From contig CAWCLO010000004.1 of the NCBI GenBank assembly GCA_963796455.1, forward strand, positions 64,001-128,000: DNA of 64,000 bases, given 5' to 3'. Positions within the stretch are counted from its first letter, which is position 1. Every line of letters starts with the position of its first letter. The translations under genes and the position numbers were made by a program. The stretch comes from Candidatus Sulfomarinibacteraceae bacterium (GTDB taxonomy: Bacteria; Acidobacteriota; Thermoanaerobaculia; Thermoanaerobaculales; Sulfomarinibacteraceae). Below, piece by piece: positions 1 through 64,000 of this stretch. The notes beneath the pieces are model-generated. The model saw only the letters and a list, made by a program, of their open reading frames with translations. It was not told where the DNA came from and ran no database searches.

Positions 1-1
1 C

Positions 2-1024
2 GAAAAGAATTTTCTTTTCCTTCATCTCTTCGATCCTCATGCTCCCTATGAGGCTCCGGAATCATTTGCAACGAAGATACGAACTCTATATAAGAAGTAT
101 CCGCGATATATCCAAGATTATGTTGCGGAAGTTGCCTTTACGGATCATTGCATAGGTCTTCTTATCGATGCATTGAAAGAACTGGAACTTTACGAAGAAT
201 CCCTCATCTGCATCACTGCAGATCACGGCGAAAGTCACGGAGAACACGGCGAGAATACACACGGTTTCTACATCTATACATCAACGATGAGAGTTCCTTT
301 GATATTCAAAATTCCCGGGAGCGTCGATCCGATCAGAGTGACAGATACGGTTGGAATTGTTGATGTTTTCCCAACGATTATTTCACTTTCTGGCCTCAAA
401 AAAGTATCTGAAATACAGGGCGTTGATTTGGCAAAGGTTATCCGGGATAAAACGACCAGAATTCCGCAAAGAACGTTGTTCACTATGAGTATCGAACCGA
501 TGAAATATGGTGGGCAGGGTCTCTTTGGGATCATCGCCGGAGGTTATCAATATATCGAGACCGCTCAACCAGAACTCTACGCATTATCAAGCGATGTTTA
601 TGAAAAGAATAATCTCATTGATAGTGAGAGATCCCTTGCAAAGAAATTGCGGGCCGGACTCCAGTCAATTCTTGCCGAATTCCCGGTGGAAACGGATGAT
701 GGATATCGTTCGGTTGATACTGCCACGCGGCAGCGTCTCGAAGCTCTGGGCTATGTCACGACACGAACCGAAGAGGCTCCATCGACCATCGACGCCAAGG
801 ACCTGATTGAGTACCACAAAAAGAACTTGATCGCCCTGACCTACGTAGCACCGGAGAATCGCGATGCAGCACTGGCTGCCTGCGAGGACATGATCCGGAT
901 GCGCCCCGATTTTCATCTCGGCTACCAGATGATGGGCACTGTGCTGATGGCGTCGGGGAGGCAAGGGGATGCTGCGCCGTTTTTTGAAAAGGCTGAAGCG
1001 CTCGGAGCTGGGGATCCAAATTGA
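2..1024 (+). CDS. Sulfatase-like hydrolase with C-terminal TPR (5' truncated by window edge)
   Basis: Frame open from base 2 (FLFLHLFDPHAPY); ADHGESHGEHGE, RVPLI, LEALGY motifs; TPR-like C-terminus. Confidence 0.85.
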   Translation, partial: EKNFLFLHLFDPHAPYEAPESFATKIRTLYKKYPRYIQDYVAEVAFTDHCIGLLIDALKELELYEESLICITADHGESHGEHGENTHGFYIYTSTMRVPLIFKIPGSVDPIRVTDTVGIVDVFPTIISLSGLKKVSEIQGVDLAKVIRDKTTRIPQRTLFTMSIEPMKYGGQGLFGIIAGGYQYIETAQPELYALSSDVYEKNNLIDSERSLAKKLRAGLQSILAEFPVETDDGYRSVDTATRQRLEALGYVTTRTEEAPSTIDAKDLIEYHKKNLIALTYVAPENRDAALAACEDMIRMRPDFHLGYQMMGTVLMASGRQGDAAPFFEKAEALGAGDPN

Positions 1025-1090
1025 ACCAACGGAGGTATCAGGCTCGCGAAGTAGGAGTGAATCTTCCCTTTTCGAGGTGGTCGGCAGGAG

Positions 1091-2602
1091 TCAGGAATAC
1101 TGGGTCGGCCCAACCTGAATGATGCCCTGCAGCATCCGATTCCTGGGGTCCCGGGTTTCCCCAACCGATGACACCCGAATGGCCGCCTGCTCTCCGACCG
1201 GGCAGCGGTTTTCGCACAGACCGCAACCGGTGCAGAGCTCGGGTTGAATCTGCGGGCGTTGCAGAAAGACCCTCTCGCCGTCGCGGTTGGTGATGTTCAC
1301 ATCCTCGAAGAAGATAGCCTTCGGCGAGGTCGGGCACATCTCCTCGCAGACGATGCAGGGAGTCTCCATGGCCCAGGGGAGGCAGCGGCCGCGGTCGAAG
1401 AAGGCGGTGCCGATGCTGACTTCCGCAGGACCGCCGATGGCCTGTTTGGCTTCGGGATCGAGGACGGTCAGGGCCTCGGTTGGGCAGACCTCGCCACACC
1501 GGATGCACGATGGTTCGCACCAGCCGCGGCGCATATTCAGAACGGGAGTGAAGAGGCCCTCGACACCGGTCTTACCGAAGTCCGAAAGAATGACCCCGGT
1601 GGGACAGGAGGCCGAGCAGGCGCCGCAGGTGATGCAGCGCGCCAGAAAGGCCTCTTCATCAAGAGCTCCCGGCGGGCGGATGGCGTCGTGGCTGCGGGCG
1701 TCGAGGCCGCTGCCCCCGGCTCTGAGAACCGGTGCAAAGACGGCCGATCCGGTGACGCCCAGGAGGAATCTGCGGCGGCCGACATCGAGCGACGGCATGG
1801 GTTGGGTGCTTTCGGGGGTCGGAAGACCGAAGTGCAGGCTCTCTTCAGCGCAGGTCCCAAGGCAATTGAGGCAGACGTGGCATTCGCTGACCCGATGTTT
1901 CTCGAGTGGTTCGTCGGCGCCCTGACAGGCGAAAACACACAGGGTGCAGCTCGTGCAGGACCCGGTCTGATCACGGCGAATTCGCAGCGGTGCGAGACGG
2001 GCGAAGAGACCCATGAGTGCACCGAGCGGACAGACGCCGCGGCAGAAGAAGCGTGGCATCCACGCCGAGAGCAGCAGGATGGCGGCCAGAATGCCGAACG
2101 AGATCCAACCTCCGGGGGTCGCACCGCCGTGCCACATGGGCCGGATACCGGCGGCGAATGCACGGTGGAGCAGGGGAATGGGGTCGAGCCACCCGATGTG
2201 GTTGGTTCCGAGGGCCGCCCAAACCAGGAGAACCGTGAGGATGATGTACTTGATGGAGAACCACTTGCGATAGCGGTTGATCTTGTACCGTTTGCGTTTT
2301 TCGGGGCCCGCGATCCACGAGACCAGCTGCTGAAGGGTGCCGAGGGGGCAGATCCACCCGCAGAAGAAGCGGCCGAGAACCGCGGTGAAGGCGAGAACGG
2401 CGAGGCCGAGCCACGTCCAACCGACGATCGTCCAATCGGACAAAGCGGTCCCCACGGCGGTCAGGGGGTCGAGGGCGAGCAGGATCGAGGCCAGCGACGC
2501 AGGAACCCGCGGTTCCGCGAGACCCCAAAAGAGCGCGATGAAGGCAAAAAGAAACAGTGCCTGTACGAGGATCCGGTAGTGGCGGGCGCGAGGGAGTTTC
2601 AT
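1091..2602 (-). CDS. Membrane polyferredoxin (NapH/MauN-like membrane part fused to NapG/MauM-like 4Fe-4S part)
   Basis: GRFFCGWICPLG and RFFCRGVCPLG motifs, several CxxCxxCxxxCP clusters, IRPPGA, internal GRRRFL. Confidence 0.85.
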   Translation of the reverse strand: MKLPRARHYRILVQALFLFAFIALFWGLAEPRVPASLASILLALDPLTAVGTALSDWTIVGWTWLGLAVLAFTAVLGRFFCGWICPLGTLQQLVSWIAGPEKRKRYKINRYRKWFSIKYIILTVLLVWAALGTNHIGWLDPIPLLHRAFAAGIRPMWHGGATPGGWISFGILAAILLLSAWMPRFFCRGVCPLGALMGLFARLAPLRIRRDQTGSCTSCTLCVFACQGADEPLEKHRVSECHVCLNCLGTCAEESLHFGLPTPESTQPMPSLDVGRRRFLLGVTGSAVFAPVLRAGGSGLDARSHDAIRPPGALDEEAFLARCITCGACSASCPTGVILSDFGKTGVEGLFTPVLNMRRGWCEPSCIRCGEVCPTEALTVLDPEAKQAIGGPAEVSIGTAFFDRGRCLPWAMETPCIVCEEMCPTSPKAIFFEDVNITNRDGERVFLQRPQIQPELCTGCGLCENRCPVGEQAAIRVSSVGETRDPRNRMLQGIIQVGPTQYS

Positions 2603-2632
2603 GGAGTCGATTCCTTCGGAAACGACTCGAGC

Positions 2633-2743
2633 TCGGAATTCGGAATTCGGAATTCGGAATCCCCGTCCGGTCCCCCTATCGAGTTTTCAGCACGATTGAT
2701 GAATTGGCGAAACTTCGAAATCCGAAATCCGAAATCCGAAATC
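2633..2743. repeat. Inverted heptamer tracts (TCGGAAT)4 ... (CGAAATC)4
   Basis: 2633-2660 and 2716-2743 are near reverse complements around a 55-bp spacer. Confidence 0.9.
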
Positions 2744-2747
2744 ATCT

Positions 2748-3743
2748 TCAGGACTCCACCAGGACTGACTTCCAGTCCTCGGTTCCGAGCCCGAGCCGTG
2801 CCGCGATGGCGATATGGGGCAGTTCTTCGGGGCCGAGGTCCAGAAGGCTCGCACCCCACGCGTCCGCGGCCACCGGGTCGGTTGCCACCGCCACACAATC
2901 GGTGGCCTTGACCAGCGCCAGCGATCCTCCGGTCGGCCCCCCACCGGTGAGGATCCGGGTCGCGTCGATGACCGTCAGTGTCGGTCGAAAGGCGGCTCCG
3001 AGTTCAGCGCAGACCTGGGCGATTCGCTGGTGGAGATTGGGCCGTCGGCCGACCACCGCCCCAAACCAGTTTTTCATCCCGAGGGTGCCGCGTGAAAGAG
3101 AGTGGTGTTTGACCACCGGTACGTTGATGACACGGTCGGCCTCGACGATCGGTCGCAGGACCTCCCACGGACCGAGAGTGGTTCCGCCCAGATTGAGTGT
3201 CACGGTGCTTGTGTTGTTCTGGTGGGCGCAGCTTGCACCCGCTTCACCAGCCGCGGCTTCGATGCCGGAGCGGGTGAAAGCGCGGCCGGGATCGTGGCAG
3301 GAATTGTCAATCACTACCACCGAGGCGGCGCCCGCAGCCAGACACTGGCGGGCCAGTTCGGCGATGACTTCCGGATCCGTGTTGGCAGCCTGTGCCGGTC
3401 GCCGGTCCCACGCACAATTGGGTTTGAGGACCACCTTTTCGCCCGGTTTGACGAATTGCTTCATCCCACCCATGGCGCCGAGCGCCGCTTGGATATTGGC
3501 AGTCGGACCGTTTCCGCAAGCCGTCGCGATCCGACCGGGGCCGGCCGGATCGGTGCGCCAATCCTTTGGCGAAGGGAGCGCCGCGACTTCGGGCGGTCGA
3601 TGGCGGCCGCCTCGGCCCGAGAATCCAAAACCGAGGGCGGCGAGTGCGAGACCGGCCGCGGTCGGGGGAACCCACTGGCGGAGAAGCTCACGTCGCCCGA
3701 GTTGCTGGTAGTCATTGACGATCGGAAGATTTTTGTCAGTCAT
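2748..3743 (-). CDS. DUF362 domain protein, possible Tat substrate
   Basis: VVLKPN, INVPVVKHH, TLGMKNWFG, DPVAAD motifs; N-terminal GRRELL plus hydrophobic stretch. Confidence 0.85.
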   Translation of the reverse strand: MTDKNLPIVNDYQQLGRRELLRQWVPPTAAGLALAALGFGFSGRGGRHRPPEVAALPSPKDWRTDPAGPGRIATACGNGPTANIQAALGAMGGMKQFVKPGEKVVLKPNCAWDRRPAQAANTDPEVIAELARQCLAAGAASVVVIDNSCHDPGRAFTRSGIEAAAGEAGASCAHQNNTSTVTLNLGGTTLGPWEVLRPIVEADRVINVPVVKHHSLSRGTLGMKNWFGAVVGRRPNLHQRIAQVCAELGAAFRPTLTVIDATRILTGGGPTGGSLALVKATDCVAVATDPVAADAWGASLLDLGPEELPHIAIAARLGLGTEDWKSVLVES

Positions 3744-4046
3744 AGCGCCCTCGCGGCCTCAAGTGTAACGCGGCTTCCTCAGTTGCCGGATCACTGTTGT
3801 CCGAAACAAATCGTCATTTGCGGTTGCCCACCTGCCAATACGTGGTTTATAGGTTGGTTTTTGGCATATCCAGTTCGCGGTTACCCAGCGTCCGAGTTCG
3901 AGTCCGAGTCCGTGTTCGCGTCCGTGCCCGGATTGCAGCGGCAGCGACAGTGTCCAGCGTCAGCGTCAGCGACAGGACAGCGTCAGGAACCAGCGATCAG
4001 TGTACAGGGACAGGGGACAGCGGCAGCGGTCAGGTGCAGCGACGGC

Positions 4047-4187
4047 GTGGTCACCGCCGGGTCGTTCAACAGTAAGGGGTAGCCGGTGGGCGGCCGATGT
4101 CAAGGACAGGCAGGGTGCAGGGCATCCTTGACATCGGCCGCCACACCGGCTTGTGGATATGGGCATGAACGACCCGGAGGTGACCAT
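4047..4187 (+). promoter_or_regulatory. Nested double-hairpin leader that sequesters SD and ATG of four-helix gene
   Basis: 4047-4068 pairs with 4166-4187 (contains GGAGGTG and AT of ATG); 4081-4106 pairs with 4125-4151. Confidence 0.7.
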
Positions 4188-4539
4188 GTCCAACGCCGCC
4201 ACGAACACCAACCTCGTTGCCCACTCAAAAGCCCTCGAAGCAGCAGGAATCGCGATCAAGCTGGTGATGAGGGTTCCGGCTCCGCTGAAGTCGATAGCCG
4301 ATCAGGTGATCCGGTCGGCAAGTTCAGTCCCTGCAAACCTGGCAGAAGGTCACGGCCGAGTCGGTAGAGACCGGTCGAACCACTGGAGAATCGCTTACGC
4401 CTCGGCGAAAGAGGTCGACAGCCACTTGGAACTCCTCGCCCACGCCGGGGCGATCAGCCCGAACGGAGCCAGTGAAGCGATGAACGCCTTCGATCAGGTC
4501 CGTGCCATGACTTGGCGACTGTTGAACCCGACGAAGTGA
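4186..4539 (+). CDS. Four helix bundle protein (TIGR02436 / 23S rRNA-IVP / bAvd-like superfamily)
   Basis: DQVIRSASSVPANLAEG and IAYASAKEV motifs; GGAGGTG SD before ATG 4186. Confidence 0.9.
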   Translation: MSNAATNTNLVAHSKALEAAGIAIKLVMRVPAPLKSIADQVIRSASSVPANLAEGHGRVGRDRSNHWRIAYASAKEVDSHLELLAHAGAISPNGASEAMNAFDQVRAMTWRLLNPTK

Positions 4540-4837
4540 GAGCTTTTCACTGGCGCTCTCGCTGCCCCGGCCCCGGCCGCTGTTCGCTGCCGCTGATGAC
4601 TGAACACTGCCCCTGACTACTGTTCCCCGTCGCTGCCCCTGTACGCTGTCCGAGACGCTGTTTTGGAAAAGAGTGCCTCCGGATACCGATTCCAGGGTTT
4701 CGACCCCGCCCGGGGAATTGAGCCGCTCACGTGAACGTAGTTCCAGAGGTCTGACACCTGAAGTCCAGAAAACGGCACCTGGCTCGTTGTAGAATGTCGG
4801 GCATCAAAAACTGCCGAAGAGAACTGGAGCGGCACAC

Positions 4838-5428
4838 ATGGCAAAGATACTCATCGGATGCGGGTTGGCATTTGTTCTCCTGTTGGGGATCGTCGCCTTC
4901 ATGGTCACTGGAATCTATAACAATCTCGTCGGTCTGGAAGAGGGCGTCGATGCGGCCTGGGGCCAGGTCGAAAACGTCTATCAGCGGCGGGCCGATCTGA
5001 TCCCGAATCTGGTCGCCACGGTCAAGGGAGCCGCCGAGTTCGAGCAGGAAACACTGCAGAACGTGATCGAGGCGAGGGCCAAGGTCGGGCAGATGAATAT
5101 CGAAGGTGCGCCGACGCCAGGCCAGATGCAGGCGTTTCAGGCCAACCAGGATGCGTTGTCGTCGGCTCTTTCGCGTCTGTTGGTGGTTGTCGAGCGCTAC
5201 CCGGATCTGAAGGCTGTGCAGGCGTTCCGGGATCTCCAGGTGCAGCTCGAAGGGACCGAGAACCGGATCGCGGTCGAGCGCAACCGCTACAACGAGGCCG
5301 CGCGGCTCTACAACACGGCGCGGCGGAGTTTTCCGGCGGCCCTCTTTGCGAATCTCTTCGGATTCGGGGACAAGGGTTATTTCGAGTCGAAGCCGGGAGC
5401 CGACGAACCGCCACAGGTTGAATTCTGA
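4838..5428 (+). CDS. lemA: LemA family protein
   Basis: YQRRADLIPNLV, ERYPDLKA, LEGTENRIAVER. Confidence 0.95.
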   Translation: MAKILIGCGLAFVLLLGIVAFMVTGIYNNLVGLEEGVDAAWGQVENVYQRRADLIPNLVATVKGAAEFEQETLQNVIEARAKVGQMNIEGAPTPGQMQAFQANQDALSSALSRLLVVVERYPDLKAVQAFRDLQVQLEGTENRIAVERNRYNEAARLYNTARRSFPAALFANLFGFGDKGYFESKPGADEPPQVEF

Positions 5429-5455
5429 TTACTCGCGGTTGGTTGAGCTGAAAAG

Positions 5456-6109
5456 ATGAGCTTTCGTTCGCTCTTTAAGCCCTCGGATCTTGAGTCGATC
5501 CAGGAGGCCACCGCCCATGCGGAGTCCCTGACCGGCGGCGAGATCGTCCCCTATATCGTCGAGAGGGTCGTCGATCACGATGAAGGGCGCTGGCGCGGAG
5601 CCACCATCGGCGCCTTGACCGCCGCGGTGGCGGCCGGTCTGGCGCACGCTTTCGGAGACCACTGGGGTGGGTCTGGAGTCTGGTGGATCACGTTGCCGAC
5701 TCTGGTTGGCGCCGGTTTCGGCTTTCTGTTGGCCGGATTGGCCCCGATTGCCAGGTTTTTGATTCCCGAGGATCACCTCGATCGGGTGGTCGGGTTGCGG
5801 GCGGAGGCGGCCTTCCTGGAAGAGGAGGTCTTCGCCACCCGGGATCGAACGGGCATTCTGGTGTTTTTGGCGATCTTCGAACATCGTGCGGTCATCCTGG
5901 CCGACGAGGGAATCCACCGGGCGGTGCCAAAGGACGAGTGGCAGCATCTGATCGACAATCTGGTCTTGGGAATCAAGGCCGGAAGGGCACCGGGTGCTTT
6001 GGCAGAGGTCATCTCTCGCTGTGGCGATCTGTTGGCGACCTACGAGGTCGTTCGCAGGCCTGAGGACGAGGATGAACTCGAAGATGCGCCGCGGATTCGG
6101 GAGCGCTGA
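5456..6109 (+). CDS. TPM domain membrane protein
   Basis: AESLTGGEIV, TRDRTGILVF, ILADEGI; follows lemA. Confidence 0.85.
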   Translation: MSFRSLFKPSDLESIQEATAHAESLTGGEIVPYIVERVVDHDEGRWRGATIGALTAAVAAGLAHAFGDHWGGSGVWWITLPTLVGAGFGFLLAGLAPIARFLIPEDHLDRVVGLRAEAAFLEEEVFATRDRTGILVFLAIFEHRAVILADEGIHRAVPKDEWQHLIDNLVLGIKAGRAPGALAEVISRCGDLLATYEVVRRPEDEDELEDAPRIRER

Positions 6110-6110
6110 A

Positions 6111-7004
6111 ATGGCGAAGATCCGGCTCCATCGCGCCCGAGGTTTGCTCCTTGTGGCCCTGTGCCTGGTGGCGGGCACCTTGGCGGCGCTCGAGGTTCCG
6201 TATCTCGCCGGACGGGTCAACGATCAGGCGATGTTGCTCGGCGATGCCTATGAAGCTGAACTCGAGGAAAGACTGCGGCAACTCGAGGAGGAGACCGGCG
6301 CCCAGGTCGTGGTGCTGACCGTCCCGAGTCTCGATGGCGATCCGATCGAGGACTTCGCCATCCGGGTCGTGGAGGCCTGGAAACTGGGGCGGTCGGGAAT
6401 CGACGATGGTGTGCTGATCCTGATCTCACGGGATGACCGTCGGATGCGGATCGAGGTCGGGTATGGGCTCGAGGGAGCCCTCACGGATGCCCAGAGCGGC
6501 AGAATCATCGATGGTCTGATGGCGCCGCGGTTTCGCTCGGGAGATTTTGACGGCGGTGTCGATGCCGCGGTCGGAGCAGTTTCCGCCGCAGTTCGGGGTG
6601 AGGAACTCGAACTCCCCCGAGAGACGGAGAGCGACCGTGGCGGCGACCCTTCTTCCGTCATTTTCTTTTTCATTTTCGGCATGCCGTTTATCATGGCCGC
6701 GCTGTCATCGAAAGGCCCCGCCGGGTGGATCCTCGGGCTTTCTCTGACCCCGTTTTTCTTTGCGGCTCCGGCGATTCTCCTTGGCGTGAAAGCGGGCGTG
6801 GTGGCTGCGATTCTGTGGTTGGTGGCCTTCCCGATTCTGCGCCTCATCCTGCCCAAACAGATGGTCGGGCGGGGCTCGGGATCCCGCGGCGGGACCTTTT
6901 GGGGTCCGATGGGCGGCGGTGGCGGCGGTGGTGGTTTTTCGGGTGGCGGCTTCTCCGGCGGCGGCGGAAGTTTTGGCGGCGGCGGGGCGAGCGGAGGGTG
7001 GTAA
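6111..7004 (+). CDS. TPM domain (YgcG-like) protein with Gly-rich tail
   Basis: RIEVGYGLEGALTD, C-terminal GGGSFGGGGASGGW; ATG 6111 follows upstream stop. Confidence 0.9.
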   Translation: MAKIRLHRARGLLLVALCLVAGTLAALEVPYLAGRVNDQAMLLGDAYEAELEERLRQLEEETGAQVVVLTVPSLDGDPIEDFAIRVVEAWKLGRSGIDDGVLILISRDDRRMRIEVGYGLEGALTDAQSGRIIDGLMAPRFRSGDFDGGVDAAVGAVSAAVRGEELELPRETESDRGGDPSSVIFFFIFGMPFIMAALSSKGPAGWILGLSLTPFFFAAPAILLGVKAGVVAAILWLVAFPILRLILPKQMVGRGSGSRGGTFWGPMGGGGGGGGFSGGGFSGGGGSFGGGGASGGW

Positions 7005-7196
7005 CTGACGGCGGTTCCGGTGGCTGGTCCCTACTGCGTATCCAACGATTGGCATCACCGGATATGACCGTCGTTGATCTTCGCCCATTTGATATCTGGT
7101 CAATCAGCCGCAGCATGTGACTTTTCCAAAGACCAACTGTCCGAGTTTGTGAATGATGAAATATCCAACAACCGACAAACACACAAGGAGGTAGCG

Positions 7197-7691
7197 ATGG
7201 GACTGATTGATTTTATTAAGGGTGCAGGCGAAAAGATTTTCAACAGGCAAGACGATGGGGCCGAGGCGGCGGCACAGGCTGCGGCGGTAGCCGCGGCAGA
7301 AGTGGCGGCAGAGGAGAAGAAAGAAGTGACCCTCGGAAAGTACGTCGGGAGACTCGGTCTTGAGATCGAAAACCTGGGAATCGAGGTCGACGACGATCTG
7401 GTGACGGTGACGGGCTCTGCTCCGAGCCAGGAGATTCGCGAAAAAATCGTCCTCGCCCTGGGCAACACCGCGGGCACCGCGCGGGTCGATGATCGCATCG
7501 TGGTGGAGGCTACGGAGCCGGAGGCTCGGTTCTATACCGTGGTGGGTGGCGACACCCTGGGCAAGATCGCCAAAGAGTTCTACGGCAATGCCATGAAGTA
7601 TCCGGTGATCTTCGAAGCCAACAAGCCCATGCTCAGCGATCCGGACAAGATCTACCCCGGTCAGGTGCTGCGGATTCCGACCCAGGACTGA
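7197..7691 (+). CDS. kbp: BON + LysM protein (Kbp/YgaU family)
   Basis: MGLIDFIKGAGEK start with AAGGAGG SD; YPVIFEANKPMLSDPDKIYPGQVLRIP. Confidence 0.9.
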   Translation: MGLIDFIKGAGEKIFNRQDDGAEAAAQAAAVAAAEVAAEEKKEVTLGKYVGRLGLEIENLGIEVDDDLVTVTGSAPSQEIREKIVLALGNTAGTARVDDRIVVEATEPEARFYTVVGGDTLGKIAKEFYGNAMKYPVIFEANKPMLSDPDKIYPGQVLRIPTQD

Positions 7692-7837
7692 CCCTGTGGG
7701 ATATGCGGATTCGCCCTCCGTCGTCGTGCTACGATGACCGGGCACTATCCGTACAGACCAAGGAGAGCCCCGTTGCCGAGTCAGCGGGCACAAGCCAAAG
7801 AGTCGGTTGACGACTCACAACCAAAAAGGAGATCGAT

Positions 7838-8041
7838 ATGTCAGTCGCAAAAGTCACGGAACTCAGTTGTTCTTCGCCGACCAGCTTCGAGGATGCGATT
7901 CAAAAAGGCATCGAGCGTGCCGACAAAACCCTCGACAAGGTCAAGGGCGCCTGGGTGAGCGAGATGAAGGTCGAAGTGGACGACGGAAAAGTCAGCGCCT
8001 ACAGGGTGAACCTCAAGGTCACCTTCGTACTGAAGGGTTGA
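7838..8041 (+). CDS. Dodecin family protein
   Basis: SVAKVTEL..SPTSFEDAI..YRVNLKVTF. Confidence 0.9.
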   Translation: MSVAKVTELSCSSPTSFEDAIQKGIERADKTLDKVKGAWVSEMKVEVDDGKVSAYRVNLKVTFVLKG

Positions 8042-8045
8042 ACCA

Positions 8046-8660
8046 ATGGCAGATACTTCCGATCTTCTCGGATCGTTGATGGGACAGCTCGGCGGCGGCG
8101 GGGTCGATCAGATCGCCCGTGCGGTGGGTGTCAGCGGCGGTGACGTCACCAACGTCCTTGCCGGTGCCCTGCCCGCGATGATGGCCGGACTGACCCGCAA
8201 TGCGACGTCGGGCAACGGTGCCAGTGCCCTTCTGGGTGCTCTCGATCGCGACCACGACGGCAGCGTTCTCGATGATGTCATGGGCTACCTCGGCGGTGGC
8301 GGCAATCTCGCCGCAGGAGCCGGGATCCTCGGCCACGTCTTTGGTGGAAGCCAGGGGAATGTGGAAAAGGCGGTCAGCCGCTCGAGTGGTGTTGATATGG
8401 GCACGGTCACCAAGATCATGGCCATGGTGGCCCCGCTGATCATGGGTTCACTCGGCAAGGCCAAGCGCCAACAGGGCTTCGACGCGTCGGGCCTGGCGGC
8501 GGCACTCGGTCAGCAGGAGCAAGTAGCCCGAAAGGCCTCGCCCTCAGCGGTCGACATGTTCTCGAAGATGCTCGACAGCGACGGCGACGGCGAGTCGATG
8601 GACGACATCGTCAAGATGGGCACCGGTCTGCTCGGCAGCCTGTTCGGCGGCAAACGATAA
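8046..8660 (+). CDS. DUF937 domain protein
   Basis: ALDRDHDGSVLDD, GILGHVFG, MLDSDGDG. Confidence 0.85.
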   Translation: MADTSDLLGSLMGQLGGGGVDQIARAVGVSGGDVTNVLAGALPAMMAGLTRNATSGNGASALLGALDRDHDGSVLDDVMGYLGGGGNLAAGAGILGHVFGGSQGNVEKAVSRSSGVDMGTVTKIMAMVAPLIMGSLGKAKRQQGFDASGLAAALGQQEQVARKASPSAVDMFSKMLDSDGDGESMDDIVKMGTGLLGSLFGGKR

Positions 8661-8674
8661 ACCAAATGCCTGAC

Positions 8675-9208
8675 TCACCCTGATGGGGGTGCGTCGGCGA
8701 ATGGATCGGCCGTGTCGGTCTGAGTCGGTATCGTACCGGTGAGATCGACGCGGCCCATTTTTTCGATCTTGATCTTTTTGGTGCCAAAGGCTCCCTGCGT
8801 GAAGAGCGAGCCGCGAAGGCCGTAGCTCACTTCTTTCGCTTCGAAGATATCTTTCAGTCGCAAAAGGGCCGAAGCATTGTTGACGTGAAACATCGTGTCG
8901 ACAACGTAGGAATCGAGACGCTCCACCGTGAAGATCTCGGAGGTGGTTCCCGTGCCGACCTTTTTGTCCTCGAGATAGAGCTTGAATGAGGCGCCATCGA
9001 TGGAAAAGGGTTCGGGGTTCGGATTGGTGATTCTGAGCTTGGCGACCAAGGTGGTCTCGAAGACCGTGATCTCTTTGACTTCGAGATTGGCGAGGGTCAC
9101 CTCGAGAGGTTCCATTGAAGACATGGAAGAGCAACCCAGGGCGGCGGCGATCACCAGCAGTAGGGAACTGATTCGGAGAGCCGGCAATGCGGATTTCTTT
9201 CGGTACAT
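8675..9208 (-). CDS. LEA type 2 / WHy domain lipoprotein
   Basis: Lipobox ALGC; LRITNPN motif. Confidence 0.8.
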   Translation of the reverse strand: MYRKKSALPALRISSLLLVIAAALGCSSMSSMEPLEVTLANLEVKEITVFETTLVAKLRITNPNPEPFSIDGASFKLYLEDKKVGTGTTSEIFTVERLDSYVVDTMFHVNNASALLRLKDIFEAKEVSYGLRGSLFTQGAFGTKKIKIEKMGRVDLTGTIPTQTDTADPFADAPPSG

Positions 9209-9377
9209 ATGACCTCCTGGGAAGGCAGCGGGTACAAAATGATCATGGCTCCGAAGCCAGTTCCTTGTTCCGGTGGTCCCCGTGTTGTTGGGCGGATTAT
9301 AGAGCAGATCGGGCTCACAGCGGCGATAAAATGAATCTGCTACGATCGATTACAGGAATTCAAATGAGGAGGAGTTG

Positions 9378-9560
9378 ATGGCGGCCAAATTCGAGGTGTT
9401 CAAAGGCAAGAGTGGCGATTTCCGGTTTCGGCTCAAAGCGGCCAACGGCAAGGTCATCTGCAACGGTCAGGGATACAAGTCGAAGGACGCCTGCATGAAG
9501 GGGATCGACTCGATCAAGAAGAACGCCAAGGGCGCGACGGTCGTCCAGACCGATAGCTGA
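9378..9560 (+). CDS. YegP / DUF1508 family protein (single domain)
   Basis: FRFRLKAANGKVI..GQGYKSK..GIDSIKKNA; GAGGAG SD. Confidence 0.9.
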   Translation: MAAKFEVFKGKSGDFRFRLKAANGKVICNGQGYKSKDACMKGIDSIKKNAKGATVVQTDS

Positions 9561-9581
9561 CCCGTCCCTCATAAACGACTG

Positions 9582-10355
9582 TTACTCCAGATAACGGGCT
9601 TCGAAACGGATCGTTTTCCCTTTGGGATCGAGCAGAGTCAAGGTGTCTCCTGATATCTCGAATCCGGTCACCGAGCGGAGCGCGACCAGGAGAGAATCTT
9701 CGATCTTCATGGAATCGGCGCAATACCGTTTTGTGGTGCTCAAGGTTCCAAAGCTCAGACGCGACCCGTCCGCCTCATAACTTCCCATGAGTTGGTTGCA
9801 ACCCGCATATCCGCGAATGTTGCCGGTGTCGGACTCGAAGAGAATAAATGGTTCGCGCTTGCCGGCGCCGACGTAGACTTTGCTGGCGCGAATCTCGGTC
9901 ACCGCCCAACGGGTGTTCCTGAGTGAGGCATCGGGTTTGGCCTGTGCGCAGGTCTCACCAATAAGGACCGCGATGAAACGGTCGACGAGGACGACCTCCT
10001 CGGTGCCGTGCCCTTCCATCGGTGGGCGTTCGACGATCGATCCATCGATACTGACCATCAGGGGTTGACCGGCCTCCTCCACAGTGTCGAGGTAGGCTCG
10101 CTCGAGTCCGATGAAGTCTGCCTCCATCGCCACCGGTAGCCGTCGGCCGGTTGCGCAATCGGAGAAAAGCCCGGCGTCGGCCATATAGGTGAAGTTTCCT
10201 CGCATCGGCCTGGGTTTCACGGTGGCTGTGGCTTCGGAAGAGCTCGCCACAGGAGGACCGACAACCCGGGAAAGGCCGTCCACCGTATCTGTGGATCCGC
10301 AGGCCGTCAGGGTGGCCAGAGCGAAAGTTGCAGCGATGATCATGACGTTTTTCAT
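9582..10355 (-). CDS. Lipoprotein with NlpE-C-like and META (HslJ) domains
   Basis: Lipobox LTAC; YMADAGLFSDC; GYAGCN..STTKRYC. Confidence 0.8.
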   Translation of the reverse strand: MKNVMIIAATFALATLTACGSTDTVDGLSRVVGPPVASSSEATATVKPRPMRGNFTYMADAGLFSDCATGRRLPVAMEADFIGLERAYLDTVEEAGQPLMVSIDGSIVERPPMEGHGTEEVVLVDRFIAVLIGETCAQAKPDASLRNTRWAVTEIRASKVYVGAGKREPFILFESDTGNIRGYAGCNQLMGSYEADGSRLSFGTLSTTKRYCADSMKIEDSLLVALRSVTGFEISGDTLTLLDPKGKTIRFEARYLE

Positions 10356-10528
10356 CGGGTCCTCCTTGTGGGGTCGTATGAGGTTAGCAGGATTCAGGAA
10401 TAAGGAATTCCGGATCTCCGCCCAGGATCATCTCAGAAATCGCTATCGCCATCGGAATCGCTATCGCGATCGACGTGAACCCGATCTGCAACCCGGATGG
10501 CTGCTTCAATCGAGCATTAGCATCCAGA

Positions 10529-11251
10529 ATCACTGCCCGAATTGCAGCGATGGCGACAGTGTCCAGCGTCAGCGACAGACAACAGCGAACAGGGACAGCG
10601 GCAGGGAACAGCGACAGAGGACAGCGGCGGCGGCGGCGATCAGGAGTACAGGCGGCGAAGTGGCCACCTCCGGGTCGTTCAAAGGAAGGGGTAGCCGGTG
10701 GGCGGCCGATGTCAAGGACAGGCAGGGTGCAGGGCATCCTTGACATCGGCCACCACACCGGCTTGTGGGAATGGGCATGAACGACCCGGAGGTGACCATG
10801 TCCAACGCCGCCACGAACACCAACCTCGTCGCCCACTCGAAAGCCCTCGAAGCAGCAGGAATCGCGATCAAGCTCGTGATCAGGGTTCCAGCTCCTCTGA
10901 AGTCCATAGCCGATCAGGTAGTCCGATCGGCGAGTTCAGTCCCTGCCAACCTGGCAGAAGGCCACGGCCGATTCGGTAGAGACCGGTTGAACCACTGGAG
11001 AATCGCGTACGCCTCAGCCAAAGAGGTCGACAGCCACTTGCAGCTCCTCGCCCACGCCGGGGCGATCAGCCCGAACGGAGCCAGTGAAGCGATGAACGCC
11101 TTCGATCAGGTGCGTGCCATGACCTGGCGGCTCTTGAATCCGGAGAAGTGAGTGCTGTCGCTGATCGCTGACGCTGACTACTGTTAGCTGTTCACTGTCG
11201 CTGTCGCCGTCCCTGAACGGTAGCCGAGAACCTGTCTTGGACAAGAGTGAT
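10529..11251 (+). mobile_element. Modular element copy B (four-helix core; left end internally deleted)
   Basis: ATCACTG fused directly to CCCGAATTGCAGCG module; right TIR TGTCTTGGACAAGAGTGAT 11233-11251. Confidence 0.7.
10798..11151 (+). CDS. Four helix bundle protein, paralog of 4186-4539
   Basis: 111/117 identical residues by manual comparison; same leader. Confidence 0.9.
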   Translation: MSNAATNTNLVAHSKALEAAGIAIKLVIRVPAPLKSIADQVVRSASSVPANLAEGHGRFGRDRLNHWRIAYASAKEVDSHLQLLAHAGAISPNGASEAMNAFDQVRAMTWRLLNPEK

Positions 11252-11270
11252 GCGGGATCCAGCATCCTGC

Positions 11271-11309
11271 ATGACCCAGGTCAAGGACGGATCCGCGACT
11301 GAGTATCAT
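11271..11309 (+). promoter_or_regulatory. CRP/FNR-family-like box with downstream -10
   Basis: ATGAC-CCAG-GTCAA 11271-11284; TATCAT 11304-11309; class II-like spacing. Confidence 0.5.
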
Positions 11310-11329
11310 GATCTATTGCAGGAGGCGCC

Positions 11330-12568
11330 ATGAGTGAATTACTCGACAACAGTCGTCATCGTATCGAGACATTGAAGGAGATCATCAAGAGCCTGCACGA
11401 TGGGGCCGATCCCGACAGCCTGAAGGAGGAGTTCGGAGAACTTCTGGCCGAAGTCGGGCCGACCGAAATCGCGGCAATGGAAAATTCGCTGATGTCCGAT
11501 GGCATGAAGCAGGAAGAGATTCAGCGGATGTGTGATGTGCACGCGGCGGTTCTCGGTGGAGCAGCGCCACATGGACCGACGGACGTTCCGGCGGGTCACC
11601 CGATCCACACCTTCAGGCTCGAAAACGAACGAATCCGCGAGATCGTTGCCGAGTACAGGCTCTTTGCCGACAGGCTTCAGAGCGCAGACGCCGGGGAAGA
11701 CAACGACTGGCGAACGCTGCACGAGTCGCTGGCCGGGGTCGACGTGCACTACCAGCGCAAGGAGTATCTGGTTTTTCCTTATCTCGAAAAGGCGGGCATT
11801 GCCGGTCCTCCCAAGGTCATGTGGGGAGTCCACGATGAGATCCGGGAGAAGATCGCCGCAGCCGGAGAACTGATCTCGAACCAGAGCGACCTCGACACGG
11901 ACGGACGGGCTTTCGCGGTTCAAACCGTCATTCTGCCGATGCTCGAACAGATCGAAGGCATGACCGATAAAGAGGACCGTATTCTGTGGCCGATGACTCT
12001 CGAACACGTGGCGGTGCAGGACTGGGAGGCCGTTCGTTCGCAATGGGACGAGTTTGGAAAGGGCCTGGTCGAAGCGGCAGGTCTTTGGCTTCCCGTCATT
12101 CCAAAGCTCCCCGAGAAACCGGTCGAGCTCCCCGGCGACGATGCAGTCACTCTGCCGTCGGGCCACCTCACGATGCGCCAGTTGACCGCGCTGCTCAACG
12201 TCCTGCCGATGGATCTGACCTTTGTCGACGCCGAAGGCCGGGTCGGTTTTTTCAGCGAGGGGGACGACCGCGTCTTTGCCCGCAATCGAGCCATCATCGG
12301 CCGCAGGGTCGAGGATTGCCATCCGCCAAAGAGCGTCCACATCGTCGAACAGGTGGTGGACGACCTCAAATCCGGAAGGCGTGACGTGGCGGAGTTCTGG
12401 ATCCAGATGGGTGATCGGTTTGTGCATATTCGATACTTCGCGGTACGTGACGAAGGAGGCGAGTACCTCGGTACCCTCGAAGTCACCCAGGACATCGCGC
12501 CGCTCAGGGCCCTCGAGGGCGAACGGAGATTGTTGGCCGAGGTCTCGGCCGGTGAGGCGGGAGCATGA
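11330..12568 (+). CDS. DUF438 + hemerythrin-like + PAS domain protein
   Basis: MCDVHA, GHPIHTFRLEN, HYQRKE..VFPYLE, VMWGVHDEIR, CHPPKS. Confidence 0.9.
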   Translation: MSELLDNSRHRIETLKEIIKSLHDGADPDSLKEEFGELLAEVGPTEIAAMENSLMSDGMKQEEIQRMCDVHAAVLGGAAPHGPTDVPAGHPIHTFRLENERIREIVAEYRLFADRLQSADAGEDNDWRTLHESLAGVDVHYQRKEYLVFPYLEKAGIAGPPKVMWGVHDEIREKIAAAGELISNQSDLDTDGRAFAVQTVILPMLEQIEGMTDKEDRILWPMTLEHVAVQDWEAVRSQWDEFGKGLVEAAGLWLPVIPKLPEKPVELPGDDAVTLPSGHLTMRQLTALLNVLPMDLTFVDAEGRVGFFSEGDDRVFARNRAIIGRRVEDCHPPKSVHIVEQVVDDLKSGRRDVAEFWIQMGDRFVHIRYFAVRDEGGEYLGTLEVTQDIAPLRALEGERRLLAEVSAGEAGA

Positions 12569-13086
12569 GCGCGCCGGTGATCGGGCCCGAGACCCGGGTG
12601 GCTGATCTCCTGGATGCCCATCCCGAGGCGGAAGATGTGTTGATCGGAATCGCACCGCAATTCAAGGCACTCAAGAACCCTCTTCTTCGCCGAACGGTCG
12701 CCAAGGTCGCGACTCTCGAGCAGGCTGCGAGAGTCGCTGGGATGCAGCCAAGGGAACTGGTATTGGCGCTTCGAAGCGAACTCGGGCTCGGCGGCGACTC
12801 GAACATCGGCGACGGCCTCGTCGACGAAAGAGGGACCGAAATACCGGCCTGGGTCTCCTTGGATGCCGAAGCGACGATTGATGGCGCCGCACTGCTCGAT
12901 GCGGGCGAGACTCCGGTCAAAACCGTCTCCGCCACGCTTGCGGAAAAAGAGAGTGGAGACGTGGTGGTGGTCACGGCTCCTTTCCAACCCGCGCCCTTGA
13001 TCGACGGACTTCGCTCGAAGGGCCACGATGTCTTTGCCAGCGCGCAGGCCGACGAGAGTTGGAAGGTCTGGATTCGGAAGAAGTGA
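12565..13086 (+). CDS. DUF1858 domain protein with DUF2249-like C-terminus
   Basis: LKNPLLRRTVAKVATLEQAA; APFQPAPLI; ATGA overlap. Confidence 0.8.
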   Translation: MSAPVIGPETRVADLLDAHPEAEDVLIGIAPQFKALKNPLLRRTVAKVATLEQAARVAGMQPRELVLALRSELGLGGDSNIGDGLVDERGTEIPAWVSLDAEATIDGAALLDAGETPVKTVSATLAEKESGDVVVVTAPFQPAPLIDGLRSKGHDVFASAQADESWKVWIRKK

Positions 13087-13341
13087 AGACGCTACAGAGT
13101 TCGGAAATAGGACTGAGGAAATAGGAATCCTCGCTCCTCATTACGACCAGAGGTTTCGGTGCGCTCCTCCCCTTTCCCCCTTTCACCTCTGTAGTCGAGG
13201 AACGGAATCCAGCATCCATCGGGGCCGGTCTGTGTTACCTTTGCTCGACCTTAATTGAACACGGTTGTTGATCGAAAAAAAAGGGGTGCGGCAGGGAATC
13301 CAGGTTCAATTTTTTCGGTTATTCTCATCGAGTGGGGTTGA

Positions 13342-14196
13342 ATGATGTCGATTCAGAGCAGTCCACTGAGACTGGGTGTTGCCTTGATTATGTTGGTCGC
13401 GATCGCCGGTCCGGCTGAGGCTCAGCTGGTGAGCGAGGTGCCTGAGGCCCTGGACGAGGTCGGGGTGACGGAACACCTCGACGCCAAGCTGCCGCTCGAC
13501 GCGAGGTTTCGTGACGAAAGCGGCGAGTGGGTCGAGCTCGGGAGTTACTTCGACGGCGAACGGCCGGTGATCCTGACCCTCAACTACTACCGTTGCCCAA
13601 TGCTCTGCGGGCTGCAACTCAACGGTGTTGTAGATGGTCTCGAACAGATGGACTGGTCGCCGGGAGAAGAGTTCGAGATGGTGACGGTGAGCATCAACCC
13701 GCTCGAGACACCCGAGCTGGCTACCGCCAAAAAACAGAACTATCTCAAACGTTTGCAGCGACCTTCCGCAGGAAGCGGTTGGCATTTCCTGACCGGCAAT
13801 GAGCCCGAAATCGAGCGCCTCGCCGAGACGGTCGGCTTTGGCTACACCTATGATGCAGAGAGTGGTGAGTATGCCCACGCCGCCGTGACGATGGTGATCA
13901 CGCCCGATGGCAGGATCGCGCGTTATCTCTACGGGATCGAATATCCCGCCAAGCGTCTCAAGCTGGCGCTCCTCGAAGCGGCCGAAGGTTCTATCGGCAC
14001 AACCCTTGACCAACTGATTCTCTACTGCTATCACTACGATCCAACAAATCGTCGCTATTCACCGGTCGCAATGAATATCATGCGTCTCGGGGGAAGCGCC
14101 ACCGCGTTGATACTCGGAATCTCCCTCGGTGGTTTTTGGGCTCTTGAGTGGCGCCGGAAAAAACGATCCGCGAAAAAGAAGGACACGACTGCATGA
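13342..14196 (+). CDS. SCO family protein
   Basis: YYRCPMLC, YAHAA, RYLYGIEY, LYCYHYDP. Confidence 0.9.
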   Translation: MMSIQSSPLRLGVALIMLVAIAGPAEAQLVSEVPEALDEVGVTEHLDAKLPLDARFRDESGEWVELGSYFDGERPVILTLNYYRCPMLCGLQLNGVVDGLEQMDWSPGEEFEMVTVSINPLETPELATAKKQNYLKRLQRPSAGSGWHFLTGNEPEIERLAETVGFGYTYDAESGEYAHAAVTMVITPDGRIARYLYGIEYPAKRLKLALLEAAEGSIGTTLDQLILYCYHYDPTNRRYSPVAMNIMRLGGSATALILGISLGGFWALEWRRKKRSAKKKDTTA

Positions 14197-15203
14197 CGGC
14201 AACGCAATTTGTAGGATCACTGCTCGCACGGATCTCCATGGCTCCCGATCCCGAAGATGGGTCCTTCTGGATGCCACCACAGGTGTCGACGGTTGCCCAG
14301 GGTGTGGATTGGCTGTTCAATTTCATCCTCGCGATCTCGGTCTTTTTCTTTGTGCTCATCGTCGCGGCGATGGTGATCTTCGTTCTCAAGTATCGCCGCC
14401 GCGAGGGGCAGGGGGCAGAGGACTCACCGAACCACAATCTGCCGCTCGAGATCACGTGGACTGCGATACCAGTGCTGATCGTTATCGTCATTTTCTTCTT
14501 TGGATTCAAGGGCTTTCTCGATATGGCCACGCCGCCGGCCAACGCCTACGAGGTTCTGGTCGAGGGGCAGAAGTGGAATTGGAGCTTCACCTATCCGAAC
14601 GGTTATGTGGATGAGAATCTCCACGTACCGGTGGACCGTCCGGTGCAGCTCGTGATGTCCTCCGCCGACGTGATTCACAGCCTCTATGTGCCGGCTTTCA
14701 GGGTCAAGATGGACGTCGTTCCGGGTCGATACTCGAAGGCGTGGTTCGAGGCAACCCAACCCGGTGAATACGATCTTTTTTGCGCCGAGTATTGCGGCAC
14801 GAGCCACTCCGACATGTTGGCGCACGTCATCGTCCACCCGGTGGGCGAATTCGAGACCTGGCTCGAGGAGGCCTCGAATTTCCTCGCCACGATGTCGCCA
14901 GTCGACGCAGGACGCAAGCTCTTCCAGGTTCGTGGTTGCACCCAGTGCCACAGCATGGACGGGTCGGCAAAGACGGGCCCGACATTGCTCGGGGTCTTCG
15001 GCCGGGTCGAAAACATGGCCGACGGCAGTTCGCTGACGGTGGACGAAAATTATATTCGCGAGTCGATTCTGGAACCGAACGCGCGGGTGGTGGCTGGTTT
15101 CGAGCCGGTTATGCCCACCTATCAGGGAAGGCTCAAAGACGAAGAGATCATGGCGATCATCGAGTATCTCAAAGCGCCCGAAGGCGCATCTCAGGAGGAG
15201 TAG
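14193..15203 (+). CDS. coxB: Cytochrome c oxidase subunit II with C-terminal cytochrome c
   Basis: DVIHS, CAEYCGTSHSDM CuA site, CTQCH heme site; ATGA overlap with SCO. Confidence 0.95.
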   Translation: MTATQFVGSLLARISMAPDPEDGSFWMPPQVSTVAQGVDWLFNFILAISVFFFVLIVAAMVIFVLKYRRREGQGAEDSPNHNLPLEITWTAIPVLIVIVIFFFGFKGFLDMATPPANAYEVLVEGQKWNWSFTYPNGYVDENLHVPVDRPVQLVMSSADVIHSLYVPAFRVKMDVVPGRYSKAWFEATQPGEYDLFCAEYCGTSHSDMLAHVIVHPVGEFETWLEEASNFLATMSPVDAGRKLFQVRGCTQCHSMDGSAKTGPTLLGVFGRVENMADGSSLTVDENYIRESILEPNARVVAGFEPVMPTYQGRLKDEEIMAIIEYLKAPEGASQEE

Positions 15204-15209
15204 CAGCTG

Positions 15210-16904
15210 ATGGCTGAAGCGATCTCAGCCCCGGTCGCCGACACACACACCGGGGAGACCGAAAACTATCTCAAGCACGGCAAGGGGGTTCTCTCCTGGC
15301 TGTTCACGCTCGATCACAAACGGATCGGCGTGATGTATCTGGTGGCGATTCTGGCGTCGTTCTTCCTCGGCGGCATGTTTGCGATGCTGGTCCGGGCCGA
15401 GTTGTTTACGCCCGGGCAAACCATCATGACGGCCGATACCTACAACAAGATGTTTACCCTCCACGGAGCGGTGATGATCTTTCTCTTCATCATCCCGGGC
15501 ATTCCGGCCACCCTCGGCAATTTCGTGCTGCCGCTGATGCTCGGCGCCAAGGATGTGGCGCTGCCGAGGCTCAACCTGGCGAGCTTCTGGCTGTGGTTGA
15601 CCGGTGCGACCTTTGCGGTGTCCTCGATCATCATCGGCGCGGTTGATACGGGATGGACTTTTTACACCCCGTACTCGACGACCACCAGCACGGCCGTGGT
15701 GTCGATCACGATGGGAGTCTTCATCCTCGGGTTCTCATCGATTTTCACCGGCCTCAACTTCATCGTAACGATCCACAAGATGCGCCCCGAAGGCATGACC
15801 TGGTTCCGGATGCCGCTCTTCCTGTGGGGCATCTACTCCACCGCCATCATCCAGGTTTTGGCGACACCGGTGCTGGGCATCACTCTCTTGCTTCTCATCG
15901 CCGAGAGGACGCTCGGCGTGGGAATCTTCGACCCGGCCCTCGGCGGCGACCCGGTTCTGTTCCAGCACTTCTTCTGGTTTTATTCGCACCCGGCGGTCTA
16001 CATCATGATTCTGCCCGCCATGGCGATCATGAGTGAGTTGATCTCCACCTTCTCCGGCAAACACATTTTCGGATACAAGTTCATTGCGTGGTCGTCGATC
16101 GCGATCGCTCTCCTCAGCTTCCTGGTGTGGGGCCACCACATGTTCACCAGCGGGCAGTCGGGCTTGGTCAATATGATCTTTTCCGCGTTGACCTTTTCGG
16201 TGGCGATACCATCGGCGGTCAAGGTCTTCAACTGGCTCGCCACCATGTACAAGGGATCGATCCAGCTTGCCGCGCCGATGCTCTACGCCTTGTCCTTCCT
16301 CTTCCTCTTCGCCATCGGCGGTCTGACCGGCCTTTTCCTGGGCTCGCTCTCCACTGATATCCACCTTCACGACACCTACTTCGTCGTTGCCCACTTCCAC
16401 TACGTGATGTTTGGCGGCACAGTGATCGCCTTCCTCGGCGGGCTTCACTACTGGTGGCCGAAGATGTTCGGCCGGATGTACTCCGAGCGTTGGGCGCAGG
16501 TCGCCGCGCTACTCATTTTTGTCGGATTCAACCTGACCTTTTTCACCCAGTTCGTGATGGGCAGTCATGGCATGCCGCGACGCTACTACAACTACCTGGA
16601 GCGATTCACCGCCTATCACCAGGCATCGACGGTGGGTTCTTTCATCCTTGCGCTCGGATTCTTCGTCATGGCGGGTTACCTGCTGCACTCCCTGGTGGCC
16701 GGCGAGAAAGCACCACCGAACCCCTGGGGAGCCGCGACCCTCGAATGGGAAACCACCTCGCCGCCTGCCTATTTCAACTTCAAGCACGATATGCGGGCGG
16801 GTGATCCCTACGATCTCGAAGCGATGGAGAGGGACCCGGTCAATGGCGGGTATCGTCGAAAGGACCCGAGTTCGGTGCTGGCGGACGGTGGGGGAGCGAG
16901 CTGA
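15210..16904 (+). CDS. coxA: Cytochrome c oxidase subunit I (A2-type)
   Basis: [27 protein letters not shown]. Confidence 0.97.
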
Positions 16905-17752
16905 TGTCGAGCCACACCGATGATGCGCAGGACGGCCTCAAGGTCGATCATCATTTCGAAAATGCGGACCAGCAGTACCAATCGGCCAAGCTGGGAATGT
17001 GGTTGTTTCTGTCGACGGAAATCCTCTTCTTTGGCGGGCTCTTCGTGGCCTACTCGGTCTACCGTGCAAACAACCCCGAGATTTTTGTCTATGGCCACCA
17101 TTTTCTCGACAAAAACCTCGGAGCCCTCAATACGGTCATTCTCATCTGCAGCTCGCTGACCGCAGCCTGGGCGGTACGGGCGGCCCAACTGCGCCAGATC
17201 CGCCTGCTCAAGGTGATGATCGTGCTGACGATCGCCTGTGCATTTGGCTTCATGAGCATCAAGGCTGTCGAGTACAACGCCAAGTGGAAGCACGGGCTTC
17301 TCTGGGCGGGACAGTTCGATCCGCACGTCGACCACGAGGAATCCGGAGAGACCGCGATCGCTGATGATGCCGACCACAGCGAGGCCGTCGAAACTGAGGC
17401 CGCGGTCCCTGAAGAGCCCACCGTGGCCGATCCTGATCGTTCGGCCATCCCACCCGCCGCGGACGCTCCCTCAGGTTTAGCGCCACCACCCACCGAGGTC
17501 CACGAAGAAGAGACCGTCGAGGTGACCCCGGCCAACGCTCAGATCTACTTTTCGATCTATTTTCTGCTGACCGGGCTCCACGGTATTCATGTGCTCGGAG
17601 GGATCGGCGCCTTTTTGTGGCTCTTCATGTGCGCCCGCAGGGGAGATTTCGACAACGGCCATTTCACCCGTGTGGATATGGTCGCCCTCTATTGGCATCT
17701 GGTGGATCTGATCTGGATCTACCTCTTTTTGCTCCTCTACCTGATCGATTAG
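16904..17752 (+). CDS. coxC: Cytochrome c oxidase subunit III with acidic/Pro-rich insertion
   Basis: GMWLFLSTEILFF, TGLHGIHV, YWHLVDLIW. Confidence 0.92.
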   Translation: MSSHTDDAQDGLKVDHHFENADQQYQSAKLGMWLFLSTEILFFGGLFVAYSVYRANNPEIFVYGHHFLDKNLGALNTVILICSSLTAAWAVRAAQLRQIRLLKVMIVLTIACAFGFMSIKAVEYNAKWKHGLLWAGQFDPHVDHEESGETAIADDADHSEAVETEAAVPEEPTVADPDRSAIPPAADAPSGLAPPPTEVHEEETVEVTPANAQIYFSIYFLLTGLHGIHVLGGIGAFLWLFMCARRGDFDNGHFTRVDMVALYWHLVDLIWIYLFLLLYLID

Positions 17753-17761
17753 GAGACCCGG

Positions 17762-18097
17762 ATGACTGAAAACGAACAAAACGTCGGACACGTCTCATCG
17801 GTGAGGTTGCTCCTGGTTGTCTGGATCGCGCTGATGATCGGCACTTGGTTGACGGTTGCGGCCTCAACGATTGACCTTGGATTCCTCAATATCTGGATCG
17901 GGCTCGCGATTGCGACGGCCAAGGCCTTCCTCGTCGGTCTCTACTACATGCATCTGCGGTGGGACAAACCCTTCAACGCTTTCGTGTTCGTCACCGCCTT
18001 CGCCTTCCTCTTCCTCTTCATCGGTTTCGCGATGATGGACACCGGGCAATATCAGGTCGACGTCATCCCGGGCTACTCGCCCGGTATGGGAGGCTGA
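17762..18097 (+). CDS. coxD: Cytochrome c oxidase subunit IV family
   Basis: AIATAKAFLVGLYYMHLRWD. Confidence 0.88.
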   Translation: MTENEQNVGHVSSVRLLLVVWIALMIGTWLTVAASTIDLGFLNIWIGLAIATAKAFLVGLYYMHLRWDKPFNAFVFVTAFAFLFLFIGFAMMDTGQYQVDVIPGYSPGMGG

Positions 18098-18741
18098 TGG
18101 GTCGCGAAGAGGGAGACCGCCCGGCGTATCAGACGGAGAAGATTCCGACTGTCTCCACAACCACACCAACCACCGAACGAATCCGAGTTGATCGGGGTGG
18201 ACCGTCCATCGGCCGCATGGGGATGTGGCTCCTGATCGCGTCGCTCGCGGTCCTTTTTGGGGCGGCGATCGTCGGCTATCTGATCATCCGGATGCGGGCA
18301 CCGGAATGGCCCCCCCCGGGTTCGCCGGCGCTTCCCGGCGGCGTCTGGATCGGCACCGGTTTGTTGGTTGTTCTGAGTGCTCTGCTGGCCCGTGCGGAGA
18401 GCTCATGTCGAAAAGGCCAGTCCGGGACCGCGACACGGATGATGACTGCAGCGGCTGTGGTGGCGGTTGCGTTTCTCACGATCCAGGTCGGCAACTGGAT
18501 GCAATTGGCTGCGGAGACGGTGGTGCCGAAGGAGAGCCTGCTGGTCTGGGGCTTTTATGTCCTCACCTTCCTCCACGCGGTGCACGTGCTCGCGGGAATA
18601 CCGCCTTTGATCCTGGTCGCGCTGCGCACCCGTAGAGGCCACTACACGCCCGAAGAAACCGAGGGAATTCACCTCGTCGGAATGTATTGGCATTTTCTGC
18701 TGGTGACCTGGGTCGTGATTCTCGGAGTTTTGAGTTTTTAG
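18097..18741 (+). CDS. Second subunit III-like protein
   Basis: GMWLLIAS, LTFLHAVHV, YWHFL; TGATG coupling. Confidence 0.85.
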   Translation: MGREEGDRPAYQTEKIPTVSTTTPTTERIRVDRGGPSIGRMGMWLLIASLAVLFGAAIVGYLIIRMRAPEWPPPGSPALPGGVWIGTGLLVVLSALLARAESSCRKGQSGTATRMMTAAAVVAVAFLTIQVGNWMQLAAETVVPKESLLVWGFYVLTFLHAVHVLAGIPPLILVALRTRRGHYTPEETEGIHLVGMYWHFLLVTWVVILGVLSF

Positions 18742-18830
18742 TTTTGAGGTTTGAGTTTCCGCCGAGCCCCTTCGCGGGTAACTTCCATGGGAACGTCAAC
18801 TCATAACTCAAAACTCATAACTCAAACCTC
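18725..18830. repeat. Inverted heptamer tracts (GAGTTTT)n ... (AACTCAW)n
   Basis: 18725-18759 and 18798-18830 between convergent genes. Confidence 0.85.
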
Positions 18831-18877
18831 GCTGCGTCCAACGTTGCGATTGATCGTTTCGAGCCGACTCCGGTGAG

Positions 18878-20029
18878 TCAGTGGGATTGAAGGGTCGGTA
18901 ATCCAAGCTCTTTGGCGTTGACGATGCTCGGTGCGGCAGGAGGCGCCGTGCCATTGACAAACTCCAGGATCCCACCCGGGTCGGTCGAGACCGGCCAGCC
19001 TCGCAGAATAGCGGCCACGTTCGATGCCGCAAGGATGGCCATCCCTTGCCGGGCCCACCGCGTGGCCGAGGCGATGTGCGGCACGATCACCACGTTCTTC
19101 AGTCCGCTCAGACCCGGTTTCATCTTCGGTTCATTTTCGAACACGTCCAAACCGGCCTTGAATTCGGGGTTCTGTCTGCAGTGCGCCACCAGCGCCGCTT
19201 CGTCAATCACGGGTCCGCGTGCAGCGTTGATCAGGATCGCGTTGCCCTTCATCAGACGGAGCCTCTTTGCGTCAATCATGTGGTGAGTCGTCTCGTCCAG
19301 GGGCGGGTGCAGGCTGATGACGTCGGAATGTCTCAGCACCTCTTCCACGGACCGCGCGCGGGTCAACTTGATGGGCGCTTCGCCCTGCGATCGCAGGAAT
19401 TTCGAATAATCACGAATGTACTCTTCCAACTTCCGGCTCCGGTGGATGTCGTAGTAGATGCAATCCATCTTGAAGCCTTCGACCATCATCTTCGCGTACG
19501 CGGCCCCGATGCGCCCCGCTCCGATCACGCCGACCGTTTTACGGCCCAGAAGTTCGCCGAGAAAGAGCGTGGGAAGCCATCCTCCATAATTGCCGCCGCG
19601 CATGTAGGCGTCAGCCTCGGGAACTCGCCGGGCGGCCGCGAGTGTGAGGGCGACTGCCATTTCCGCCGTTGTCTCGGTAAGAACTCCGGGTGTATTGCCG
19701 ACCGGAATCCCTCTCGCGGTCGCTGCATCGACGTCGATGTTGTTGAACCCCACGGCGTAGTTGCTGTAGACCCTCCCTCCCGCATTTGCGAGGGCCGCAA
19801 AAAGCGCCGGTCCCCATTTCTCGGTCAACTGGCCGATCGCGCCGTCGCATCGGTCGCCGATGGCAGACTTGATCTCGTTCACCTTCAGGATTCGGGTCTC
19901 GGTCCCGTACTCGACCCTGGCCCCGGCGTCGGCCAGGATCTTCAGCCACCGCTCTCCCGGCAGCTCTTTTGTCACTACAACCCGTCGCGTGCCCGAGGGG
20001 TTGTAGACCTTCCAACCTGTGGCAACCAT
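18878..20029 (-). CDS. Hydroxypyruvate reductase / D-glycerate dehydrogenase
   Basis: GNTPGVLTETTAE, GAGRIG, NAARGPVIDE, LDVFENEP, PHIASA. Confidence 0.92.
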   Translation of the reverse strand: MVATGWKVYNPSGTRRVVVTKELPGERWLKILADAGARVEYGTETRILKVNEIKSAIGDRCDGAIGQLTEKWGPALFAALANAGGRVYSNYAVGFNNIDVDAATARGIPVGNTPGVLTETTAEMAVALTLAAARRVPEADAYMRGGNYGGWLPTLFLGELLGRKTVGVIGAGRIGAAYAKMMVEGFKMDCIYYDIHRSRKLEEYIRDYSKFLRSQGEAPIKLTRARSVEEVLRHSDVISLHPPLDETTHHMIDAKRLRLMKGNAILINAARGPVIDEAALVAHCRQNPEFKAGLDVFENEPKMKPGLSGLKNVVIVPHIASATRWARQGMAILAASNVAAILRGWPVSTDPGGILEFVNGTAPPAAPSIVNAKELGLPTLQSH

Positions 20030-20043
20030 TGGTCCGGCCTCCT

Positions 20044-22197
20044 TCAGGGTGATGATGAGCGGCGCAGCGTGGCCAACACCAACGGGACCGCTGCGAGTTG
20101 GAGCATGGCGAGCCCGAGCGATGTGACAGTCATCCCCACCCAGGGGATCATGATAATCCCAACCGCGAGTGCAGCTGCAGCGGCACCCGCCTGGTCTGCG
20201 GAAAAGGCAACTCCTGCGGCGCGACGAATGTCAGGGACGCCGAGCCGGGTCAGACCGGGGAAGACCGCGCCCGTGAGGAGCCCGGCGACGGCCAGCAGCG
20301 GCGGGATCGTAGCAGCGGGAGCGAAAAGAGCCCAACCGGCGGCCAGAACAACCGACAACACCGAGCCGGCGATGAGCACCGCCGGCACCATACGTTCGGG
20401 GTTGCCAATCCTGGAGGCCACCAGCGATCCGGCCGCGAGACCGGCCATGAAAACCGCGGCCAGGGCGCCGATCTCGGAGTAGATCGAGCCCCGGGTGGAC
20501 TGCCATGCGGCGATCAGGAGCAGCCACCAACCCATGGAGCAGAAGCCGACCACCGCCGCGGTAGCGCCGGCGGTACGGCGGCCCAGTACGGCGACGACGA
20601 AAAATATCATTGTGACCACAAGCAGCGCCGCGGCAAGAGGCCGAGCAACCCGTCCCTCGAGGGCGGCGATCGACGGCAGGAGACCCGGCAGGGATCGTGC
20701 CTCGTGGAGACCACCGGCCAGCAACACCGCACGAGGATGGCGGATCGTGTTGACTTCCGAGTCGAGGTGGAGCCGGGCGAGGAGATCGGAGGATCGGTCT
20801 TGGTCCAACACAAGAGGAATCAACTCCGGAGAGATCCCGGTGGAATCCGTTGCGGTCGCCGGCAGGCGGCGAACGAGTTCCTCGGGGTCGAGAGTCAAGT
20901 CTGCCTCCGGCCCGCCCGCCACCACCAGGGTGTCCTCTCCCGAGATGACGAGAACCGGCCCGAAGGCCTCGTGCACGGTGCTCGCGAGAACCGACAACAG
21001 CCTACCGCCCACACCTCCCAGATACGTGTCCGATACCCCGACTCGCATCACCAACACTCCGTCCGGACGCATCCGCTCGCGGCACCTCTGCAGAAACTCG
21101 AGGGTCCGGGTGCGGTTGTTACGAAGCGTGGTCGGGTCCGGGTCGAGCAGGATGACCAGATCCCAGAGTCCACCCTCTTCGAGCGCCAGCAGCGGATCAG
21201 TGGCAGCAGCCTGGACCATCGGCAGGTCGAGCGCCGCGTTCATCTCGGCACCGTAGACAGAGGGCAGCACTCGCAACAGGTCCGGGTCCTCTTCCACCAC
21301 TCGCACGCGGTTGGCCTGGTGGCTCGACATGGCCTCGATGGTTCCGTCGATTACACAACCGACGGCCAGGATGTCGCGGGGGCGGGGGTGGAGGGTCATC
21401 AGGAGGTGGGCCCTCGGCTTAACTCGGTATTGGTCGGGGTAGGTGGCCAGGAGGCGCCCGTCTCCGTAGATCGAGGTCGGCGGTCCGTCCGAGATCATGA
21501 TCTGCTGGTAGCGGGTTTCGAGCCACGATCGGAGGGCGCCCGGACGGCCGGAAGCACTCCATTCCGCCCGCGCGAGGGCGCCGCCGGCTGGTACGGCCAG
21601 CGCGAGCGTCGCGACCGCCAACGCCGCAGCGGTGACGGACCGCCGTTGCCACGCCGTTCCAGCTGCAACCACGCCGAGCCCGCAGCAGGTGGCGGAGGCG
21701 GCGCCGAGGTGGATGAGCCCGAACGTGAGCAGGGTGCCGCCAATCAGTGCTCCCAGCGCCTCAAAACCGTAGGCCCGGCCCCCTCCAGTTGAACCGAGCG
21801 CGCCGGCAAGGGCCGGGAATGCGAAGCCCCCGGCGAAGGCCGCCGGGACAATTGCCAGGGCCCACAACCACAGGGCGGAAGCAGTGGTGATGGTTTCGCC
21901 GGGCGCGGCCCCGATGGCGGCCGGAGCGATCCGCAGAGCGACGATGCCGAGGCTCGCCAGCAAGAGCACCATCGTCGGCAGCCATGTGGCCAGATCGACG
22001 GAGCCGAACCGCGCCCCGGCCCGGGCTCCCGCGGCCATCCCGGCCAGCCACAGGGCCATGACAACGCCCCAAGAAATCTCAGAACCCCCCATCGCGGCCA
22101 TGGCTTCGCGCACCAGCAGAGCCTGCCCGATGACAGTCGCAAAGCCCAGGAGCGCGACGGTAAGGCGTGGATCGGTACGATTTGATGAAGGGCTCAC
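20044..22197 (-). CDS. Multi-TM spermidine-synthase-like fusion protein (start approximate)
   Basis: Q.LLVRE..GGSE, ETRYQQI, HPRPRDILAVG, DLVILLDPDP, TLEFLQ. Confidence 0.7.
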   Translation of the reverse strand: MSPSSNRTDPRLTVALLGFATVIGQALLVREAMAAMGGSEISWGVVMALWLAGMAAGARAGARFGSVDLATWLPTMVLLLASLGIVALRIAPAAIGAAPGETITTASALWLWALAIVPAAFAGGFAFPALAGALGSTGGGRAYGFEALGALIGGTLLTFGLIHLGAASATCCGLGVVAAGTAWQRRSVTAAALAVATLALAVPAGGALARAEWSASGRPGALRSWLETRYQQIMISDGPPTSIYGDGRLLATYPDQYRVKPRAHLLMTLHPRPRDILAVGCVIDGTIEAMSSHQANRVRVVEEDPDLLRVLPSVYGAEMNAALDLPMVQAAATDPLLALEEGGLWDLVILLDPDPTTLRNNRTRTLEFLQRCRERMRPDGVLVMRVGVSDTYLGGVGGRLLSVLASTVHEAFGPVLVISGEDTLVVAGGPEADLTLDPEELVRRLPATATDSTGISPELIPLVLDQDRSSDLLARLHLDSEVNTIRHPRAVLLAGGLHEARSLPGLLPSIAALEGRVARPLAAALLVVTMIFFVVAVLGRRTAGATAAVVGFCSMGWWLLLIAAWQSTRGSIYSEIGALAAVFMAGLAAGSLVASRIGNPERMVPAVLIAGSVLSVVLAAGWALFAPAATIPPLLAVAGLLTGAVFPGLTRLGVPDIRRAAGVAFSADQAGAAAAALAVGIIMIPWVGMTVTSLGLAMLQLAAVPLVLATLRRSSSP

Positions 22198-22216
22198 GCG
22201 CCCATTATGGCGCACC

Positions 22217-22310
22217 AATGAACTAGGAATGATGAGTTCGGAATTCGGAGTTGCGGATAGGTCACCTTGTGTGATGGGAGGATGAACTCCGAACTCCAAA
22301 CTCCGAACTT
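22217..22310. repeat. Inverted heptamer tracts (TCGGART)n ... (AACTCCR)n
   Basis: 22217-22258 and 22285-22310. Confidence 0.8.
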
Positions 22311-22311
22311 G

Positions 22312-23778
22312 TTACGCGAGTGCTTCCAATACCGCGGCGAGGTGCTTGTAGAACTTCTGCACCGACGAGATCTGGACCCGCTCCTCTGGGGAATGGGCGT
22401 TCTCGATCTGCGGACCGATCGAGGCCACATCCATCTCCGGGATCTTTTCGATCAGCAGTCCGCATTCGAGACCGGCGTGGATCGCCTTGAGTTCGGCCTC
22501 TTCGCCAAAGAGTTCCTTGTAGACCTCGGCCGTCTTCTGCACGATCGGTGACGAAGGATTGGGCTTCCAACCCGGATAGGCGTCGTCGATGCGGACGGTC
22601 GCGCCTGCCTGGCGGAAGATCGAACCGGCCTGCCGACGCACCGCATAGAGTGCGGGCATGATCGAAGACCGGTGGGAAACTGTCATCTCGGCGTGGTCAC
22701 CACGGTTGATGACCACCGCCATGTTGTTTGAGGTCTCCACCAGCCCGTCGACGTCGCGCGACATGGTCAGCACACCGTGGGGCATGCCGTCGAGCACTCG
22801 AAGCAAACGATCCCTTGCGTGCACGTTGAGAACCTGCCGGTATTCATCATTGTCGTCCACCTCCTCGACCGCCACTGCAAGGTCGGGATCGGAGGCGAGA
22901 AACTCTGCTTCGAATTCGCCCTTCTGGGTTTTTGCGACGGCCTTGAAGGCGTCGACCTTCGATTTGTCGACCCGGCACACGGCAAAGCATTCGCGAGGAA
23001 TGGCATTGTGCTTCGACCCGCCGTCGATCGAGACCAGATCGACTTCGATCCCGTCTTCGAGCGCGGCCAACACGACTCTCGTGGCGAGCTTGATGGCATT
23101 GGCCCGGTTTTCGATGATATTGAGCCCCGAATGGCCGCCCCGTAATCCGGTCACCGAGAGCTTGACCGGAACTGAACCGAGGGACGCAACTCGACGGGCG
23201 GTTTTGAGCTTGGCGATGGAATCCGCTCCACCGGCGCAGCCAAGATAGATTGCCCCGTCTTCTTCGGTGTCGAGATTGAGCATGATGCGACCGGTCACGA
23301 TCGACGGATCGAGGTCCTTGGCTCCGGTCAGACCGGTTTCTTCGTCGACAGTACACAGCAACTCGAGCGGCCCGTGGACGACATCCGGATCATCGGCCAT
23401 CGCCATCGCTGCAGCCACACCGATACCGTTGTCGGCTCCGAGGGTGGTGCCTTTGGCCTGGACCCAGTCTCCAACGACCTCGACCTTGATGCCCTCGGTC
23501 ATGAAGTCGTGCTCCACATCGGAGTTTTTCTCGCACACCATATCGACGTGGCCCTGGAGCACGATGGTCGGGGCGTTTTCGTGGCCGGGGGTCGCGGGCA
23601 CCCTGACGGTGAAGCTTCCGGCCTCGTCCTGGACGACCTCGAATCCGCGGTCGGCGGCCCAGTTCTTGAGTTTTTCGATAATTTTCTCTTCGTGTTTCGA
23701 GGGACGGGGAGTCTGCCGGATCAGATCGAAGTGCTGCCACAGCAGTTTCGGCTCGAGGGACTCCAAAGGACTGGTCAT
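22312..23778 (-). CDS. pepD: Aminoacyl-histidine dipeptidase (M20)
   Basis: LQGHVDMV, TTLGADNGIG, DEETGLTGA, GGHSG, IHAGLECG. Confidence 0.95.
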   Translation of the reverse strand: MTSPLESLEPKLLWQHFDLIRQTPRPSKHEEKIIEKLKNWAADRGFEVVQDEAGSFTVRVPATPGHENAPTIVLQGHVDMVCEKNSDVEHDFMTEGIKVEVVGDWVQAKGTTLGADNGIGVAAAMAMADDPDVVHGPLELLCTVDEETGLTGAKDLDPSIVTGRIMLNLDTEEDGAIYLGCAGGADSIAKLKTARRVASLGSVPVKLSVTGLRGGHSGLNIIENRANAIKLATRVVLAALEDGIEVDLVSIDGGSKHNAIPRECFAVCRVDKSKVDAFKAVAKTQKGEFEAEFLASDPDLAVAVEEVDDNDEYRQVLNVHARDRLLRVLDGMPHGVLTMSRDVDGLVETSNNMAVVINRGDHAEMTVSHRSSIMPALYAVRRQAGSIFRQAGATVRIDDAYPGWKPNPSSPIVQKTAEVYKELFGEEAELKAIHAGLECGLLIEKIPEMDVASIGPQIENAHSPEERVQISSVQKFYKHLAAVLEALA

Positions 23779-23874
23779 GAGGGCCTCCGTGATTTTCGGG
23801 ATTGAACCGGCGGGACCGGCTCCAGCATGATACCGGATCTCTTCCCGAACCGCATTCCCGGTTTGGGCTGCAAT

Positions 23875-24810
23875 TCAGACCAGTGAATCGAGAATATCGA
23901 TGGCTGTCATGGCACCGCCCGCTCGGAGGCCGTCGGCCATCAGTGTGAGGGCCAATTGACTGCCGTCAGGTGACAGCGCGGGTGGCGCCACCAATATCCG
24001 ATCGTTGTCGGGCACCGAATCCAGACCGATCGGGAAGGTCGCGAGTTCGAGGTCTTCGGCCTCGCCGAGAAAACTCTCGATCTCGGTCAACTCGAGGGAT
24101 CGATCAAAGCTCAGAGTGAGAAAGGCGAGGTGACCGTGAAAACACCCGCCAAGGCAGCGCACGACGGCAAGCGGTGTGTCTGGGAGCACGATGGCTGCCT
24201 CGGTTTGAAGATCGCCGCTGTCGACCGCTACGGTGTTGAAAGCGAGGACGTGGCCGAAGATCCGATCGGCGACCGGAGCTCCTTGAACCCTCAGCAGGGC
24301 CTGTTGCGCCAGGAGGTCGATCCCCTCTCGACCGAGAGACGAGACCGGATCGACGGCGATCAGCGATCCGCGGAGCTTGCCGAGATGCTGTAAGAGTTCA
24401 ACAATCGACGATGTGGCGGTCAATGCAGGATGGGTGACGCGCAGCCGTCTCGAATCGGAATGGACGCGGCCCGCTGAGGGCTCGACGAGATCATCGAGGC
24501 AGCCCAGATGGGAAAGATCGATCAGCGCCACATCGGCTTCCTCGGCGAGATGCTCGAGCAGGTGATCATGACGCGACGAGATGGCATCCGATGCGACCAC
24601 GATGACATCAAAGCCCTTCAGCTGCTCGGCGCTCTCGAGTGGGGGGACCAGCGCCGGGTCGTCGGCGACCTCTGCGATCTGATGTTCTTCGTCGAGGTCG
24701 GTGTGAAAAAAACCGAAGTCGCTGACCATCCGACTGAGGCGTTCACGATCTGTAAGGAATTCACGTCCCACCAGGGACAGAGGATCAAGGACCAGTACTC
24801 TCGCCGACAT
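23875..24810 (-). CDS. Aspartate-semialdehyde dehydrogenase-like protein, degenerate
   Basis: S.LGREGI..L..Q, LAFN, FHGH, ADGLRAGGA; lacks GATG and NC catalytic motif. Confidence 0.7.
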   Translation of the reverse strand: MSARVLVLDPLSLVGREFLTDRERLSRMVSDFGFFHTDLDEEHQIAEVADDPALVPPLESAEQLKGFDVIVVASDAISSRHDHLLEHLAEEADVALIDLSHLGCLDDLVEPSAGRVHSDSRRLRVTHPALTATSSIVELLQHLGKLRGSLIAVDPVSSLGREGIDLLAQQALLRVQGAPVADRIFGHVLAFNTVAVDSGDLQTEAAIVLPDTPLAVVRCLGGCFHGHLAFLTLSFDRSLELTEIESFLGEAEDLELATFPIGLDSVPDNDRILVAPPALSPDGSQLALTLMADGLRAGGAMTAIDILDSLV

Positions 24811-25588
24811 TGGAATCTCCTGTTTCCGCCTCACCGGTGGCGACTGCCGGGGTCGACCGGTGTCGCGCTTTTTTTGTCAGAACCGTGACCGGGGCCGAAA
24901 GGATATATACGGCGGCCAGTATGGACAGGACATGAGGCGTCAAGGTCACGAGAGAAAAGACCACTGCGATGAGAAACAGCGTCGGCGCCGGCCATTTTTT
25001 CCGCAGATTGACCGCCTTGAAGGATGGATAGGGGAGGTTCGAGACCATCAGAAGTGAGAGCCCAAGGACGAAGGCCGCCACCACCGGTTTGAAGGCGGGA
25101 TGGGTCACCGTCGTCGGCGACATCAGAACCAGCATGGCGATCGAACCGGCACCGGCCGGAATCGGGAGGCCGATAAAATCTATGGAGTCGTGCTGTTTGG
25201 CTGAAAAACGGGCGAGACGAATCGACCCCGCCACCAGAAAGAGAAACGCGACCGCCATTCCGATTCTCGGCACATCCGACAGCCCCCATTGATAGGCCAG
25301 GAGCGCCGGCGCGATACCAAAGGAGACGACGTCTGCCAGGGAATCGAATTCTTCACCGAACTGGGTGGCAGTGCCGGTGAGCCGGGCGATTCGGCCGTCC
25401 AGGACGTCGGCGAAAATGGCGACCAGGATCAGCACCGCTGACCGTTCGAAGTGACCCTGGCTCGAATGGATGATCGAAAGAAAGCCACAGAAGATATTGG
25501 CCACGGTAAAGAGCGACGGGATCAGATAGAACCCGCGACTTACGTGACCGTCGTTCCGTCTACGGCGTTTGATGCGGGGCAACCTCAC
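24785..25588 (-). CDS. pssA: CDP-diacylglycerol--serine O-phosphatidyltransferase
   Basis: DVLDGRIAR..G..FDSLADVVSFGIAPA, RLARF. Confidence 0.93.
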   Translation of the reverse strand: MRLPRIKRRRRNDGHVSRGFYLIPSLFTVANIFCGFLSIIHSSQGHFERSAVLILVAIFADVLDGRIARLTGTATQFGEEFDSLADVVSFGIAPALLAYQWGLSDVPRIGMAVAFLFLVAGSIRLARFSAKQHDSIDFIGLPIPAGAGSIAMLVLMSPTTVTHPAFKPVVAAFVLGLSLLMVSNLPYPSFKAVNLRKKWPAPTLFLIAVVFSLVTLTPHVLSILAAVYILSAPVTVLTKKARHRSTPAVATGEAETGDSNVGESTGP

Positions 25589-26223
25589 GAGTGATTGGTG
25601 TCCGCAAAGCGGGCCAGCGCCGTTTCACCGGCGCGAACCCGATCGCCCATCGATACGAGAACTTCAGCATCGTCTGGCAGAAAAACATCCACCCGGGAAC
25701 CATAGCGGATCAAACCGATTCGGTCACCCCTGGCCAGGGTCTTTCCGGGCGCGTGGTCGAAGACGATCCGGCGGGCGATCAAACCGGCAATTTGTTTGAG
25801 AGCTATCTTGCCGGATGGGCCCTCCCAAACCGACAGATTCTGTTCGTTTTCGAGCGAAGCTTTTTCTTTGAACGCAGAGAACTTTCGTCCGGGGTTGTAG
25901 CTGTAGGTGAGCAGTGTTCCTGCGATGGACGCTCGATTCACGTGGACATCAAAGACAGACATGAAGACGCTCACTTGCTTCGGCAGGCCAAGATCGGAAA
26001 TCTCCGCGGGTGCTCGATCAATCTTGATGATCTTGCCGTCTGCCGGGGAACAGGCAACCCGTTCGTCACGGTCGCAGCTGCGGTCCGGGTTGCGAAAGAA
26101 AAAAAGCGCGAACAAACCCGCGAAAACCAGGATGGCGGCGGGAACGGGCCAGCCGAGGAGCAGGGCCACAACTCCCACGCACACCGGAACCAAGACGAAG
26201 GGCCAACCCTCAGGAGCGATCAT
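25585..26223 (-). CDS. psd: Phosphatidylserine decarboxylase (short type)
   Basis: FFRNPDR, SPADG, DVHVNR, QIAGLIARRI, RYGSRVD. Confidence 0.93.
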   Translation of the reverse strand: MIAPEGWPFVLVPVCVGVVALLLGWPVPAAILVFAGLFALFFFRNPDRSCDRDERVACSPADGKIIKIDRAPAEISDLGLPKQVSVFMSVFDVHVNRASIAGTLLTYSYNPGRKFSAFKEKASLENEQNLSVWEGPSGKIALKQIAGLIARRIVFDHAPGKTLARGDRIGLIRYGSRVDVFLPDDAEVLVSMGDRVRAGETALARFADTNHS

Positions 26224-26237
26224 GAAAACTCTCTTGC

Positions 26238-26432
26238 TTACCGGCGGAGCAGTTCCATCTGGTCTTTGAGGCGCAGCTTGAGTTTTTTGAGGCGTTTTTC
26301 CTCGATCTCCTCCTCCGGCGTGAGCCAAGACTTCTTGCGTATTTCTTCGAGTCGTCGTTCATAGTCCTGGTGTTGACTCCGGAGATCTTCAAAAGTAGGA
26401 GACGATTCAAGCTGCTCGGGGTTTGGATTCAT
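26238..26432 (-). CDS. YdcH / DUF465 family small protein
   Basis: H..YERRLEE..LKKLKLRLKD; GGGAGG SD. Confidence 0.8.
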   Translation of the reverse strand: MNPNPEQLESSPTFEDLRSQHQDYERRLEEIRKKSWLTPEEEIEEKRLKKLKLRLKDQMELLRR

Positions 26433-26481
26433 TCCGATCCTCCCTTGTGATCGAGTTTCATTACCCATCCTAGCACCGCTG

Positions 26482-26701
26482 GCAGAGGAGCAGAGGAGCA
26501 GAGGAGCAGAGGAGCAGAGGAGCAGAGGAGCAGAGGAGCAGAGGAGCAGAGGAGCAGAGGAGCAGAGGAGCAGAGGAGCAGAGGAGCAGAGGAGCAGAGG
26601 ATCTGCCCTTATCACGAACGAAGTCTCCGGTACGGTTCTCCCTTTCCCCCTTTCTCCTTTCTCCCTTTCTCCCTTTCTCCCTTTCTCCCTTTCCCCCTTT
26701 C
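26482..26701. repeat. (GCAGAGGA)15 perfect octamer tract facing a (TTTCTCCC)n tract
   Basis: 26482-26601 perfect; pyrimidine octamers 26636-26701. Confidence 0.95.
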
Positions 26702-26722
26702 GGGAACGGAACTGTCGTTCAA

Positions 26723-27050
26723 GATGTCATCCTGAGCGAAGCGCCTTTGGCGCGCAGTCGAAGGATCTGCGGATCACGGGCGTTTCGGCCCATCTCATAG
26801 ATCCTTCGACTACGCCCCTGTAGGGGCTACGCTCAGGATGACATCGGGAGGCGATACTCGCGTGCAGGAAAAATCCGTGATCAACGGTTCTCCCTTTCGG
26901 GAAATCGTACGAATCGCGAGTGGGATAAGGGTAATGAACCAACGGTTGCCCATCGATAGCGATAGCGATCGTTACTCAGCCCCTCAGCCATGTGGTTCGG
27001 GAATCCAGCATCCAGTATCCAACATCCAGTATCCAGCATCGAGCGAGCGG
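26723..27050 (+). repeat. TGTCA-ended palindromic REP-like pair plus conserved tail, GATAGC and CATCCAG tracts (copy 1)
   Basis: GATGTCATCCTGAGCG...CGCTCAGGATGACATC 26723-26845; ~330 bp collinear with 31449-31770. Confidence 0.9.
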
Positions 27051-27055
27051 GCAGA

Positions 27056-27586
27056 TCAGTAATACGGGCGGTAGCCCAGATCCTCATCCTCGATCGCACC
27101 CTTCTGCTTGAGGTCATCGATGCCGACGATGGCTTCGGCGCGGGTGGTAAAGCTCATTTCGTGCTTGCGGCTCATGATCAGAGCCTGTTTGGGGCAGGCA
27201 TCAACGCAGAAGCCGCAGAAAACGCAACGGAGCAGGTCGATCTCGAACTCGAGGGGCCGTTTTTCCCACTCCACGGTCGCTTCGGGATCCTCTTCGGCAA
27301 CGATGGTGATGCAATCGGCCGGACAGGCCGTTTCGCACATATAACAGGCGACGCAGCGCAGCGATCCATCCTCCTTGGTGGTCAGGATGTGGCGGCCGCG
27401 TGTTCGTTCTGAATACTCTCTTCGTTCTTCGGGGTATTGGATGGTGGCCACATCCCGTTGGCCGAAGAGGTTGCGCAGGAAATGGCGGATGGTCACCGAC
27501 AAACCGCTGATGATCGGCCCCAGATAGAGCCATGCGGCCAGACTCTTGGCGGGGCGATCGACGTTGACAGTGGTGAGAGGTCTCAT
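27056..27586 (-). CDS. nuoI: NADH-quinone oxidoreductase subunit I
   Basis: TIQYPEE, CVACYMCETACP, CVFCGFCVDACP. Confidence 0.93.
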   Translation of the reverse strand: MRPLTTVNVDRPAKSLAAWLYLGPIISGLSVTIRHFLRNLFGQRDVATIQYPEERREYSERTRGRHILTTKEDGSLRCVACYMCETACPADCITIVAEEDPEATVEWEKRPLEFEIDLLRCVFCGFCVDACPKQALIMSRKHEMSFTTRAEAIVGIDDLKQKGAIEDEDLGYRPYY

Positions 27587-29286
27587 CGGTCGAGTTCCCC
27601 GGCGATGATGTTGAGGCTCGAGAGGATGGCGATGGCATCCGCGAAGAGGTGGCCTTCGAGGATGTGTGGATATGCCTGGAAGACGGCAAAGCACGGTGGT
27701 CGCACCTTGACGCGATACGGGTGGCCTGTTCCGTCGGAGACCAGGTAGTAGCCGAGCTCTCCATTGGCACCTTCGGTGGCGAAATAGGCGTCGCCCGCCG
27801 GGACCTTGATGCCCTCATAGATGAGCTTGAAGTGCCAGATCAACGACTCCATCTCTGAGTAGACCTTGGGTTTTGGCGGGAGGGACACGTGGTGGTTGTC
27901 GGTGATGACGGGTCCGCCGGGCAGGCGGGTGATTGCCTGTTCGATGATTTTCAGGCTCTGCCGCATCTCTTCGAGGCGGACGAGAAACCTGGCGTAGGCG
28001 TCACCCGTCGATGCGATCGGAATGTCGAAGTCGTAGTCTTCGTAACCGAGATATGGCCGGGCGCGGCGCAGATCATAAGGCACACCACATGCTCGGAGGC
28101 AGGGGCCGGTCCAGCCCCACCCGACGGCCTGTTCCGCCGTCAACGCTCCCACACCCTCGGTGCGATCGCGGAAAATGCGGTTTTTTGTAACCAGACGATC
28201 CACGTCGTCGATGAACTTCGGGATGGTGTCGAGCAGGACGCGGACGCGTTCTTCGAAATCGAGGGGCACATCAGACGCGAGGCCCCCGATCCGGGCGTAA
28301 GAAACCGTCAGCCGGCCGCCGGCGCAGGACTCGAGAAGGGAGTAGATCTCCTCGCGGGGCTGGAAAAAGTACCAGAAATTTGTGAGCGCGCCGAGATCGA
28401 CGAGGGTGGTCCCGAGGCACACCGCGTGGTCCATCAAACGCGAGAACTCGGAGAGAATCAGCCGCACGGCCTGCGCCCGCGGTGGTGCTTCGACTCCGAG
28501 CATCTGTTCCACCGCGAGGGCGAAGCCGACTCCGTTGATCATGCTCGAGCAGTAGTTGAGGCGATCGGTGTACGGAATGACCTCGTTCCATCCGTGGGTC
28601 TCGGACATCTTTTCGAAACACCGGTGGAGATATCCGATCTCCGCCTCCGCTCGTGTGATGACCTCGCCATCGAGCCGGAGGATCATCCTCAATGTGCCGT
28701 GGGTAGCCGGGTGGGCGGGGCCGAAATTGAGGACCTGGGTTTCAAATTGGTCCTCATTGCCGGCCTCGGTCGCCCAATCGGGAACCATGATCTCGTCTTC
28801 AGTCAGGATCCAGCGTTTTTCGGGGTCGTAGTCCTTGCGCAGAGGGTGGCCTTGAAATGCCTCGTGGGTGAGGATTCGGCGGAGATTCGGGTGGCCATCG
28901 AATCGCACACCCATCATGTCCCACGCCTCGCGCTCGAACCAGTCGGCAGCCTTCCAGATCTCGTAGGCTGTCGGCAGCCTCGGATCTTCCTCGTCGATCG
29001 GGACCTTGACCCGGAATCGGTTTTCCGACTCGATCCCGGTCAGGTGGTAGACGACCTCGAATCTCGGCTCCCGCTCCGGGTAGTCAACCGCACAGATGTC
29101 GAGCAGCAGATCGCAGCCGAATTCGCTCCTCTCCTTGAGGGTGCGCAGGACATCGATCAGCCGGCTTCGATCGACCGTGATCTCCGTCCAACCATCGCTC
29201 GCGATCTCGATCTCGAGATCACCACCTCTGGTGAGGAACTCTTCATGCGGAATCCGCGCGGCGGCTTCAGCCTTTGAGCTGGTCAT
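27583..29286 (-). CDS. nuoCD: NADH-quinone oxidoreductase fused subunit C/D
   Basis: [33 protein letters not shown], ends GELDR. Confidence 0.95.
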
Positions 29287-29752
29287 ACTGCGTTTCTCCG
29301 CGTTGAATCAGATCCTGGAGTTGCATTACACCCTCGATCAACGCTTCCGGTGTCGGGGGGCAGCCGGGGACGTAGACATCCACCGGGATGAACTCGTCCA
29401 CACCCTGCACGACGTGGTACGCGCGGTAAAAGCCTCCGGTACAGGCGCAGGCGCCCATGGAGATCACGTACTTGGGCTCGGCCATCTGGTCGTAGATCCG
29501 TTTGACCACCGGCACCATCTTGTCGGTGATCGTGCCGGCGACGATCATCATGTCCGACTGGCGCGGCGAAAAGCGCACCACCTCGGCGCCGAACCTGGAG
29601 AGATCGTAGTGAGCCGAAACGGTGGACATGAACTCGATGGCGCAGCAGGCCGTGCCGAAGGGCAGGGGCCACAGACTGTTCTTCCGAGACCATGCAAGCA
29701 TGGATTCGAAGCGCGTCGTCAACAGCGTCGAGCTGCCGTCTGGTTGGCGCAT
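29267..29752 (-). CDS. nuoB: NADH-quinone oxidoreductase subunit B
   Basis: [25 protein letters not shown]. Confidence 0.95.
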
Positions 29753-29982
29753 TCGTCCTCCCGGATTGAATTGGCGAATTATTTCGCCTGCGTATTATAC
29801 GTGTTCCGCGGCTCGCGTGAAGGCTTTCCTCGGACCGCGGAGACACCGGAAGGCATTGCGTCTTGAGACTTTGCGTGATAGCTTTTGAAGAGTAACGATT
29901 GGGTCGATTCGGGGTGCGAGACTCGGAATCGGAGGCCCGATCACAGGGTTTCGATCGAGGTTTTAGACCAAGGAGATTCTGG

Positions 29983-30270
29983 ATGGAGAAACGATTGTTC
30001 GTAGGAAATCTACCGTTCAGCGTCGGCGATGCTGAGCTGGAGACCGCATTTGCAGAATATGGCACCGTGGTCAGCGCGGTCGTGATCTGCGATCGTGAAA
30101 GCGGACGTTCGCGCGGCTTCGGCTTTGTCGAGATGGAGACCGAGGAAATGGCGGAGAACGCCAAACAGGCCCTCGACGGCTTCGAGATGGATGGGCGCAG
30201 GGTGCGAGTCAACGAGGCTCAATCAAAGAACGATCAGCAGCGTCGATCCAGCTTCGGAGAACGCTGGTAA
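29983..30270 (+). CDS. RRM RNA-binding protein
   Basis: LFVGNL (RNP2), RSRGFGFVEM (RNP1). Confidence 0.93.
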   Translation: MEKRLFVGNLPFSVGDAELETAFAEYGTVVSAVVICDRESGRSRGFGFVEMETEEMAENAKQALDGFEMDGRRVRVNEAQSKNDQQRRSSFGERW

Positions 30271-30292
30271 CCCCCAGACAATCGAAAAAATG

Positions 30293-30320
30293 AAAAAGCC
30301 CCGCGAAAGCGGGGCTTTTT
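30293..30320. terminator. Bidirectional intrinsic terminator
   Basis: AAAAAGCCCCGC-GAAA-GCGGGGCTTTTT between convergent genes. Confidence 0.9.
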
Positions 30321-30406
30321 GGTGAGAGTTTTCAGTCATGCACCGTCAATGGGGATCCCACGGGGATCTTTTCCGTAACTCAAACCTCAAATCTGATCCG
30401 GCTTGA

Positions 30407-31114
30407 TCAGAATCGATACGCGATGCCGCCGCTGAGCTCATAGCCCGACAGATCGATGGTTCCAAAGCCCGAAAAGTCTTTGTTGAGTTCAGCGTCCGCA
30501 TAGCGGTAACGTCCCTCGAAGAAGAAGCTCCATTTGAAGCCGAGAGCGATGTCGACTCCGGCCAGCCCGAGCAATTCCCAGGTGGTTCCGTCGGCACGAT
30601 AGGAAGCAAACACGACCGGTAGATCGGGTGCACCGAAATCGATGAAGGACCCTTCTTCGCGCAATCGCCACCACAACAGACCGCCGCCGGCGCCGACATA
30701 GGGGCGCACACTGCCGCGGCCGATGCGGTAGATATAGACCGCGGTGAGGTCAGTCTCTTGAAGGGTTGTCAGGTGGCCGATGTCGCTGCCTTGAGCGTCC
30801 ACCCATTCCTCGTAGAATTGGGTGGCCTCACCCTCGAAAAAGCTGACTCCGAATGCGATGCCGCCCTGACGGGAAGTCATCCACAGATACTCGGCGCCAA
30901 AGATGAGGTCTTCGAATGATTTTGCCGACCCGGTGAAATCCTCGAATTTCGTGTCCCAGTACTCGGAGTTTGCCTGTGGTTGATAGATCCCGAGCCGGAA
31001 CCTGAGCGAGCCGAAATCTCCAGGAGCCCAGTTTCCCTGGGCCTCGGCGGTTCCGGTCCAAAACACCAACGCGGCCAGAGCGGTGATCAGAAGTTGCAGT
31101 CGTCGTTGTCGCAT
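30407..31114 (-). CDS. Outer membrane beta-barrel protein
   Basis: Signal peptide; RPYVGAGGG; C-terminal GIAYRF. Confidence 0.8.
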   Translation of the reverse strand: MRQRRLQLLITALAALVFWTGTAEAQGNWAPGDFGSLRFRLGIYQPQANSEYWDTKFEDFTGSAKSFEDLIFGAEYLWMTSRQGGIAFGVSFFEGEATQFYEEWVDAQGSDIGHLTTLQETDLTAVYIYRIGRGSVRPYVGAGGGLLWWRLREEGSFIDFGAPDLPVVFASYRADGTTWELLGLAGVDIALGFKWSFFFEGRYRYADAELNKDFSGFGTIDLSGYELSGGIAYRF

Positions 31115-31295
31115 CGTTCCTCCCTCTGCCCGGTTTCTATTGTGACCGCCGGACTCGGCGATGGCTATAGCAACATTGGTGCCACCCGGATGGCGGCGAT
31201 ATGTGGCCCAATCGGGGGTGTCGGGTATCCCCTATAGCGACAAACTGACCTCTGGAGGGGACACTCAGCCTCCGTCGAAGCTCTGCCAGATACTC

Positions 31296-31870
31296 GCTAT
31301 CGCTATCGCTATCGCTATCGCTATCGGGATTGGTATCGAAGAGCGAACACGCCGCGGTCCGTTTGATGATGGGAACATCGTGGCCCTTTGCCCCGCACCT
31401 GGTGATAAATTGCCGCGGGGATTCTGAGCTGGCTGAGTGGCTTCAAGTTGTCATCCTGAGCGAAGCGCCTTCGGCGTGAAGTCGAAGGATCTGCGGCCTG
31501 ATACTCTGTCGATTCATCTCATAGATCCTTCGACTACGCCCTGTGGGGCTCCGCTCAGGATGACATCGGGAGGCGGTATTCGCGAGCAGGAAATATCCGT
31601 GATCGACGGTTCTCCCTTTCGGGAAAGCGTACGAATCTCGAATGGGTTAGGAAGATGAACCAACGGTTGCCCATCGATAGCGATTCCGATAGCGATAGCG
31701 ATAGCGATCGTAACTCAGGCCCTCATCCAGGTGGTTGGGGAATCCATGATCCAGCATCGAGCGACGGGCTGCTCTCCCTCTCGCCCTTTCTCCCTTTCCC
31801 CCTTTCTACGATCCGCCCCTTAGGCAACGGGTTCGGGATCCAGCATCCAGGATCCAGCATCGAGCATCGA
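31296..31870 (+). repeat. Composite: (ATCGCT)n, TGTCA pair (31449-31565), tail, (GATAGC)n, CATCCAG and TTTCTCCC tracts (copy 2)
   Basis: Collinear with 26723-27050; inverted hexamer tracts enclose the palindrome. Confidence 0.9.
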
Positions 31871-31944
31871 GCAAGAGAGCCCTTTCCCTTGATTTCCCGG
31901 AGCGTTAGCCGGAGACCCGGTTACGATAACCCCCGGAGGCATCC

Positions 31945-32697
31945 ATGATCGAACGCATCACCCACGGTGACATCCACGAGATTCGGCTCGCGCGACCGCC
32001 GGTCAATGCTCTTTCTCCCGAGTTGCTCGAAGCGATCTCCGACGAGGTTCGGACCGCGCCGGAGCGTGGAGCCAGGGCGCTGGTTCTTTCCGGTGGTGAA
32101 GGGATCTTTTCGGCTGGTCTCGATGTTCCGGTACTGCTCGGGCTCGACCGTGACGGGCTCCTTCGAGCATTGGATATTTTTTTCGGAACAATGGAGGCCC
32201 TGGCCCGATCGACCATACCGGTGGCGGCTGCAATTACCGGCCACAGTCCGGCAGGTGGCGCGGTCCTGGCGCTTTTCTGCGACTGGCGGGTGATGGCCGA
32301 GGGAGATTATTCAATCGGACTCAACGAGGTGAGGATCGGGATCCCGATGCCGTCGGTAGTCGCTGCACTGGTGGGGAGAACGGTGGGACCCAGGGTCGGA
32401 GAGTCCTTGTGCGTGACGGGCCGCCTGCTGCCTTCGGCCGAAGCGCTCGATCTCGGTTTGGTGGATCAACTCGCTGCACTGGACTCGGTGGTGAGCGTCG
32501 CGCGGGCGTGGTGCGAATCCACGATTCAATCTCCAGCGGGCGCCCTGACCAGGACGCGCGAGACCATGCGCAGAGATCTCATCGACCTCATGACCGGCCA
32601 AAGGGCAGCCGATGTCGAAGATCTCGCCCGCACCTGGTTCGAGCCGGAACTGCAGGAAACTCTTCATGCATTGGTGGCACGTCTCAAGGGAAATTGA
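31945..32697 (+). CDS. Enoyl-CoA hydratase/isomerase family protein
   Basis: PPVNAL, FSAGLD, GHSPAGG, GLNEV. Confidence 0.9.
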   Translation: MIERITHGDIHEIRLARPPVNALSPELLEAISDEVRTAPERGARALVLSGGEGIFSAGLDVPVLLGLDRDGLLRALDIFFGTMEALARSTIPVAAAITGHSPAGGAVLALFCDWRVMAEGDYSIGLNEVRIGIPMPSVVAALVGRTVGPRVGESLCVTGRLLPSAEALDLGLVDQLAALDSVVSVARAWCESTIQSPAGALTRTRETMRRDLIDLMTGQRAADVEDLARTWFEPELQETLHALVARLKGN

Positions 32698-32792
32698 GAG
32701 GCTGTCCGGCTCACAACCGATTCGGGTACAATGACCCAGCCCATCTTCGGACATCGGAGAGATGCATCGTCGGATCGAACGGGAGGTCTCGC

Positions 32793-34332
32793 GTGAAAAT
32801 TCCGTCGCTCGTTTTAAAGCAGCTTTACACCTATGGAAGTCTCGAAAACTCTCCGAACGGGGTGGTTTTCGGCCTCAAGAACAGACTCAGCGATGCCCAG
32901 GTCAGTTCTATCAAGGAAATCCAGTTCGACAAACGGAAAGTGCCGCTCGATGATCTGATCTTCATCACGGGCGACGAAGAGTTCGCGCCATTCCGACATC
33001 AGTTCCGAGAGCCCGATCGCGTTCCCTTTGGGCAAAATTCTCACGGTCGTTTGGAAAAACGCGTCTCTCGAGATCGGTAAACACACGATCTCGGTGAGCT
33101 TCGACAGCACCCCTTTTGGTGGGCTGTCGTTCTCCGTCAAGGATTCGATCCGTGAAACCAAGGAGGAACGGATCAAGGTTCCCTACGATCGAGAGGATGA
33201 TTACAGTGACGAAATCATCTCTGAGCGGCAGAAATTTGCCCACTCGTTCTCAGGAGTTGATTTCAAACACGTCTCGGAGTTTTCCTTCGACCCATCCACC
33301 ACCCAGGGCAATATCGAGAGTTTCGTCGGCGTTGCGCAGATTCCCATCGGTTTGGCCGGGCCGATCAAGATCAACGGAGAGCATGCCATCGGAGAGTTCC
33401 TGGTGCCCTTGGCGACTACCGAAGGCACGCTGGTGGCGTCATACAACCGGGGAATCAAGGTCCTCAATCTATCGGGTGGCGTCACCTGCACGGTGTCGGA
33501 TGACCGGATGCAGCGTGCTCCGGTCTTTGTCTTCGCATCGGCTCGCGAGGCGCGGGGTTTCCGCGACTGGGTCAACGAGCACCTGACCGAGATCACCCAG
33601 GCCGCCGAGGCCACATCGAGCGTTGCGAAGCTCCTCGACATCGATATCTTCCTTGCAAGCCGTTTTGCCTATCTCCGCTTCAACTACTTCACCGGCGATG
33701 CTGCGGGCCAGAACATGGTGGGTCGCGCGACCTTTGCCGCCTGTTCTTGGATGCTCGACCAGGTCGACAATGTGGTTCGTTTTTACCTCGAATCAAATCT
33801 CGCCACCGACAAAAAACACTCCCAGATCAACATCATGCGCACCCGGGGAAAAAGGGTCATCGCGGAGGCGGTGGTGAGCAGGGACGTGCTGGTACAGCAC
33901 ATGCGGGTCGAACCCGAGAGCCTGCAGTACCACTCTCGGATCTCGAATGTCGGTTCCTTCCTGTCGGGTGCGAACAACAACGGTGCCCACTCACCCAACG
34001 GCATCACCGCGATGTTCATCGCAACCGGGCAGGATGTCGCCAACGTAGCGGAGTCGTCTTCCGCGATCCTTTTTACCGAGCTCACGCCGGAACGCGATCT
34101 CTACATGTCGATCACCATCCCGTCGCTGATCGTCGCCACCTTCGGCGGCGGCACCGGTCTTTCGACCCAACGTGAATGTCTTGAACTCATGGGTTGCGTC
34201 GGCAAGGGCAAGGTCAAGAAACTGGCCGAAATCATCGCCGGCGTCGTTCTCGCGGGAGAGATCTCTCTCGGATCGGCGATCTCGTCCCTCGACTGGGTGT
34301 CAAGTCACGAGAAATACGGCCGCAACCGGTGA
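32793..34332 (+). pseudogene. hmgA: Class I HMG-CoA reductase with N-terminal extension, +1 frameshift near 32991 (real or sequencing error)
   Basis: GGGAGG SD + GTG 32793; catalytic frame 32992-34332 has TTEGTLVAS, GDAAGQNM, DKK, GQDVAN, HEKYGR. Confidence 0.75.
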
Positions 34333-34360
34333 CGATGCGGGCTGAGGCAGTGGAGGATCA

Positions 34361-36058
34361 TTGATGGGTGAGGGCGGGTCACCGGCCCCCGATCGCGATC
34401 CAATTCGAACTCCGGAGCCCCGTCGGCGGGCGAGCCGGCGCGCGTATATCAATATTCCAGGTCTGGCGCGGCGCGGTAGGACGACGGTCCGCCACGTGGG
34501 GGCACTGGTCTCCGGTGGTTTCATTGCCTCGGTGGAGGCGAGCCGTCGGCGCGGTGGTCGCGGTTTCATCTTTCGAATCCGGGCCCTCATCGCCTGGGTA
34601 TTGCGCCGTTTCATGGACGGGGACATTGCGGACCAACCTTTTCCCGTCCAGCTGCGTCGCCGGCTGGAGATCCTCGGGCCGACCTACGTCAAACTCGGCC
34701 AGATTCTGAGTTTGCGGCAGGACATCCTTCCCGAATCGGTCACGGGTGAGCTGCGCAATCTTCTGTCCGATCTCCCGCCAATAGATTTCAATGAGATCCG
34801 CCAGGTTGTGGAAACCGATCTCGGGAAACCGATGGAGGAGGTGTTCGCCGAGTTCAATCAGTTTCCCCTGGGTTCGGCGTCCATTGCCCAGAGCCACTGG
34901 GCACGCCTGGCAAATGGCGACCAGGTCATCCTCAAGGTGGTCAAACCGGGCATTCGCGATCTTCTTTATCGCGACGCAACCTTGTTGCGGTCCACCGCGC
35001 GCTTTCTGCAACTGATCATCCCGCGCTATCAGCCGCGAAGGGTGATTGACGAGTTCTGCGAGTACACCCTGCGTGAGGTCGAGATGACCTTCGAAGCGCA
35101 AAACGCTGAGACATTTGCGGTCAACTTCGCCGACACACCCGACGTCGTGTTCCCCAGTATCTATCGCGAATTTTCGGCCGACAACGTCTTGTGCATGGAG
35201 TTCCTCGATGGTGTCCGGCCGGACGACCCTTCGGTACGTGCGCTGCCCTTCGAGGAGCGAGACAGATTGATCGGTCTCGGTGCCGAGGCGATCATCCGCA
35301 TGCTCTACCAGGATGGTTTCTTTCATGCCGATCTGCATCCTGCAAACCTGCTGGTGCTTCCCGGCGTCAAGGTCGGTTTCATCGATCTCGGGATGGTCGG
35401 ACACTTCGACCCCGAGTTGCGGCACAACATGCTCGAGCTCTTCTACGCCATGGTGATGGAGGATTTCGAAGGCGCGGCGCGACATCTGGCAGCGGTTTCA
35501 CAAACCGAGCCAAGGTCGGACGTTGCCGGTTTTCGCACGGCGGTCAAAGAGATTGCCCGCAAGTGGCGCCGTCACGCGCGCTTTGAAGAGTTTTCGCTGG
35601 CGCTCCTGATCCTCGAGTGCATCCAACTCGGTGCACGCTATCACCTGTACTTTCCGGTCGAGCTGGTGTTGATGGTCAAAGGCCTGGTGACCTATGAGGG
35701 CGTCGGATATCTTCTCGACCCGGATTTCAATGTCGCCGAGGTTTCCGAGCGTTATGTCGGGCGGATTTTCAAGCAGGAGTACTCACCCCAGCGCCTCCTC
35801 AAAGAAGGGCTGCGGGTGGCGCCTGATCTCTTTGACGCGATCCTCAAATTTCCGCTCCTGGTTTCGGAGGGTCTGTCCGTTCTCGAGGAGAGGACCCGCA
35901 GACGTCCGCAACGGCCGCTGAGCGGAGTTCGGGCAACCCTTTACGGCGGCGCCTGCCTGGTTGCCGGGTCGATTCTGATCGGTCTCAAGGGCCCGTGGTA
36001 TCTCGCCGCACTGTTGTTCGTGGTCGGTGTGTTGTTGCCGTTGCGACGAGGGGATTGA
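34361..36058 (+). CDS. AarF/ABC1/UbiB family atypical kinase
   Basis: LGPTYVKLGQ, SASIAQ, FFHADLHPAN, DLGMVG. Confidence 0.92.
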   Translation: MMGEGGSPAPDRDPIRTPEPRRRASRRAYINIPGLARRGRTTVRHVGALVSGGFIASVEASRRRGGRGFIFRIRALIAWVLRRFMDGDIADQPFPVQLRRRLEILGPTYVKLGQILSLRQDILPESVTGELRNLLSDLPPIDFNEIRQVVETDLGKPMEEVFAEFNQFPLGSASIAQSHWARLANGDQVILKVVKPGIRDLLYRDATLLRSTARFLQLIIPRYQPRRVIDEFCEYTLREVEMTFEAQNAETFAVNFADTPDVVFPSIYREFSADNVLCMEFLDGVRPDDPSVRALPFEERDRLIGLGAEAIIRMLYQDGFFHADLHPANLLVLPGVKVGFIDLGMVGHFDPELRHNMLELFYAMVMEDFEGAARHLAAVSQTEPRSDVAGFRTAVKEIARKWRRHARFEEFSLALLILECIQLGARYHLYFPVELVLMVKGLVTYEGVGYLLDPDFNVAEVSERYVGRIFKQEYSPQRLLKEGLRVAPDLFDAILKFPLLVSEGLSVLEERTRRRPQRPLSGVRATLYGGACLVAGSILIGLKGPWYLAALLFVVGVLLPLRRGD

Positions 36059-36217
36059 CCCGGACGTCCACAGCCGGTGCCGGGCACATTTACGACATCT
36101 ATACACCCCCCTGGTTAGCCGACGGAACCCTGGTGGTAGTCTCGTCGCGACACGACCGGTTTGGGCGGAAAACCACCGAGCCCAAACCGGGTCTGTTGTT
36201 TCCCAAGGGAGGGAAAA

Positions 36218-37663
36218 ATGCAGTATCAGAGAGTAGCGCAATCGACTGTCGTCGCACTGTTGATCATGATCGGTGCGGCGGAGGCCACGGAGGTGACGCT
36301 CCAGCAGGTCACTTTCCCCGAACGCAACAATATCCAAATCAGTTTCGAGCGAGACAACCGAGCGCCGGAGGCGACCCTGACCGCCGAGGTCCAGTACCGC
36401 GAAGGTCAGGCGAATATGGAAATTCAGTTTCGCAACATGAAACCGGCGATCCTTTTTGGTGGCGACGTGACCAGTTATGTGCTGTGGGCGGTGACCCCTG
36501 ACGGCGCGGCCGAGAATCTCGGCGAGCTGTGGGTTCGCGAAGAGGCCGAGAAGGTGGAGTACTCGTCGGGGCTCAAGTCCTTCGCGATGATGGTGACCGC
36601 GGAGTCTCATTCATTGGTGTCCGCGCCGTCCGAGCTGGTGATGTTCTGGTCCGAGGCGGCCAAGTCGAAGAAGGCGACATCGGTCCCTTTCACCTTCTCG
36701 GGCTTTGTGCCTGCGCCCTCGATCGAATACCCATCGGTGGCGCGGGTCATCTGGGATCGTGACCAACCGCTCGATCTCCGACAGGCCGAAAAGGCGTATG
36801 AACTTGCGGTTGCGGCCGGTGCTGAGGAGTATGCGCCGAGTGCGCTGCGGAGGGCCCTCACCGCGCGGACCCAGGCCCGCAATTACACCACCGCCAAAAA
36901 GTCGAAGGCGGCGGTGGACTATAGCCGGCGTTCACTCGCCCTCAGCGCGGAAGCGCTCCAGGTGACGGCGCAACGCAAGGAAGCCGAGGCGATCGAGGCC
37001 GAGATCGCGCGCCGGACGGCGGAGATGGAAGCCCTGATCGCGCGGGCCGGCGAGGCTGAAACGAGTGCGGCTGCCGCTGCCGTCGCGCTCGGTGAGGCCC
37101 AACGCCAGAAAGGTGAGGCGGACGCTGCGGTAACGAGTGCCCAACGCGAACTTGCTGGAATCGAGGCCGAACGCCTCGAGCTCCAGGCAGCGGTGACCGC
37201 GCTCGAGGAACAATCCGCCGAACTGGCACGGGAAAAGGCCGACCTCTCAGCCCGGCTCCAGGGTGCGTTGTCCTCGGTGGCAGACACCCAGTCGTCCGCC
37301 CGTGGAATGATCGTCAGTCTCCCGGACATCCTCTTCGATTCCAACGAGGCGACTTTGAAATACGATGCCAAGGTCGTGATCGCCAAGCTCGCCGGTATTC
37401 TGCTCATCCTGCCTGAGCTCAATCTCAGGGTTGAAGGGCACACCGATTCTACCGGGAACGCCGACTACAACCAGGGGCTGTCTGAACGGCGCGCTGCGTC
37501 GGTCCGAGACTTCCTCGGTCAGCAGGGCATCGATTGGACGCGAATGATCTCCGTCGGTTATGGATTGAACCGACCGGTAGCGGACAACGCGACCCGAGAG
37601 GGCCGCGCGAAAAACCGGCGAGTCGAGATCGTGATCGCCGAGGGTGTAGTGGCAGCGAACTGA
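36218..37663 (+). CDS. OmpA family protein with coiled coil
   Basis: Signal peptide; VEGHTD, LSERRA, NRRVEI. Confidence 0.9.
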   Translation: MQYQRVAQSTVVALLIMIGAAEATEVTLQQVTFPERNNIQISFERDNRAPEATLTAEVQYREGQANMEIQFRNMKPAILFGGDVTSYVLWAVTPDGAAENLGELWVREEAEKVEYSSGLKSFAMMVTAESHSLVSAPSELVMFWSEAAKSKKATSVPFTFSGFVPAPSIEYPSVARVIWDRDQPLDLRQAEKAYELAVAAGAEEYAPSALRRALTARTQARNYTTAKKSKAAVDYSRRSLALSAEALQVTAQRKEAEAIEAEIARRTAEMEALIARAGEAETSAAAAAVALGEAQRQKGEADAAVTSAQRELAGIEAERLELQAAVTALEEQSAELAREKADLSARLQGALSSVADTQSSARGMIVSLPDILFDSNEATLKYDAKVVIAKLAGILLILPELNLRVEGHTDSTGNADYNQGLSERRAASVRDFLGQQGIDWTRMISVGYGLNRPVADNATREGRAKNRRVEIVIAEGVVAAN

Positions 37664-37686
37664 GCTGGAAATAACTGCTTTTTGAA

Positions 37687-37730
37687 TTCCGGCCGGGTAT
37701 TAGACCCAGCCGGAACTCTTCGCCTTTTTT
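37687..37730 (+). terminator. Possible intrinsic terminator
   Basis: 11/12-bp stem TTCCGGCCGGGT/ACCCAGCCGGAA followed by T-rich run. Confidence 0.5.
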
Positions 37731-38081
37731 CTGCCACATTTCGCCACAGGATTTCCTTGCTTGGGCACGACGTGACCCGAATCACGGGTTGTAATGGATG
37801 AGAAGCCGGACAGGTGCGATCTGCTTTGCTTTTCGCACTTTCTCGCTTAGTATGCGGCGCGGGCTTCGATGCACCGCGATCGCAGCAACGAATGAAAATG
37901 GGGGGCCCGCGAGTGCAAAAGAGTGAGTCACGCAGCAATGAAAGCTCGAACAACCAGATCCTTTTTCCGATGGCGGTTGGTGCGCTTTTTCTCGTGATCC
38001 TGGTGGCCGGCGCTCTGCTCGGTTAGCCCGAAGATCCCATCATCCCGGCCGGCTTGTTCCGATCCGGTCTCGAATCATTTC

Positions 38082-39239
38082 TCAAAAATCGATCACGTAA
38101 TCGCCGTCTTTGATCAACTCGAGGGTTGATCCGTCGGCCATTTCGAGTACGACGCTGGACGCAGCGATCCTGGGTTGCAGCTCGTTGAGATAGACGTGGT
38201 CCTGGTGCATCACGGCCTCGGGGCGGCTGAAGCTGTCGGGCCCGACCTGTCCGCCAAAATGCTCGCTCCGGCCGAAGGCCAGGTGAAGACCCAGCTTTTC
38301 GTCGAGCAGCACCTCGCCGATGGGCGTGATACCAAAACCGGCCAGCACACCGAGACCGAGTTCGGCGAGGTTGCCGCGCGCAGGTTCGGCGCTCAGGCGT
38401 CGTCCTTCGGCCTCGGATTCCGGGCCCGAGGAGATGATTTCCAGCGCCCGATTCTCGACGATATTGAACAGAACCACCTCGTCGCCGAACTGGACCGGCA
38501 TCGTGCCGGAGCTCCCGCTGGGGTCGCCATCGATCTCTCCCTCGTAGGGAACGATATAGGCTTCACCGGAAGGAAGATTGCCGGCGGTTCCCCGCTGGTG
38601 CAGTAGGCCGCCCGAAGCATGGCCCTTCCGGTGGCGGAGATCGAGGTGCAGATCGTGGTTTTGCTTGCCGTCGACGGTGAAGCTGAAGTCGGCACCCACA
38701 CTCGCATCCAAGAGGTCTTTCAAAAGAACCACCCGGCGATTGACCTCGATGTAGTCGAGCCGAAGAGCAGGAATCATCGCTCGCGAGAATCCGGGCATGG
38801 TGGCCGCCCGGCAGCCGAGCCGGGGAGCCATCACTTTAAGGGGGGCGGTGGTGGAGAACTGGGTCGGTGCCAAGACCAGGGAGTGTCGTCCGAGGATCGA
38901 CTCCATAGGTTCTTCGGGTTGACCGATCATTTCCGCGGCATGATCCGGAATTTCATCACCGCTCCACATCCAACCATTGTTTGGAAGATCGGCGTTGTTC
39001 GAGTGCACGTTCCGGTAGATGCAGAGCGAAACCTCGATCCCGTGAGTTTCCCGGGCACCCTTCAACTCCCGCACCCAGCCGGCTGCGATCGATCGCCTCG
39101 TATGCCATCGAGAGGTGTCGGGAACTTCGTCGTCAGGGAGATCGACGATCACCACCAGAGAACGGTCCTCGGTGGTCGGTTCAAAGACCCGTTGGATGAG
39201 GCTGGTCAGCTCGTCGGCGGAGAGTCGGTCGTCGGTCAT
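38082..39239 (-). CDS. M29-like (aminopeptidase T-type) peptidase
   Basis: ATMPG, GNLPSGEAY, AELGLG, LLDEK, HLAFG, HQD. Confidence 0.75.
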   Translation of the reverse strand: MTDDRLSADELTSLIQRVFEPTTEDRSLVVIVDLPDDEVPDTSRWHTRRSIAAGWVRELKGARETHGIEVSLCIYRNVHSNNADLPNNGWMWSGDEIPDHAAEMIGQPEEPMESILGRHSLVLAPTQFSTTAPLKVMAPRLGCRAATMPGFSRAMIPALRLDYIEVNRRVVLLKDLLDASVGADFSFTVDGKQNHDLHLDLRHRKGHASGGLLHQRGTAGNLPSGEAYIVPYEGEIDGDPSGSSGTMPVQFGDEVVLFNIVENRALEIISSGPESEAEGRRLSAEPARGNLAELGLGVLAGFGITPIGEVLLDEKLGLHLAFGRSEHFGGQVGPDSFSRPEAVMHQDHVYLNELQPRIAASSVVLEMADGSTLELIKDGDYVIDF

Positions 39240-39366
39240 TTTTTGAGGCCTCCAAATCGCGAATCAACTGGAGCCCACATGGTACCGCGTCTGGGAAGGG
39301 CCTGGTCCTTGGGCCTGGGCTTGAACTTCGGGGTGGAAATCGACCTCAGGGCTCAGGCCCCAGACC

Positions 39367-39972
39367 CTATTCGACTATTTTGACCGTAATTCGATCGTAC
39401 CAATCGGCAGAACCTGGGAGGCCGATGGCGATGTTGGCCGACCGCCGGTGGCGGAGCGTCTCGAAGGGGTGGCCGCGGACCGTTTGCACGAGTTCGCCGT
39501 CCCGCCAACCCGTGACCTCGAACCAGAGCTCGAGAGAACCCAGATTCCTGCCGCAACTGTTTGCAGCACTGATGTCAACGAGCACGTGGGCGTTCGGCGA
39601 CATGATCTGGGTTTCGGTCCACTTGAAGTGCACGCACTGTGAAATTCCGGGGGTTGGCGTTGCGGGTGGTCGAGTGGGTGTATCCACCGGACGCCACACG
39701 GCTGGGGCGGGGGTTTTTGTCGGGCCCGTGGAGACCACCCATTCCGAGGCTTGTTCGACAAGCTCCGTCGGAGCGCCGGGTGCAGTGGTGGGCCGGACCT
39801 GAGCTGAAGCCGGTTGCGGATCACTGACCACCACAGGTTCTTTGTTCATGCGCAGAAAGGCCAGGACCCCCGCCAGGGCGACAACCCCGAGGATCGCCAG
39901 CAGGACGACCGGCGGGCGCCGTTTGACTTTGCTGGCCGAAGATACGCGGAAACCTCGAGTGTTGTCATCCAT
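39367..39972 (-). CDS. Hypothetical membrane-anchored protein
   Basis: GGAGG SD, one TM helix, Pro/Thr linker, beta-rich C-terminus. Confidence 0.65.
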   Translation of the reverse strand: MDDNTRGFRVSSASKVKRRPPVVLLAILGVVALAGVLAFLRMNKEPVVVSDPQPASAQVRPTTAPGAPTELVEQASEWVVSTGPTKTPAPAVWRPVDTPTRPPATPTPGISQCVHFKWTETQIMSPNAHVLVDISAANSCGRNLGSLELWFEVTGWRDGELVQTVRGHPFETLRHRRSANIAIGLPGSADWYDRITVKIVE

Positions 39973-40122
39973 TGCCCCTCCATTATGACATTGAGACTAC
40001 CGATCCGTCTTGAGTACCCGATCGGCGGCGGCCGTTGAGATTCCGACGCACTGCGGCAGAATGTTATTCTGTGCCGGCTGCGCGGGGTAAATGACGCGGA
40101 AGCCCCGGTCCGGAGGTCGATC

Positions 40123-40887
40123 ATGAGGTGGGCGGTTTTTAATCAAAAAGGCGGGGTCGGCAAATCGACGATCGTCTGCAATCTGGCCGCTGTCAGCGCG
40201 CTCGAGGGCCGGCGAACCCTGGTGGTTGATCTCGATCCTCAGTCAAACGCCAGCCACTATCTCCTCGGGCATGACGCGGAAGATGCCGAACCGACGCTGG
40301 TCCAGTTTTTCGAGCAGACGCTCGGCTTCAAGCTGTTCCGCGAGGGTGCGAAAGAGTTCATTCACCACACCCGCTTCGAAAACCTGCACGTCATGCCGGC
40401 TCGGATCGAGCTCGAAGAACTGCAGGCAAAGCTCGAGGCCAAGTACAAGATCTACAAGCTTCGCGACGCGCTGGCGGATCTCGATCGTTATGATGCCGTT
40501 TTCATCGACACGCCACCAGCCTTCAATTTTTATACTCTCTCGGCCCTGATCGCCGTCGATCGTTGTCTCATTCCCTTTGATTGTGACGACTTCTCCCGCC
40601 GGGCGTTATACAACCTGCTGGAAAATGTGGATGAGGTTCGTGAGGATCACAACTCGAAACTGGAGGTGGCAGGAATCGTCGTCAACCAGTTTCAGCCGCG
40701 GGCGCGCCTTCCGCAGCGGGTGGTGGATGAACTCGTGGCAGAAGGTCTCCCGGTCCTCGAGCCGTACATTACCTCGTCGATCAAAATACGTGAATCGCAC
40801 GAGGCGTCGAAGCCTCTGCCGTATATGGCGCGGTCACACAAACTGACTGCTCAATTCGAGGAGCTGTACGCCGCCATCATTGGTTGA
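40123..40887 (+). CDS. ParA family ATPase (orphan)
   Basis: NQKGGVGKST, DLDPQSN, IDTPP. Confidence 0.92.
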   Translation: MRWAVFNQKGGVGKSTIVCNLAAVSALEGRRTLVVDLDPQSNASHYLLGHDAEDAEPTLVQFFEQTLGFKLFREGAKEFIHHTRFENLHVMPARIELEELQAKLEAKYKIYKLRDALADLDRYDAVFIDTPPAFNFYTLSALIAVDRCLIPFDCDDFSRRALYNLLENVDEVREDHNSKLEVAGIVVNQFQPRARLPQRVVDELVAEGLPVLEPYITSSIKIRESHEASKPLPYMARSHKLTAQFEELYAAIIG

Positions 40888-40947
40888 TTCGAGTTGACCG
40901 AGTCCGATCTCGACGGGTGAATTTACCGCATGAGATGCCATGGGGTT

Positions 40948-41428
40948 CATCGCTATCGCAATCGCTATCGGTATCGCTATCGAAATAATGTGTCACCGCG
41001 TCCAATTCGATTACGATGCCGAGTTTTGGCCAAGGCTGTCAGGGCCAGCCCGTTTTCATAGATCCTTCGATTCGGTCGTATCCTCCCTCGCTCAGGATGA
41101 CATTTTGTAGGCTGTTGTCCCAGGAATGATCATTCGGCCCGGACGACAAACCATCCGCGCTCCCGCGTCATCACTGATGGAAGCGACCATCAGGATGTCA
41201 TCCTGAGCGGAGCCCCCGAAAGGGGCGTAGTCGAAGGATCTGTGGGACGGTCGGCACCGAGCACTCCACCGCCCCATGTTGCGCCGAATTATTTGGCGCG
41301 ATCACAAACTGACTGGTCAGTTCGAGGGGCTTTTCGCCGCATCAGTGGCTGATTCGAGTTGACGCCATCCAACACAATCCGTTATCGATAGCGATAGCGA
41401 TAGCGATAGCGAGGCCGAGTTCTGGCCG
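40948..41428. repeat. Hexamer tracts with outward-facing TGTCA REP halves and duplicated parA 3' end
   Basis: ATCGCT tract 40948-40983; halves 41057-41102 and 41194-41242; GATAGC tract 41385-41412. Confidence 0.85.
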
Positions 41429-41455
41429 GGCCGCCAGACCCGACCCATTGTTGAT

Positions 41456-42478
41456 TCATTTGACTGGGTAGTAGATCTCGGTGATCAGCTCTTCCTCGGG
41501 GGTGTTGCCCGGGTCGCTGACAAATACTTCCCAGCTGCGTCCGTTGTTTTCGAGCCTGTGGGCCGCAACGAAGGCCTGGATCTTTTCGTGGGTCTTCCCC
41601 AACTCGGCATAGGGACCGATGTGGATGGCGCGTACAACCCGCCCGCCGTAAGTTTCTCCCATCCGGACCGGAGAGTCGGGACCGACACCCCGAGCCGGAG
41701 CGCCTGAGACGGGAATGCCCGCATCAAAACCAAAGCCTCGTTCGTCCCAATAATTCGTAATGGCGAGTGGTTGGCCCGCAAGCCGGAGGCCATTGGCCGA
41801 CACGAAGATCGCCACCCGTCCATAGGAGGCGGCAAGTGCGGCTGAAATGTCGGCTGAGTCGGGCCCGCTGGTGCCGGAAGAGTAGGCGATGGTCTGGGAT
41901 GGGATCTCGCGAATACCGATCTCGATGTCCGACCAGTCGATCTTGGGCATGTCCTCGGCGATCCGCTTCAGATTGGCAAGCCCCTGTGCGTAGAGGGGAC
42001 CCAGTTGTCGCTCGAGAAACAGACCGAAGTAGCGGCCGATGATGTTGAGGCCGAAATCGGTGTCGAAGGCCCAGGTTGCGCGGGTTCCTTCGCCGTCCCT
42101 CTGCAGCAGATATGCCGCCTGGGCCGTACCCTGGTCTCCGAGGTCGAGTTCCACGTCGACCCGCTCATAGGGGGTGCTCGCGACGATTGTCTGAGAACCG
42201 GCCTCGGCTTTTGGTTCCGTCGCAATCCAACTCATCTTGGACCCGACGCCGAAGGCTGGTCCCTCCCAGCTGTACTCGGCGTTTGGAGTCACCGCGACGA
42301 ATGGTGACCAGTCGTTGAAGGATCGAAATCCGTTGACCTGAGCAAAAACGACGCTGGGCGGTGCGTCGATGTGCACTGAGCGTTCGACGTGTCGCGTCCT
42401 CGGCAATAGAAAACCGATGACCACGACCAACAGGACGATCGCCAACAGCGTGTACAGGATCCTCTTCACCAGTTTCAT
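41456..42478 (-). CDS. SRPBCC (START-like) + GyrI-like domain protein
   Basis: VERSVHIDAP, WSPF, GLANLK, HIGPY.EL, WEVFVSDP. Confidence 0.88.
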   Translation of the reverse strand: MKLVKRILYTLLAIVLLVVVIGFLLPRTRHVERSVHIDAPPSVVFAQVNGFRSFNDWSPFVAVTPNAEYSWEGPAFGVGSKMSWIATEPKAEAGSQTIVASTPYERVDVELDLGDQGTAQAAYLLQRDGEGTRATWAFDTDFGLNIIGRYFGLFLERQLGPLYAQGLANLKRIAEDMPKIDWSDIEIGIREIPSQTIAYSSGTSGPDSADISAALAASYGRVAIFVSANGLRLAGQPLAITNYWDERGFGFDAGIPVSGAPARGVGPDSPVRMGETYGGRVVRAIHIGPYAELGKTHEKIQAFVAAHRLENNGRSWEVFVSDPGNTPEEELITEIYYPVK

Positions 42479-42674
42479 GCGATCCCCCGATGTACTCCCG
42501 AAGAGGGCAATACTCTCCGGCTGAGACTGTGGAATTGACTGCGGCCGCAGCATAACACGGGTGTTATGGGTGATCGAGCCGGGAAACCGTGGTCCGGCGT
42601 GATCCGGGGCACCACGTGGTTGTGCGGTATTCTTTAGGGTAGTACCGAGTAACAAAACGCGTGGGAGGGTGACC

Positions 42675-43208
42675 ATGTTCAAGAAGGACAATAACGAGCA
42701 GGGTTCGTCGGCTCAACAGCATTCGGCGCCAAGCGTGAGCGGCAACCGGAACCCGGCCCCCCGCAAGGGCGGTGGCACGGCCACGATCGGCCCCTCGATT
42801 ACCGTCAAAGGTGATGTGTCGGGCGATGAAGATCTCGTGATTCAGGGCCGTGTTGAAGGGACCGTCAAACTTGCCAAGCACAATGTGACGATTGGTGGCA
42901 ACGGACGCGTCAAGGCGGATGTGCATGGCCGGACCGTGGTGGTCGAGGGCGAGGTGACCGGTGATATCAGGGCGCAGGAGCAGATCATCCTCCGTCACAC
43001 CGCACAGGTGGAAGGTGGAATCGCCGCGCCGAGAGTGGCCCTCGAAGATGGCGCGGTCTTTCGCGGGAGCATTGAAATGGATGCGACATCGGCCAAACCC
43101 GAGATGAAAGCCACCTTGAAGAACGAGCCGGTTTCAGCCGATCGACCTGCGCCCGACGGTGGGGACAAGAAATCGAGCCCGGGATCGCAAAAGAGCCTTC
43201 CCTCCTAA
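42675..43208 (+). CDS. Bactofilin (polymer-forming cytoskeletal protein)
   Basis: IG.SITVKGDV.G.EDL.I.G.VEG; GAVFRGSIEM. Confidence 0.9.
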   Translation: MFKKDNNEQGSSAQQHSAPSVSGNRNPAPRKGGGTATIGPSITVKGDVSGDEDLVIQGRVEGTVKLAKHNVTIGGNGRVKADVHGRTVVVEGEVTGDIRAQEQIILRHTAQVEGGIAAPRVALEDGAVFRGSIEMDATSAKPEMKATLKNEPVSADRPAPDGGDKKSSPGSQKSLPS

Positions 43209-43239
43209 GCGGCGTGTGGCGCCGTCGTAGAATAGCGCC

Positions 43240-43890
43240 ATGAAATTTCCCTGGCGCGCGAGGCGCCCTGCCACGACGGTTGTCGCGGAAGTCGAGCCGG
43301 CTCCGCCGGAGCCCTCGATCCAGACCCACCGGTCGCCGGGTCTCGAGGAGGCTCTGGCGCGGACACCCGAGCCCGAGAAGTGCCGGGTGCTCGATCTCGG
43401 GCCGGCGGTCGGGCCGAATATCGAATTCCTTGCATCAATTGCCTCGAGGGTGCAGATTGTTGATGCCTTTGATCGCAGCCGAACCGGCGGCCGACCGGCG
43501 GCCGTCGATGTCGATCGGGTCGTTCAGGTCTTGTGGGATCTGTTGCCCGAGGCGGCGTCCTCGTTCCATCTCGTCTTTGCCTGGGATTTGTTGAACTATA
43601 TTCCGGAAAACAGAATCGCATCGGTAATTGAGTTGTTGGCTGAGCTCTGTCCCCCAGAAGCGCGTCTTCACGCCATCATCGCGGCCTCGGATACGATTCC
43701 AGCCTTTCCGAATCGTTACCGGATCGTCGATCGGACAAAGCTGATCTACGAGGGGACGACAACCGAACATCGGGGTGCCCGCCAGATGCCCCCCGCCGAG
43801 GTTGACAAAATGCTCGAGCACTTCCGGGTCGAGCACTCGTTCCTGCTCCGCCACGGCGTCCGCGAATACGTCGCCGTGCGAGAAAAATAG
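43240..43890 (+). CDS. Class I SAM-dependent methyltransferase-like protein
   Basis: RVLDLGP, WDLLNY. Confidence 0.7.
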   Translation: MKFPWRARRPATTVVAEVEPAPPEPSIQTHRSPGLEEALARTPEPEKCRVLDLGPAVGPNIEFLASIASRVQIVDAFDRSRTGGRPAAVDVDRVVQVLWDLLPEAASSFHLVFAWDLLNYIPENRIASVIELLAELCPPEARLHAIIAASDTIPAFPNRYRIVDRTKLIYEGTTTEHRGARQMPPAEVDKMLEHFRVEHSFLLRHGVREYVAVREK

Positions 43891-43892
43891 GC

Positions 43893-43993
43893 TCAGAATT
43901 AGGAATTAGGAATTAGGAATGACATCGCCGGCTCGATACGCCGCGGTCAGGCCGGGGGATTTTTACTTCCACGTTCCTGATTCCAGATTCAGA
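43893..43993. repeat. Inverted heptamer tracts (TAGGAAT)n ... (TTCCWGA)n
   Basis: 43893-43920 and 43960-43993 between convergent genes. Confidence 0.75.
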
Positions 43994-44678
43994 ACTTCTG
44001 TCCGATCGCTTCGGTCAGAAATCGGACGAAGGGTGCCGCCGCCTGGAATGACGCCGCGACCTGGTCGATGAAGTCGGCGCGGCATGCCTTTGTCTGGGTG
44101 AAGTTCTCCACACACACAAAATCTTTCCGTTTGAGGTCCTCGATATGAGGATTGTCGGCGTCAAAACCTCGTGGAGGACGTTTGAGGCTTTCACCACTGA
44201 GTTTGTGGTGTTCAGTGAATTTCGGATCCCGGGTGATTCCGGTCCATTTCTTCGGGTGCTCCACGATGGTGTTCCGGATCTCTTCGAGACCGGATCGTTC
44301 GGGGTGCCAGAGACCGGCGCCCACAAAGACCTCACCGGGTTCGAGGTGGACATAGAACCCGGGTGCGTGGACGTCTCGCCCTGCACGGTGACGAAACTGG
44401 GCGGCGGCGTGGGTTTTGTAGGGACTTTTGTCCTTGGAAAACCGCACATCGCGGTAAATCCTGAACATGGAACCACCCGATGGGCGTGGATCGGCCACGA
44501 ACTGTGGGCTGATCGCATGCAGTGGGTCGGCGAAATCGGAGATGAAGTGCAGCAGAGGCTCCTGGATCTCCTTGCGATACCGGTCCTTGTTGGCTTGGAA
44601 CCATTCACGGGTGTTGTTTTCCTTGAGCTCCTTCAAGAAGCCGAAAAATGCCGGATTGAAATATCGTTGACCGCCCAT
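43989..44678 (-). CDS. DUF2461 / TIGR02453 family protein
   Basis: NNTREWF, FRIYRDVRFSKDKSPYK, LKRPPRGF. Confidence 0.92.
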   Translation of the reverse strand: MGGQRYFNPAFFGFLKELKENNTREWFQANKDRYRKEIQEPLLHFISDFADPLHAISPQFVADPRPSGGSMFRIYRDVRFSKDKSPYKTHAAAQFRHRAGRDVHAPGFYVHLEPGEVFVGAGLWHPERSGLEEIRNTIVEHPKKWTGITRDPKFTEHHKLSGESLKRPPRGFDADNPHIEDLKRKDFVCVENFTQTKACRADFIDQVAASFQAAAPFVRFLTEAIGQKF

Positions 44679-44769
44679 TGGACCTCCCGGGTGTGTTCTT
44701 CCTTGATAATCTCCCGGGCGCCGATTCTGTTCCTCTGTTAGGATTCTTTTTTTGAACATGGGAGTGCTT

Positions 44770-45318
44770 ATGAGATCTACAAAGAGAGTTCTGATCGTTT
44801 GTCTCTGCACGGCGACCCTGGTTGCGGGCGTTGCCTGGGCAAAGGTGGTTTCGGATTATGATCCGACGGTCGATTTTTCGGCCTATTCGACCTTTGGATG
44901 GTTGGAGCGGGACAATTCTATTGAGGCCCAGTTACCGGATCACCTCCGGGTTCGATTGCACCGGGTCACCGAAGATGTGATGGCCGAGAAGGGGATCTTG
45001 CCGTCTCCGGCACCTCCGCAAACCGATCTTCTTCTGACCTTTTATCTGGCCACCAGCGACGAGCTCGAAATACGCCAGGTCGGATACAGCACGTACTCCC
45101 CGTGGGGCTATAGTTACTGGCCCGGTTTCAACTATGGTTACACCGAGGTCCGGTCGTACAAGAAGGGGACACTGGTGTTGGATATCGTCGATGCCCGGAC
45201 CCGCAAGCTGGTGTGGGTCGGCACTCTGGAAAAAGAGATGCAGAGCACCAACCCGCCGGGAAAGAAGATCACGAAGTCGATCACGAAGTTGCTCAAGACT
45301 TTTCCGCCAAAAAAATAG
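44770..45318 (+). CDS. DUF4136 domain secreted protein
   Basis: DYDP.VDFS.Y.TF, GTLVLDIVDA..LVW.G, FPP end. Confidence 0.88.
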   Translation: MRSTKRVLIVCLCTATLVAGVAWAKVVSDYDPTVDFSAYSTFGWLERDNSIEAQLPDHLRVRLHRVTEDVMAEKGILPSPAPPQTDLLLTFYLATSDELEIRQVGYSTYSPWGYSYWPGFNYGYTEVRSYKKGTLVLDIVDARTRKLVWVGTLEKEMQSTNPPGKKITKSITKLLKTFPPKK

Positions 45319-45338
45319 AGCCGCTTCGTCGGCCTGTA

Positions 45339-45923
45339 TCAACGAAGCAGGCGGCCCTTTGATTCGGCGATACGGCGCACCATTTCAGCGTCGACCGGGC
45401 TGCCGTGCTCTTCCATGTCGGTTGCGAGCTTTGACAGCGTGCGGTGGTCTTCCTCGGCGCGCATCCGCAGCGCCTTGGCCATCCTGTTGAATGGGTCCTC
45501 GAGCGATCGGATCGTGTCCTCTTCACGCAATCTGAGGGTGACGTTGTAGTCGCCTGAGGCGATGCTCTCGAGACGTTTCGTAATGTTGTGGACGGCGCCG
45601 GAGGTTCGATGGGTGATCATGATCGAGCGCACGGTGACCATCGCGAGGATGATCAACGAGATCGAAATCATGATCATGAGATTGCGGTTGTCTGCAACTC
45701 GCATCGGGTTGCCGATCTCCGGGTTCTCGGCGATCACGATCTTGGTTTCCTGGTGGTTCTGGTAGGCGATCGTACCGTTCAAGAGGACCAGGAGGACAAA
45801 CACCAATCCAACGACTCTCAGGGTCGCGCTCAACTGGCGGCGCCGATCAACGAGATATCGTCTGCGCCGCGAACCCATCTGGAAACTGTTTGGTGAGGCA
45901 TCGTCGGGGGTTTTGGACGTCAT
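45339..45923 (-). CDS. Two-TM HAMP domain protein
   Basis: RRRRYLVDR..Q, ITHRTSG, GDY..LRLREED, FNRM. Confidence 0.75.
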   Translation of the reverse strand: MTSKTPDDASPNSFQMGSRRRRYLVDRRRQLSATLRVVGLVFVLLVLLNGTIAYQNHQETKIVIAENPEIGNPMRVADNRNLMIMISISLIILAMVTVRSIMITHRTSGAVHNITKRLESIASGDYNVTLRLREEDTIRSLEDPFNRMAKALRMRAEEDHRTLSKLATDMEEHGSPVDAEMVRRIAESKGRLLR

Positions 45924-46178
45924 GTCAGCTCCCTTCGGGTTGGGTCTGCTGGAGTCTACCGGGCAAGGGAAGGACTGAGAACTCCACAGATTCGATAGGC
46001 GGGCACAGCGTCTGGATGACCCCGCCAAACTCGATCGACAGTATTGATGTATTCATCCCTTGCTCCGAAAACCGATGGTCACAGCTCGCTTGCGGCGCGC
46101 TCGATTGTGGTCAGAAAAGATTGTATCGCAAAAACAGGTATCATCGCAGCTACGAATCCATGATGGGAGGGGATCTCA

Positions 46179-46448
46179 TTGGCCGGTGATTGTGGTGAAG
46201 GCGAGGTTCGGACGAACTCCATTCCCTGTGTTTCCAGCGTTCAACTTTTTCGTCGCCTCGATGAAGAGTCGAAGCTCAGAATCGGCTTCGGCAGGTTTGG
46301 TGACCGCGAGGGTATCCGATTGGTGTGTGTTGATCCCGATCTCGACCGAGAGCGGGTCGATGAAATGATCCGCCTGATAAAGAGTGTTGCAGAGGAAGTC
46401 CGCAATGAAGATGGCGGATCTCGTGCGGCTCGGACCGCGGATCAATAG
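46179..46448 (+). pseudogene. Possible C-terminal remnant of a PLP-dependent decarboxylase
   Basis: IGFG..IRLVCVDPDL..VDE resembles a group II decarboxylase C-terminus; no upstream body. Confidence 0.3.
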
Positions 46449-46460
46449 GAGTCCGGTGAT

Positions 46461-48221
46461 TTGAAAATTCCAAGTTCCAACCTGGTCGAGAACATCCGCG
46501 CGGGGATCATCGGTGATGACCGCGCAGTCGAGGGCCCTTTTGGATTGCGGCGGGTCACCTATGCCGATTACACGGCGTCTGGGAGATCGCTCGATTTTAT
46601 CGAAGACTTTATTCGCGACGAGGTGATGCCGCTCTACGCCAATACCCACAGCGAGTCGTCGACCACCGGTCTCCAGACCACCCGCTTTCGCGAAGACGCG
46701 CGGCGTCACATTCTCCAGGCAGTGAACGGCGGCGCCGAGGACGTCGTGATCTTTTGCGGCTCGGGAGCCACCGGTGCGATCAACAAAATGATCGAGATCC
46801 TGAACATCAGAGTGCCGGCCGATCTGGATGATCGCTATCGCCTCTCTGAGATGATCCCGCGGGAAGAGCGTCCGGTGGTTTTTATCGGTCCCTACGAGCA
46901 CCACTCCAACGAGATTGCTTGGCGCGAGACCATCGCCGACGTCGTGGTCATCGCCGAAGACGAAGACGGCCACATCGCCGAAGAGCACCTCGAACGTGAG
47001 CTGGCTGAATACGCCGAACGACCGCTCAAGATCGGCAGTTTCTCGGCTGCCTCCAACGTCACCGGCATTGTCTCCAAAATTCGGAGCCTGGCGACGCTTC
47101 TGCATCGCCATGGAGCGCTCTCATTTTGGGATTTTGCGGCAGCCGCACCATATGTCGGCATCGATATGAATCCGAGCGGTGATGACGGCAATCCGTTGCC
47201 CACCAAGGATGCGGTCTTCATCTCGCCACACAAGTTTATCGGCGGGCCGGGGACACCGGGGGTCCTGGTGGTCAAGAGGTCGTTGGTTACCAATCGGGTC
47301 CCGACGGTCCCGGGTGGTGGCACGGTCTCCTACGTCAGTGAGCATGACCACAGCTACATCAGCGATCCGGCGGTGCGCGAAGAAGGTGGAACCCCCGCGA
47401 TCATCGAGTCGATCCGGGCCGGGTTGGTTTTCAAGTTGAAAGACGCGGTCGGTGAAGAGGCTATCGAGGAGTTGGAGGAGTCCTTTGTTCGGAGGGCCAT
47501 TCAGTCGTGGTCCTCCAACCCGACAATCAATATTCTCGGAAACAAAGACGCGACCCGCCTCTCCATCGTGTCCTTTCTGATTCAGAGAGAAGGGCACTTT
47601 CTGCATCACAATTTCGTGGTTGCACTTCTCAACGATCTGTTTGGTATCCAGGCGCGAGGCGGATGTTCCTGCGCCGGTCCCTACGGACATCGGCTCCTGG
47701 GCATTGACGGGGTCCGGTCATCCAAGTTTCGTGAAGCAATCAACAGCGGGTGCGAGGGCATCAAACCGGGCTGGGTGCGGGTCAATTTCAACTATTTCAT
47801 CTCGGAAGCGGTTTTCCGCTTTATCGTTGACGCGGTCCATCTGGTAGCGGCCGACGGCTGGAAGCTCCTGCCCTACTATCGGTTTTCAATCGATAGCGGG
47901 GAATGGCGCCACCGAGACCACCACATCGGGACCCAACGCGGCCTCGATCATGTTGTTTTCGATTCGGGTCGCCTCGAATACAGCGGCAAGGTCCTGACCG
48001 AACCCGAGAGCGCCCTCGAAAGATATCTCGAAGAAGCACGCCAGATTGTCCGCTCCGCAGAGATCGAGTTCGGTGGTGGCGGTGGGTCTTCGGCACTTGC
48101 GGAAGGATTGGAGCACCTGCGGTGGTTCCCCCTGCCGAACGTGCCTTTGATCGACGCGACAGATTCATGCGACATCGGTGATGAAAATGATTCTGTAACC
48201 ACCGACGAGCGTTCTTCGTAA
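46461..48221 (+). CDS. Aminotransferase class V / cysteine desulfurase-like PLP enzyme
   Basis: YADYTASG, EHHSN, SPHKF, GGTP, RGGCSCAGPY. Confidence 0.92.
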   Translation: MKIPSSNLVENIRAGIIGDDRAVEGPFGLRRVTYADYTASGRSLDFIEDFIRDEVMPLYANTHSESSTTGLQTTRFREDARRHILQAVNGGAEDVVIFCGSGATGAINKMIEILNIRVPADLDDRYRLSEMIPREERPVVFIGPYEHHSNEIAWRETIADVVVIAEDEDGHIAEEHLERELAEYAERPLKIGSFSAASNVTGIVSKIRSLATLLHRHGALSFWDFAAAAPYVGIDMNPSGDDGNPLPTKDAVFISPHKFIGGPGTPGVLVVKRSLVTNRVPTVPGGGTVSYVSEHDHSYISDPAVREEGGTPAIIESIRAGLVFKLKDAVGEEAIEELEESFVRRAIQSWSSNPTINILGNKDATRLSIVSFLIQREGHFLHHNFVVALLNDLFGIQARGGCSCAGPYGHRLLGIDGVRSSKFREAINSGCEGIKPGWVRVNFNYFISEAVFRFIVDAVHLVAADGWKLLPYYRFSIDSGEWRHRDHHIGTQRGLDHVVFDSGRLEYSGKVLTEPESALERYLEEARQIVRSAEIEFGGGGGSSALAEGLEHLRWFPLPNVPLIDATDSCDIGDENDSVTTDERSS

Positions 48222-48288
48222 TCTGTAGCAGAAGGGGCTCGACCGGGATGTCGATTCATGGATTTGGCGAGTAGCGGAGGCACGAGAA

Positions 48289-49029
48289 TTGAGAATCGGA
48301 GAAAGCAGACTGGCACAGGCGAGGGAACGGCGGTGGAACCGGCCATATAATTCCCTGCATCCGGTCGTGCTCGAACTCGAAAAAGAAGACACTCCGCTTC
48401 GTCGTCGCGCGGTTCGATTGGGTATTTTGGCGGCTATCGCCTTTCACCTCGTGGTTTTCATCATCGTATTTCCCTCATACTACGAAGAAAAAATTCTCAA
48501 GGTCGGGAGCGTGCCGCGGGTTTATCGCCTCAAACAGGTGAAGTTCCAGCAACCGCCGAAACCGAGAGCTCGCAGCCAGGTCATCACCCCGAAAGCACGA
48601 AAGGTGCCGGTTCCGGATGCGACACCGGACGACCCCGAACCGATGGTCCGTGACGAAGCCATTGATGCTTCCGATCTCGAGTTCCCGGAGGTCGGCGACA
48701 CGACTGTCATTCCGGAGGGTCCCATGGGCCCCGCCATCGGACCGATGCAGATCGCCGGCGATGTCTTGGCGCCGAAACGAATCTATGCGCCGGATCCTCA
48801 TTACCCTGAGGAAGCGCGGCACGGAAGAATCCAGGGGGTGGTCATTCTGCAGACCATCATCAACAAGCTCGGAAACGTGACCGACGTCAGGGTGCTCAAG
48901 GGGCTGCCCTCCGGTCTGACCGAGGCCGCGGTGGAAGCTGTGTCTTCCTGGCGCTTCGAACCGGCCACGCTCGAAGGACAACCCGTGGCCGTGTATTACC
49001 TCGTGACCGTCAGCTTCTCCGTTCAGTAG
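48289..49029 (+). CDS. tonB: Energy transducer TonB (start uncertain)
   Basis: TM with His, Pro-rich linker, P.YPEEAR, IQGVV, WRFEPA. Confidence 0.85.
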   Translation: MRIGESRLAQARERRWNRPYNSLHPVVLELEKEDTPLRRRAVRLGILAAIAFHLVVFIIVFPSYYEEKILKVGSVPRVYRLKQVKFQQPPKPRARSQVITPKARKVPVPDATPDDPEPMVRDEAIDASDLEFPEVGDTTVIPEGPMGPAIGPMQIAGDVLAPKRIYAPDPHYPEEARHGRIQGVVILQTIINKLGNVTDVRVLKGLPSGLTEAAVEAVSSWRFEPATLEGQPVAVYYLVTVSFSVQ

Positions 49030-49080
49030 CCGCTATCTGCGCGGGTTGATTGCCGAATTCGATGCTCGATACTAGATGCT

Positions 49081-49500
49081 GGATCACTGCTGTCCAAAAC
49101 AGATCGTCATGAATTTTCCCACCTGACGACACGTGGTTCGCGGGTTGGTTTCTGGCATATCCAATTCGCAGTTGTCCCGTGCCCGCGTCCGCGTCCGTGT
49201 CCGTGCCCGAATTGCAGCGGCAGCGACAGCGACAGTGTCCAGCGGCAGAGCGACAGAGAGCAGCGACAGCGAACAACACTCACTTCTTCGGGGTTCCGGC
49301 CTTTGTGGTGCGGCCGTCTCGGCCGCACGGTGTGCAGGCGAGACGCCTACACCACCACGGCTGTTCCTTCTGTTGAACGACCCGGAGGTGGCAACTTCGT
49401 CGCCAGTACTACTGACCGCTGCCGCTGGAAACTGAACGCCGCCCCTGATCCCTGACGCTGCGAACTGTCGCTGCCGCTGTAATTTGGGCGCGGACTCGGC
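49081..49500 (+). mobile_element. Modular element copy C (REP-doublet core, inverted)
   Basis: Left TIR GGATCACTGCTGTCCAAAACA; core reads CACTCACTTCTTCGG...TTGAACGACCCGGAGG; ends in inverted M module. Confidence 0.7.
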
Positions 49501-49682
49501 ATCCAGCATCCAGCATCACAGCATCGAGCATCGTGTTGCGGGCGATCTCCCTATCTCCCTTTCTCCTCCGCCCCGGTGCCCCCCTGCCTCACTCCCGCCA
49601 CGATTTTCCTCGGTACCGCCCGACGGACGCCCTCTCCGCACCTGATCGCGTTGTGAAGCTTGGTGATGAAAGGGGGTGTCCC

Positions 49683-50603
49683 ATGCAACAGGACGACCGA
49701 ATTTTTGCAGCGGTGGGTGCGTGTGTGATCGTAGGTGTGACACTGGCTGCGGCCGTCATGTGGCTTGCCTCCGGCATTTCTGTCGAGGCACCACAGAGGG
49801 CGACCGTCGCGGTGAACCGACTGGAGGCGCCGAACCAGGCGACCTCACTGCCGGCCAACCCGGAGGTGGTCGAGGCGAGTTTGAACCTCGACGGGGACGA
49901 CTCGCTGATCAGGTCCTCGCTGGCCCGATTGTCTTCGCACCCCAGGTTCGCCGAGTACCTCGTCAATGATCGATTGCTTCGCCGGTTTGTTGGAACTGTC
50001 GATGCGATCGCGGGTGGTTACAACCCTCGTGACGAGGTCGATTTTATGCGGCCCGTGAGCGACTTCATGGTCCGGGAGGACGAGGGCCGTCTGGTGATCG
50101 CGGCCGGCAGTTTCCGCCGCTACGCAGTGGTTGCCGACACTTTCGCCTCGATCGACAGCGCCGGCTCGGCCGAACTCTACCGGCGTCTCAGCCCGAAACT
50201 CGAAGCTGTCTATCAGGAAATCGGTTGGGGCAGCGACTCATTTGACGACCGCCTCCGGGAAGCGATCGACCACCTGCTCGAAGTCGAGGTTCCGGGAGGT
50301 CCCATCGAGGTCGAGCAGCGATCCATCGTCTACGCATTCGCTGAGGATGAGTTCGAGGGGCTGACCGCCGCTCAAAAACTCCTCGTGCGGATGGGTGACT
50401 CGAATGCACGAAAGGTCCAGAACAAACTGATCGAACTCCGCCAGGCGTTCGGCTGGCCGGATCGCACCATCCCGGTGGTGACGGCGGAGCTGGAAATGCC
50501 GCAGGAACCCGAGATGATTCGTGAGCCGATCGTTGCCGACGCCTCGTCCATCGTGTCCCCGGACCCGATCGAGGAACGGATTGGAGCGCCCGAAGTACCC
50601 TGA
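49683..50603 (+). CDS. DUF3014 domain protein
   Basis: LRRFV..VD.IA.G, FDDRL..AIDHLL, LTAAQKLLVRMG..N. Confidence 0.85.
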   Translation: MQQDDRIFAAVGACVIVGVTLAAAVMWLASGISVEAPQRATVAVNRLEAPNQATSLPANPEVVEASLNLDGDDSLIRSSLARLSSHPRFAEYLVNDRLLRRFVGTVDAIAGGYNPRDEVDFMRPVSDFMVREDEGRLVIAAGSFRRYAVVADTFASIDSAGSAELYRRLSPKLEAVYQEIGWGSDSFDDRLREAIDHLLEVEVPGGPIEVEQRSIVYAFAEDEFEGLTAAQKLLVRMGDSNARKVQNKLIELRQAFGWPDRTIPVVTAELEMPQEPEMIREPIVADASSIVSPDPIEERIGAPEVP

Positions 50604-50615
50604 TCGGGTCGTCGC

Positions 50616-50652
50616 ACCGGGGCGAGGATGGTCCTCGCCCCGGTTTCTTTTT
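50616..50652 (+). terminator. Intrinsic terminator
   Basis: ACCGGGGCGAGGA-TGG-TCCTCGCCCCGGT then TTCTTTTT. Confidence 0.85.
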
Positions 50653-50695
50653 GCCGGCTGGCACTTGTTCGATCAGATGCTGGATACTCGATGCT

Positions 50696-51254
50696 GGATC
50701 AGTGCTGTCCAAAACGAATCGTGACCTGAATCTGGCCGATTGAAAACACGAGTTTCAGGGGTTGGGTTTTGGAGGATCCGGTTCGTCGTTGCCCCGCGCT
50801 GTTCTCGCTTTCTTTTACCGTTTTCGGAGGGAGAAAGAGAGAGCCACCCGGCACCGATCCCGCAGGCACGCGAATGTCGCCTCCCGATGTCATCCTGAGC
50901 GGAGCCCCACAGGGGCGTAGTCGAAGGATCTATGAGATGGGATGTAACGACCTCAGACCGCAGATCCTTCGACTACGCGCAAAAGGCGCTCCGCTCAGGA
51001 TGACATCTTGAAAATATGCAGCCAACCTAAAAAACCCTCCGCGATATGTCACCGGGAGAGCAAGGATCCACACAGGAGGGGGTTTCCGGCCACCGAAGGG
51101 CTGCTGAGGATTCCGATCCCGAAGCGGAAAAAGGGACTGATCGCTGTCGCGGATGACTGAACGCTGCTACTGCCTACTGTTCGCTGACGCTGTCCGCCGT
51201 TCCCTGGCGCTGTCCCTGGACGCCGTCCGAGGCTCTTTCAAGGACAAGAGTGAT
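50696..51254 (+). mobile_element. Modular element copy D (TGTCA palindrome 50886-51007 inside TIRs)
   Basis: Left GGATCAGTGCTGTCCAAAAC, right GGACAAGAGTGAT; CTG-rich right arm. Confidence 0.65.
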
Positions 51255-51264
51255 GCTGAATGCT

Positions 51265-51520
51265 GGATCCACCCAACCGCGCACGCTGCAGACCGCAGAT
51301 AACGCAGATAGACGCGGATGACCGGGCCGGGCTTGCCGTTGACATCGGCTGACCACCGGCTACTCCTTTCGTTGAACGACCCGGAGGTGGCCACATTGCC
51401 GTCTGGACTCCTGACCGCTGGCGCTGACTCACTGTACTGTCTGATCACTGTCGCTGCCGCTGGAACTTGTCCCTGTCGCTGCAGACCCCGCAATAGAGGG
51501 TTCGCAGATAACGCGGATAT
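51265..51520 (-). repeat. Half-element D' fused to CGCAGATAA-type 9-mer repeats
   Basis: 51265-51420 is the reverse complement of ~59850-60007. Confidence 0.8.
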
Positions 51521-51589
51521 CACATTGGACAAGTTGCAGTCGGTGTGACTGAACCTACGCTTTCGAAAGCGATGGCGTAGCGCGATCCG

Positions 51590-52555
51590 CTAACCACCAT
51601 TCATGAGCCGCCACACGGCGACCCAGGCCGGAAGGGTCATGCTGCAGGCGAGATATGAAAGAAACATCACCGTGCCGACCCGCTCCTCATTGCCACCATA
51701 GCTTCGGACCTGGAGCACCAGGCCCACAGCGGGAGCCGACGCTGCCTCAATCACAAAAAAATCTGCCAGCAGGGGATTGACGGCATAGAGATTGAATTGA
51801 TGAAGAAGGATGATGGTCAGGGCGGGCAACAACAGGAGCTTGACTCCGAGGGCGCGGACCGCATCGCCCGCAAAGGGAAGGAATCGGACGCCGATACCGC
51901 CCAGAACCGCTCCCAAAACCAGGGTCGCCACGGGGACCGCAGCGGTACCCAGGAGATCGACGGCGGCCACGACCGGTTTGGGAATGAGAGCCGAGGCTCC
52001 GGTCAGGGCGACACCGATCGCAACGATGTTCGCGACCAGAGGAGGTGTCACGAGATCGCGGAGGCGGGTCTTCTGCCGGCCATCGCCGGAGATCAGCGTT
52101 TTTCCCAGGCTCCAGAGAATCGGGTTGTAACCGAGGATGAAAAGAAAAACGTAGAGCGCAAAATCATCGAATTGCCCGGGAAACAGAGCGAGGCCGATGG
52201 GCAGGACGAAGTAGCCGGCGTTCTGCATCCCGGCGACCGGAATGAGATCTTTCTTCTCCGGGAGTTGGTTGCTGAATACAAGGGCACCAAGAGCTGTACC
52301 AACCAAGGCCATGGCGGCGCCGGCCAGAGGCAATATCCACCACTGCGGAAGCGCCTTGGGGTCGAGGTTTTCGACGACGTTGGAAAAGATCAGACAGGGC
52401 AGAAAGATCTGGACGGAGGCCGTTGAGAGGCCGGTAATCTGGTTCTGGGTGATGACACCCCGACGAACCAGAAAACCCGCGATCAGGATGACGAGGAATA
52501 TCCCTGCGATCGCGGATACGGTCGCCCCGAAGGAGGCAGTCAGAGCTTGAACCAT
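51590..52555 (-). CDS. AEC (auxin efflux carrier) family transporter
   Basis: FLPCLIF, QNAGYFVLP, TPPL, VKLLLLP; ~10 TM. Confidence 0.88.
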   Translation of the reverse strand: MVQALTASFGATVSAIAGIFLVILIAGFLVRRGVITQNQITGLSTASVQIFLPCLIFSNVVENLDPKALPQWWILPLAGAAMALVGTALGALVFSNQLPEKKDLIPVAGMQNAGYFVLPIGLALFPGQFDDFALYVFLFILGYNPILWSLGKTLISGDGRQKTRLRDLVTPPLVANIVAIGVALTGASALIPKPVVAAVDLLGTAAVPVATLVLGAVLGGIGVRFLPFAGDAVRALGVKLLLLPALTIILLHQFNLYAVNPLLADFFVIEAASAPAVGLVLQVRSYGGNEERVGTVMFLSYLACSMTLPAWVAVWRLMNGG

Positions 52556-52582
52556 CGTGACAGTCTCGATTCCTGATTGATT

Positions 52583-53197
52583 TCAGGGGGTCAGCGGACG
52601 CATGCGGACGAATTGTTCCATCGAATAGACTTCGACGCCGTCTCGAACGATCCGCATGGAGACCGGGGCCCCGGCAAGATCGCTGGCAAAGAAAAACTCG
52701 TTGACCACACCCGGTTCATCCCCTGCGACCGTGTAAAGCCACCCCTCGTGAACACCGAGATCAGTGTCTCGCGTGACCCATTCTCGTGACGAAGTGGCTG
52801 CCGGAAAGCTTGCATGGTCGCGGAGTTCCGTCCAATCGGCGCGCTGTACGCTCTTTTCTCCAACAACTTCCTGGTTTTCATCGAGGGTGGAGTACTCGAT
52901 TTCAACACCCGTTTCATCTGCCTGAACGACAGTCCAGAGTTTGACCGTCGAACCGTCGGTATGGGTTTCCCGGACCATGAGGCGAAGGCCAACCACCATC
53001 TCCGCGCGGATCTGTTCTGCGGTGAACGGTCGCCTCAGGATGGTCGAATCCTCCGGGTCGAGTTCGTAGACGGTGGCAGAGGTTTTTCCCGCCGTCGTTT
53101 CCCTGGTTTCCGAATCGACATCCTGGTTCGCAGGGTTGCCACAGGCGCCGCACATCGTGATGGCCACGGCGAGAGTGATCAGAGCTCTTTTCGGCAT
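52583..53197 (-). CDS. Hypothetical lipoprotein
   Basis: AAGGAGG SD; lipobox GAC; acidic beta-rich body. Confidence 0.65.
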   Translation of the reverse strand: MPKRALITLAVAITMCGACGNPANQDVDSETRETTAGKTSATVYELDPEDSTILRRPFTAEQIRAEMVVGLRLMVRETHTDGSTVKLWTVVQADETGVEIEYSTLDENQEVVGEKSVQRADWTELRDHASFPAATSSREWVTRDTDLGVHEGWLYTVAGDEPGVVNEFFFASDLAGAPVSMRIVRDGVEVYSMEQFVRMRPLTP

Positions 53198-53469
53198 TCT
53201 GTCCTCCTTGGACACGGCGCGTGGAAGTGTAACGTCCGACCCTCGAAGTGACAAATCTCGAAACCCGGCTCGGGAAGAGGCCGAGCCCTCGATGAGTTCG
53301 CGGTTCGTAAGGTCCTTCTCGGTTGCCGGCCGAGGACCGGCTCAAGGCATCGCCCCGGTCGGGAATCAACCTGAGGCCCGGCTGTTTTTATAAGACACGG
53401 ATTGATGTGTAACCTGGCGGGTCTGACAGCGTATTGATACTTAAGATCAAGAAAACGAAGGAGACGATC

Positions 53470-54249
53470 ATGGCAAACGCAACAGACAACGGCAGTTTTG
53501 TCTGGTACGACCTGATGACGGGCGAGCCGGATGCCGCGGAAGGGTTTTATAAAGAGTTGATCGGGTGGGGAACCCAGCCCTTCGAAGGCGGTGACAAGCC
53601 CTACACGATGTGGACGAACGCCGAGAAACCACTCGGCGGGGTGATGGAGCTGCACGACGAGGCCCGGGAAGCCGGTGCGCCGCCGCACTGGATCGCCTAC
53701 ATTTCGGTGGATGACGTGGATGTTATGGTCGCCCGCACGACAGAACTCGGCGGCGAGGTGCTTCATCCGGCGACGCAGGTCCCGAACGCGGGGAGTTTTG
53801 CCGTGCTGGCCGATCCCCAGGGAGCGGTCTTTGCGATCTACCAGGGAGCCGGTTCGAGCTCGAGCCCCGCGGCGGCTCCAGGAGTGGGTGATTTTTCCTG
53901 GCATGAATTGGTCACCTCTGATTACAAGGGGGCCCTGCAGTTTTATTCGGAGCTCTTTGGCTGGAAGGCCGATGAGGCGATGGATATGGGAGATGCCGGA
54001 ATTTACCAGATCTATGGTCACGGCGGCGCGCCCCTTGGAGGTATGTTCAACAAACCGGCTGAGATGCCCGGGCCTCCGATGTGGCTCTATTACATCTCGG
54101 TCAAGGATGTGAAGGATTCAGTCGAGAAGGTGAAGGCTCTCGGCGGCCAGGTCGTCAACGGACCGATGGAGGTCCCCGGTGGCGACTTGATCGCACAGTG
54201 TTTTGACCCCCAGGGGGCCTTCTTCGCGCTCCACTCGAAAGCGAGTTGA
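53470..54249 (+). CDS. Two-domain VOC / glyoxalase family protein
   Basis: FVWYDL, FY.EL.GW twice, DPQGA twice. Confidence 0.92.
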   Translation: MANATDNGSFVWYDLMTGEPDAAEGFYKELIGWGTQPFEGGDKPYTMWTNAEKPLGGVMELHDEAREAGAPPHWIAYISVDDVDVMVARTTELGGEVLHPATQVPNAGSFAVLADPQGAVFAIYQGAGSSSSPAAAPGVGDFSWHELVTSDYKGALQFYSELFGWKADEAMDMGDAGIYQIYGHGGAPLGGMFNKPAEMPGPPMWLYYISVKDVKDSVEKVKALGGQVVNGPMEVPGGDLIAQCFDPQGAFFALHSKAS

Positions 54250-54320
54250 AGACACGCTTCGGATCGGTGCATCGAGCCCATACGGGATGATGTCGTGCGA
54301 CAATTGCGGCGGGAGATTCA

Positions 54321-56246
54321 ATGAAAAAAGTGTTCTGTCTGTTACTCGCACCGTTGCTCGTCGGTATGGTGTGTTGGGCCGATGGCGCTCCGGTGGCGGT
54401 TCGCGTCGAGGTGCAACCGGTAGCCGCCGCCGAGACCGGAACCCGGGTCGAGGTGATGATCCAGGTTTCACCCGAGGACCGGGGACGGCTCGGCCGGAAC
54501 GCGATGGTTCGTATCGAGCTCGATGGTGGCGTTCCACCCGGGCAGAGCCCTTTGTGGGCGGTCAGGATCGAGGATGACGGGAGTGCTGTGGTTAAAACCG
54601 TGTGGCCCCCCGGCGAACACGTTCTGACCGTTTCGATTGAGAGCTCGAACCGGCTCCATACCGGTCTATGGGTGGGTCAGGTTCGGGTTCCCGATTATGG
54701 ATCCGCCGGCGTTCAATCTGTTGTTCAGCCGAAACCACCGGAACAACCGGATCCACAACCTGCACCGGAACCGCCGGAATTGGAATCCGAGAGTCCGCAA
54801 TCAGAAACAGCCGCAACCGCTGCCGTAGTGGCGGCCGAGGTTGTGGATCAGACCGGGGACATCGAAGGTCGGGATGAGCCCGTGGATATGACGATCGAGG
54901 TAGAACGGCCGGAGGTGGAGTCGGCGCCGAGCGAGGATGCCGAACCGCTGCAACCGCCGGCTGCCGGGCTGCCGGCTGCGGCAGCGGTTGTTGCCGCTTC
55001 ACCGTCCGTTGAAACCGAAAACCAGGAGCGGCCTCCTGCCGAAGCAGCGACAGCCCCTGTGATCGATGAAGCGGTTGCAGACGAACCCATTGAAGAAACG
55101 CAGCCACCGGAAGTTGCCACTGTGGTGGCCGCAGGCACTGCCGCCGCTCTGTCCGCCTCGTCGGATCGGGAGGAGCCGACGGAATCGCAGCCTGATACAG
55201 CGCCGGTAGTCGAGCCGAAAGAGAGCCTACCGGCGTTGGAAGGAAGTGTGGAGCCGGTCGCTGCGGCTGCCGTGGCTGCTGTACCGCCCGACGACAGTGT
55301 GGTTGAAGAAAAAATGCCGGTGGTCGAAGCCGATTCCGAATCCATTGCGGAGCCAGTGTCGGCAAAGGCTGAGGATCTGGTGGTTCAACCGCTGCGAGGG
55401 GAAGAGGCTGTCGCCGAGATCGCGGAGCCTGAGCCTGAAGCCGTGGTGTTGTCGCCGGATCGAGTATCAGCCTATGGGAGTTGGATGGAGGCCGATGACG
55501 CGACCAAGGACCTGACGATTGTCGTGACCAGGAATCGGGAACCGGTTTCGGGTCTCGAACCAGAGGACCTGCGGTTACGGCTCGACAAGGTCGATGTGCC
55601 GATCGCCCGGCTCGGCGATCGAAATCACGCCCCGTTGTTGCTTGGTTTTGCGGTTGATATGTCGCCGGCGGTCGCCGGGTCGTGGAGCCAGACGGGGCGC
55701 GGGCTCGATCCGCTCCTCAGCCGGGCCGGCGGTGGTCGAGGCAGGTTCTTCGTCGCGACAACCGGCGAATCCTCCGACTGGGATGCCGATCCTGATCGGT
55801 TGACCGATGCGCTGAGCGTTCCGATGGGCGGAAATCTCGGCCGACTGATCGCCTCATCGCTGGCTCGTTTTGAAGGCCAACAAGGGCGGTCCTTCCTCCT
55901 CGTGGTCACCGACGGGCGATCTGAAGTGTCCAAAGAAGACTGGCAGGCGGCGACGGATGCTGTAGAGGGGACCGGAGTGCCACTGCTCGTGATCGCCCTG
56001 TGGGACGATCTGTTCAGCAAAAAGGTCCGCAAGCAGCTCTCGCAGCTTGCAGATGAAAGTGGTGGTCGGTTGTTCCTTGCCCAGGGAGCGGATCAGTTGG
56101 CTGCAGCGGTCGAGCGTTACGGCCCGTTGCTCGATGCGGGTGTGGCCCTGAGATATCTTCCCCCGGGAGGTGATCGGGCGCACAACGTATCAATCTCCGC
56201 AACCGACTCCGGAGTGCAGATCTCGGCTCCCAGGAGTACGCGCTGA
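54321..56246 (+). CDS. Secreted protein with long Ala/Pro/Glu linker and C-terminal VWA-like domain
   Basis: Signal peptide; AVDMS, LLVVTDG, LADESGGR. Confidence 0.7.
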   Translation: MKKVFCLLLAPLLVGMVCWADGAPVAVRVEVQPVAAAETGTRVEVMIQVSPEDRGRLGRNAMVRIELDGGVPPGQSPLWAVRIEDDGSAVVKTVWPPGEHVLTVSIESSNRLHTGLWVGQVRVPDYGSAGVQSVVQPKPPEQPDPQPAPEPPELESESPQSETAATAAVVAAEVVDQTGDIEGRDEPVDMTIEVERPEVESAPSEDAEPLQPPAAGLPAAAAVVAASPSVETENQERPPAEAATAPVIDEAVADEPIEETQPPEVATVVAAGTAAALSASSDREEPTESQPDTAPVVEPKESLPALEGSVEPVAAAAVAAVPPDDSVVEEKMPVVEADSESIAEPVSAKAEDLVVQPLRGEEAVAEIAEPEPEAVVLSPDRVSAYGSWMEADDATKDLTIVVTRNREPVSGLEPEDLRLRLDKVDVPIARLGDRNHAPLLLGFAVDMSPAVAGSWSQTGRGLDPLLSRAGGGRGRFFVATTGESSDWDADPDRLTDALSVPMGGNLGRLIASSLARFEGQQGRSFLLVVTDGRSEVSKEDWQAATDAVEGTGVPLLVIALWDDLFSKKVRKQLSQLADESGGRLFLAQGADQLAAAVERYGPLLDAGVALRYLPPGGDRAHNVSISATDSGVQISAPRSTR

Positions 56247-57056
56247 CTAGATAATTCGTTCGTGGAGCGCTCTCGAAACCGCCTCGAGGCGGTTGGCCGC
56301 ACCAAGAGTTCGCAGAATTCCCTGGATGTGGGTCCGCACGGTGTGAACGCTGATGCAGAGCTCCTCGGCGATATCCCGCGACCTCTTGCCCTCCGCCATC
56401 AGCAGCAGGACCTCGAGCTGACGACGAGTGAGGTGGGGTTGTTTTCGCGTGCCACGCTGGTCGGCGCCGCTCGGAGCGTTGGTGCCGGGAACGGTCACCC
56501 CGGGGATATTGGTCTGGGCAAGGAGGCGGTCGATCGCTTCGTCGGCCCGCCGGCGGCGGTGCATGGGAGTCATGAGATAGACCAACGTGTAGTCGCTCGA
56601 GCGGGGACCCAGGACGACCACAATTGAAACTGCGATTCGCAACATCTTTCCGGTAGCCGTGATGATGGCGAGTTCAAAACTCTGGGGAGCCTCGCCGATG
56701 CGAATCATGTCGTGGAATGCCCCGTGTTTTGCGGAAAGGCGATTGCCGTGAACATCCCGGGCTTGGATCACTTGCTGCAGATTGCGTCCGATGACATCCT
56801 CCGCAGAAAATCCGAAGAGTTCGACCGCAGCGGCATTCCATTGCACGATCGTATTGTCGGGATCCGCGGCAACAGCCGCCCGGGAGGCGTTTTCAACGAT
56901 GGTCGGCACGTTCGGAAAGGCAACCGGAACTTCGGCCGGCGCCCGCCGTCGTCGCGAACTCGGGGAGATTTCGTGGACGTTGTCAGGCAGGGCCTGAGTT
57001 CCTTTCGTGCTCCCTGGAGCGCCTTTTTTTTGCCTCGGTTTCTTGGGCACCGTCAT
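56247..57056 (-). CDS. PAS + LuxR HTH transcriptional regulator
   Basis: WNAAAVELFG..EDVIG; LTRRQLEVL, SVHTVRTH. Confidence 0.9.
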   Translation of the reverse strand: MTVPKKPRQKKGAPGSTKGTQALPDNVHEISPSSRRRRAPAEVPVAFPNVPTIVENASRAAVAADPDNTIVQWNAAAVELFGFSAEDVIGRNLQQVIQARDVHGNRLSAKHGAFHDMIRIGEAPQSFELAIITATGKMLRIAVSIVVVLGPRSSDYTLVYLMTPMHRRRRADEAIDRLLAQTNIPGVTVPGTNAPSGADQRGTRKQPHLTRRQLEVLLLMAEGKRSRDIAEELCISVHTVRTHIQGILRTLGAANRLEAVSRALHERII

Positions 57057-57213
57057 ATCTCCGTCAGTGACTTCTCTCGAGTCTCAGCCTCTTTTTGCCC
57101 TCCAAGGCAATCTACCTGTGTATATTTTATCATCCGTATTGGGTGTTCAGCCCGTCAAAGAGGTTCGAAACGCTCTTTCAGCATTGTCGCGCTGTCCGAC
57201 GAAGGGATGAGCT

Positions 57214-58584
57214 TTGAGTGAATCAACGAAATCTGCAGCTGGGAATGCGACCGATCCAGGCGTGGGTTCATCGCTGCCGATTCCGGCAATCGTGGCGTCG
57301 CTGGTGTCCATCGCGGTGATCGTTGGAGGGTTTTACGGCTACCGGTCCGTTGCCGGCGATGAAGCCAAAAACCACCTCGTCATCGCCACCGGGCCGGAGA
57401 CCGGAACCTACCACGCTCTCGGTCTTGCTCTGGCGCGGGTCCTCGAGGCCGAACAGATCGTCGTCTCCACCGAGATCAAGACCACCGGCGGCAGCGTGGC
57501 CAATATGGACCTCATCGGGGGTGCCGGGGAAGGATCCGATCTCGCTTTTGTTCAGGGCGACACTCCGGCCAACAGCCGGGTTCAGCTCCTGACTCCGCTG
57601 TATGACGAAGTGCTTCACATCCTCGTCCGCAAGGAAATTGCTGCAGAGATCGATGACATTACCGGTCTGAACGGGCTGCGCCTCTCCCTGGGCAACAGTG
57701 GATCCGGAACCCGACAACTCTCGGAAAGGGTGCTCGGTCATTTTGGAGTAAAGCCCGGTGTCGATCTCGAAATGACTCCAGCCGAGGCGGCGGAGGCCCT
57801 CCTCGACGGTTCGATCGACGGGCTTTTCGTATTGAATGCGATTCCGTCGCGAATGATTGACGAGCTCACCGCGGTGGATGCGGTTCGCTTCGTCTCGTTC
57901 GGCAATGCCCAGGAACAGGGCAATGAGGCCGATGGCATTTCGATGGTCTTTCCGAGCATTCGTGCGACCACGATTCCGCGCGCAACCTACCACCTCCTGC
58001 CGCAGGCGCCGGTGAGCACCATTGCGGTTTCGGCCCTTTTGGTGGCGGATCGGGATCTCGATCCGCTCCTCGTCCGCAAGATCACCGAAGCGGTGTTCGA
58101 AAACCGATCCGGCAGCGGCGGCCTCGAGGGACAGGAACTGGTGGTGGCGCGGAGGATTCGTGAGGATTTCCGCCCATCGTCCTTTGCGATTCCCTACCAC
58201 GACGGGGCGGTGAGTTATTACCGTCGCGAAGATCCTGCCTTTTTTGTGGAATACGCCGAGGCTATCAGTCTCGGTCTGACCCTGTTGGTGGGTTTGTACT
58301 CCGGTTATATCGCGCTTCGCGAGTGGATGCGCCGGCGGATGAAAAACCGGATTGACGCCTACCTCCTGGAGATCGAGCACGAGTCCTCCAACCTCCGGGA
58401 ACTGTCTTTGGAAGAGCTTGTACAGCACCGGGACGCGCTCGATGGAATCCGTCACCGGGCCTTTTCCGATCTGGTCAACGAACGGCTCTACGCTGATGAA
58501 TCATTCTCTATTTTCCAGAACCATCTCCGGGACGAGTTTGCAGCCATCGAGGCGCGAATCGCGGAGAAGGAGCGGCTGGTCTGA
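57214..58584 (+). CDS. TAXI family solute-binding protein with extra C-terminal TM and helical tail
   Basis: IATG..GTY, T.GSVAN, GSGT, PYHDGA..YY. Confidence 0.85.
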   Translation: MSESTKSAAGNATDPGVGSSLPIPAIVASLVSIAVIVGGFYGYRSVAGDEAKNHLVIATGPETGTYHALGLALARVLEAEQIVVSTEIKTTGGSVANMDLIGGAGEGSDLAFVQGDTPANSRVQLLTPLYDEVLHILVRKEIAAEIDDITGLNGLRLSLGNSGSGTRQLSERVLGHFGVKPGVDLEMTPAEAAEALLDGSIDGLFVLNAIPSRMIDELTAVDAVRFVSFGNAQEQGNEADGISMVFPSIRATTIPRATYHLLPQAPVSTIAVSALLVADRDLDPLLVRKITEAVFENRSGSGGLEGQELVVARRIREDFRPSSFAIPYHDGAVSYYRREDPAFFVEYAEAISLGLTLLVGLYSGYIALREWMRRRMKNRIDAYLLEIEHESSNLRELSLEELVQHRDALDGIRHRAFSDLVNERLYADESFSIFQNHLRDEFAAIEARIAEKERLV

Positions 58585-58593
58585 GCCCGGACC

Positions 58594-59493
58594 ATGAATA
58601 AGGCAACATCATTGTTTTTCTTGCGGGTTCTTGCTGTTGTGGTGCTTGCCGCCGGATGTGCAGCAGATGACCCGGCTGGCCCATCCCCGGATCTCGAAAA
58701 AGCCCAGTATGAGTTGCTCAGGGTCATCGACGTGGCCGGACGGCAGGGGATTGCAACCGATGGCGTCCACTATTTTGTCAGCGGGAGCACGGCCCTCTAC
58801 GTCTATTCCAAGGACGGCGAATTGTTGAAGTCCAATGAGGAGCCCTTTGCCGACCTCGAAAAACCTGCCAACCACATCGGCGATATCAGCGTGCACGATG
58901 GCAAGCTCTTTACCGGAATCGAGTGGTTCGAAGACGGGCGTGGGCATGATATCCAGATTGCGATCTACGACAGCGAGACTCTGAGCTATGAACATTCGGT
59001 TCTTTGGGACCCTGAATCGGGTCAGGTGGAAGTGAGTGGTTTGGCGGTCGATGTGGAGAATGGCTTGTTGTGGATGACCGATTGGGTCGACGGAAGATAC
59101 CTCTATCGCTACGAAATCTCGAGTGGGGCCTATGTTGGTAAGCTGCATCTGCGCCCAGTACCACAGTGGCAGCAGGGGATTGCCGCCTATCGAGGCTCGC
59201 TCTACATCACTGCCGACGACGGAGATGCGGAAGACGGTGAGTCGGACAATCTCTGGAAAGTCCGCGCCGATCCCCTTGCGTCAGCCGCCTACCTGACCCA
59301 CGAAAAAACATTCGACGATTTTCGCGACGTCGGCGAGATCGAAGGCATTGCGTTTGACCGAGCGGCCGGCGAGATGCTGGTGTTGGCGAACCGAGGCAAA
59401 CGGATCGTGCTCGGGATGCCGAAGGGTCTGTATCCCGGCTACGAGCGGGAGATCCACGAGGTGTACGTCTACAGGCTGCCGCAAGAACGCTGA
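58594..59493 (+). CDS. Hypothetical lipoprotein, probable beta-propeller
   Basis: Lipobox AAGC; repeated QGIA/EGIA strands. Confidence 0.7.
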   Translation: MNKATSLFFLRVLAVVVLAAGCAADDPAGPSPDLEKAQYELLRVIDVAGRQGIATDGVHYFVSGSTALYVYSKDGELLKSNEEPFADLEKPANHIGDISVHDGKLFTGIEWFEDGRGHDIQIAIYDSETLSYEHSVLWDPESGQVEVSGLAVDVENGLLWMTDWVDGRYLYRYEISSGAYVGKLHLRPVPQWQQGIAAYRGSLYITADDGDAEDGESDNLWKVRADPLASAAYLTHEKTFDDFRDVGEIEGIAFDRAAGEMLVLANRGKRIVLGMPKGLYPGYEREIHEVYVYRLPQER

Positions 59494-59548
59494 CCCAGCC
59501 CGGATGCCGGATTTGGCAGGGCATGGCCTGTAGGGAGAAAGCGGAGAA

Positions 59549-60007
59549 ACCGCAGATCACGCAGATAAACGCAGATAGGCCATCGCAGTCGCTCTCGTGG
59601 CAAGCACGATTGCCCACAGACCACACAGAAAAACACGGAATGAACCGCAAAGAGCGCTACGAACGCAACGTCGTAGAGACGCTAAGGCGCGGTTACCTCC
59701 TGCCTGCGCCTGAGCCCGAGACCGTGCCCGAATTGCAGCGCAATCACAGGATTCAGGGGCAGGGCCAGTGTCCAGCGACAGCGACAGGCAACAGCGAACA
59801 GGGACAGCGACAGGCAACAGCGGTCAGCGATCAGTAGTCAGCGATCGGCGGCAGCGGTCGGGAGTCCAGTCGGCGAAATGGCCACCTCCGGGTCGTTCCA
59901 AGGAAGGGGTAGCCGGTGGGCGGCCGATGTCAACGGCAAGCCCGGCCCGGTCATCCGCGTCTATCTGCGTTATCTGCGGTCTGCAGTGTGCGCGGCTGGG
60001 TGGATCC
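59549..60007 (+). repeat. Half-element F enclosed by inverted CGCAGAT 9-mer tracts
   Basis: 59549-59577 and 59953-59980; M module, CAG arm and half leader between them. Confidence 0.8.
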
Positions 60008-60031
60008 AGAATCCAGCATCCAGTATCGAGT

Positions 60032-60552
60032 ATCACGGCTGTCCAAAACAAATCGTCATGTGAGGTTGCGCACATGAAAACACGACGTTTGCGGGTCGGT
60101 TTTTGGAAAATTCCGTTCACGGTTGCCCGTGTGCTTGCCCGAATTGCGGCGGCAGCGACAGTGTCCAGGGGCAGCGACAGGGATCAGCGATCAGGGGCAG
60201 CAATCAGGTGCAGTGACGGCGTGATCACCTCCGGGTCGTGCAACAGAAGGAACAGCCGCTGTGGTGTCGGCGTCTCGCCTGCCCACCGTGCGGCCGAGAC
60301 GGCCGCACCACCAAGGCCGGATCCCCGAAGAAATGAGTGCGGTTTACTGTCCCGGCCGCTGATCGCTGACGCTGACGACTGAACACTGCCGCTGGCGACT
60401 GGTCGCTGCCGCTGCCCCTGATCGCTGTCCGATACTTCCCCGCCTGGGCTGGGTGATCCAGCCAGCGGGACACAACTCTGAAGGTGGGCCAATGCCCACC
60501 TTCAGGGCCGTTCCTGAACGCTATCCGGGACTCTGTCTTGGACAAGAGTGAT
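60032..60552 (+). mobile_element. Modular element copy E (complete TIRs, REP-doublet core)
   Basis: ATCACGGCTGTCCAAAACA ... TGTCTTGGACAAGAGTGAT; ATCGAGTATC overlaps both ends. Confidence 0.75.
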
Positions 60553-60567
60553 CGAGTATCGACCGAG

Positions 60568-61284
60568 TTACGGCACGCGGAGGACCAACTCGCCCCGGCC
60601 GTCCCGGAGTATCACCCGATCGGTCTCGATCGTCTCGACGACGAATCCTTCGACCTCGGAGCCTACATAGACGTCCCTACCGTTGATTTCGGCAAAGGGG
60701 TTTGTGGAGCGAACCACGATGTATCCCAGGCTCAGTTTGGCGTAGCCGAGATCGGCATCGAGCACAAAGACCCTTTGGCCCGCTTCGTTCACCCTGGGTG
60801 CGGGACGTTCGGCCGGCGTCTGTGGTTGAGCTGCCTCCGGTTCGGGGACATCGCCCGCCGGCGAACCACCCGGATTGTCACCGCCCCCATCGACGGCTAC
60901 CGCAGGGTTGGGAGGCGACGCTTCCACCTCGGAATCGGCCCGGCTGGAGAGCCCTTCCTCGGGCATGGCACTTGAGTCTCTGAGTCCCTGGTCCTCGGGC
61001 CCGGCAACTCCGGGCGCAACCTGAGTGGTGGAGGGCTCGGCCACAGCAATCTCCTGGACCGGGTTGTCCGGCGTGGGGTTGCGGCCGAGAATCCACCACG
61101 CTCCAACCGCACCGGCACCGGCGGCGGCGATCGAAAGCAGGACCAGACCAAAGGCTCCAGATCGTTTTCGAGGGCCGCGGGAGGGGTAGGCGACGGGCGT
61201 ACGGAACGCGGTGTCTGTTTCCCGCTCCTCGTGCTCAGCAGCCGCCTGACGGGCCTTGCGCAAGGCGTCGTTGATCAGGCTCAC
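60568..61284 (-). CDS. GspB/ExeB-like protein
   Basis: GTG-SLINDALRKA start, TM, Pro-rich linker, AEING..VG..VEG. Confidence 0.75.
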   Translation of the reverse strand: MSLINDALRKARQAAAEHEERETDTAFRTPVAYPSRGPRKRSGAFGLVLLSIAAAGAGAVGAWWILGRNPTPDNPVQEIAVAEPSTTQVAPGVAGPEDQGLRDSSAMPEEGLSSRADSEVEASPPNPAVAVDGGGDNPGGSPAGDVPEPEAAQPQTPAERPAPRVNEAGQRVFVLDADLGYAKLSLGYIVVRSTNPFAEINGRDVYVGSEVEGFVVETIETDRVILRDGRGELVLRVP

Positions 61285-62093
61285 CAGCCCTGCCCTTCGA
61301 GATCGCGGACGGCGCGTCGCACCTGCCACCAGCCGAGGTGATCCCGGTTCTGGACAAAGCCGCAGAGCAGGGTCTTGTCGCACACGGCGTTGATGAGCCG
61401 CGGTACGCCACGCGCATAGCCGTGAATGGCGAAATAGGCGGGCCGGCTGAAAGAGGGTCGTCCGTTCGATCCGGAAATCAACAGCCGGTGCTGAATATAG
61501 GCAACGGTTTCCTGACGGCTGATGCGTCCGAGGTGGTAGCGGACAGTGATTCGTTGCCGTAGCTGACGGAGTTCCTTGCGGTCGAGGCGGTCTCTCAGCT
61601 CGGGTTGCCCGATGAGCACGATCTGGAGCAGCTTGTGCTGGTCGGTCTCGAGATTGGACAGGAGGCGCACCTGCTCGAGCAAATCGTCGGACATATCCTG
61701 TGCTTCATCGATGAAGAGAACGACTGCATTCCCTTCGTGGGCCTGTTCGAGCAGGAAATCGTTGAGGCGATCGACGAGCCGGATGCGATCGTTGCCGCTG
61801 TCGTCGAGGCCGAGCTCGCGGAGGACTGATCGCATCAATTGAATTGGGGTCATGACCGGGTTGAGGATCAAGGCCGTCGAGTAGCCGTCGCGGAGCTCTT
61901 CGAGCACCTTGCGGCATAGAGTGCTCTTACCGGCCCCGACCTCACCCGTGATCTGGATGAAGCCCTTGCGTTCGCTGACGCCAAAGAGGATGTGTTCGAA
62001 AGCCTGCCGGTGGCGACGGCTGAAGAACAGGTACCGGGGATCCGGTGTGATATTGAACGGCGGGGCCTTGAGGCCGTAATAATCCTGATACAT
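61281..62093 (-). CDS. GspA/ExeA family AAA ATPase
   Basis: YYGL..PF.ITPDP, GEVGAGKS, IDEAQ, GQPEL, GVPRLIN. Confidence 0.92.
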   Translation of the reverse strand: MYQDYYGLKAPPFNITPDPRYLFFSRRHRQAFEHILFGVSERKGFIQITGEVGAGKSTLCRKVLEELRDGYSTALILNPVMTPIQLMRSVLRELGLDDSGNDRIRLVDRLNDFLLEQAHEGNAVVLFIDEAQDMSDDLLEQVRLLSNLETDQHKLLQIVLIGQPELRDRLDRKELRQLRQRITVRYHLGRISRQETVAYIQHRLLISGSNGRPSFSRPAYFAIHGYARGVPRLINAVCDKTLLCGFVQNRDHLGWWQVRRAVRDLEGQGW

Positions 62094-62155
62094 CGTGTTG
62101 AATGGCCATCCGACCAATCGAGCCGGGGTTGGCGATTGATTGTACCCGCTCTCGG

Positions 62156-62866
62156 CTATTGGGTAGCCGTCTCCGCCCGCAAACCTTGAACGTTGGCATA
62201 TGTGAAGACGGCGCAGAGGATCAATATCCACCACTGACCGCCCTGCAGGGCCCAGAGGCCGAAGAACACGGTCAGAACGATCGACAAGACCCTCGCGGCG
62301 ATGCGACCGCGGCGACCGGCAACCATCTCCGCCACCGCGGACGCGATGTGGCCGCCATCCATCGGCAGGATGGGGAGCAGATTGAGCACGCCCCATCCGA
62401 GGTTGACCCAAACCGCCATATCGAGGACACGGATCATGGCCGGAGGGGCGCCGTTGAGGACGCCGAGCCATCCCATGGCGAGGATCGAAACGCCGATCAC
62501 GATCCCTACCGCCGGCCCTGCGGCGCTGATCAGAATCTGTTGTCGGGATGTCAGGGGGCGCGGCCGGCTCCAACCCGTCAACCCGCCAAAGGCGATGAGC
62601 TGGATCCACGGTTCGAGACCCATGCGCCGGCCGGCAAATGCGTGGCCGAGTTCGTGGGCGAGGACACCGGTGAAGACCATCACGACCCACACGATCATCC
62701 ACTGTGGTTCCTGCCGGCCGCCGATGAGCCAGGCAGTGACAAAGAAGAACGGCTCGATCCGCAGCGGGAAGCCGAAGATCTGCAATCCGCGAGAACGCTC
62801 GCGTTGCGGCGGGTAGCCGTTGTTCTGAATTCCTGGCTCGTGCAGACCGTGGTTGTTGGAGTCCAT
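62156..62866 (-). CDS. M50 family site-2 metalloprotease
   Basis: HELGH, AGP, NLLPILPMDGG. Confidence 0.9.
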   Translation of the reverse strand: MDSNNHGLHEPGIQNNGYPPQRERSRGLQIFGFPLRIEPFFFVTAWLIGGRQEPQWMIVWVVMVFTGVLAHELGHAFAGRRMGLEPWIQLIAFGGLTGWSRPRPLTSRQQILISAAGPAVGIVIGVSILAMGWLGVLNGAPPAMIRVLDMAVWVNLGWGVLNLLPILPMDGGHIASAVAEMVAGRRGRIAARVLSIVLTVFFGLWALQGGQWWILILCAVFTYANVQGLRAETATQ

Positions 62867-62885
62867 AGGTGGTCAGTATTGCACG

Positions 62886-63348
62886 GCACCTTTCTCCGAG
62901 ACAGAGTCTCGGACAGCTTTCAGGGACATCGACAGGGAACGGAAGACGGCGTCAGCGAACAGGAGTCAGGGGCAGCGGTCAGCGGCAGCGTCAGTGTCCA
63001 GCGGCAGCGACAGGCAACAGCGAGCAGGGACAGCGACAGTGATCAGCGGCAGCGGTCAGGAGTCGGGGCGACGAAGTGGCCACCTCCAGGTCGTTCAACA
63101 GAAGAAACAGCTGTTGTGGTGTAGGCGTCTCGCCTGCACACCGTGCGGCCGAGACGGCCGCACCACAAAGGCCGGAGCCCCGAAGAAGTGAGTGCTGTTC
63201 GCTGTCCCGGCCGTTGATCGCTGACGCCGATGACTGAACGCTGATGCTGACTACTGTCCACTGTCCCTGCTTGCCGTCCCTGTCGCTGACGCTGGACACT
63301 GTCGCTGCCGCTGCGATTCGGACGCGGACGCGGACGCGGACACGGGAC
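62886..63348 (-). mobile_element. Modular element copy G (shell reversed, REP-doublet core forward)
   Basis: Right-end module reverse-complemented at 62886-62927; M module reversed at 63288-63348; core on + strand. Confidence 0.7.
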
Positions 63349-63383
63349 CTGCTCCAGAGATCCGGTGTTCGATGCGCGGCCGA

Positions 63384-64000
63384 TTAAACAGTCACCGCGG
63401 TCGATTCGAAGACCTCGTCGAGATGTTGGTGTGTCGCCTCGGCTTCTTTCACGACTCTATTGATGACCTCGCCGACCGCCGGGGTGTCCTCGATCAGTCC
63501 CGTACATTGGCCGAGGGGTAGTACGCCCCGATCGAGGTCGCCCATGGTGCAACCATTCTTGAACGCTTCGAAACCGATCGCCATCCGCGCCATCTGCACC
63601 GATTTTCGGTAGCCCGAGGCGATGATTCCTACCGCGAGCTTCGCCCAGGGCAGACCGAGCAGAGCAGCGATTTGACGTGAACGAATCAGCGCGGACAGTG
63701 GATTCAGGTGTTGCCGAATCAGGCGTTGCGCGCCCGGGGCGTCGACGTAGCGGCCGCTGAGACCGTCAACCCGGTTGGTGTAGATCGTGTCGCTGAGTTG
63801 GTGTTCGATGCTGGCTCGTTTGGCGCCATCGTGGACCGGGCTCTCAAGGGTGTTCATGAAGCGGGTCCCCATGGCGATGCCGTCGGCGCCGAGGGCCAAG
63901 GCTGCCGCAAGACCGCGGCCGTCGGCAAAGCCCCCGGCGGCGACGATCGGGATGGACACCCGGTCGGCGAGGCTGGGCACCAGCACCAGCGAGGTGATCG
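63384..64000 (-). CDS. Nitronate monooxygenase / FabK-like flavoprotein (5' truncated)
   Basis: AAGGFADGRG, MGTRF, GQ..GLI. Confidence 0.88.
   Translation of the reverse strand, partial: ITSLVLVPSLADRVSIPIVAAGGFADGRGLAAALALGADGIAMGTRFMNTLESPVHDGAKRASIEHQLSDTIYTNRVDGLSGRYVDAPGAQRLIRQHLNPLSALIRSRQIAALLGLPWAKLAVGIIASGYRKSVQMARMAIGFEAFKNGCTMGDLDRGVLPLGQCTGLIEDTPAVGEVINRVVKEAEATHQHLDEVFESTAVTV

Follow-up and report, generated by a model that had tools for sequence, protein, structure and literature searches.

Copies of the cassette in the window

The window, a stretch of 64,000 nt from a sediment bacterium, contains copies A–G of a repeated cassette (Table 1); genome-wide counts given below refer to the contigs of the same assembly. 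The cassette copies sit between protein-coding ORFs, and no Rfam family was detected in the window at gathering score. Copies A and B carry a gene, and the protein of copy B matched PF05635 (56.3 bits) and TIGR02436 (58.6 bits) in profile searches. One end is missing in two of the three gene-less copies of the window.

Table 1. Cassette copies and their parts in the window.
Feature	Position	Strand	Remarks
Copy A, second gene form	4060..4545	+	CDS 4186-4539
Copy B, gene form with anchor, conserved hairpin, sequestered ribosome-binding site and 117-aa four-helix-bundle gene	10673..11157	+	CDS 10798-11151
Copy C, last codons, stop and first right-arm bases, kept	49277..49295	-	CCCCGAAGAAGTGAGTG on the - strand, read directly
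Copy C, REPIN (two head-to-head REP hairpins, 3-nt spacer)	49303..49357	-	Motif search and direct reading; classed as REPIN form
Copy C, upstream anchor	49367..49382	-	Motif search
Copy D, truncated cassette (left arm, anchor, 5' half of hairpin) fused to foreign sequence	51330..51470	-	
Copy F, truncated cassette	59780..59990	+	Junction identical to that of copy D, inverted orientation
Copy E, perfect 9-bp target duplication ATCGAGTAT	left 60025..60033, right 60551-60559	.	Direct reading
Copy E, complete short cassette, 517 bp	60034..60550	+	Direct reading and motif searches; order: IS4-type left end, ~110-nt end module, left repeat arm, anchor 60234-60249, REPIN 60259-60313, stop remnant 60325-60339, right arm, right end
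Copy G, short cassette without recognisable left end	62935..63335	+	Motif searches and direct reading; left arm, anchor 63089-63104, REPIN 63114-63168, stop remnant 63180-63194, right arm

The motif search located the upstream anchor GGTCGTTCAACAGAAG without mismatches in copies C and G and with one mismatch in copy E. With two mismatches it was also present in copies A (4060) and B (10673), which bear the gene, and in the truncated copy at 51366, giving six matches against 0.04 expected from shuffles. The first REP unit was found at 49332-49357(-), 60259-60284(+) and 63114-63139(+), three times against 0.00 expected. By direct reading, the 3' codons are CCG AAG AAG TGA GTG in copies C (reverse strand) and G and CCG AAG AAA TGA GTG in copy E, while copy B has CCG GAG AAG TGA GTG at 11143-11157. 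The direct reading thus bears out the preliminary description, according to which copies C, E and G retain the upstream anchor as well as the gene's final codons and stop codon. The ~450 bp that it had as replaced by ~75 bp correspond to measured anchor-to-last-codon distances of ~454 bp in the gene form and ~76 bp in the short form, and the doublet sequence that it quoted is exact in copy G. The predicted fold of copy G is one long hairpin with both REP hairpins at its tip (-233 kcal/mol, z = -8.8).

The gene form and its leader hairpin

The 117-aa ORF is intact in 54 of the 60 gene forms of the genome. With dS of 0.36 and dN/dS of 0.156 over 1431 pairs, these 54 paralogues are under purifying selection. 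The left anchor of the gene forms is the 5' strand of a predicted 17-bp stem covering the ribosome-binding site; in the short forms it is the orphaned 5' stem strand and not the boundary of a slot. Nor is the right anchor such a boundary, being simply the place where the replacement event rejoined the cassette. The base of the hairpin is REP-like in this genome, reading GGTGGGCGGCCGA in comparison to GGTGCGGCCGA in the REP, while one congener (G006) reads GGTGGCCATTCGA.

The doublet and the RAYT gene

The doublet is a genuine REPIN, formed by two REPs in inverted orientation from the RAYT-associated family of this genome, REPIN and RAYT being used here as defined in the cited part of PMC3337134. 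In copy G it reads TTGTGGTG-TAGGCGTCTCGCCTGCAC / ACC / GTGCGGCCGAGACGGCCGCAC-CACAA, and the arrangement is the same in all 70 short forms. The REP units are imperfect palindromes; at the tip of the element each is predicted to form a 9-bp stem with a 3-nt loop.

A RAYT ORF of 207 aa is present on contig C1 near 952.6-953.2 kb (L006 1357-1980(-)). It has no internal stop and is apparently intact, and REPs of the doublet family lie on both sides of it in inverted orientation. The ORF includes the HUH-type motif HVH and matched NF047646, 'REP-associated tyrosine transposase', with 80.6 bits (cut-off 80), as well as PF01797 (24.3 bits) and PDB 4ER8 TnpArep (E = 4e-7).

Genome-wide, 177 matches to the REP unit were detected, 70 outside the flagged cassettes and 107 within them, so that ~60% of the detected units of this family ride in IS4-ended cassettes. 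The REP units are the best-conserved stretch of the short form, with majority frequencies of 0.94-0.99 against 0.70-0.93 around them, and the REPIN cores have a mean identity of 87%. This conservation could mean that the REP hairpins have assumed the cis-role of the native one, or that recognition by the RAYT persists. A stand-alone doublet sharing the 3-nt spacer and the GGCCGGAGCCCCG flank of the cassette doublets was found once (contig C3, near 335.26 kb), and it could be their donor or a derivative of them. Neither a donor locus nor an intermediate of the replacement was identified in the genome.

Junctions and genome-wide census

The 174 anchor hits of the genome were divided by content into 70 REPIN forms, 60 gene forms, 30 internal deletions and 14 other forms. 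The distance from the start of the left anchor to that of the right anchor was 93-95 nt in 60 copies and 469-472 nt in 42. The gene-less derivative, described earlier as amplified at least three times, is thus represented by 70 of the anchor hits, and five more doublet copies lack a recognisable anchor. The left junction, the right junction and the orientation are identical in all 70 doublet forms. The sequence common to the gene and short forms exceeds the anchor quoted in the preliminary description, extending up to AGCCG on the left and starting from CCCG on the right. No second foreign cargo was found between the same two anchors among the 174 hits, and none of the classified copies combined the REPIN with the gene or had a REPIN here with a different right junction.

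In the 30 deletion copies an internal part of the gene form is missing; their junctions fall into 21 coordinate pairs, which correspond to about 16 different junctions. Plain deletion of the segment that the REPIN replaces has occurred many times, with left breakpoints within the same few bases: 23 of 29 fall at reference positions 21-41, most with an overlap of 1-14 bp. They are concentrated at the native hairpin's 5' base, which is also the site of the REPIN left junction (position 28 on the same reference).

The doublet core is present behind both left-arm types, T1 in 34 copies and T2 in 32, and the same arm types occur with the gene in 9 and 50 copies, respectively. This occurrence of the core on both arms, each also found with the gene, is a caveat in favour of the preliminary description. 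The core was moved between the backbones either when copies recombined or by a second, identical event. The core variants are linked to arm type (T2-TA-A-AG in 13 copies, T1-TC-C-AA in six), as expected if whole elements are copied. Changes of cargo label on the arm trees numbered 30 and 24, against about 41-48 and 33-43 among the shuffles listed, these trees being weak because the arm alignments are of low complexity. Given both the label changes and the presence of the core behind both arm types, a single origin needs later recombination.

Another core, the GATGTCATCCTGAGCG palindrome, is present in IR-bounded shells elsewhere in the genome. In these shells the breakpoints are different and the left arm and anchor are gone, and the family, with 209 arm hits, lies mostly outside such shells.

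The shell and its target duplications

By its sequence, the shell is a putatively non-autonomous, hairpin-armed cassette with terminal inverted repeats of the IS4 family. The end motif of copy E has 265 matches in the genome, and paired ends enclose either 300-580 bp or 780-895 bp. The shell elements contain no gene other than that of the 117-aa PF05635 protein; a transposase gene is lacking. An insertion sequence in the congener G017 (L095 1016-2426) has the 18-nt ends of the shell, one of them matching at 18 of 18 positions, and its ORF of 425 aa matched NF033592, IS4 family, with 251 bits. No transposase with the shell ends was found in the present genome, in which the sole PF01609 match has different inverted repeats, and a search with the G017 transposase gave no match. 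With the assembly 90.5% complete, the partner transposase may be missing from it or lost.

Subgroups of IS4 produce target duplications of 8-13 bp, according to the cited portion of PMC2266710. Among copies with both ends recognisable, which for the REPIN forms were 23 of 70, the 9-bp flanks agreed at at least eight of nine positions in 11 of 23 REPIN, 10 of 22 gene and 4 of 6 deletion forms, against 10.6% in a control of flanks of different copies. Many insertion sites share ATGCWGGAT inside heptamer arrays, which raises the number of chance flank matches, already 10.6% in the control.

Congeners

A search for the REPIN–cassette composite in 24 congeners (E <= 1e-18) found it in none. A query that included the doublet matched 17 of the 18 congeners first sampled and, among the matches listed, each covers its doublet part only; by direct reading, compact doublets with spacers of 0-1 nt are present in relatives. 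The gene protein matched in 15 of the 18 congeners, with 54, 45 and 20 matches in three of them, and gene forms that share the anchor and the 3' end were found across the genus. The gene-less copies read from four relatives included no REP doublet and were all plain deletions or truncations. Congener flanking genes are only about 76% identical to those of the present genome. The synonymous divergence of the gene copies (0.36) exceeds the divergence of the short cores (~0.13 per site). The gene forms are genus-wide and, as judged from these comparisons, the older of the two forms.

Origin of the REPIN form

The new element here is the REPIN chimera of the four-helix-bundle cassette. It probably arose by one replacement of the native hairpin and gene by a REPIN at the base of that hairpin, after which the whole chimera was probably multiplied in trans by an IS4-family transposase to about 70 copies. 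The single founding event would have been a break or template switch at the hairpin base, and template switching or break repair may have used microhomology (CG and then GTGG on the left, CCCG on the right). The REPIN would thereby have taken the place of the hairpin and of the gene except for its final codons and stop codon. The complete chimera would then have been amplified in trans by an IS4-family transposase, and recombination between copies through the invariant anchor may have produced the two backbone types. On the best reading, the REPIN is a hitch-hiker in the shell of another transposon.

The preliminary description had rightly recognised a precise swap that keeps both flanks, followed by amplification of the gene-less derivative, but it had also proposed a defined cargo slot, in which the anchors would be recombination boundaries for site-specific exchange of different cargos. 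The identical junctions of the 70 copies, the presence of the same core behind two left-arm types that also carry the gene, and the GATGTCATCCTGAGCG core in other IR-bounded shells all agree with such a slot. However, the census of inter-anchor sequences in the genome and the copies read from four relatives yielded a single replacement type and no other foreign cargo. The GATGTCATCCTGAGCG core breaks elsewhere and belongs to a family found mostly outside shells, the remaining gene-less forms are deletions with their various junctions, the gene-less copies read from the relatives are deletions or truncations only, and the left anchor already has a role as half of the ribosome-binding-site stem. 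Because of the single junction pair of the doublet, the varied deletions and the lack of the composite in congeners, the slot is unsupported, and we consider it very unlikely. Slightly less improbable, though still unlikely, are repeated RAYT-driven events, in which REPINs were placed several times at the REP-like hairpin base and the gene was lost each time. Such events would fit the stem base, REP-like here and not in G006, the core on both backbone types, the apparently intact RAYT ORF and the high conservation of the REP units. Against them, no copy has both REPIN and gene or another right junction here, the linkage of arm types with core variants resembles that of clonal lineages, and independent events are unlikely to have deleted an identical 450 bp and to have the altered bases GGAACAGCCG ahead of the REPIN in common.

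The slight numerical excess of short over gene forms (70 vs 60) would be in keeping with the reverse direction, in which the REPIN-tipped hairpin was the original empty shell and the hairpin and gene were inserted later. This direction is highly improbable in view of the genus-wide gene forms and the absence of the composite from the congeners, the greater divergence of the gene copies, and the gene's last codons and stop still present in the short form. Chance resemblance or an assembly artefact hardly deserves consideration, even in a repeat-rich genome with an apparently metagenome-derived assembly of 10 contigs: the motif counts are far above those of shuffles, the 70 copies are diverged and lie in unique flanks, and short contigs from public runs span both junctions with 0-3 differences (DNA run X1, records 5 and 6; RNA-library run X15, records 9 and 13). 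One of the public DNA runs checked may be the source sample.

Beyond the single replacement, we put forward tentatively, as a possibility more doubtful than probable, that the REPIN escaped its own RAYT by capture at the tip of another transposon's hairpin shell, and that the loop at the hairpin base may be a structure-directed exchange point at which hairpin modules are traded.

Comparison with known systems

REPINs and RAYTs were reportedly treated by Bertels and Rainey in 2011. The present doublets resemble them in the two inverted REPs with a short spacer and predicted hairpins, in the RAYT with its HUH motif flanked by the same REPs, and in a REP family that is dispersed, extragenic and persistent across the genus. 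In the descriptions cited here, REPINs are free-standing units moved by the RAYT, whereas the majority of REP units here are at the tip of a larger IS4-ended element and apparently copied with it, not alone.

The cassettes also share features with MITEs and mobile insertion cassettes such as MIC231, which belong to the IS231/IS4 family: inverted repeats of the IS4 family, no internal transposase, a 9-bp duplication, many copies, and a passenger gene (gene form) or none (short form). They differ in the long internal inverted arms of 6-7-nt repeats, in the four-helix-bundle passenger behind a structured leader, in the short-form core captured from a second, unrelated transposition system, and in the cognate transposase, seen only in a congener. 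PF05635 proteins are also encoded by ORF-bearing intervening sequences of the 23S rRNA, as in Leptospira and Coxiella. As in those, the protein (gene forms only) lies within a long stem of flanking inverted sequence, but the present cassette is located between protein-coding genes instead of in rRNA and has transposon ends and target duplications.

BIMEs are mosaic clusters of REPs, and IS1397 and IS621 target REPs, according to the cited section of PMC3184786. The cassettes similarly combine REPs in fixed arrangements with other short motifs and link REPs to insertion sequences, but while those elements insert into the REP, here the REP doublet is inside an IS-derived shell, in place of its cargo. 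Integron gene cassettes are the kind of system that a cargo slot implies. They have in common with the present copies a conserved frame with differing contents; here, by contrast, a single foreign content is present and the other variants are deletions.

Implications

REP/REPIN elements and IS-derived miniature elements, usually treated apart, are linked here, and a foreign shell can serve as the vehicle in which a REPIN population is multiplied. The intact gene form, the deletion types and the one replacement type make up a natural series for rearrangement provoked by a hairpin. For annotation, 'anchors' common to repeat variants can be orphaned halves of RNA or DNA stems and need not be recombination sites. 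The series also bears on what a multi-copy four-helix-bundle (Avd/IVP-like) gene does for its cassette: the 54 intact paralogues are under purifying selection, yet the gene-less copies have spread at least as well.

Copies in the window and in the genome

The left (upstream) anchor has six matches in the window against 0.04 expected, and the first REP unit three against 0.00 expected. Direct reading of copies C, E and G, the doublet forms in which a REP doublet replaces the native hairpin and gene, against the gene forms A and B confirmed that the gene-less copies keep both anchors with the doublet between them, as claimed in the preliminary description.

Coordinates of cassettes and related repeats; contigs C1 and C4 belong to the same genome
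Feature	Position	Strand	Content
Copy A, gene form	4060–4545	+	Anchor, long hairpin, ribosome-binding site, 117-aa gene, same kind of end
Copy B, gene form	10673–11157	+	Anchor, long hairpin, ribosome-binding site, 117-aa gene, same kind of end
Copy C, doublet form	49277–49382	-	Anchor, ~76 bp with doublet, then CCG AAG AAG/AAA TGA GTG
Copy E, doublet form	60234–60339	+	Anchor, ~76 bp with doublet, then CCG AAG AAG/AAA TGA GTG
Copy G, doublet form	63089–63194	+	Anchor, ~76 bp with doublet, then CCG AAG AAG/AAA TGA GTG
Copy D, truncated cassette	51290–51470	-	Cut in 5' half of hairpin
Copy F, truncated cassette	59780–59990	+	Cut in 5' half of hairpin
GAT-array flanks of cassette ends, examples	49040–49085, 49490–49535, 59990–60033		
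Element with IS4-type ends and end module	~50697–51257		Palindrome core built on GATGTCATCCTGAGCGGAGC
Second composite repeat, partial copy	near 59600–59700		
Second composite repeat, examples outside window	C4:786927, C4:789613, C1:2515		

The assembly holding the window comprises 5.02 Mb in 10 contigs and is 90.5% complete. With at most three mismatches, 174 left anchors were found in the whole genome, a count that, like those following, depends on the motif thresholds chosen: 70 belong to doublet forms, 60 to gene forms and 30 to gene-form derivatives with an internal deletion, while the other 14 comprise truncated copies, junctions with other repeats and two chance matches in coding DNA. 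In five further doublet forms the anchor has been lost. Orientation and junctions are identical in all 70 doublet forms, the left junction being AGCCG followed by TTGTGG and the right GGCCGGAGCCCCG followed by AAGAAGTGA. The gene-less derivative is thus amplified well above the minimum of three times proposed earlier.

In 23 leaders compared (five congeners and the window), an invariant 17-bp stem has the upstream anchor as its 5' strand and the ribosome-binding-site region just before the ATG as its 3' strand; in the hairpin between the two strands pairing is kept by compensatory changes at 10 pairs. Since the 3' strand was lost with the gene, the left anchor of the doublet form is an orphan. 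The right anchor takes in the final four codons with the stop, and the beginning of the right arm. Some 20 gene forms across the genome (e.g. at 330672 of contig C3 and C1:1250610) end differently past reference position 458 (…CCGAAGTCTTGATTTCAGGGCCCC…), and as this variant resembles the 3' end in congener G006, two 3' end types coexist.

The gene in the cassette encodes a four-helix-bundle protein (PF05635/TIGR02436), a family also called the 23S rRNA intervening-sequence protein family. The 117-aa frame is intact in 54 of the 60 gene forms, with mean pairwise dN 0.057, dS 0.363 and dN/dS 0.156 (1431 pairs). For a gene without known function that is present as dozens of paralogues, this purifying selection is unusually strong. 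Mean identity is 87% over 126 nt among the doublet cores and 90.5% over 492 nt among the gene-form cores. Together with dS, these identities place the doublet family as old, yet younger than the gene family when judged by synonymous sites.

The gene-less core as a REPIN

Each half of the doublet forms a stem of 9 bp closed by a 3-nt loop, with TTGTGG before it or CCACAA after it, and the two halves are inverted with a 3-nt spacing. The doublet is a REPIN by the definition in the available text of Bertels and Rainey (PMC3337134). Its REP units also flank, on either side, a 207-aa ORF located on a different contig. This ORF scored 80.6 bits (cut-off 80) against the NCBIfam equivalog 'REP-associated tyrosine transposase', contains the HVH motif and matches also Pfam Y1_Tnp and the E. 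coli TnpArep structure 4ER8.

The genome has 177 such REP units, 107 within flagged cassettes and 70 elsewhere; of these 70, about 29 fall in a second composite repeat, which is based on a variant REP. The second repeat (~29 copies) has a tail-to-tail doublet of the variant REP (TGGTGGTGCAGCCGTCCCGGCTGCAC) between CACAGAA-type arrays, and the variant also flanks a second Y1-transposase match at C4:210157–210318. The doublet-form query had matches in 17 of the first 18 congeners sampled, all those listed being limited to the doublet part and never including the anchors. Compact doublets with 0–1 nt spacers were read in several congeners, and the doublet flank there (AGGACGAACTCCCCCGAAAG) is only loosely similar to the cassette flank. 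A stand-alone doublet on contig C3 near 335.26 kb agrees with the cassette doublets in its 3-nt spacer and in 13 nt of right flank; it may be the donor locus but could equally be a cassette fragment.

The REP units are the best-conserved part of the short form, with majority frequencies of 0.94–0.99 against 0.70–0.93 around them. This may reflect constraint, continued RAYT recognition, or simply stem stability.

Shell, ends and transposase

Both forms are long fold-backs, with arms of degenerate 6–7-nt units ending in CAG and the complement opposite; predicted fold energies are -233 and -335 kcal/mol for the two forms, with z near -8.8 in both. Beyond the arms are inverted ends of 18 nt (CACTCTTGTCCAAGACAG and its variants; 265 matches), which when paired span 300–580 bp or 780–895 bp. 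Congener G017 has an insertion sequence of 1411 bp with cassette-type ends (18/18 for one end) and a 425-aa ORF that matches 'IS4 family transposase' (251 bits). Where both ends are present, at least 8 of the 9 bases are identical between the two flanking 9-mers in 11 of 23 doublet forms, 10 of 22 gene forms and four of six deletions, against 10.6% when flanks of different copies were compared. Copy E (60034–60550 with its ends) has a perfect ATCGAGTAT on both sides. A 9-bp duplication fits the IS4 family, according to the available text of PMC2266710.

No transposase with cassette-type ends was found in this genome (90.5% complete), nor did the G017 transposase match anything in it when used as query. 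The five inverted-repeat pairs 1–5 kb apart were rejected as autonomous partners, all enclosing ordinary genes with no recognised transposase, as was the sole DDE_Tnp_1 element of the genome, the ends of which differ. In the window no Rfam family passed its gathering threshold.

Around the cassettes are inverted arrays whose 7-nt units end in GAT (GCTGGAT, ACTAGAT and others). As many target duplications are ATGCWGGAT, the cassette either prefers GAT arrays or helps make them. Only at copies D and F in the whole genome is a cassette cut within the 5' half of its hairpin and joined to CGGCAAGCCCGGCCCGGTCATCCGCG; they are inverted and face each other about 8.6 kb apart around seven ORFs, and the pair may be the trace of an inversion or the borders of a composite unit.

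Deletions, other cores and relatives

The 30 deletion derivatives have 21 junction coordinate pairs, or about 16 once those within 4 nt are merged, and in most the two sides of the junction overlap by 1–14 bp. In 23 of the 29 resolved deletions the left breakpoint falls at reference positions 21–41, the 5' base of the native hairpin, and this hot spot also includes the left junction of the doublet, at position 28. Hairpin retention found no support as an explanation of success: deletions keeping the native hairpin have one or two copies, the largest hairpin-less class nine.

Among the relatives, 15 anchors without a nearby partner were read. Two are chance matches in coding DNA, two carry the hairpin with the gene or a gene remnant, and 11 are deletions or truncations, including a class of at least three copies in G006; none of the 15 carries a REP doublet. 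A search of 24 congeners for anchor, doublet and stop remnant combined gave no match at E ≤ 1e-18; in this genome the composite matches at 1e-45 or better. Counting cargo classes and breakpoints between the anchors, in this genome and the relatives, gave a single foreign cargo with a single junction pair, in one species, and the defined cargo slot of the preliminary description was not borne out. Another core, a palindrome based on GATGTCATCCTGAGCG, also occurs in shells with IS4-type ends, one of them in the window at ~50697–51257; these shells lack the left arm and the anchor, and the palindrome makes up a family of its own with 209 arm matches genome-wide. Arms of the GATGTCATCCTGAGCGGAGC palindrome lie mostly outside IS4-ended shells, often between arrays such as GGGAGAAA or CGCTATCG.

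A site downstream of a TonB-like gene holds a doublet form in this genome and no cassette in congener G005. In G014 the same site (L091, contig C1 890400–893400) holds a gene form in the orientation of window copy C with other outer repeats, placed between arrays of AACGTTN units and without IS4-type ends. With flanking genes only ~73–76% identical between the congeners and this genome, either shared ancestry or independent insertion could account for the pattern at this site.

No public run contained half of the query words. Short public contigs span both doublet junctions, covering the stretch in part and breaking in the repeat, and none of them showed an empty cassette site. Contigs over the cassette were present in one RNA-library run; such libraries may hold DNA, so this has no bearing on transcription.

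Origin of the doublet form

The bases just before the anchor are of two types, found 9 and 50 times with the gene and 34 and 32 times with the doublet. Core variants are tied to arm type, 13 copies having one combination and six another, and mixed combinations are a minority. The two base types and the linked core variants suggest to us a single founding replacement and an early exchange with a gene form across the invariant anchor, after which whole elements were copied in at least two lineages. A second identical replacement event is conceivable; it would have to remove the same 450 bp and change the same three bases (GGAACAGCCG in place of GGGGTAGCCG). In trees of the left and right arms, built to see whether the doublet forms make up one clade, the cargo label changes 30 and 24 times, compared with ~41–48 and 33–43 in the printed shuffles; as the arms are of low complexity and align poorly, these trees carry little weight.

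Under a single founding replacement, the native hairpin would stall replication or be cut, and the usual outcome of repair would be a simple deletion by microhomology. In one case the broken end may instead have invaded or copied a REPIN, itself a hairpin with a stem base like that of the native one in this species, and would then have joined the cassette again at CCCG, shortly before the stop. Having kept arms and ends, the product could still be moved by an IS4-family enzyme, and the 430-bp chimera seems to have spread at least as well as its 855-bp parent.

In the parts of the literature available, no account was found of a REPIN inside a MITE or MIC or of repeat-armed PF05635 cassettes. 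New here are the recognition that the gene-less core is a REPIN linked with a RAYT, the genome-wide counts and a deletion series with a hot spot, together with a chimera confined to one species among those searched.
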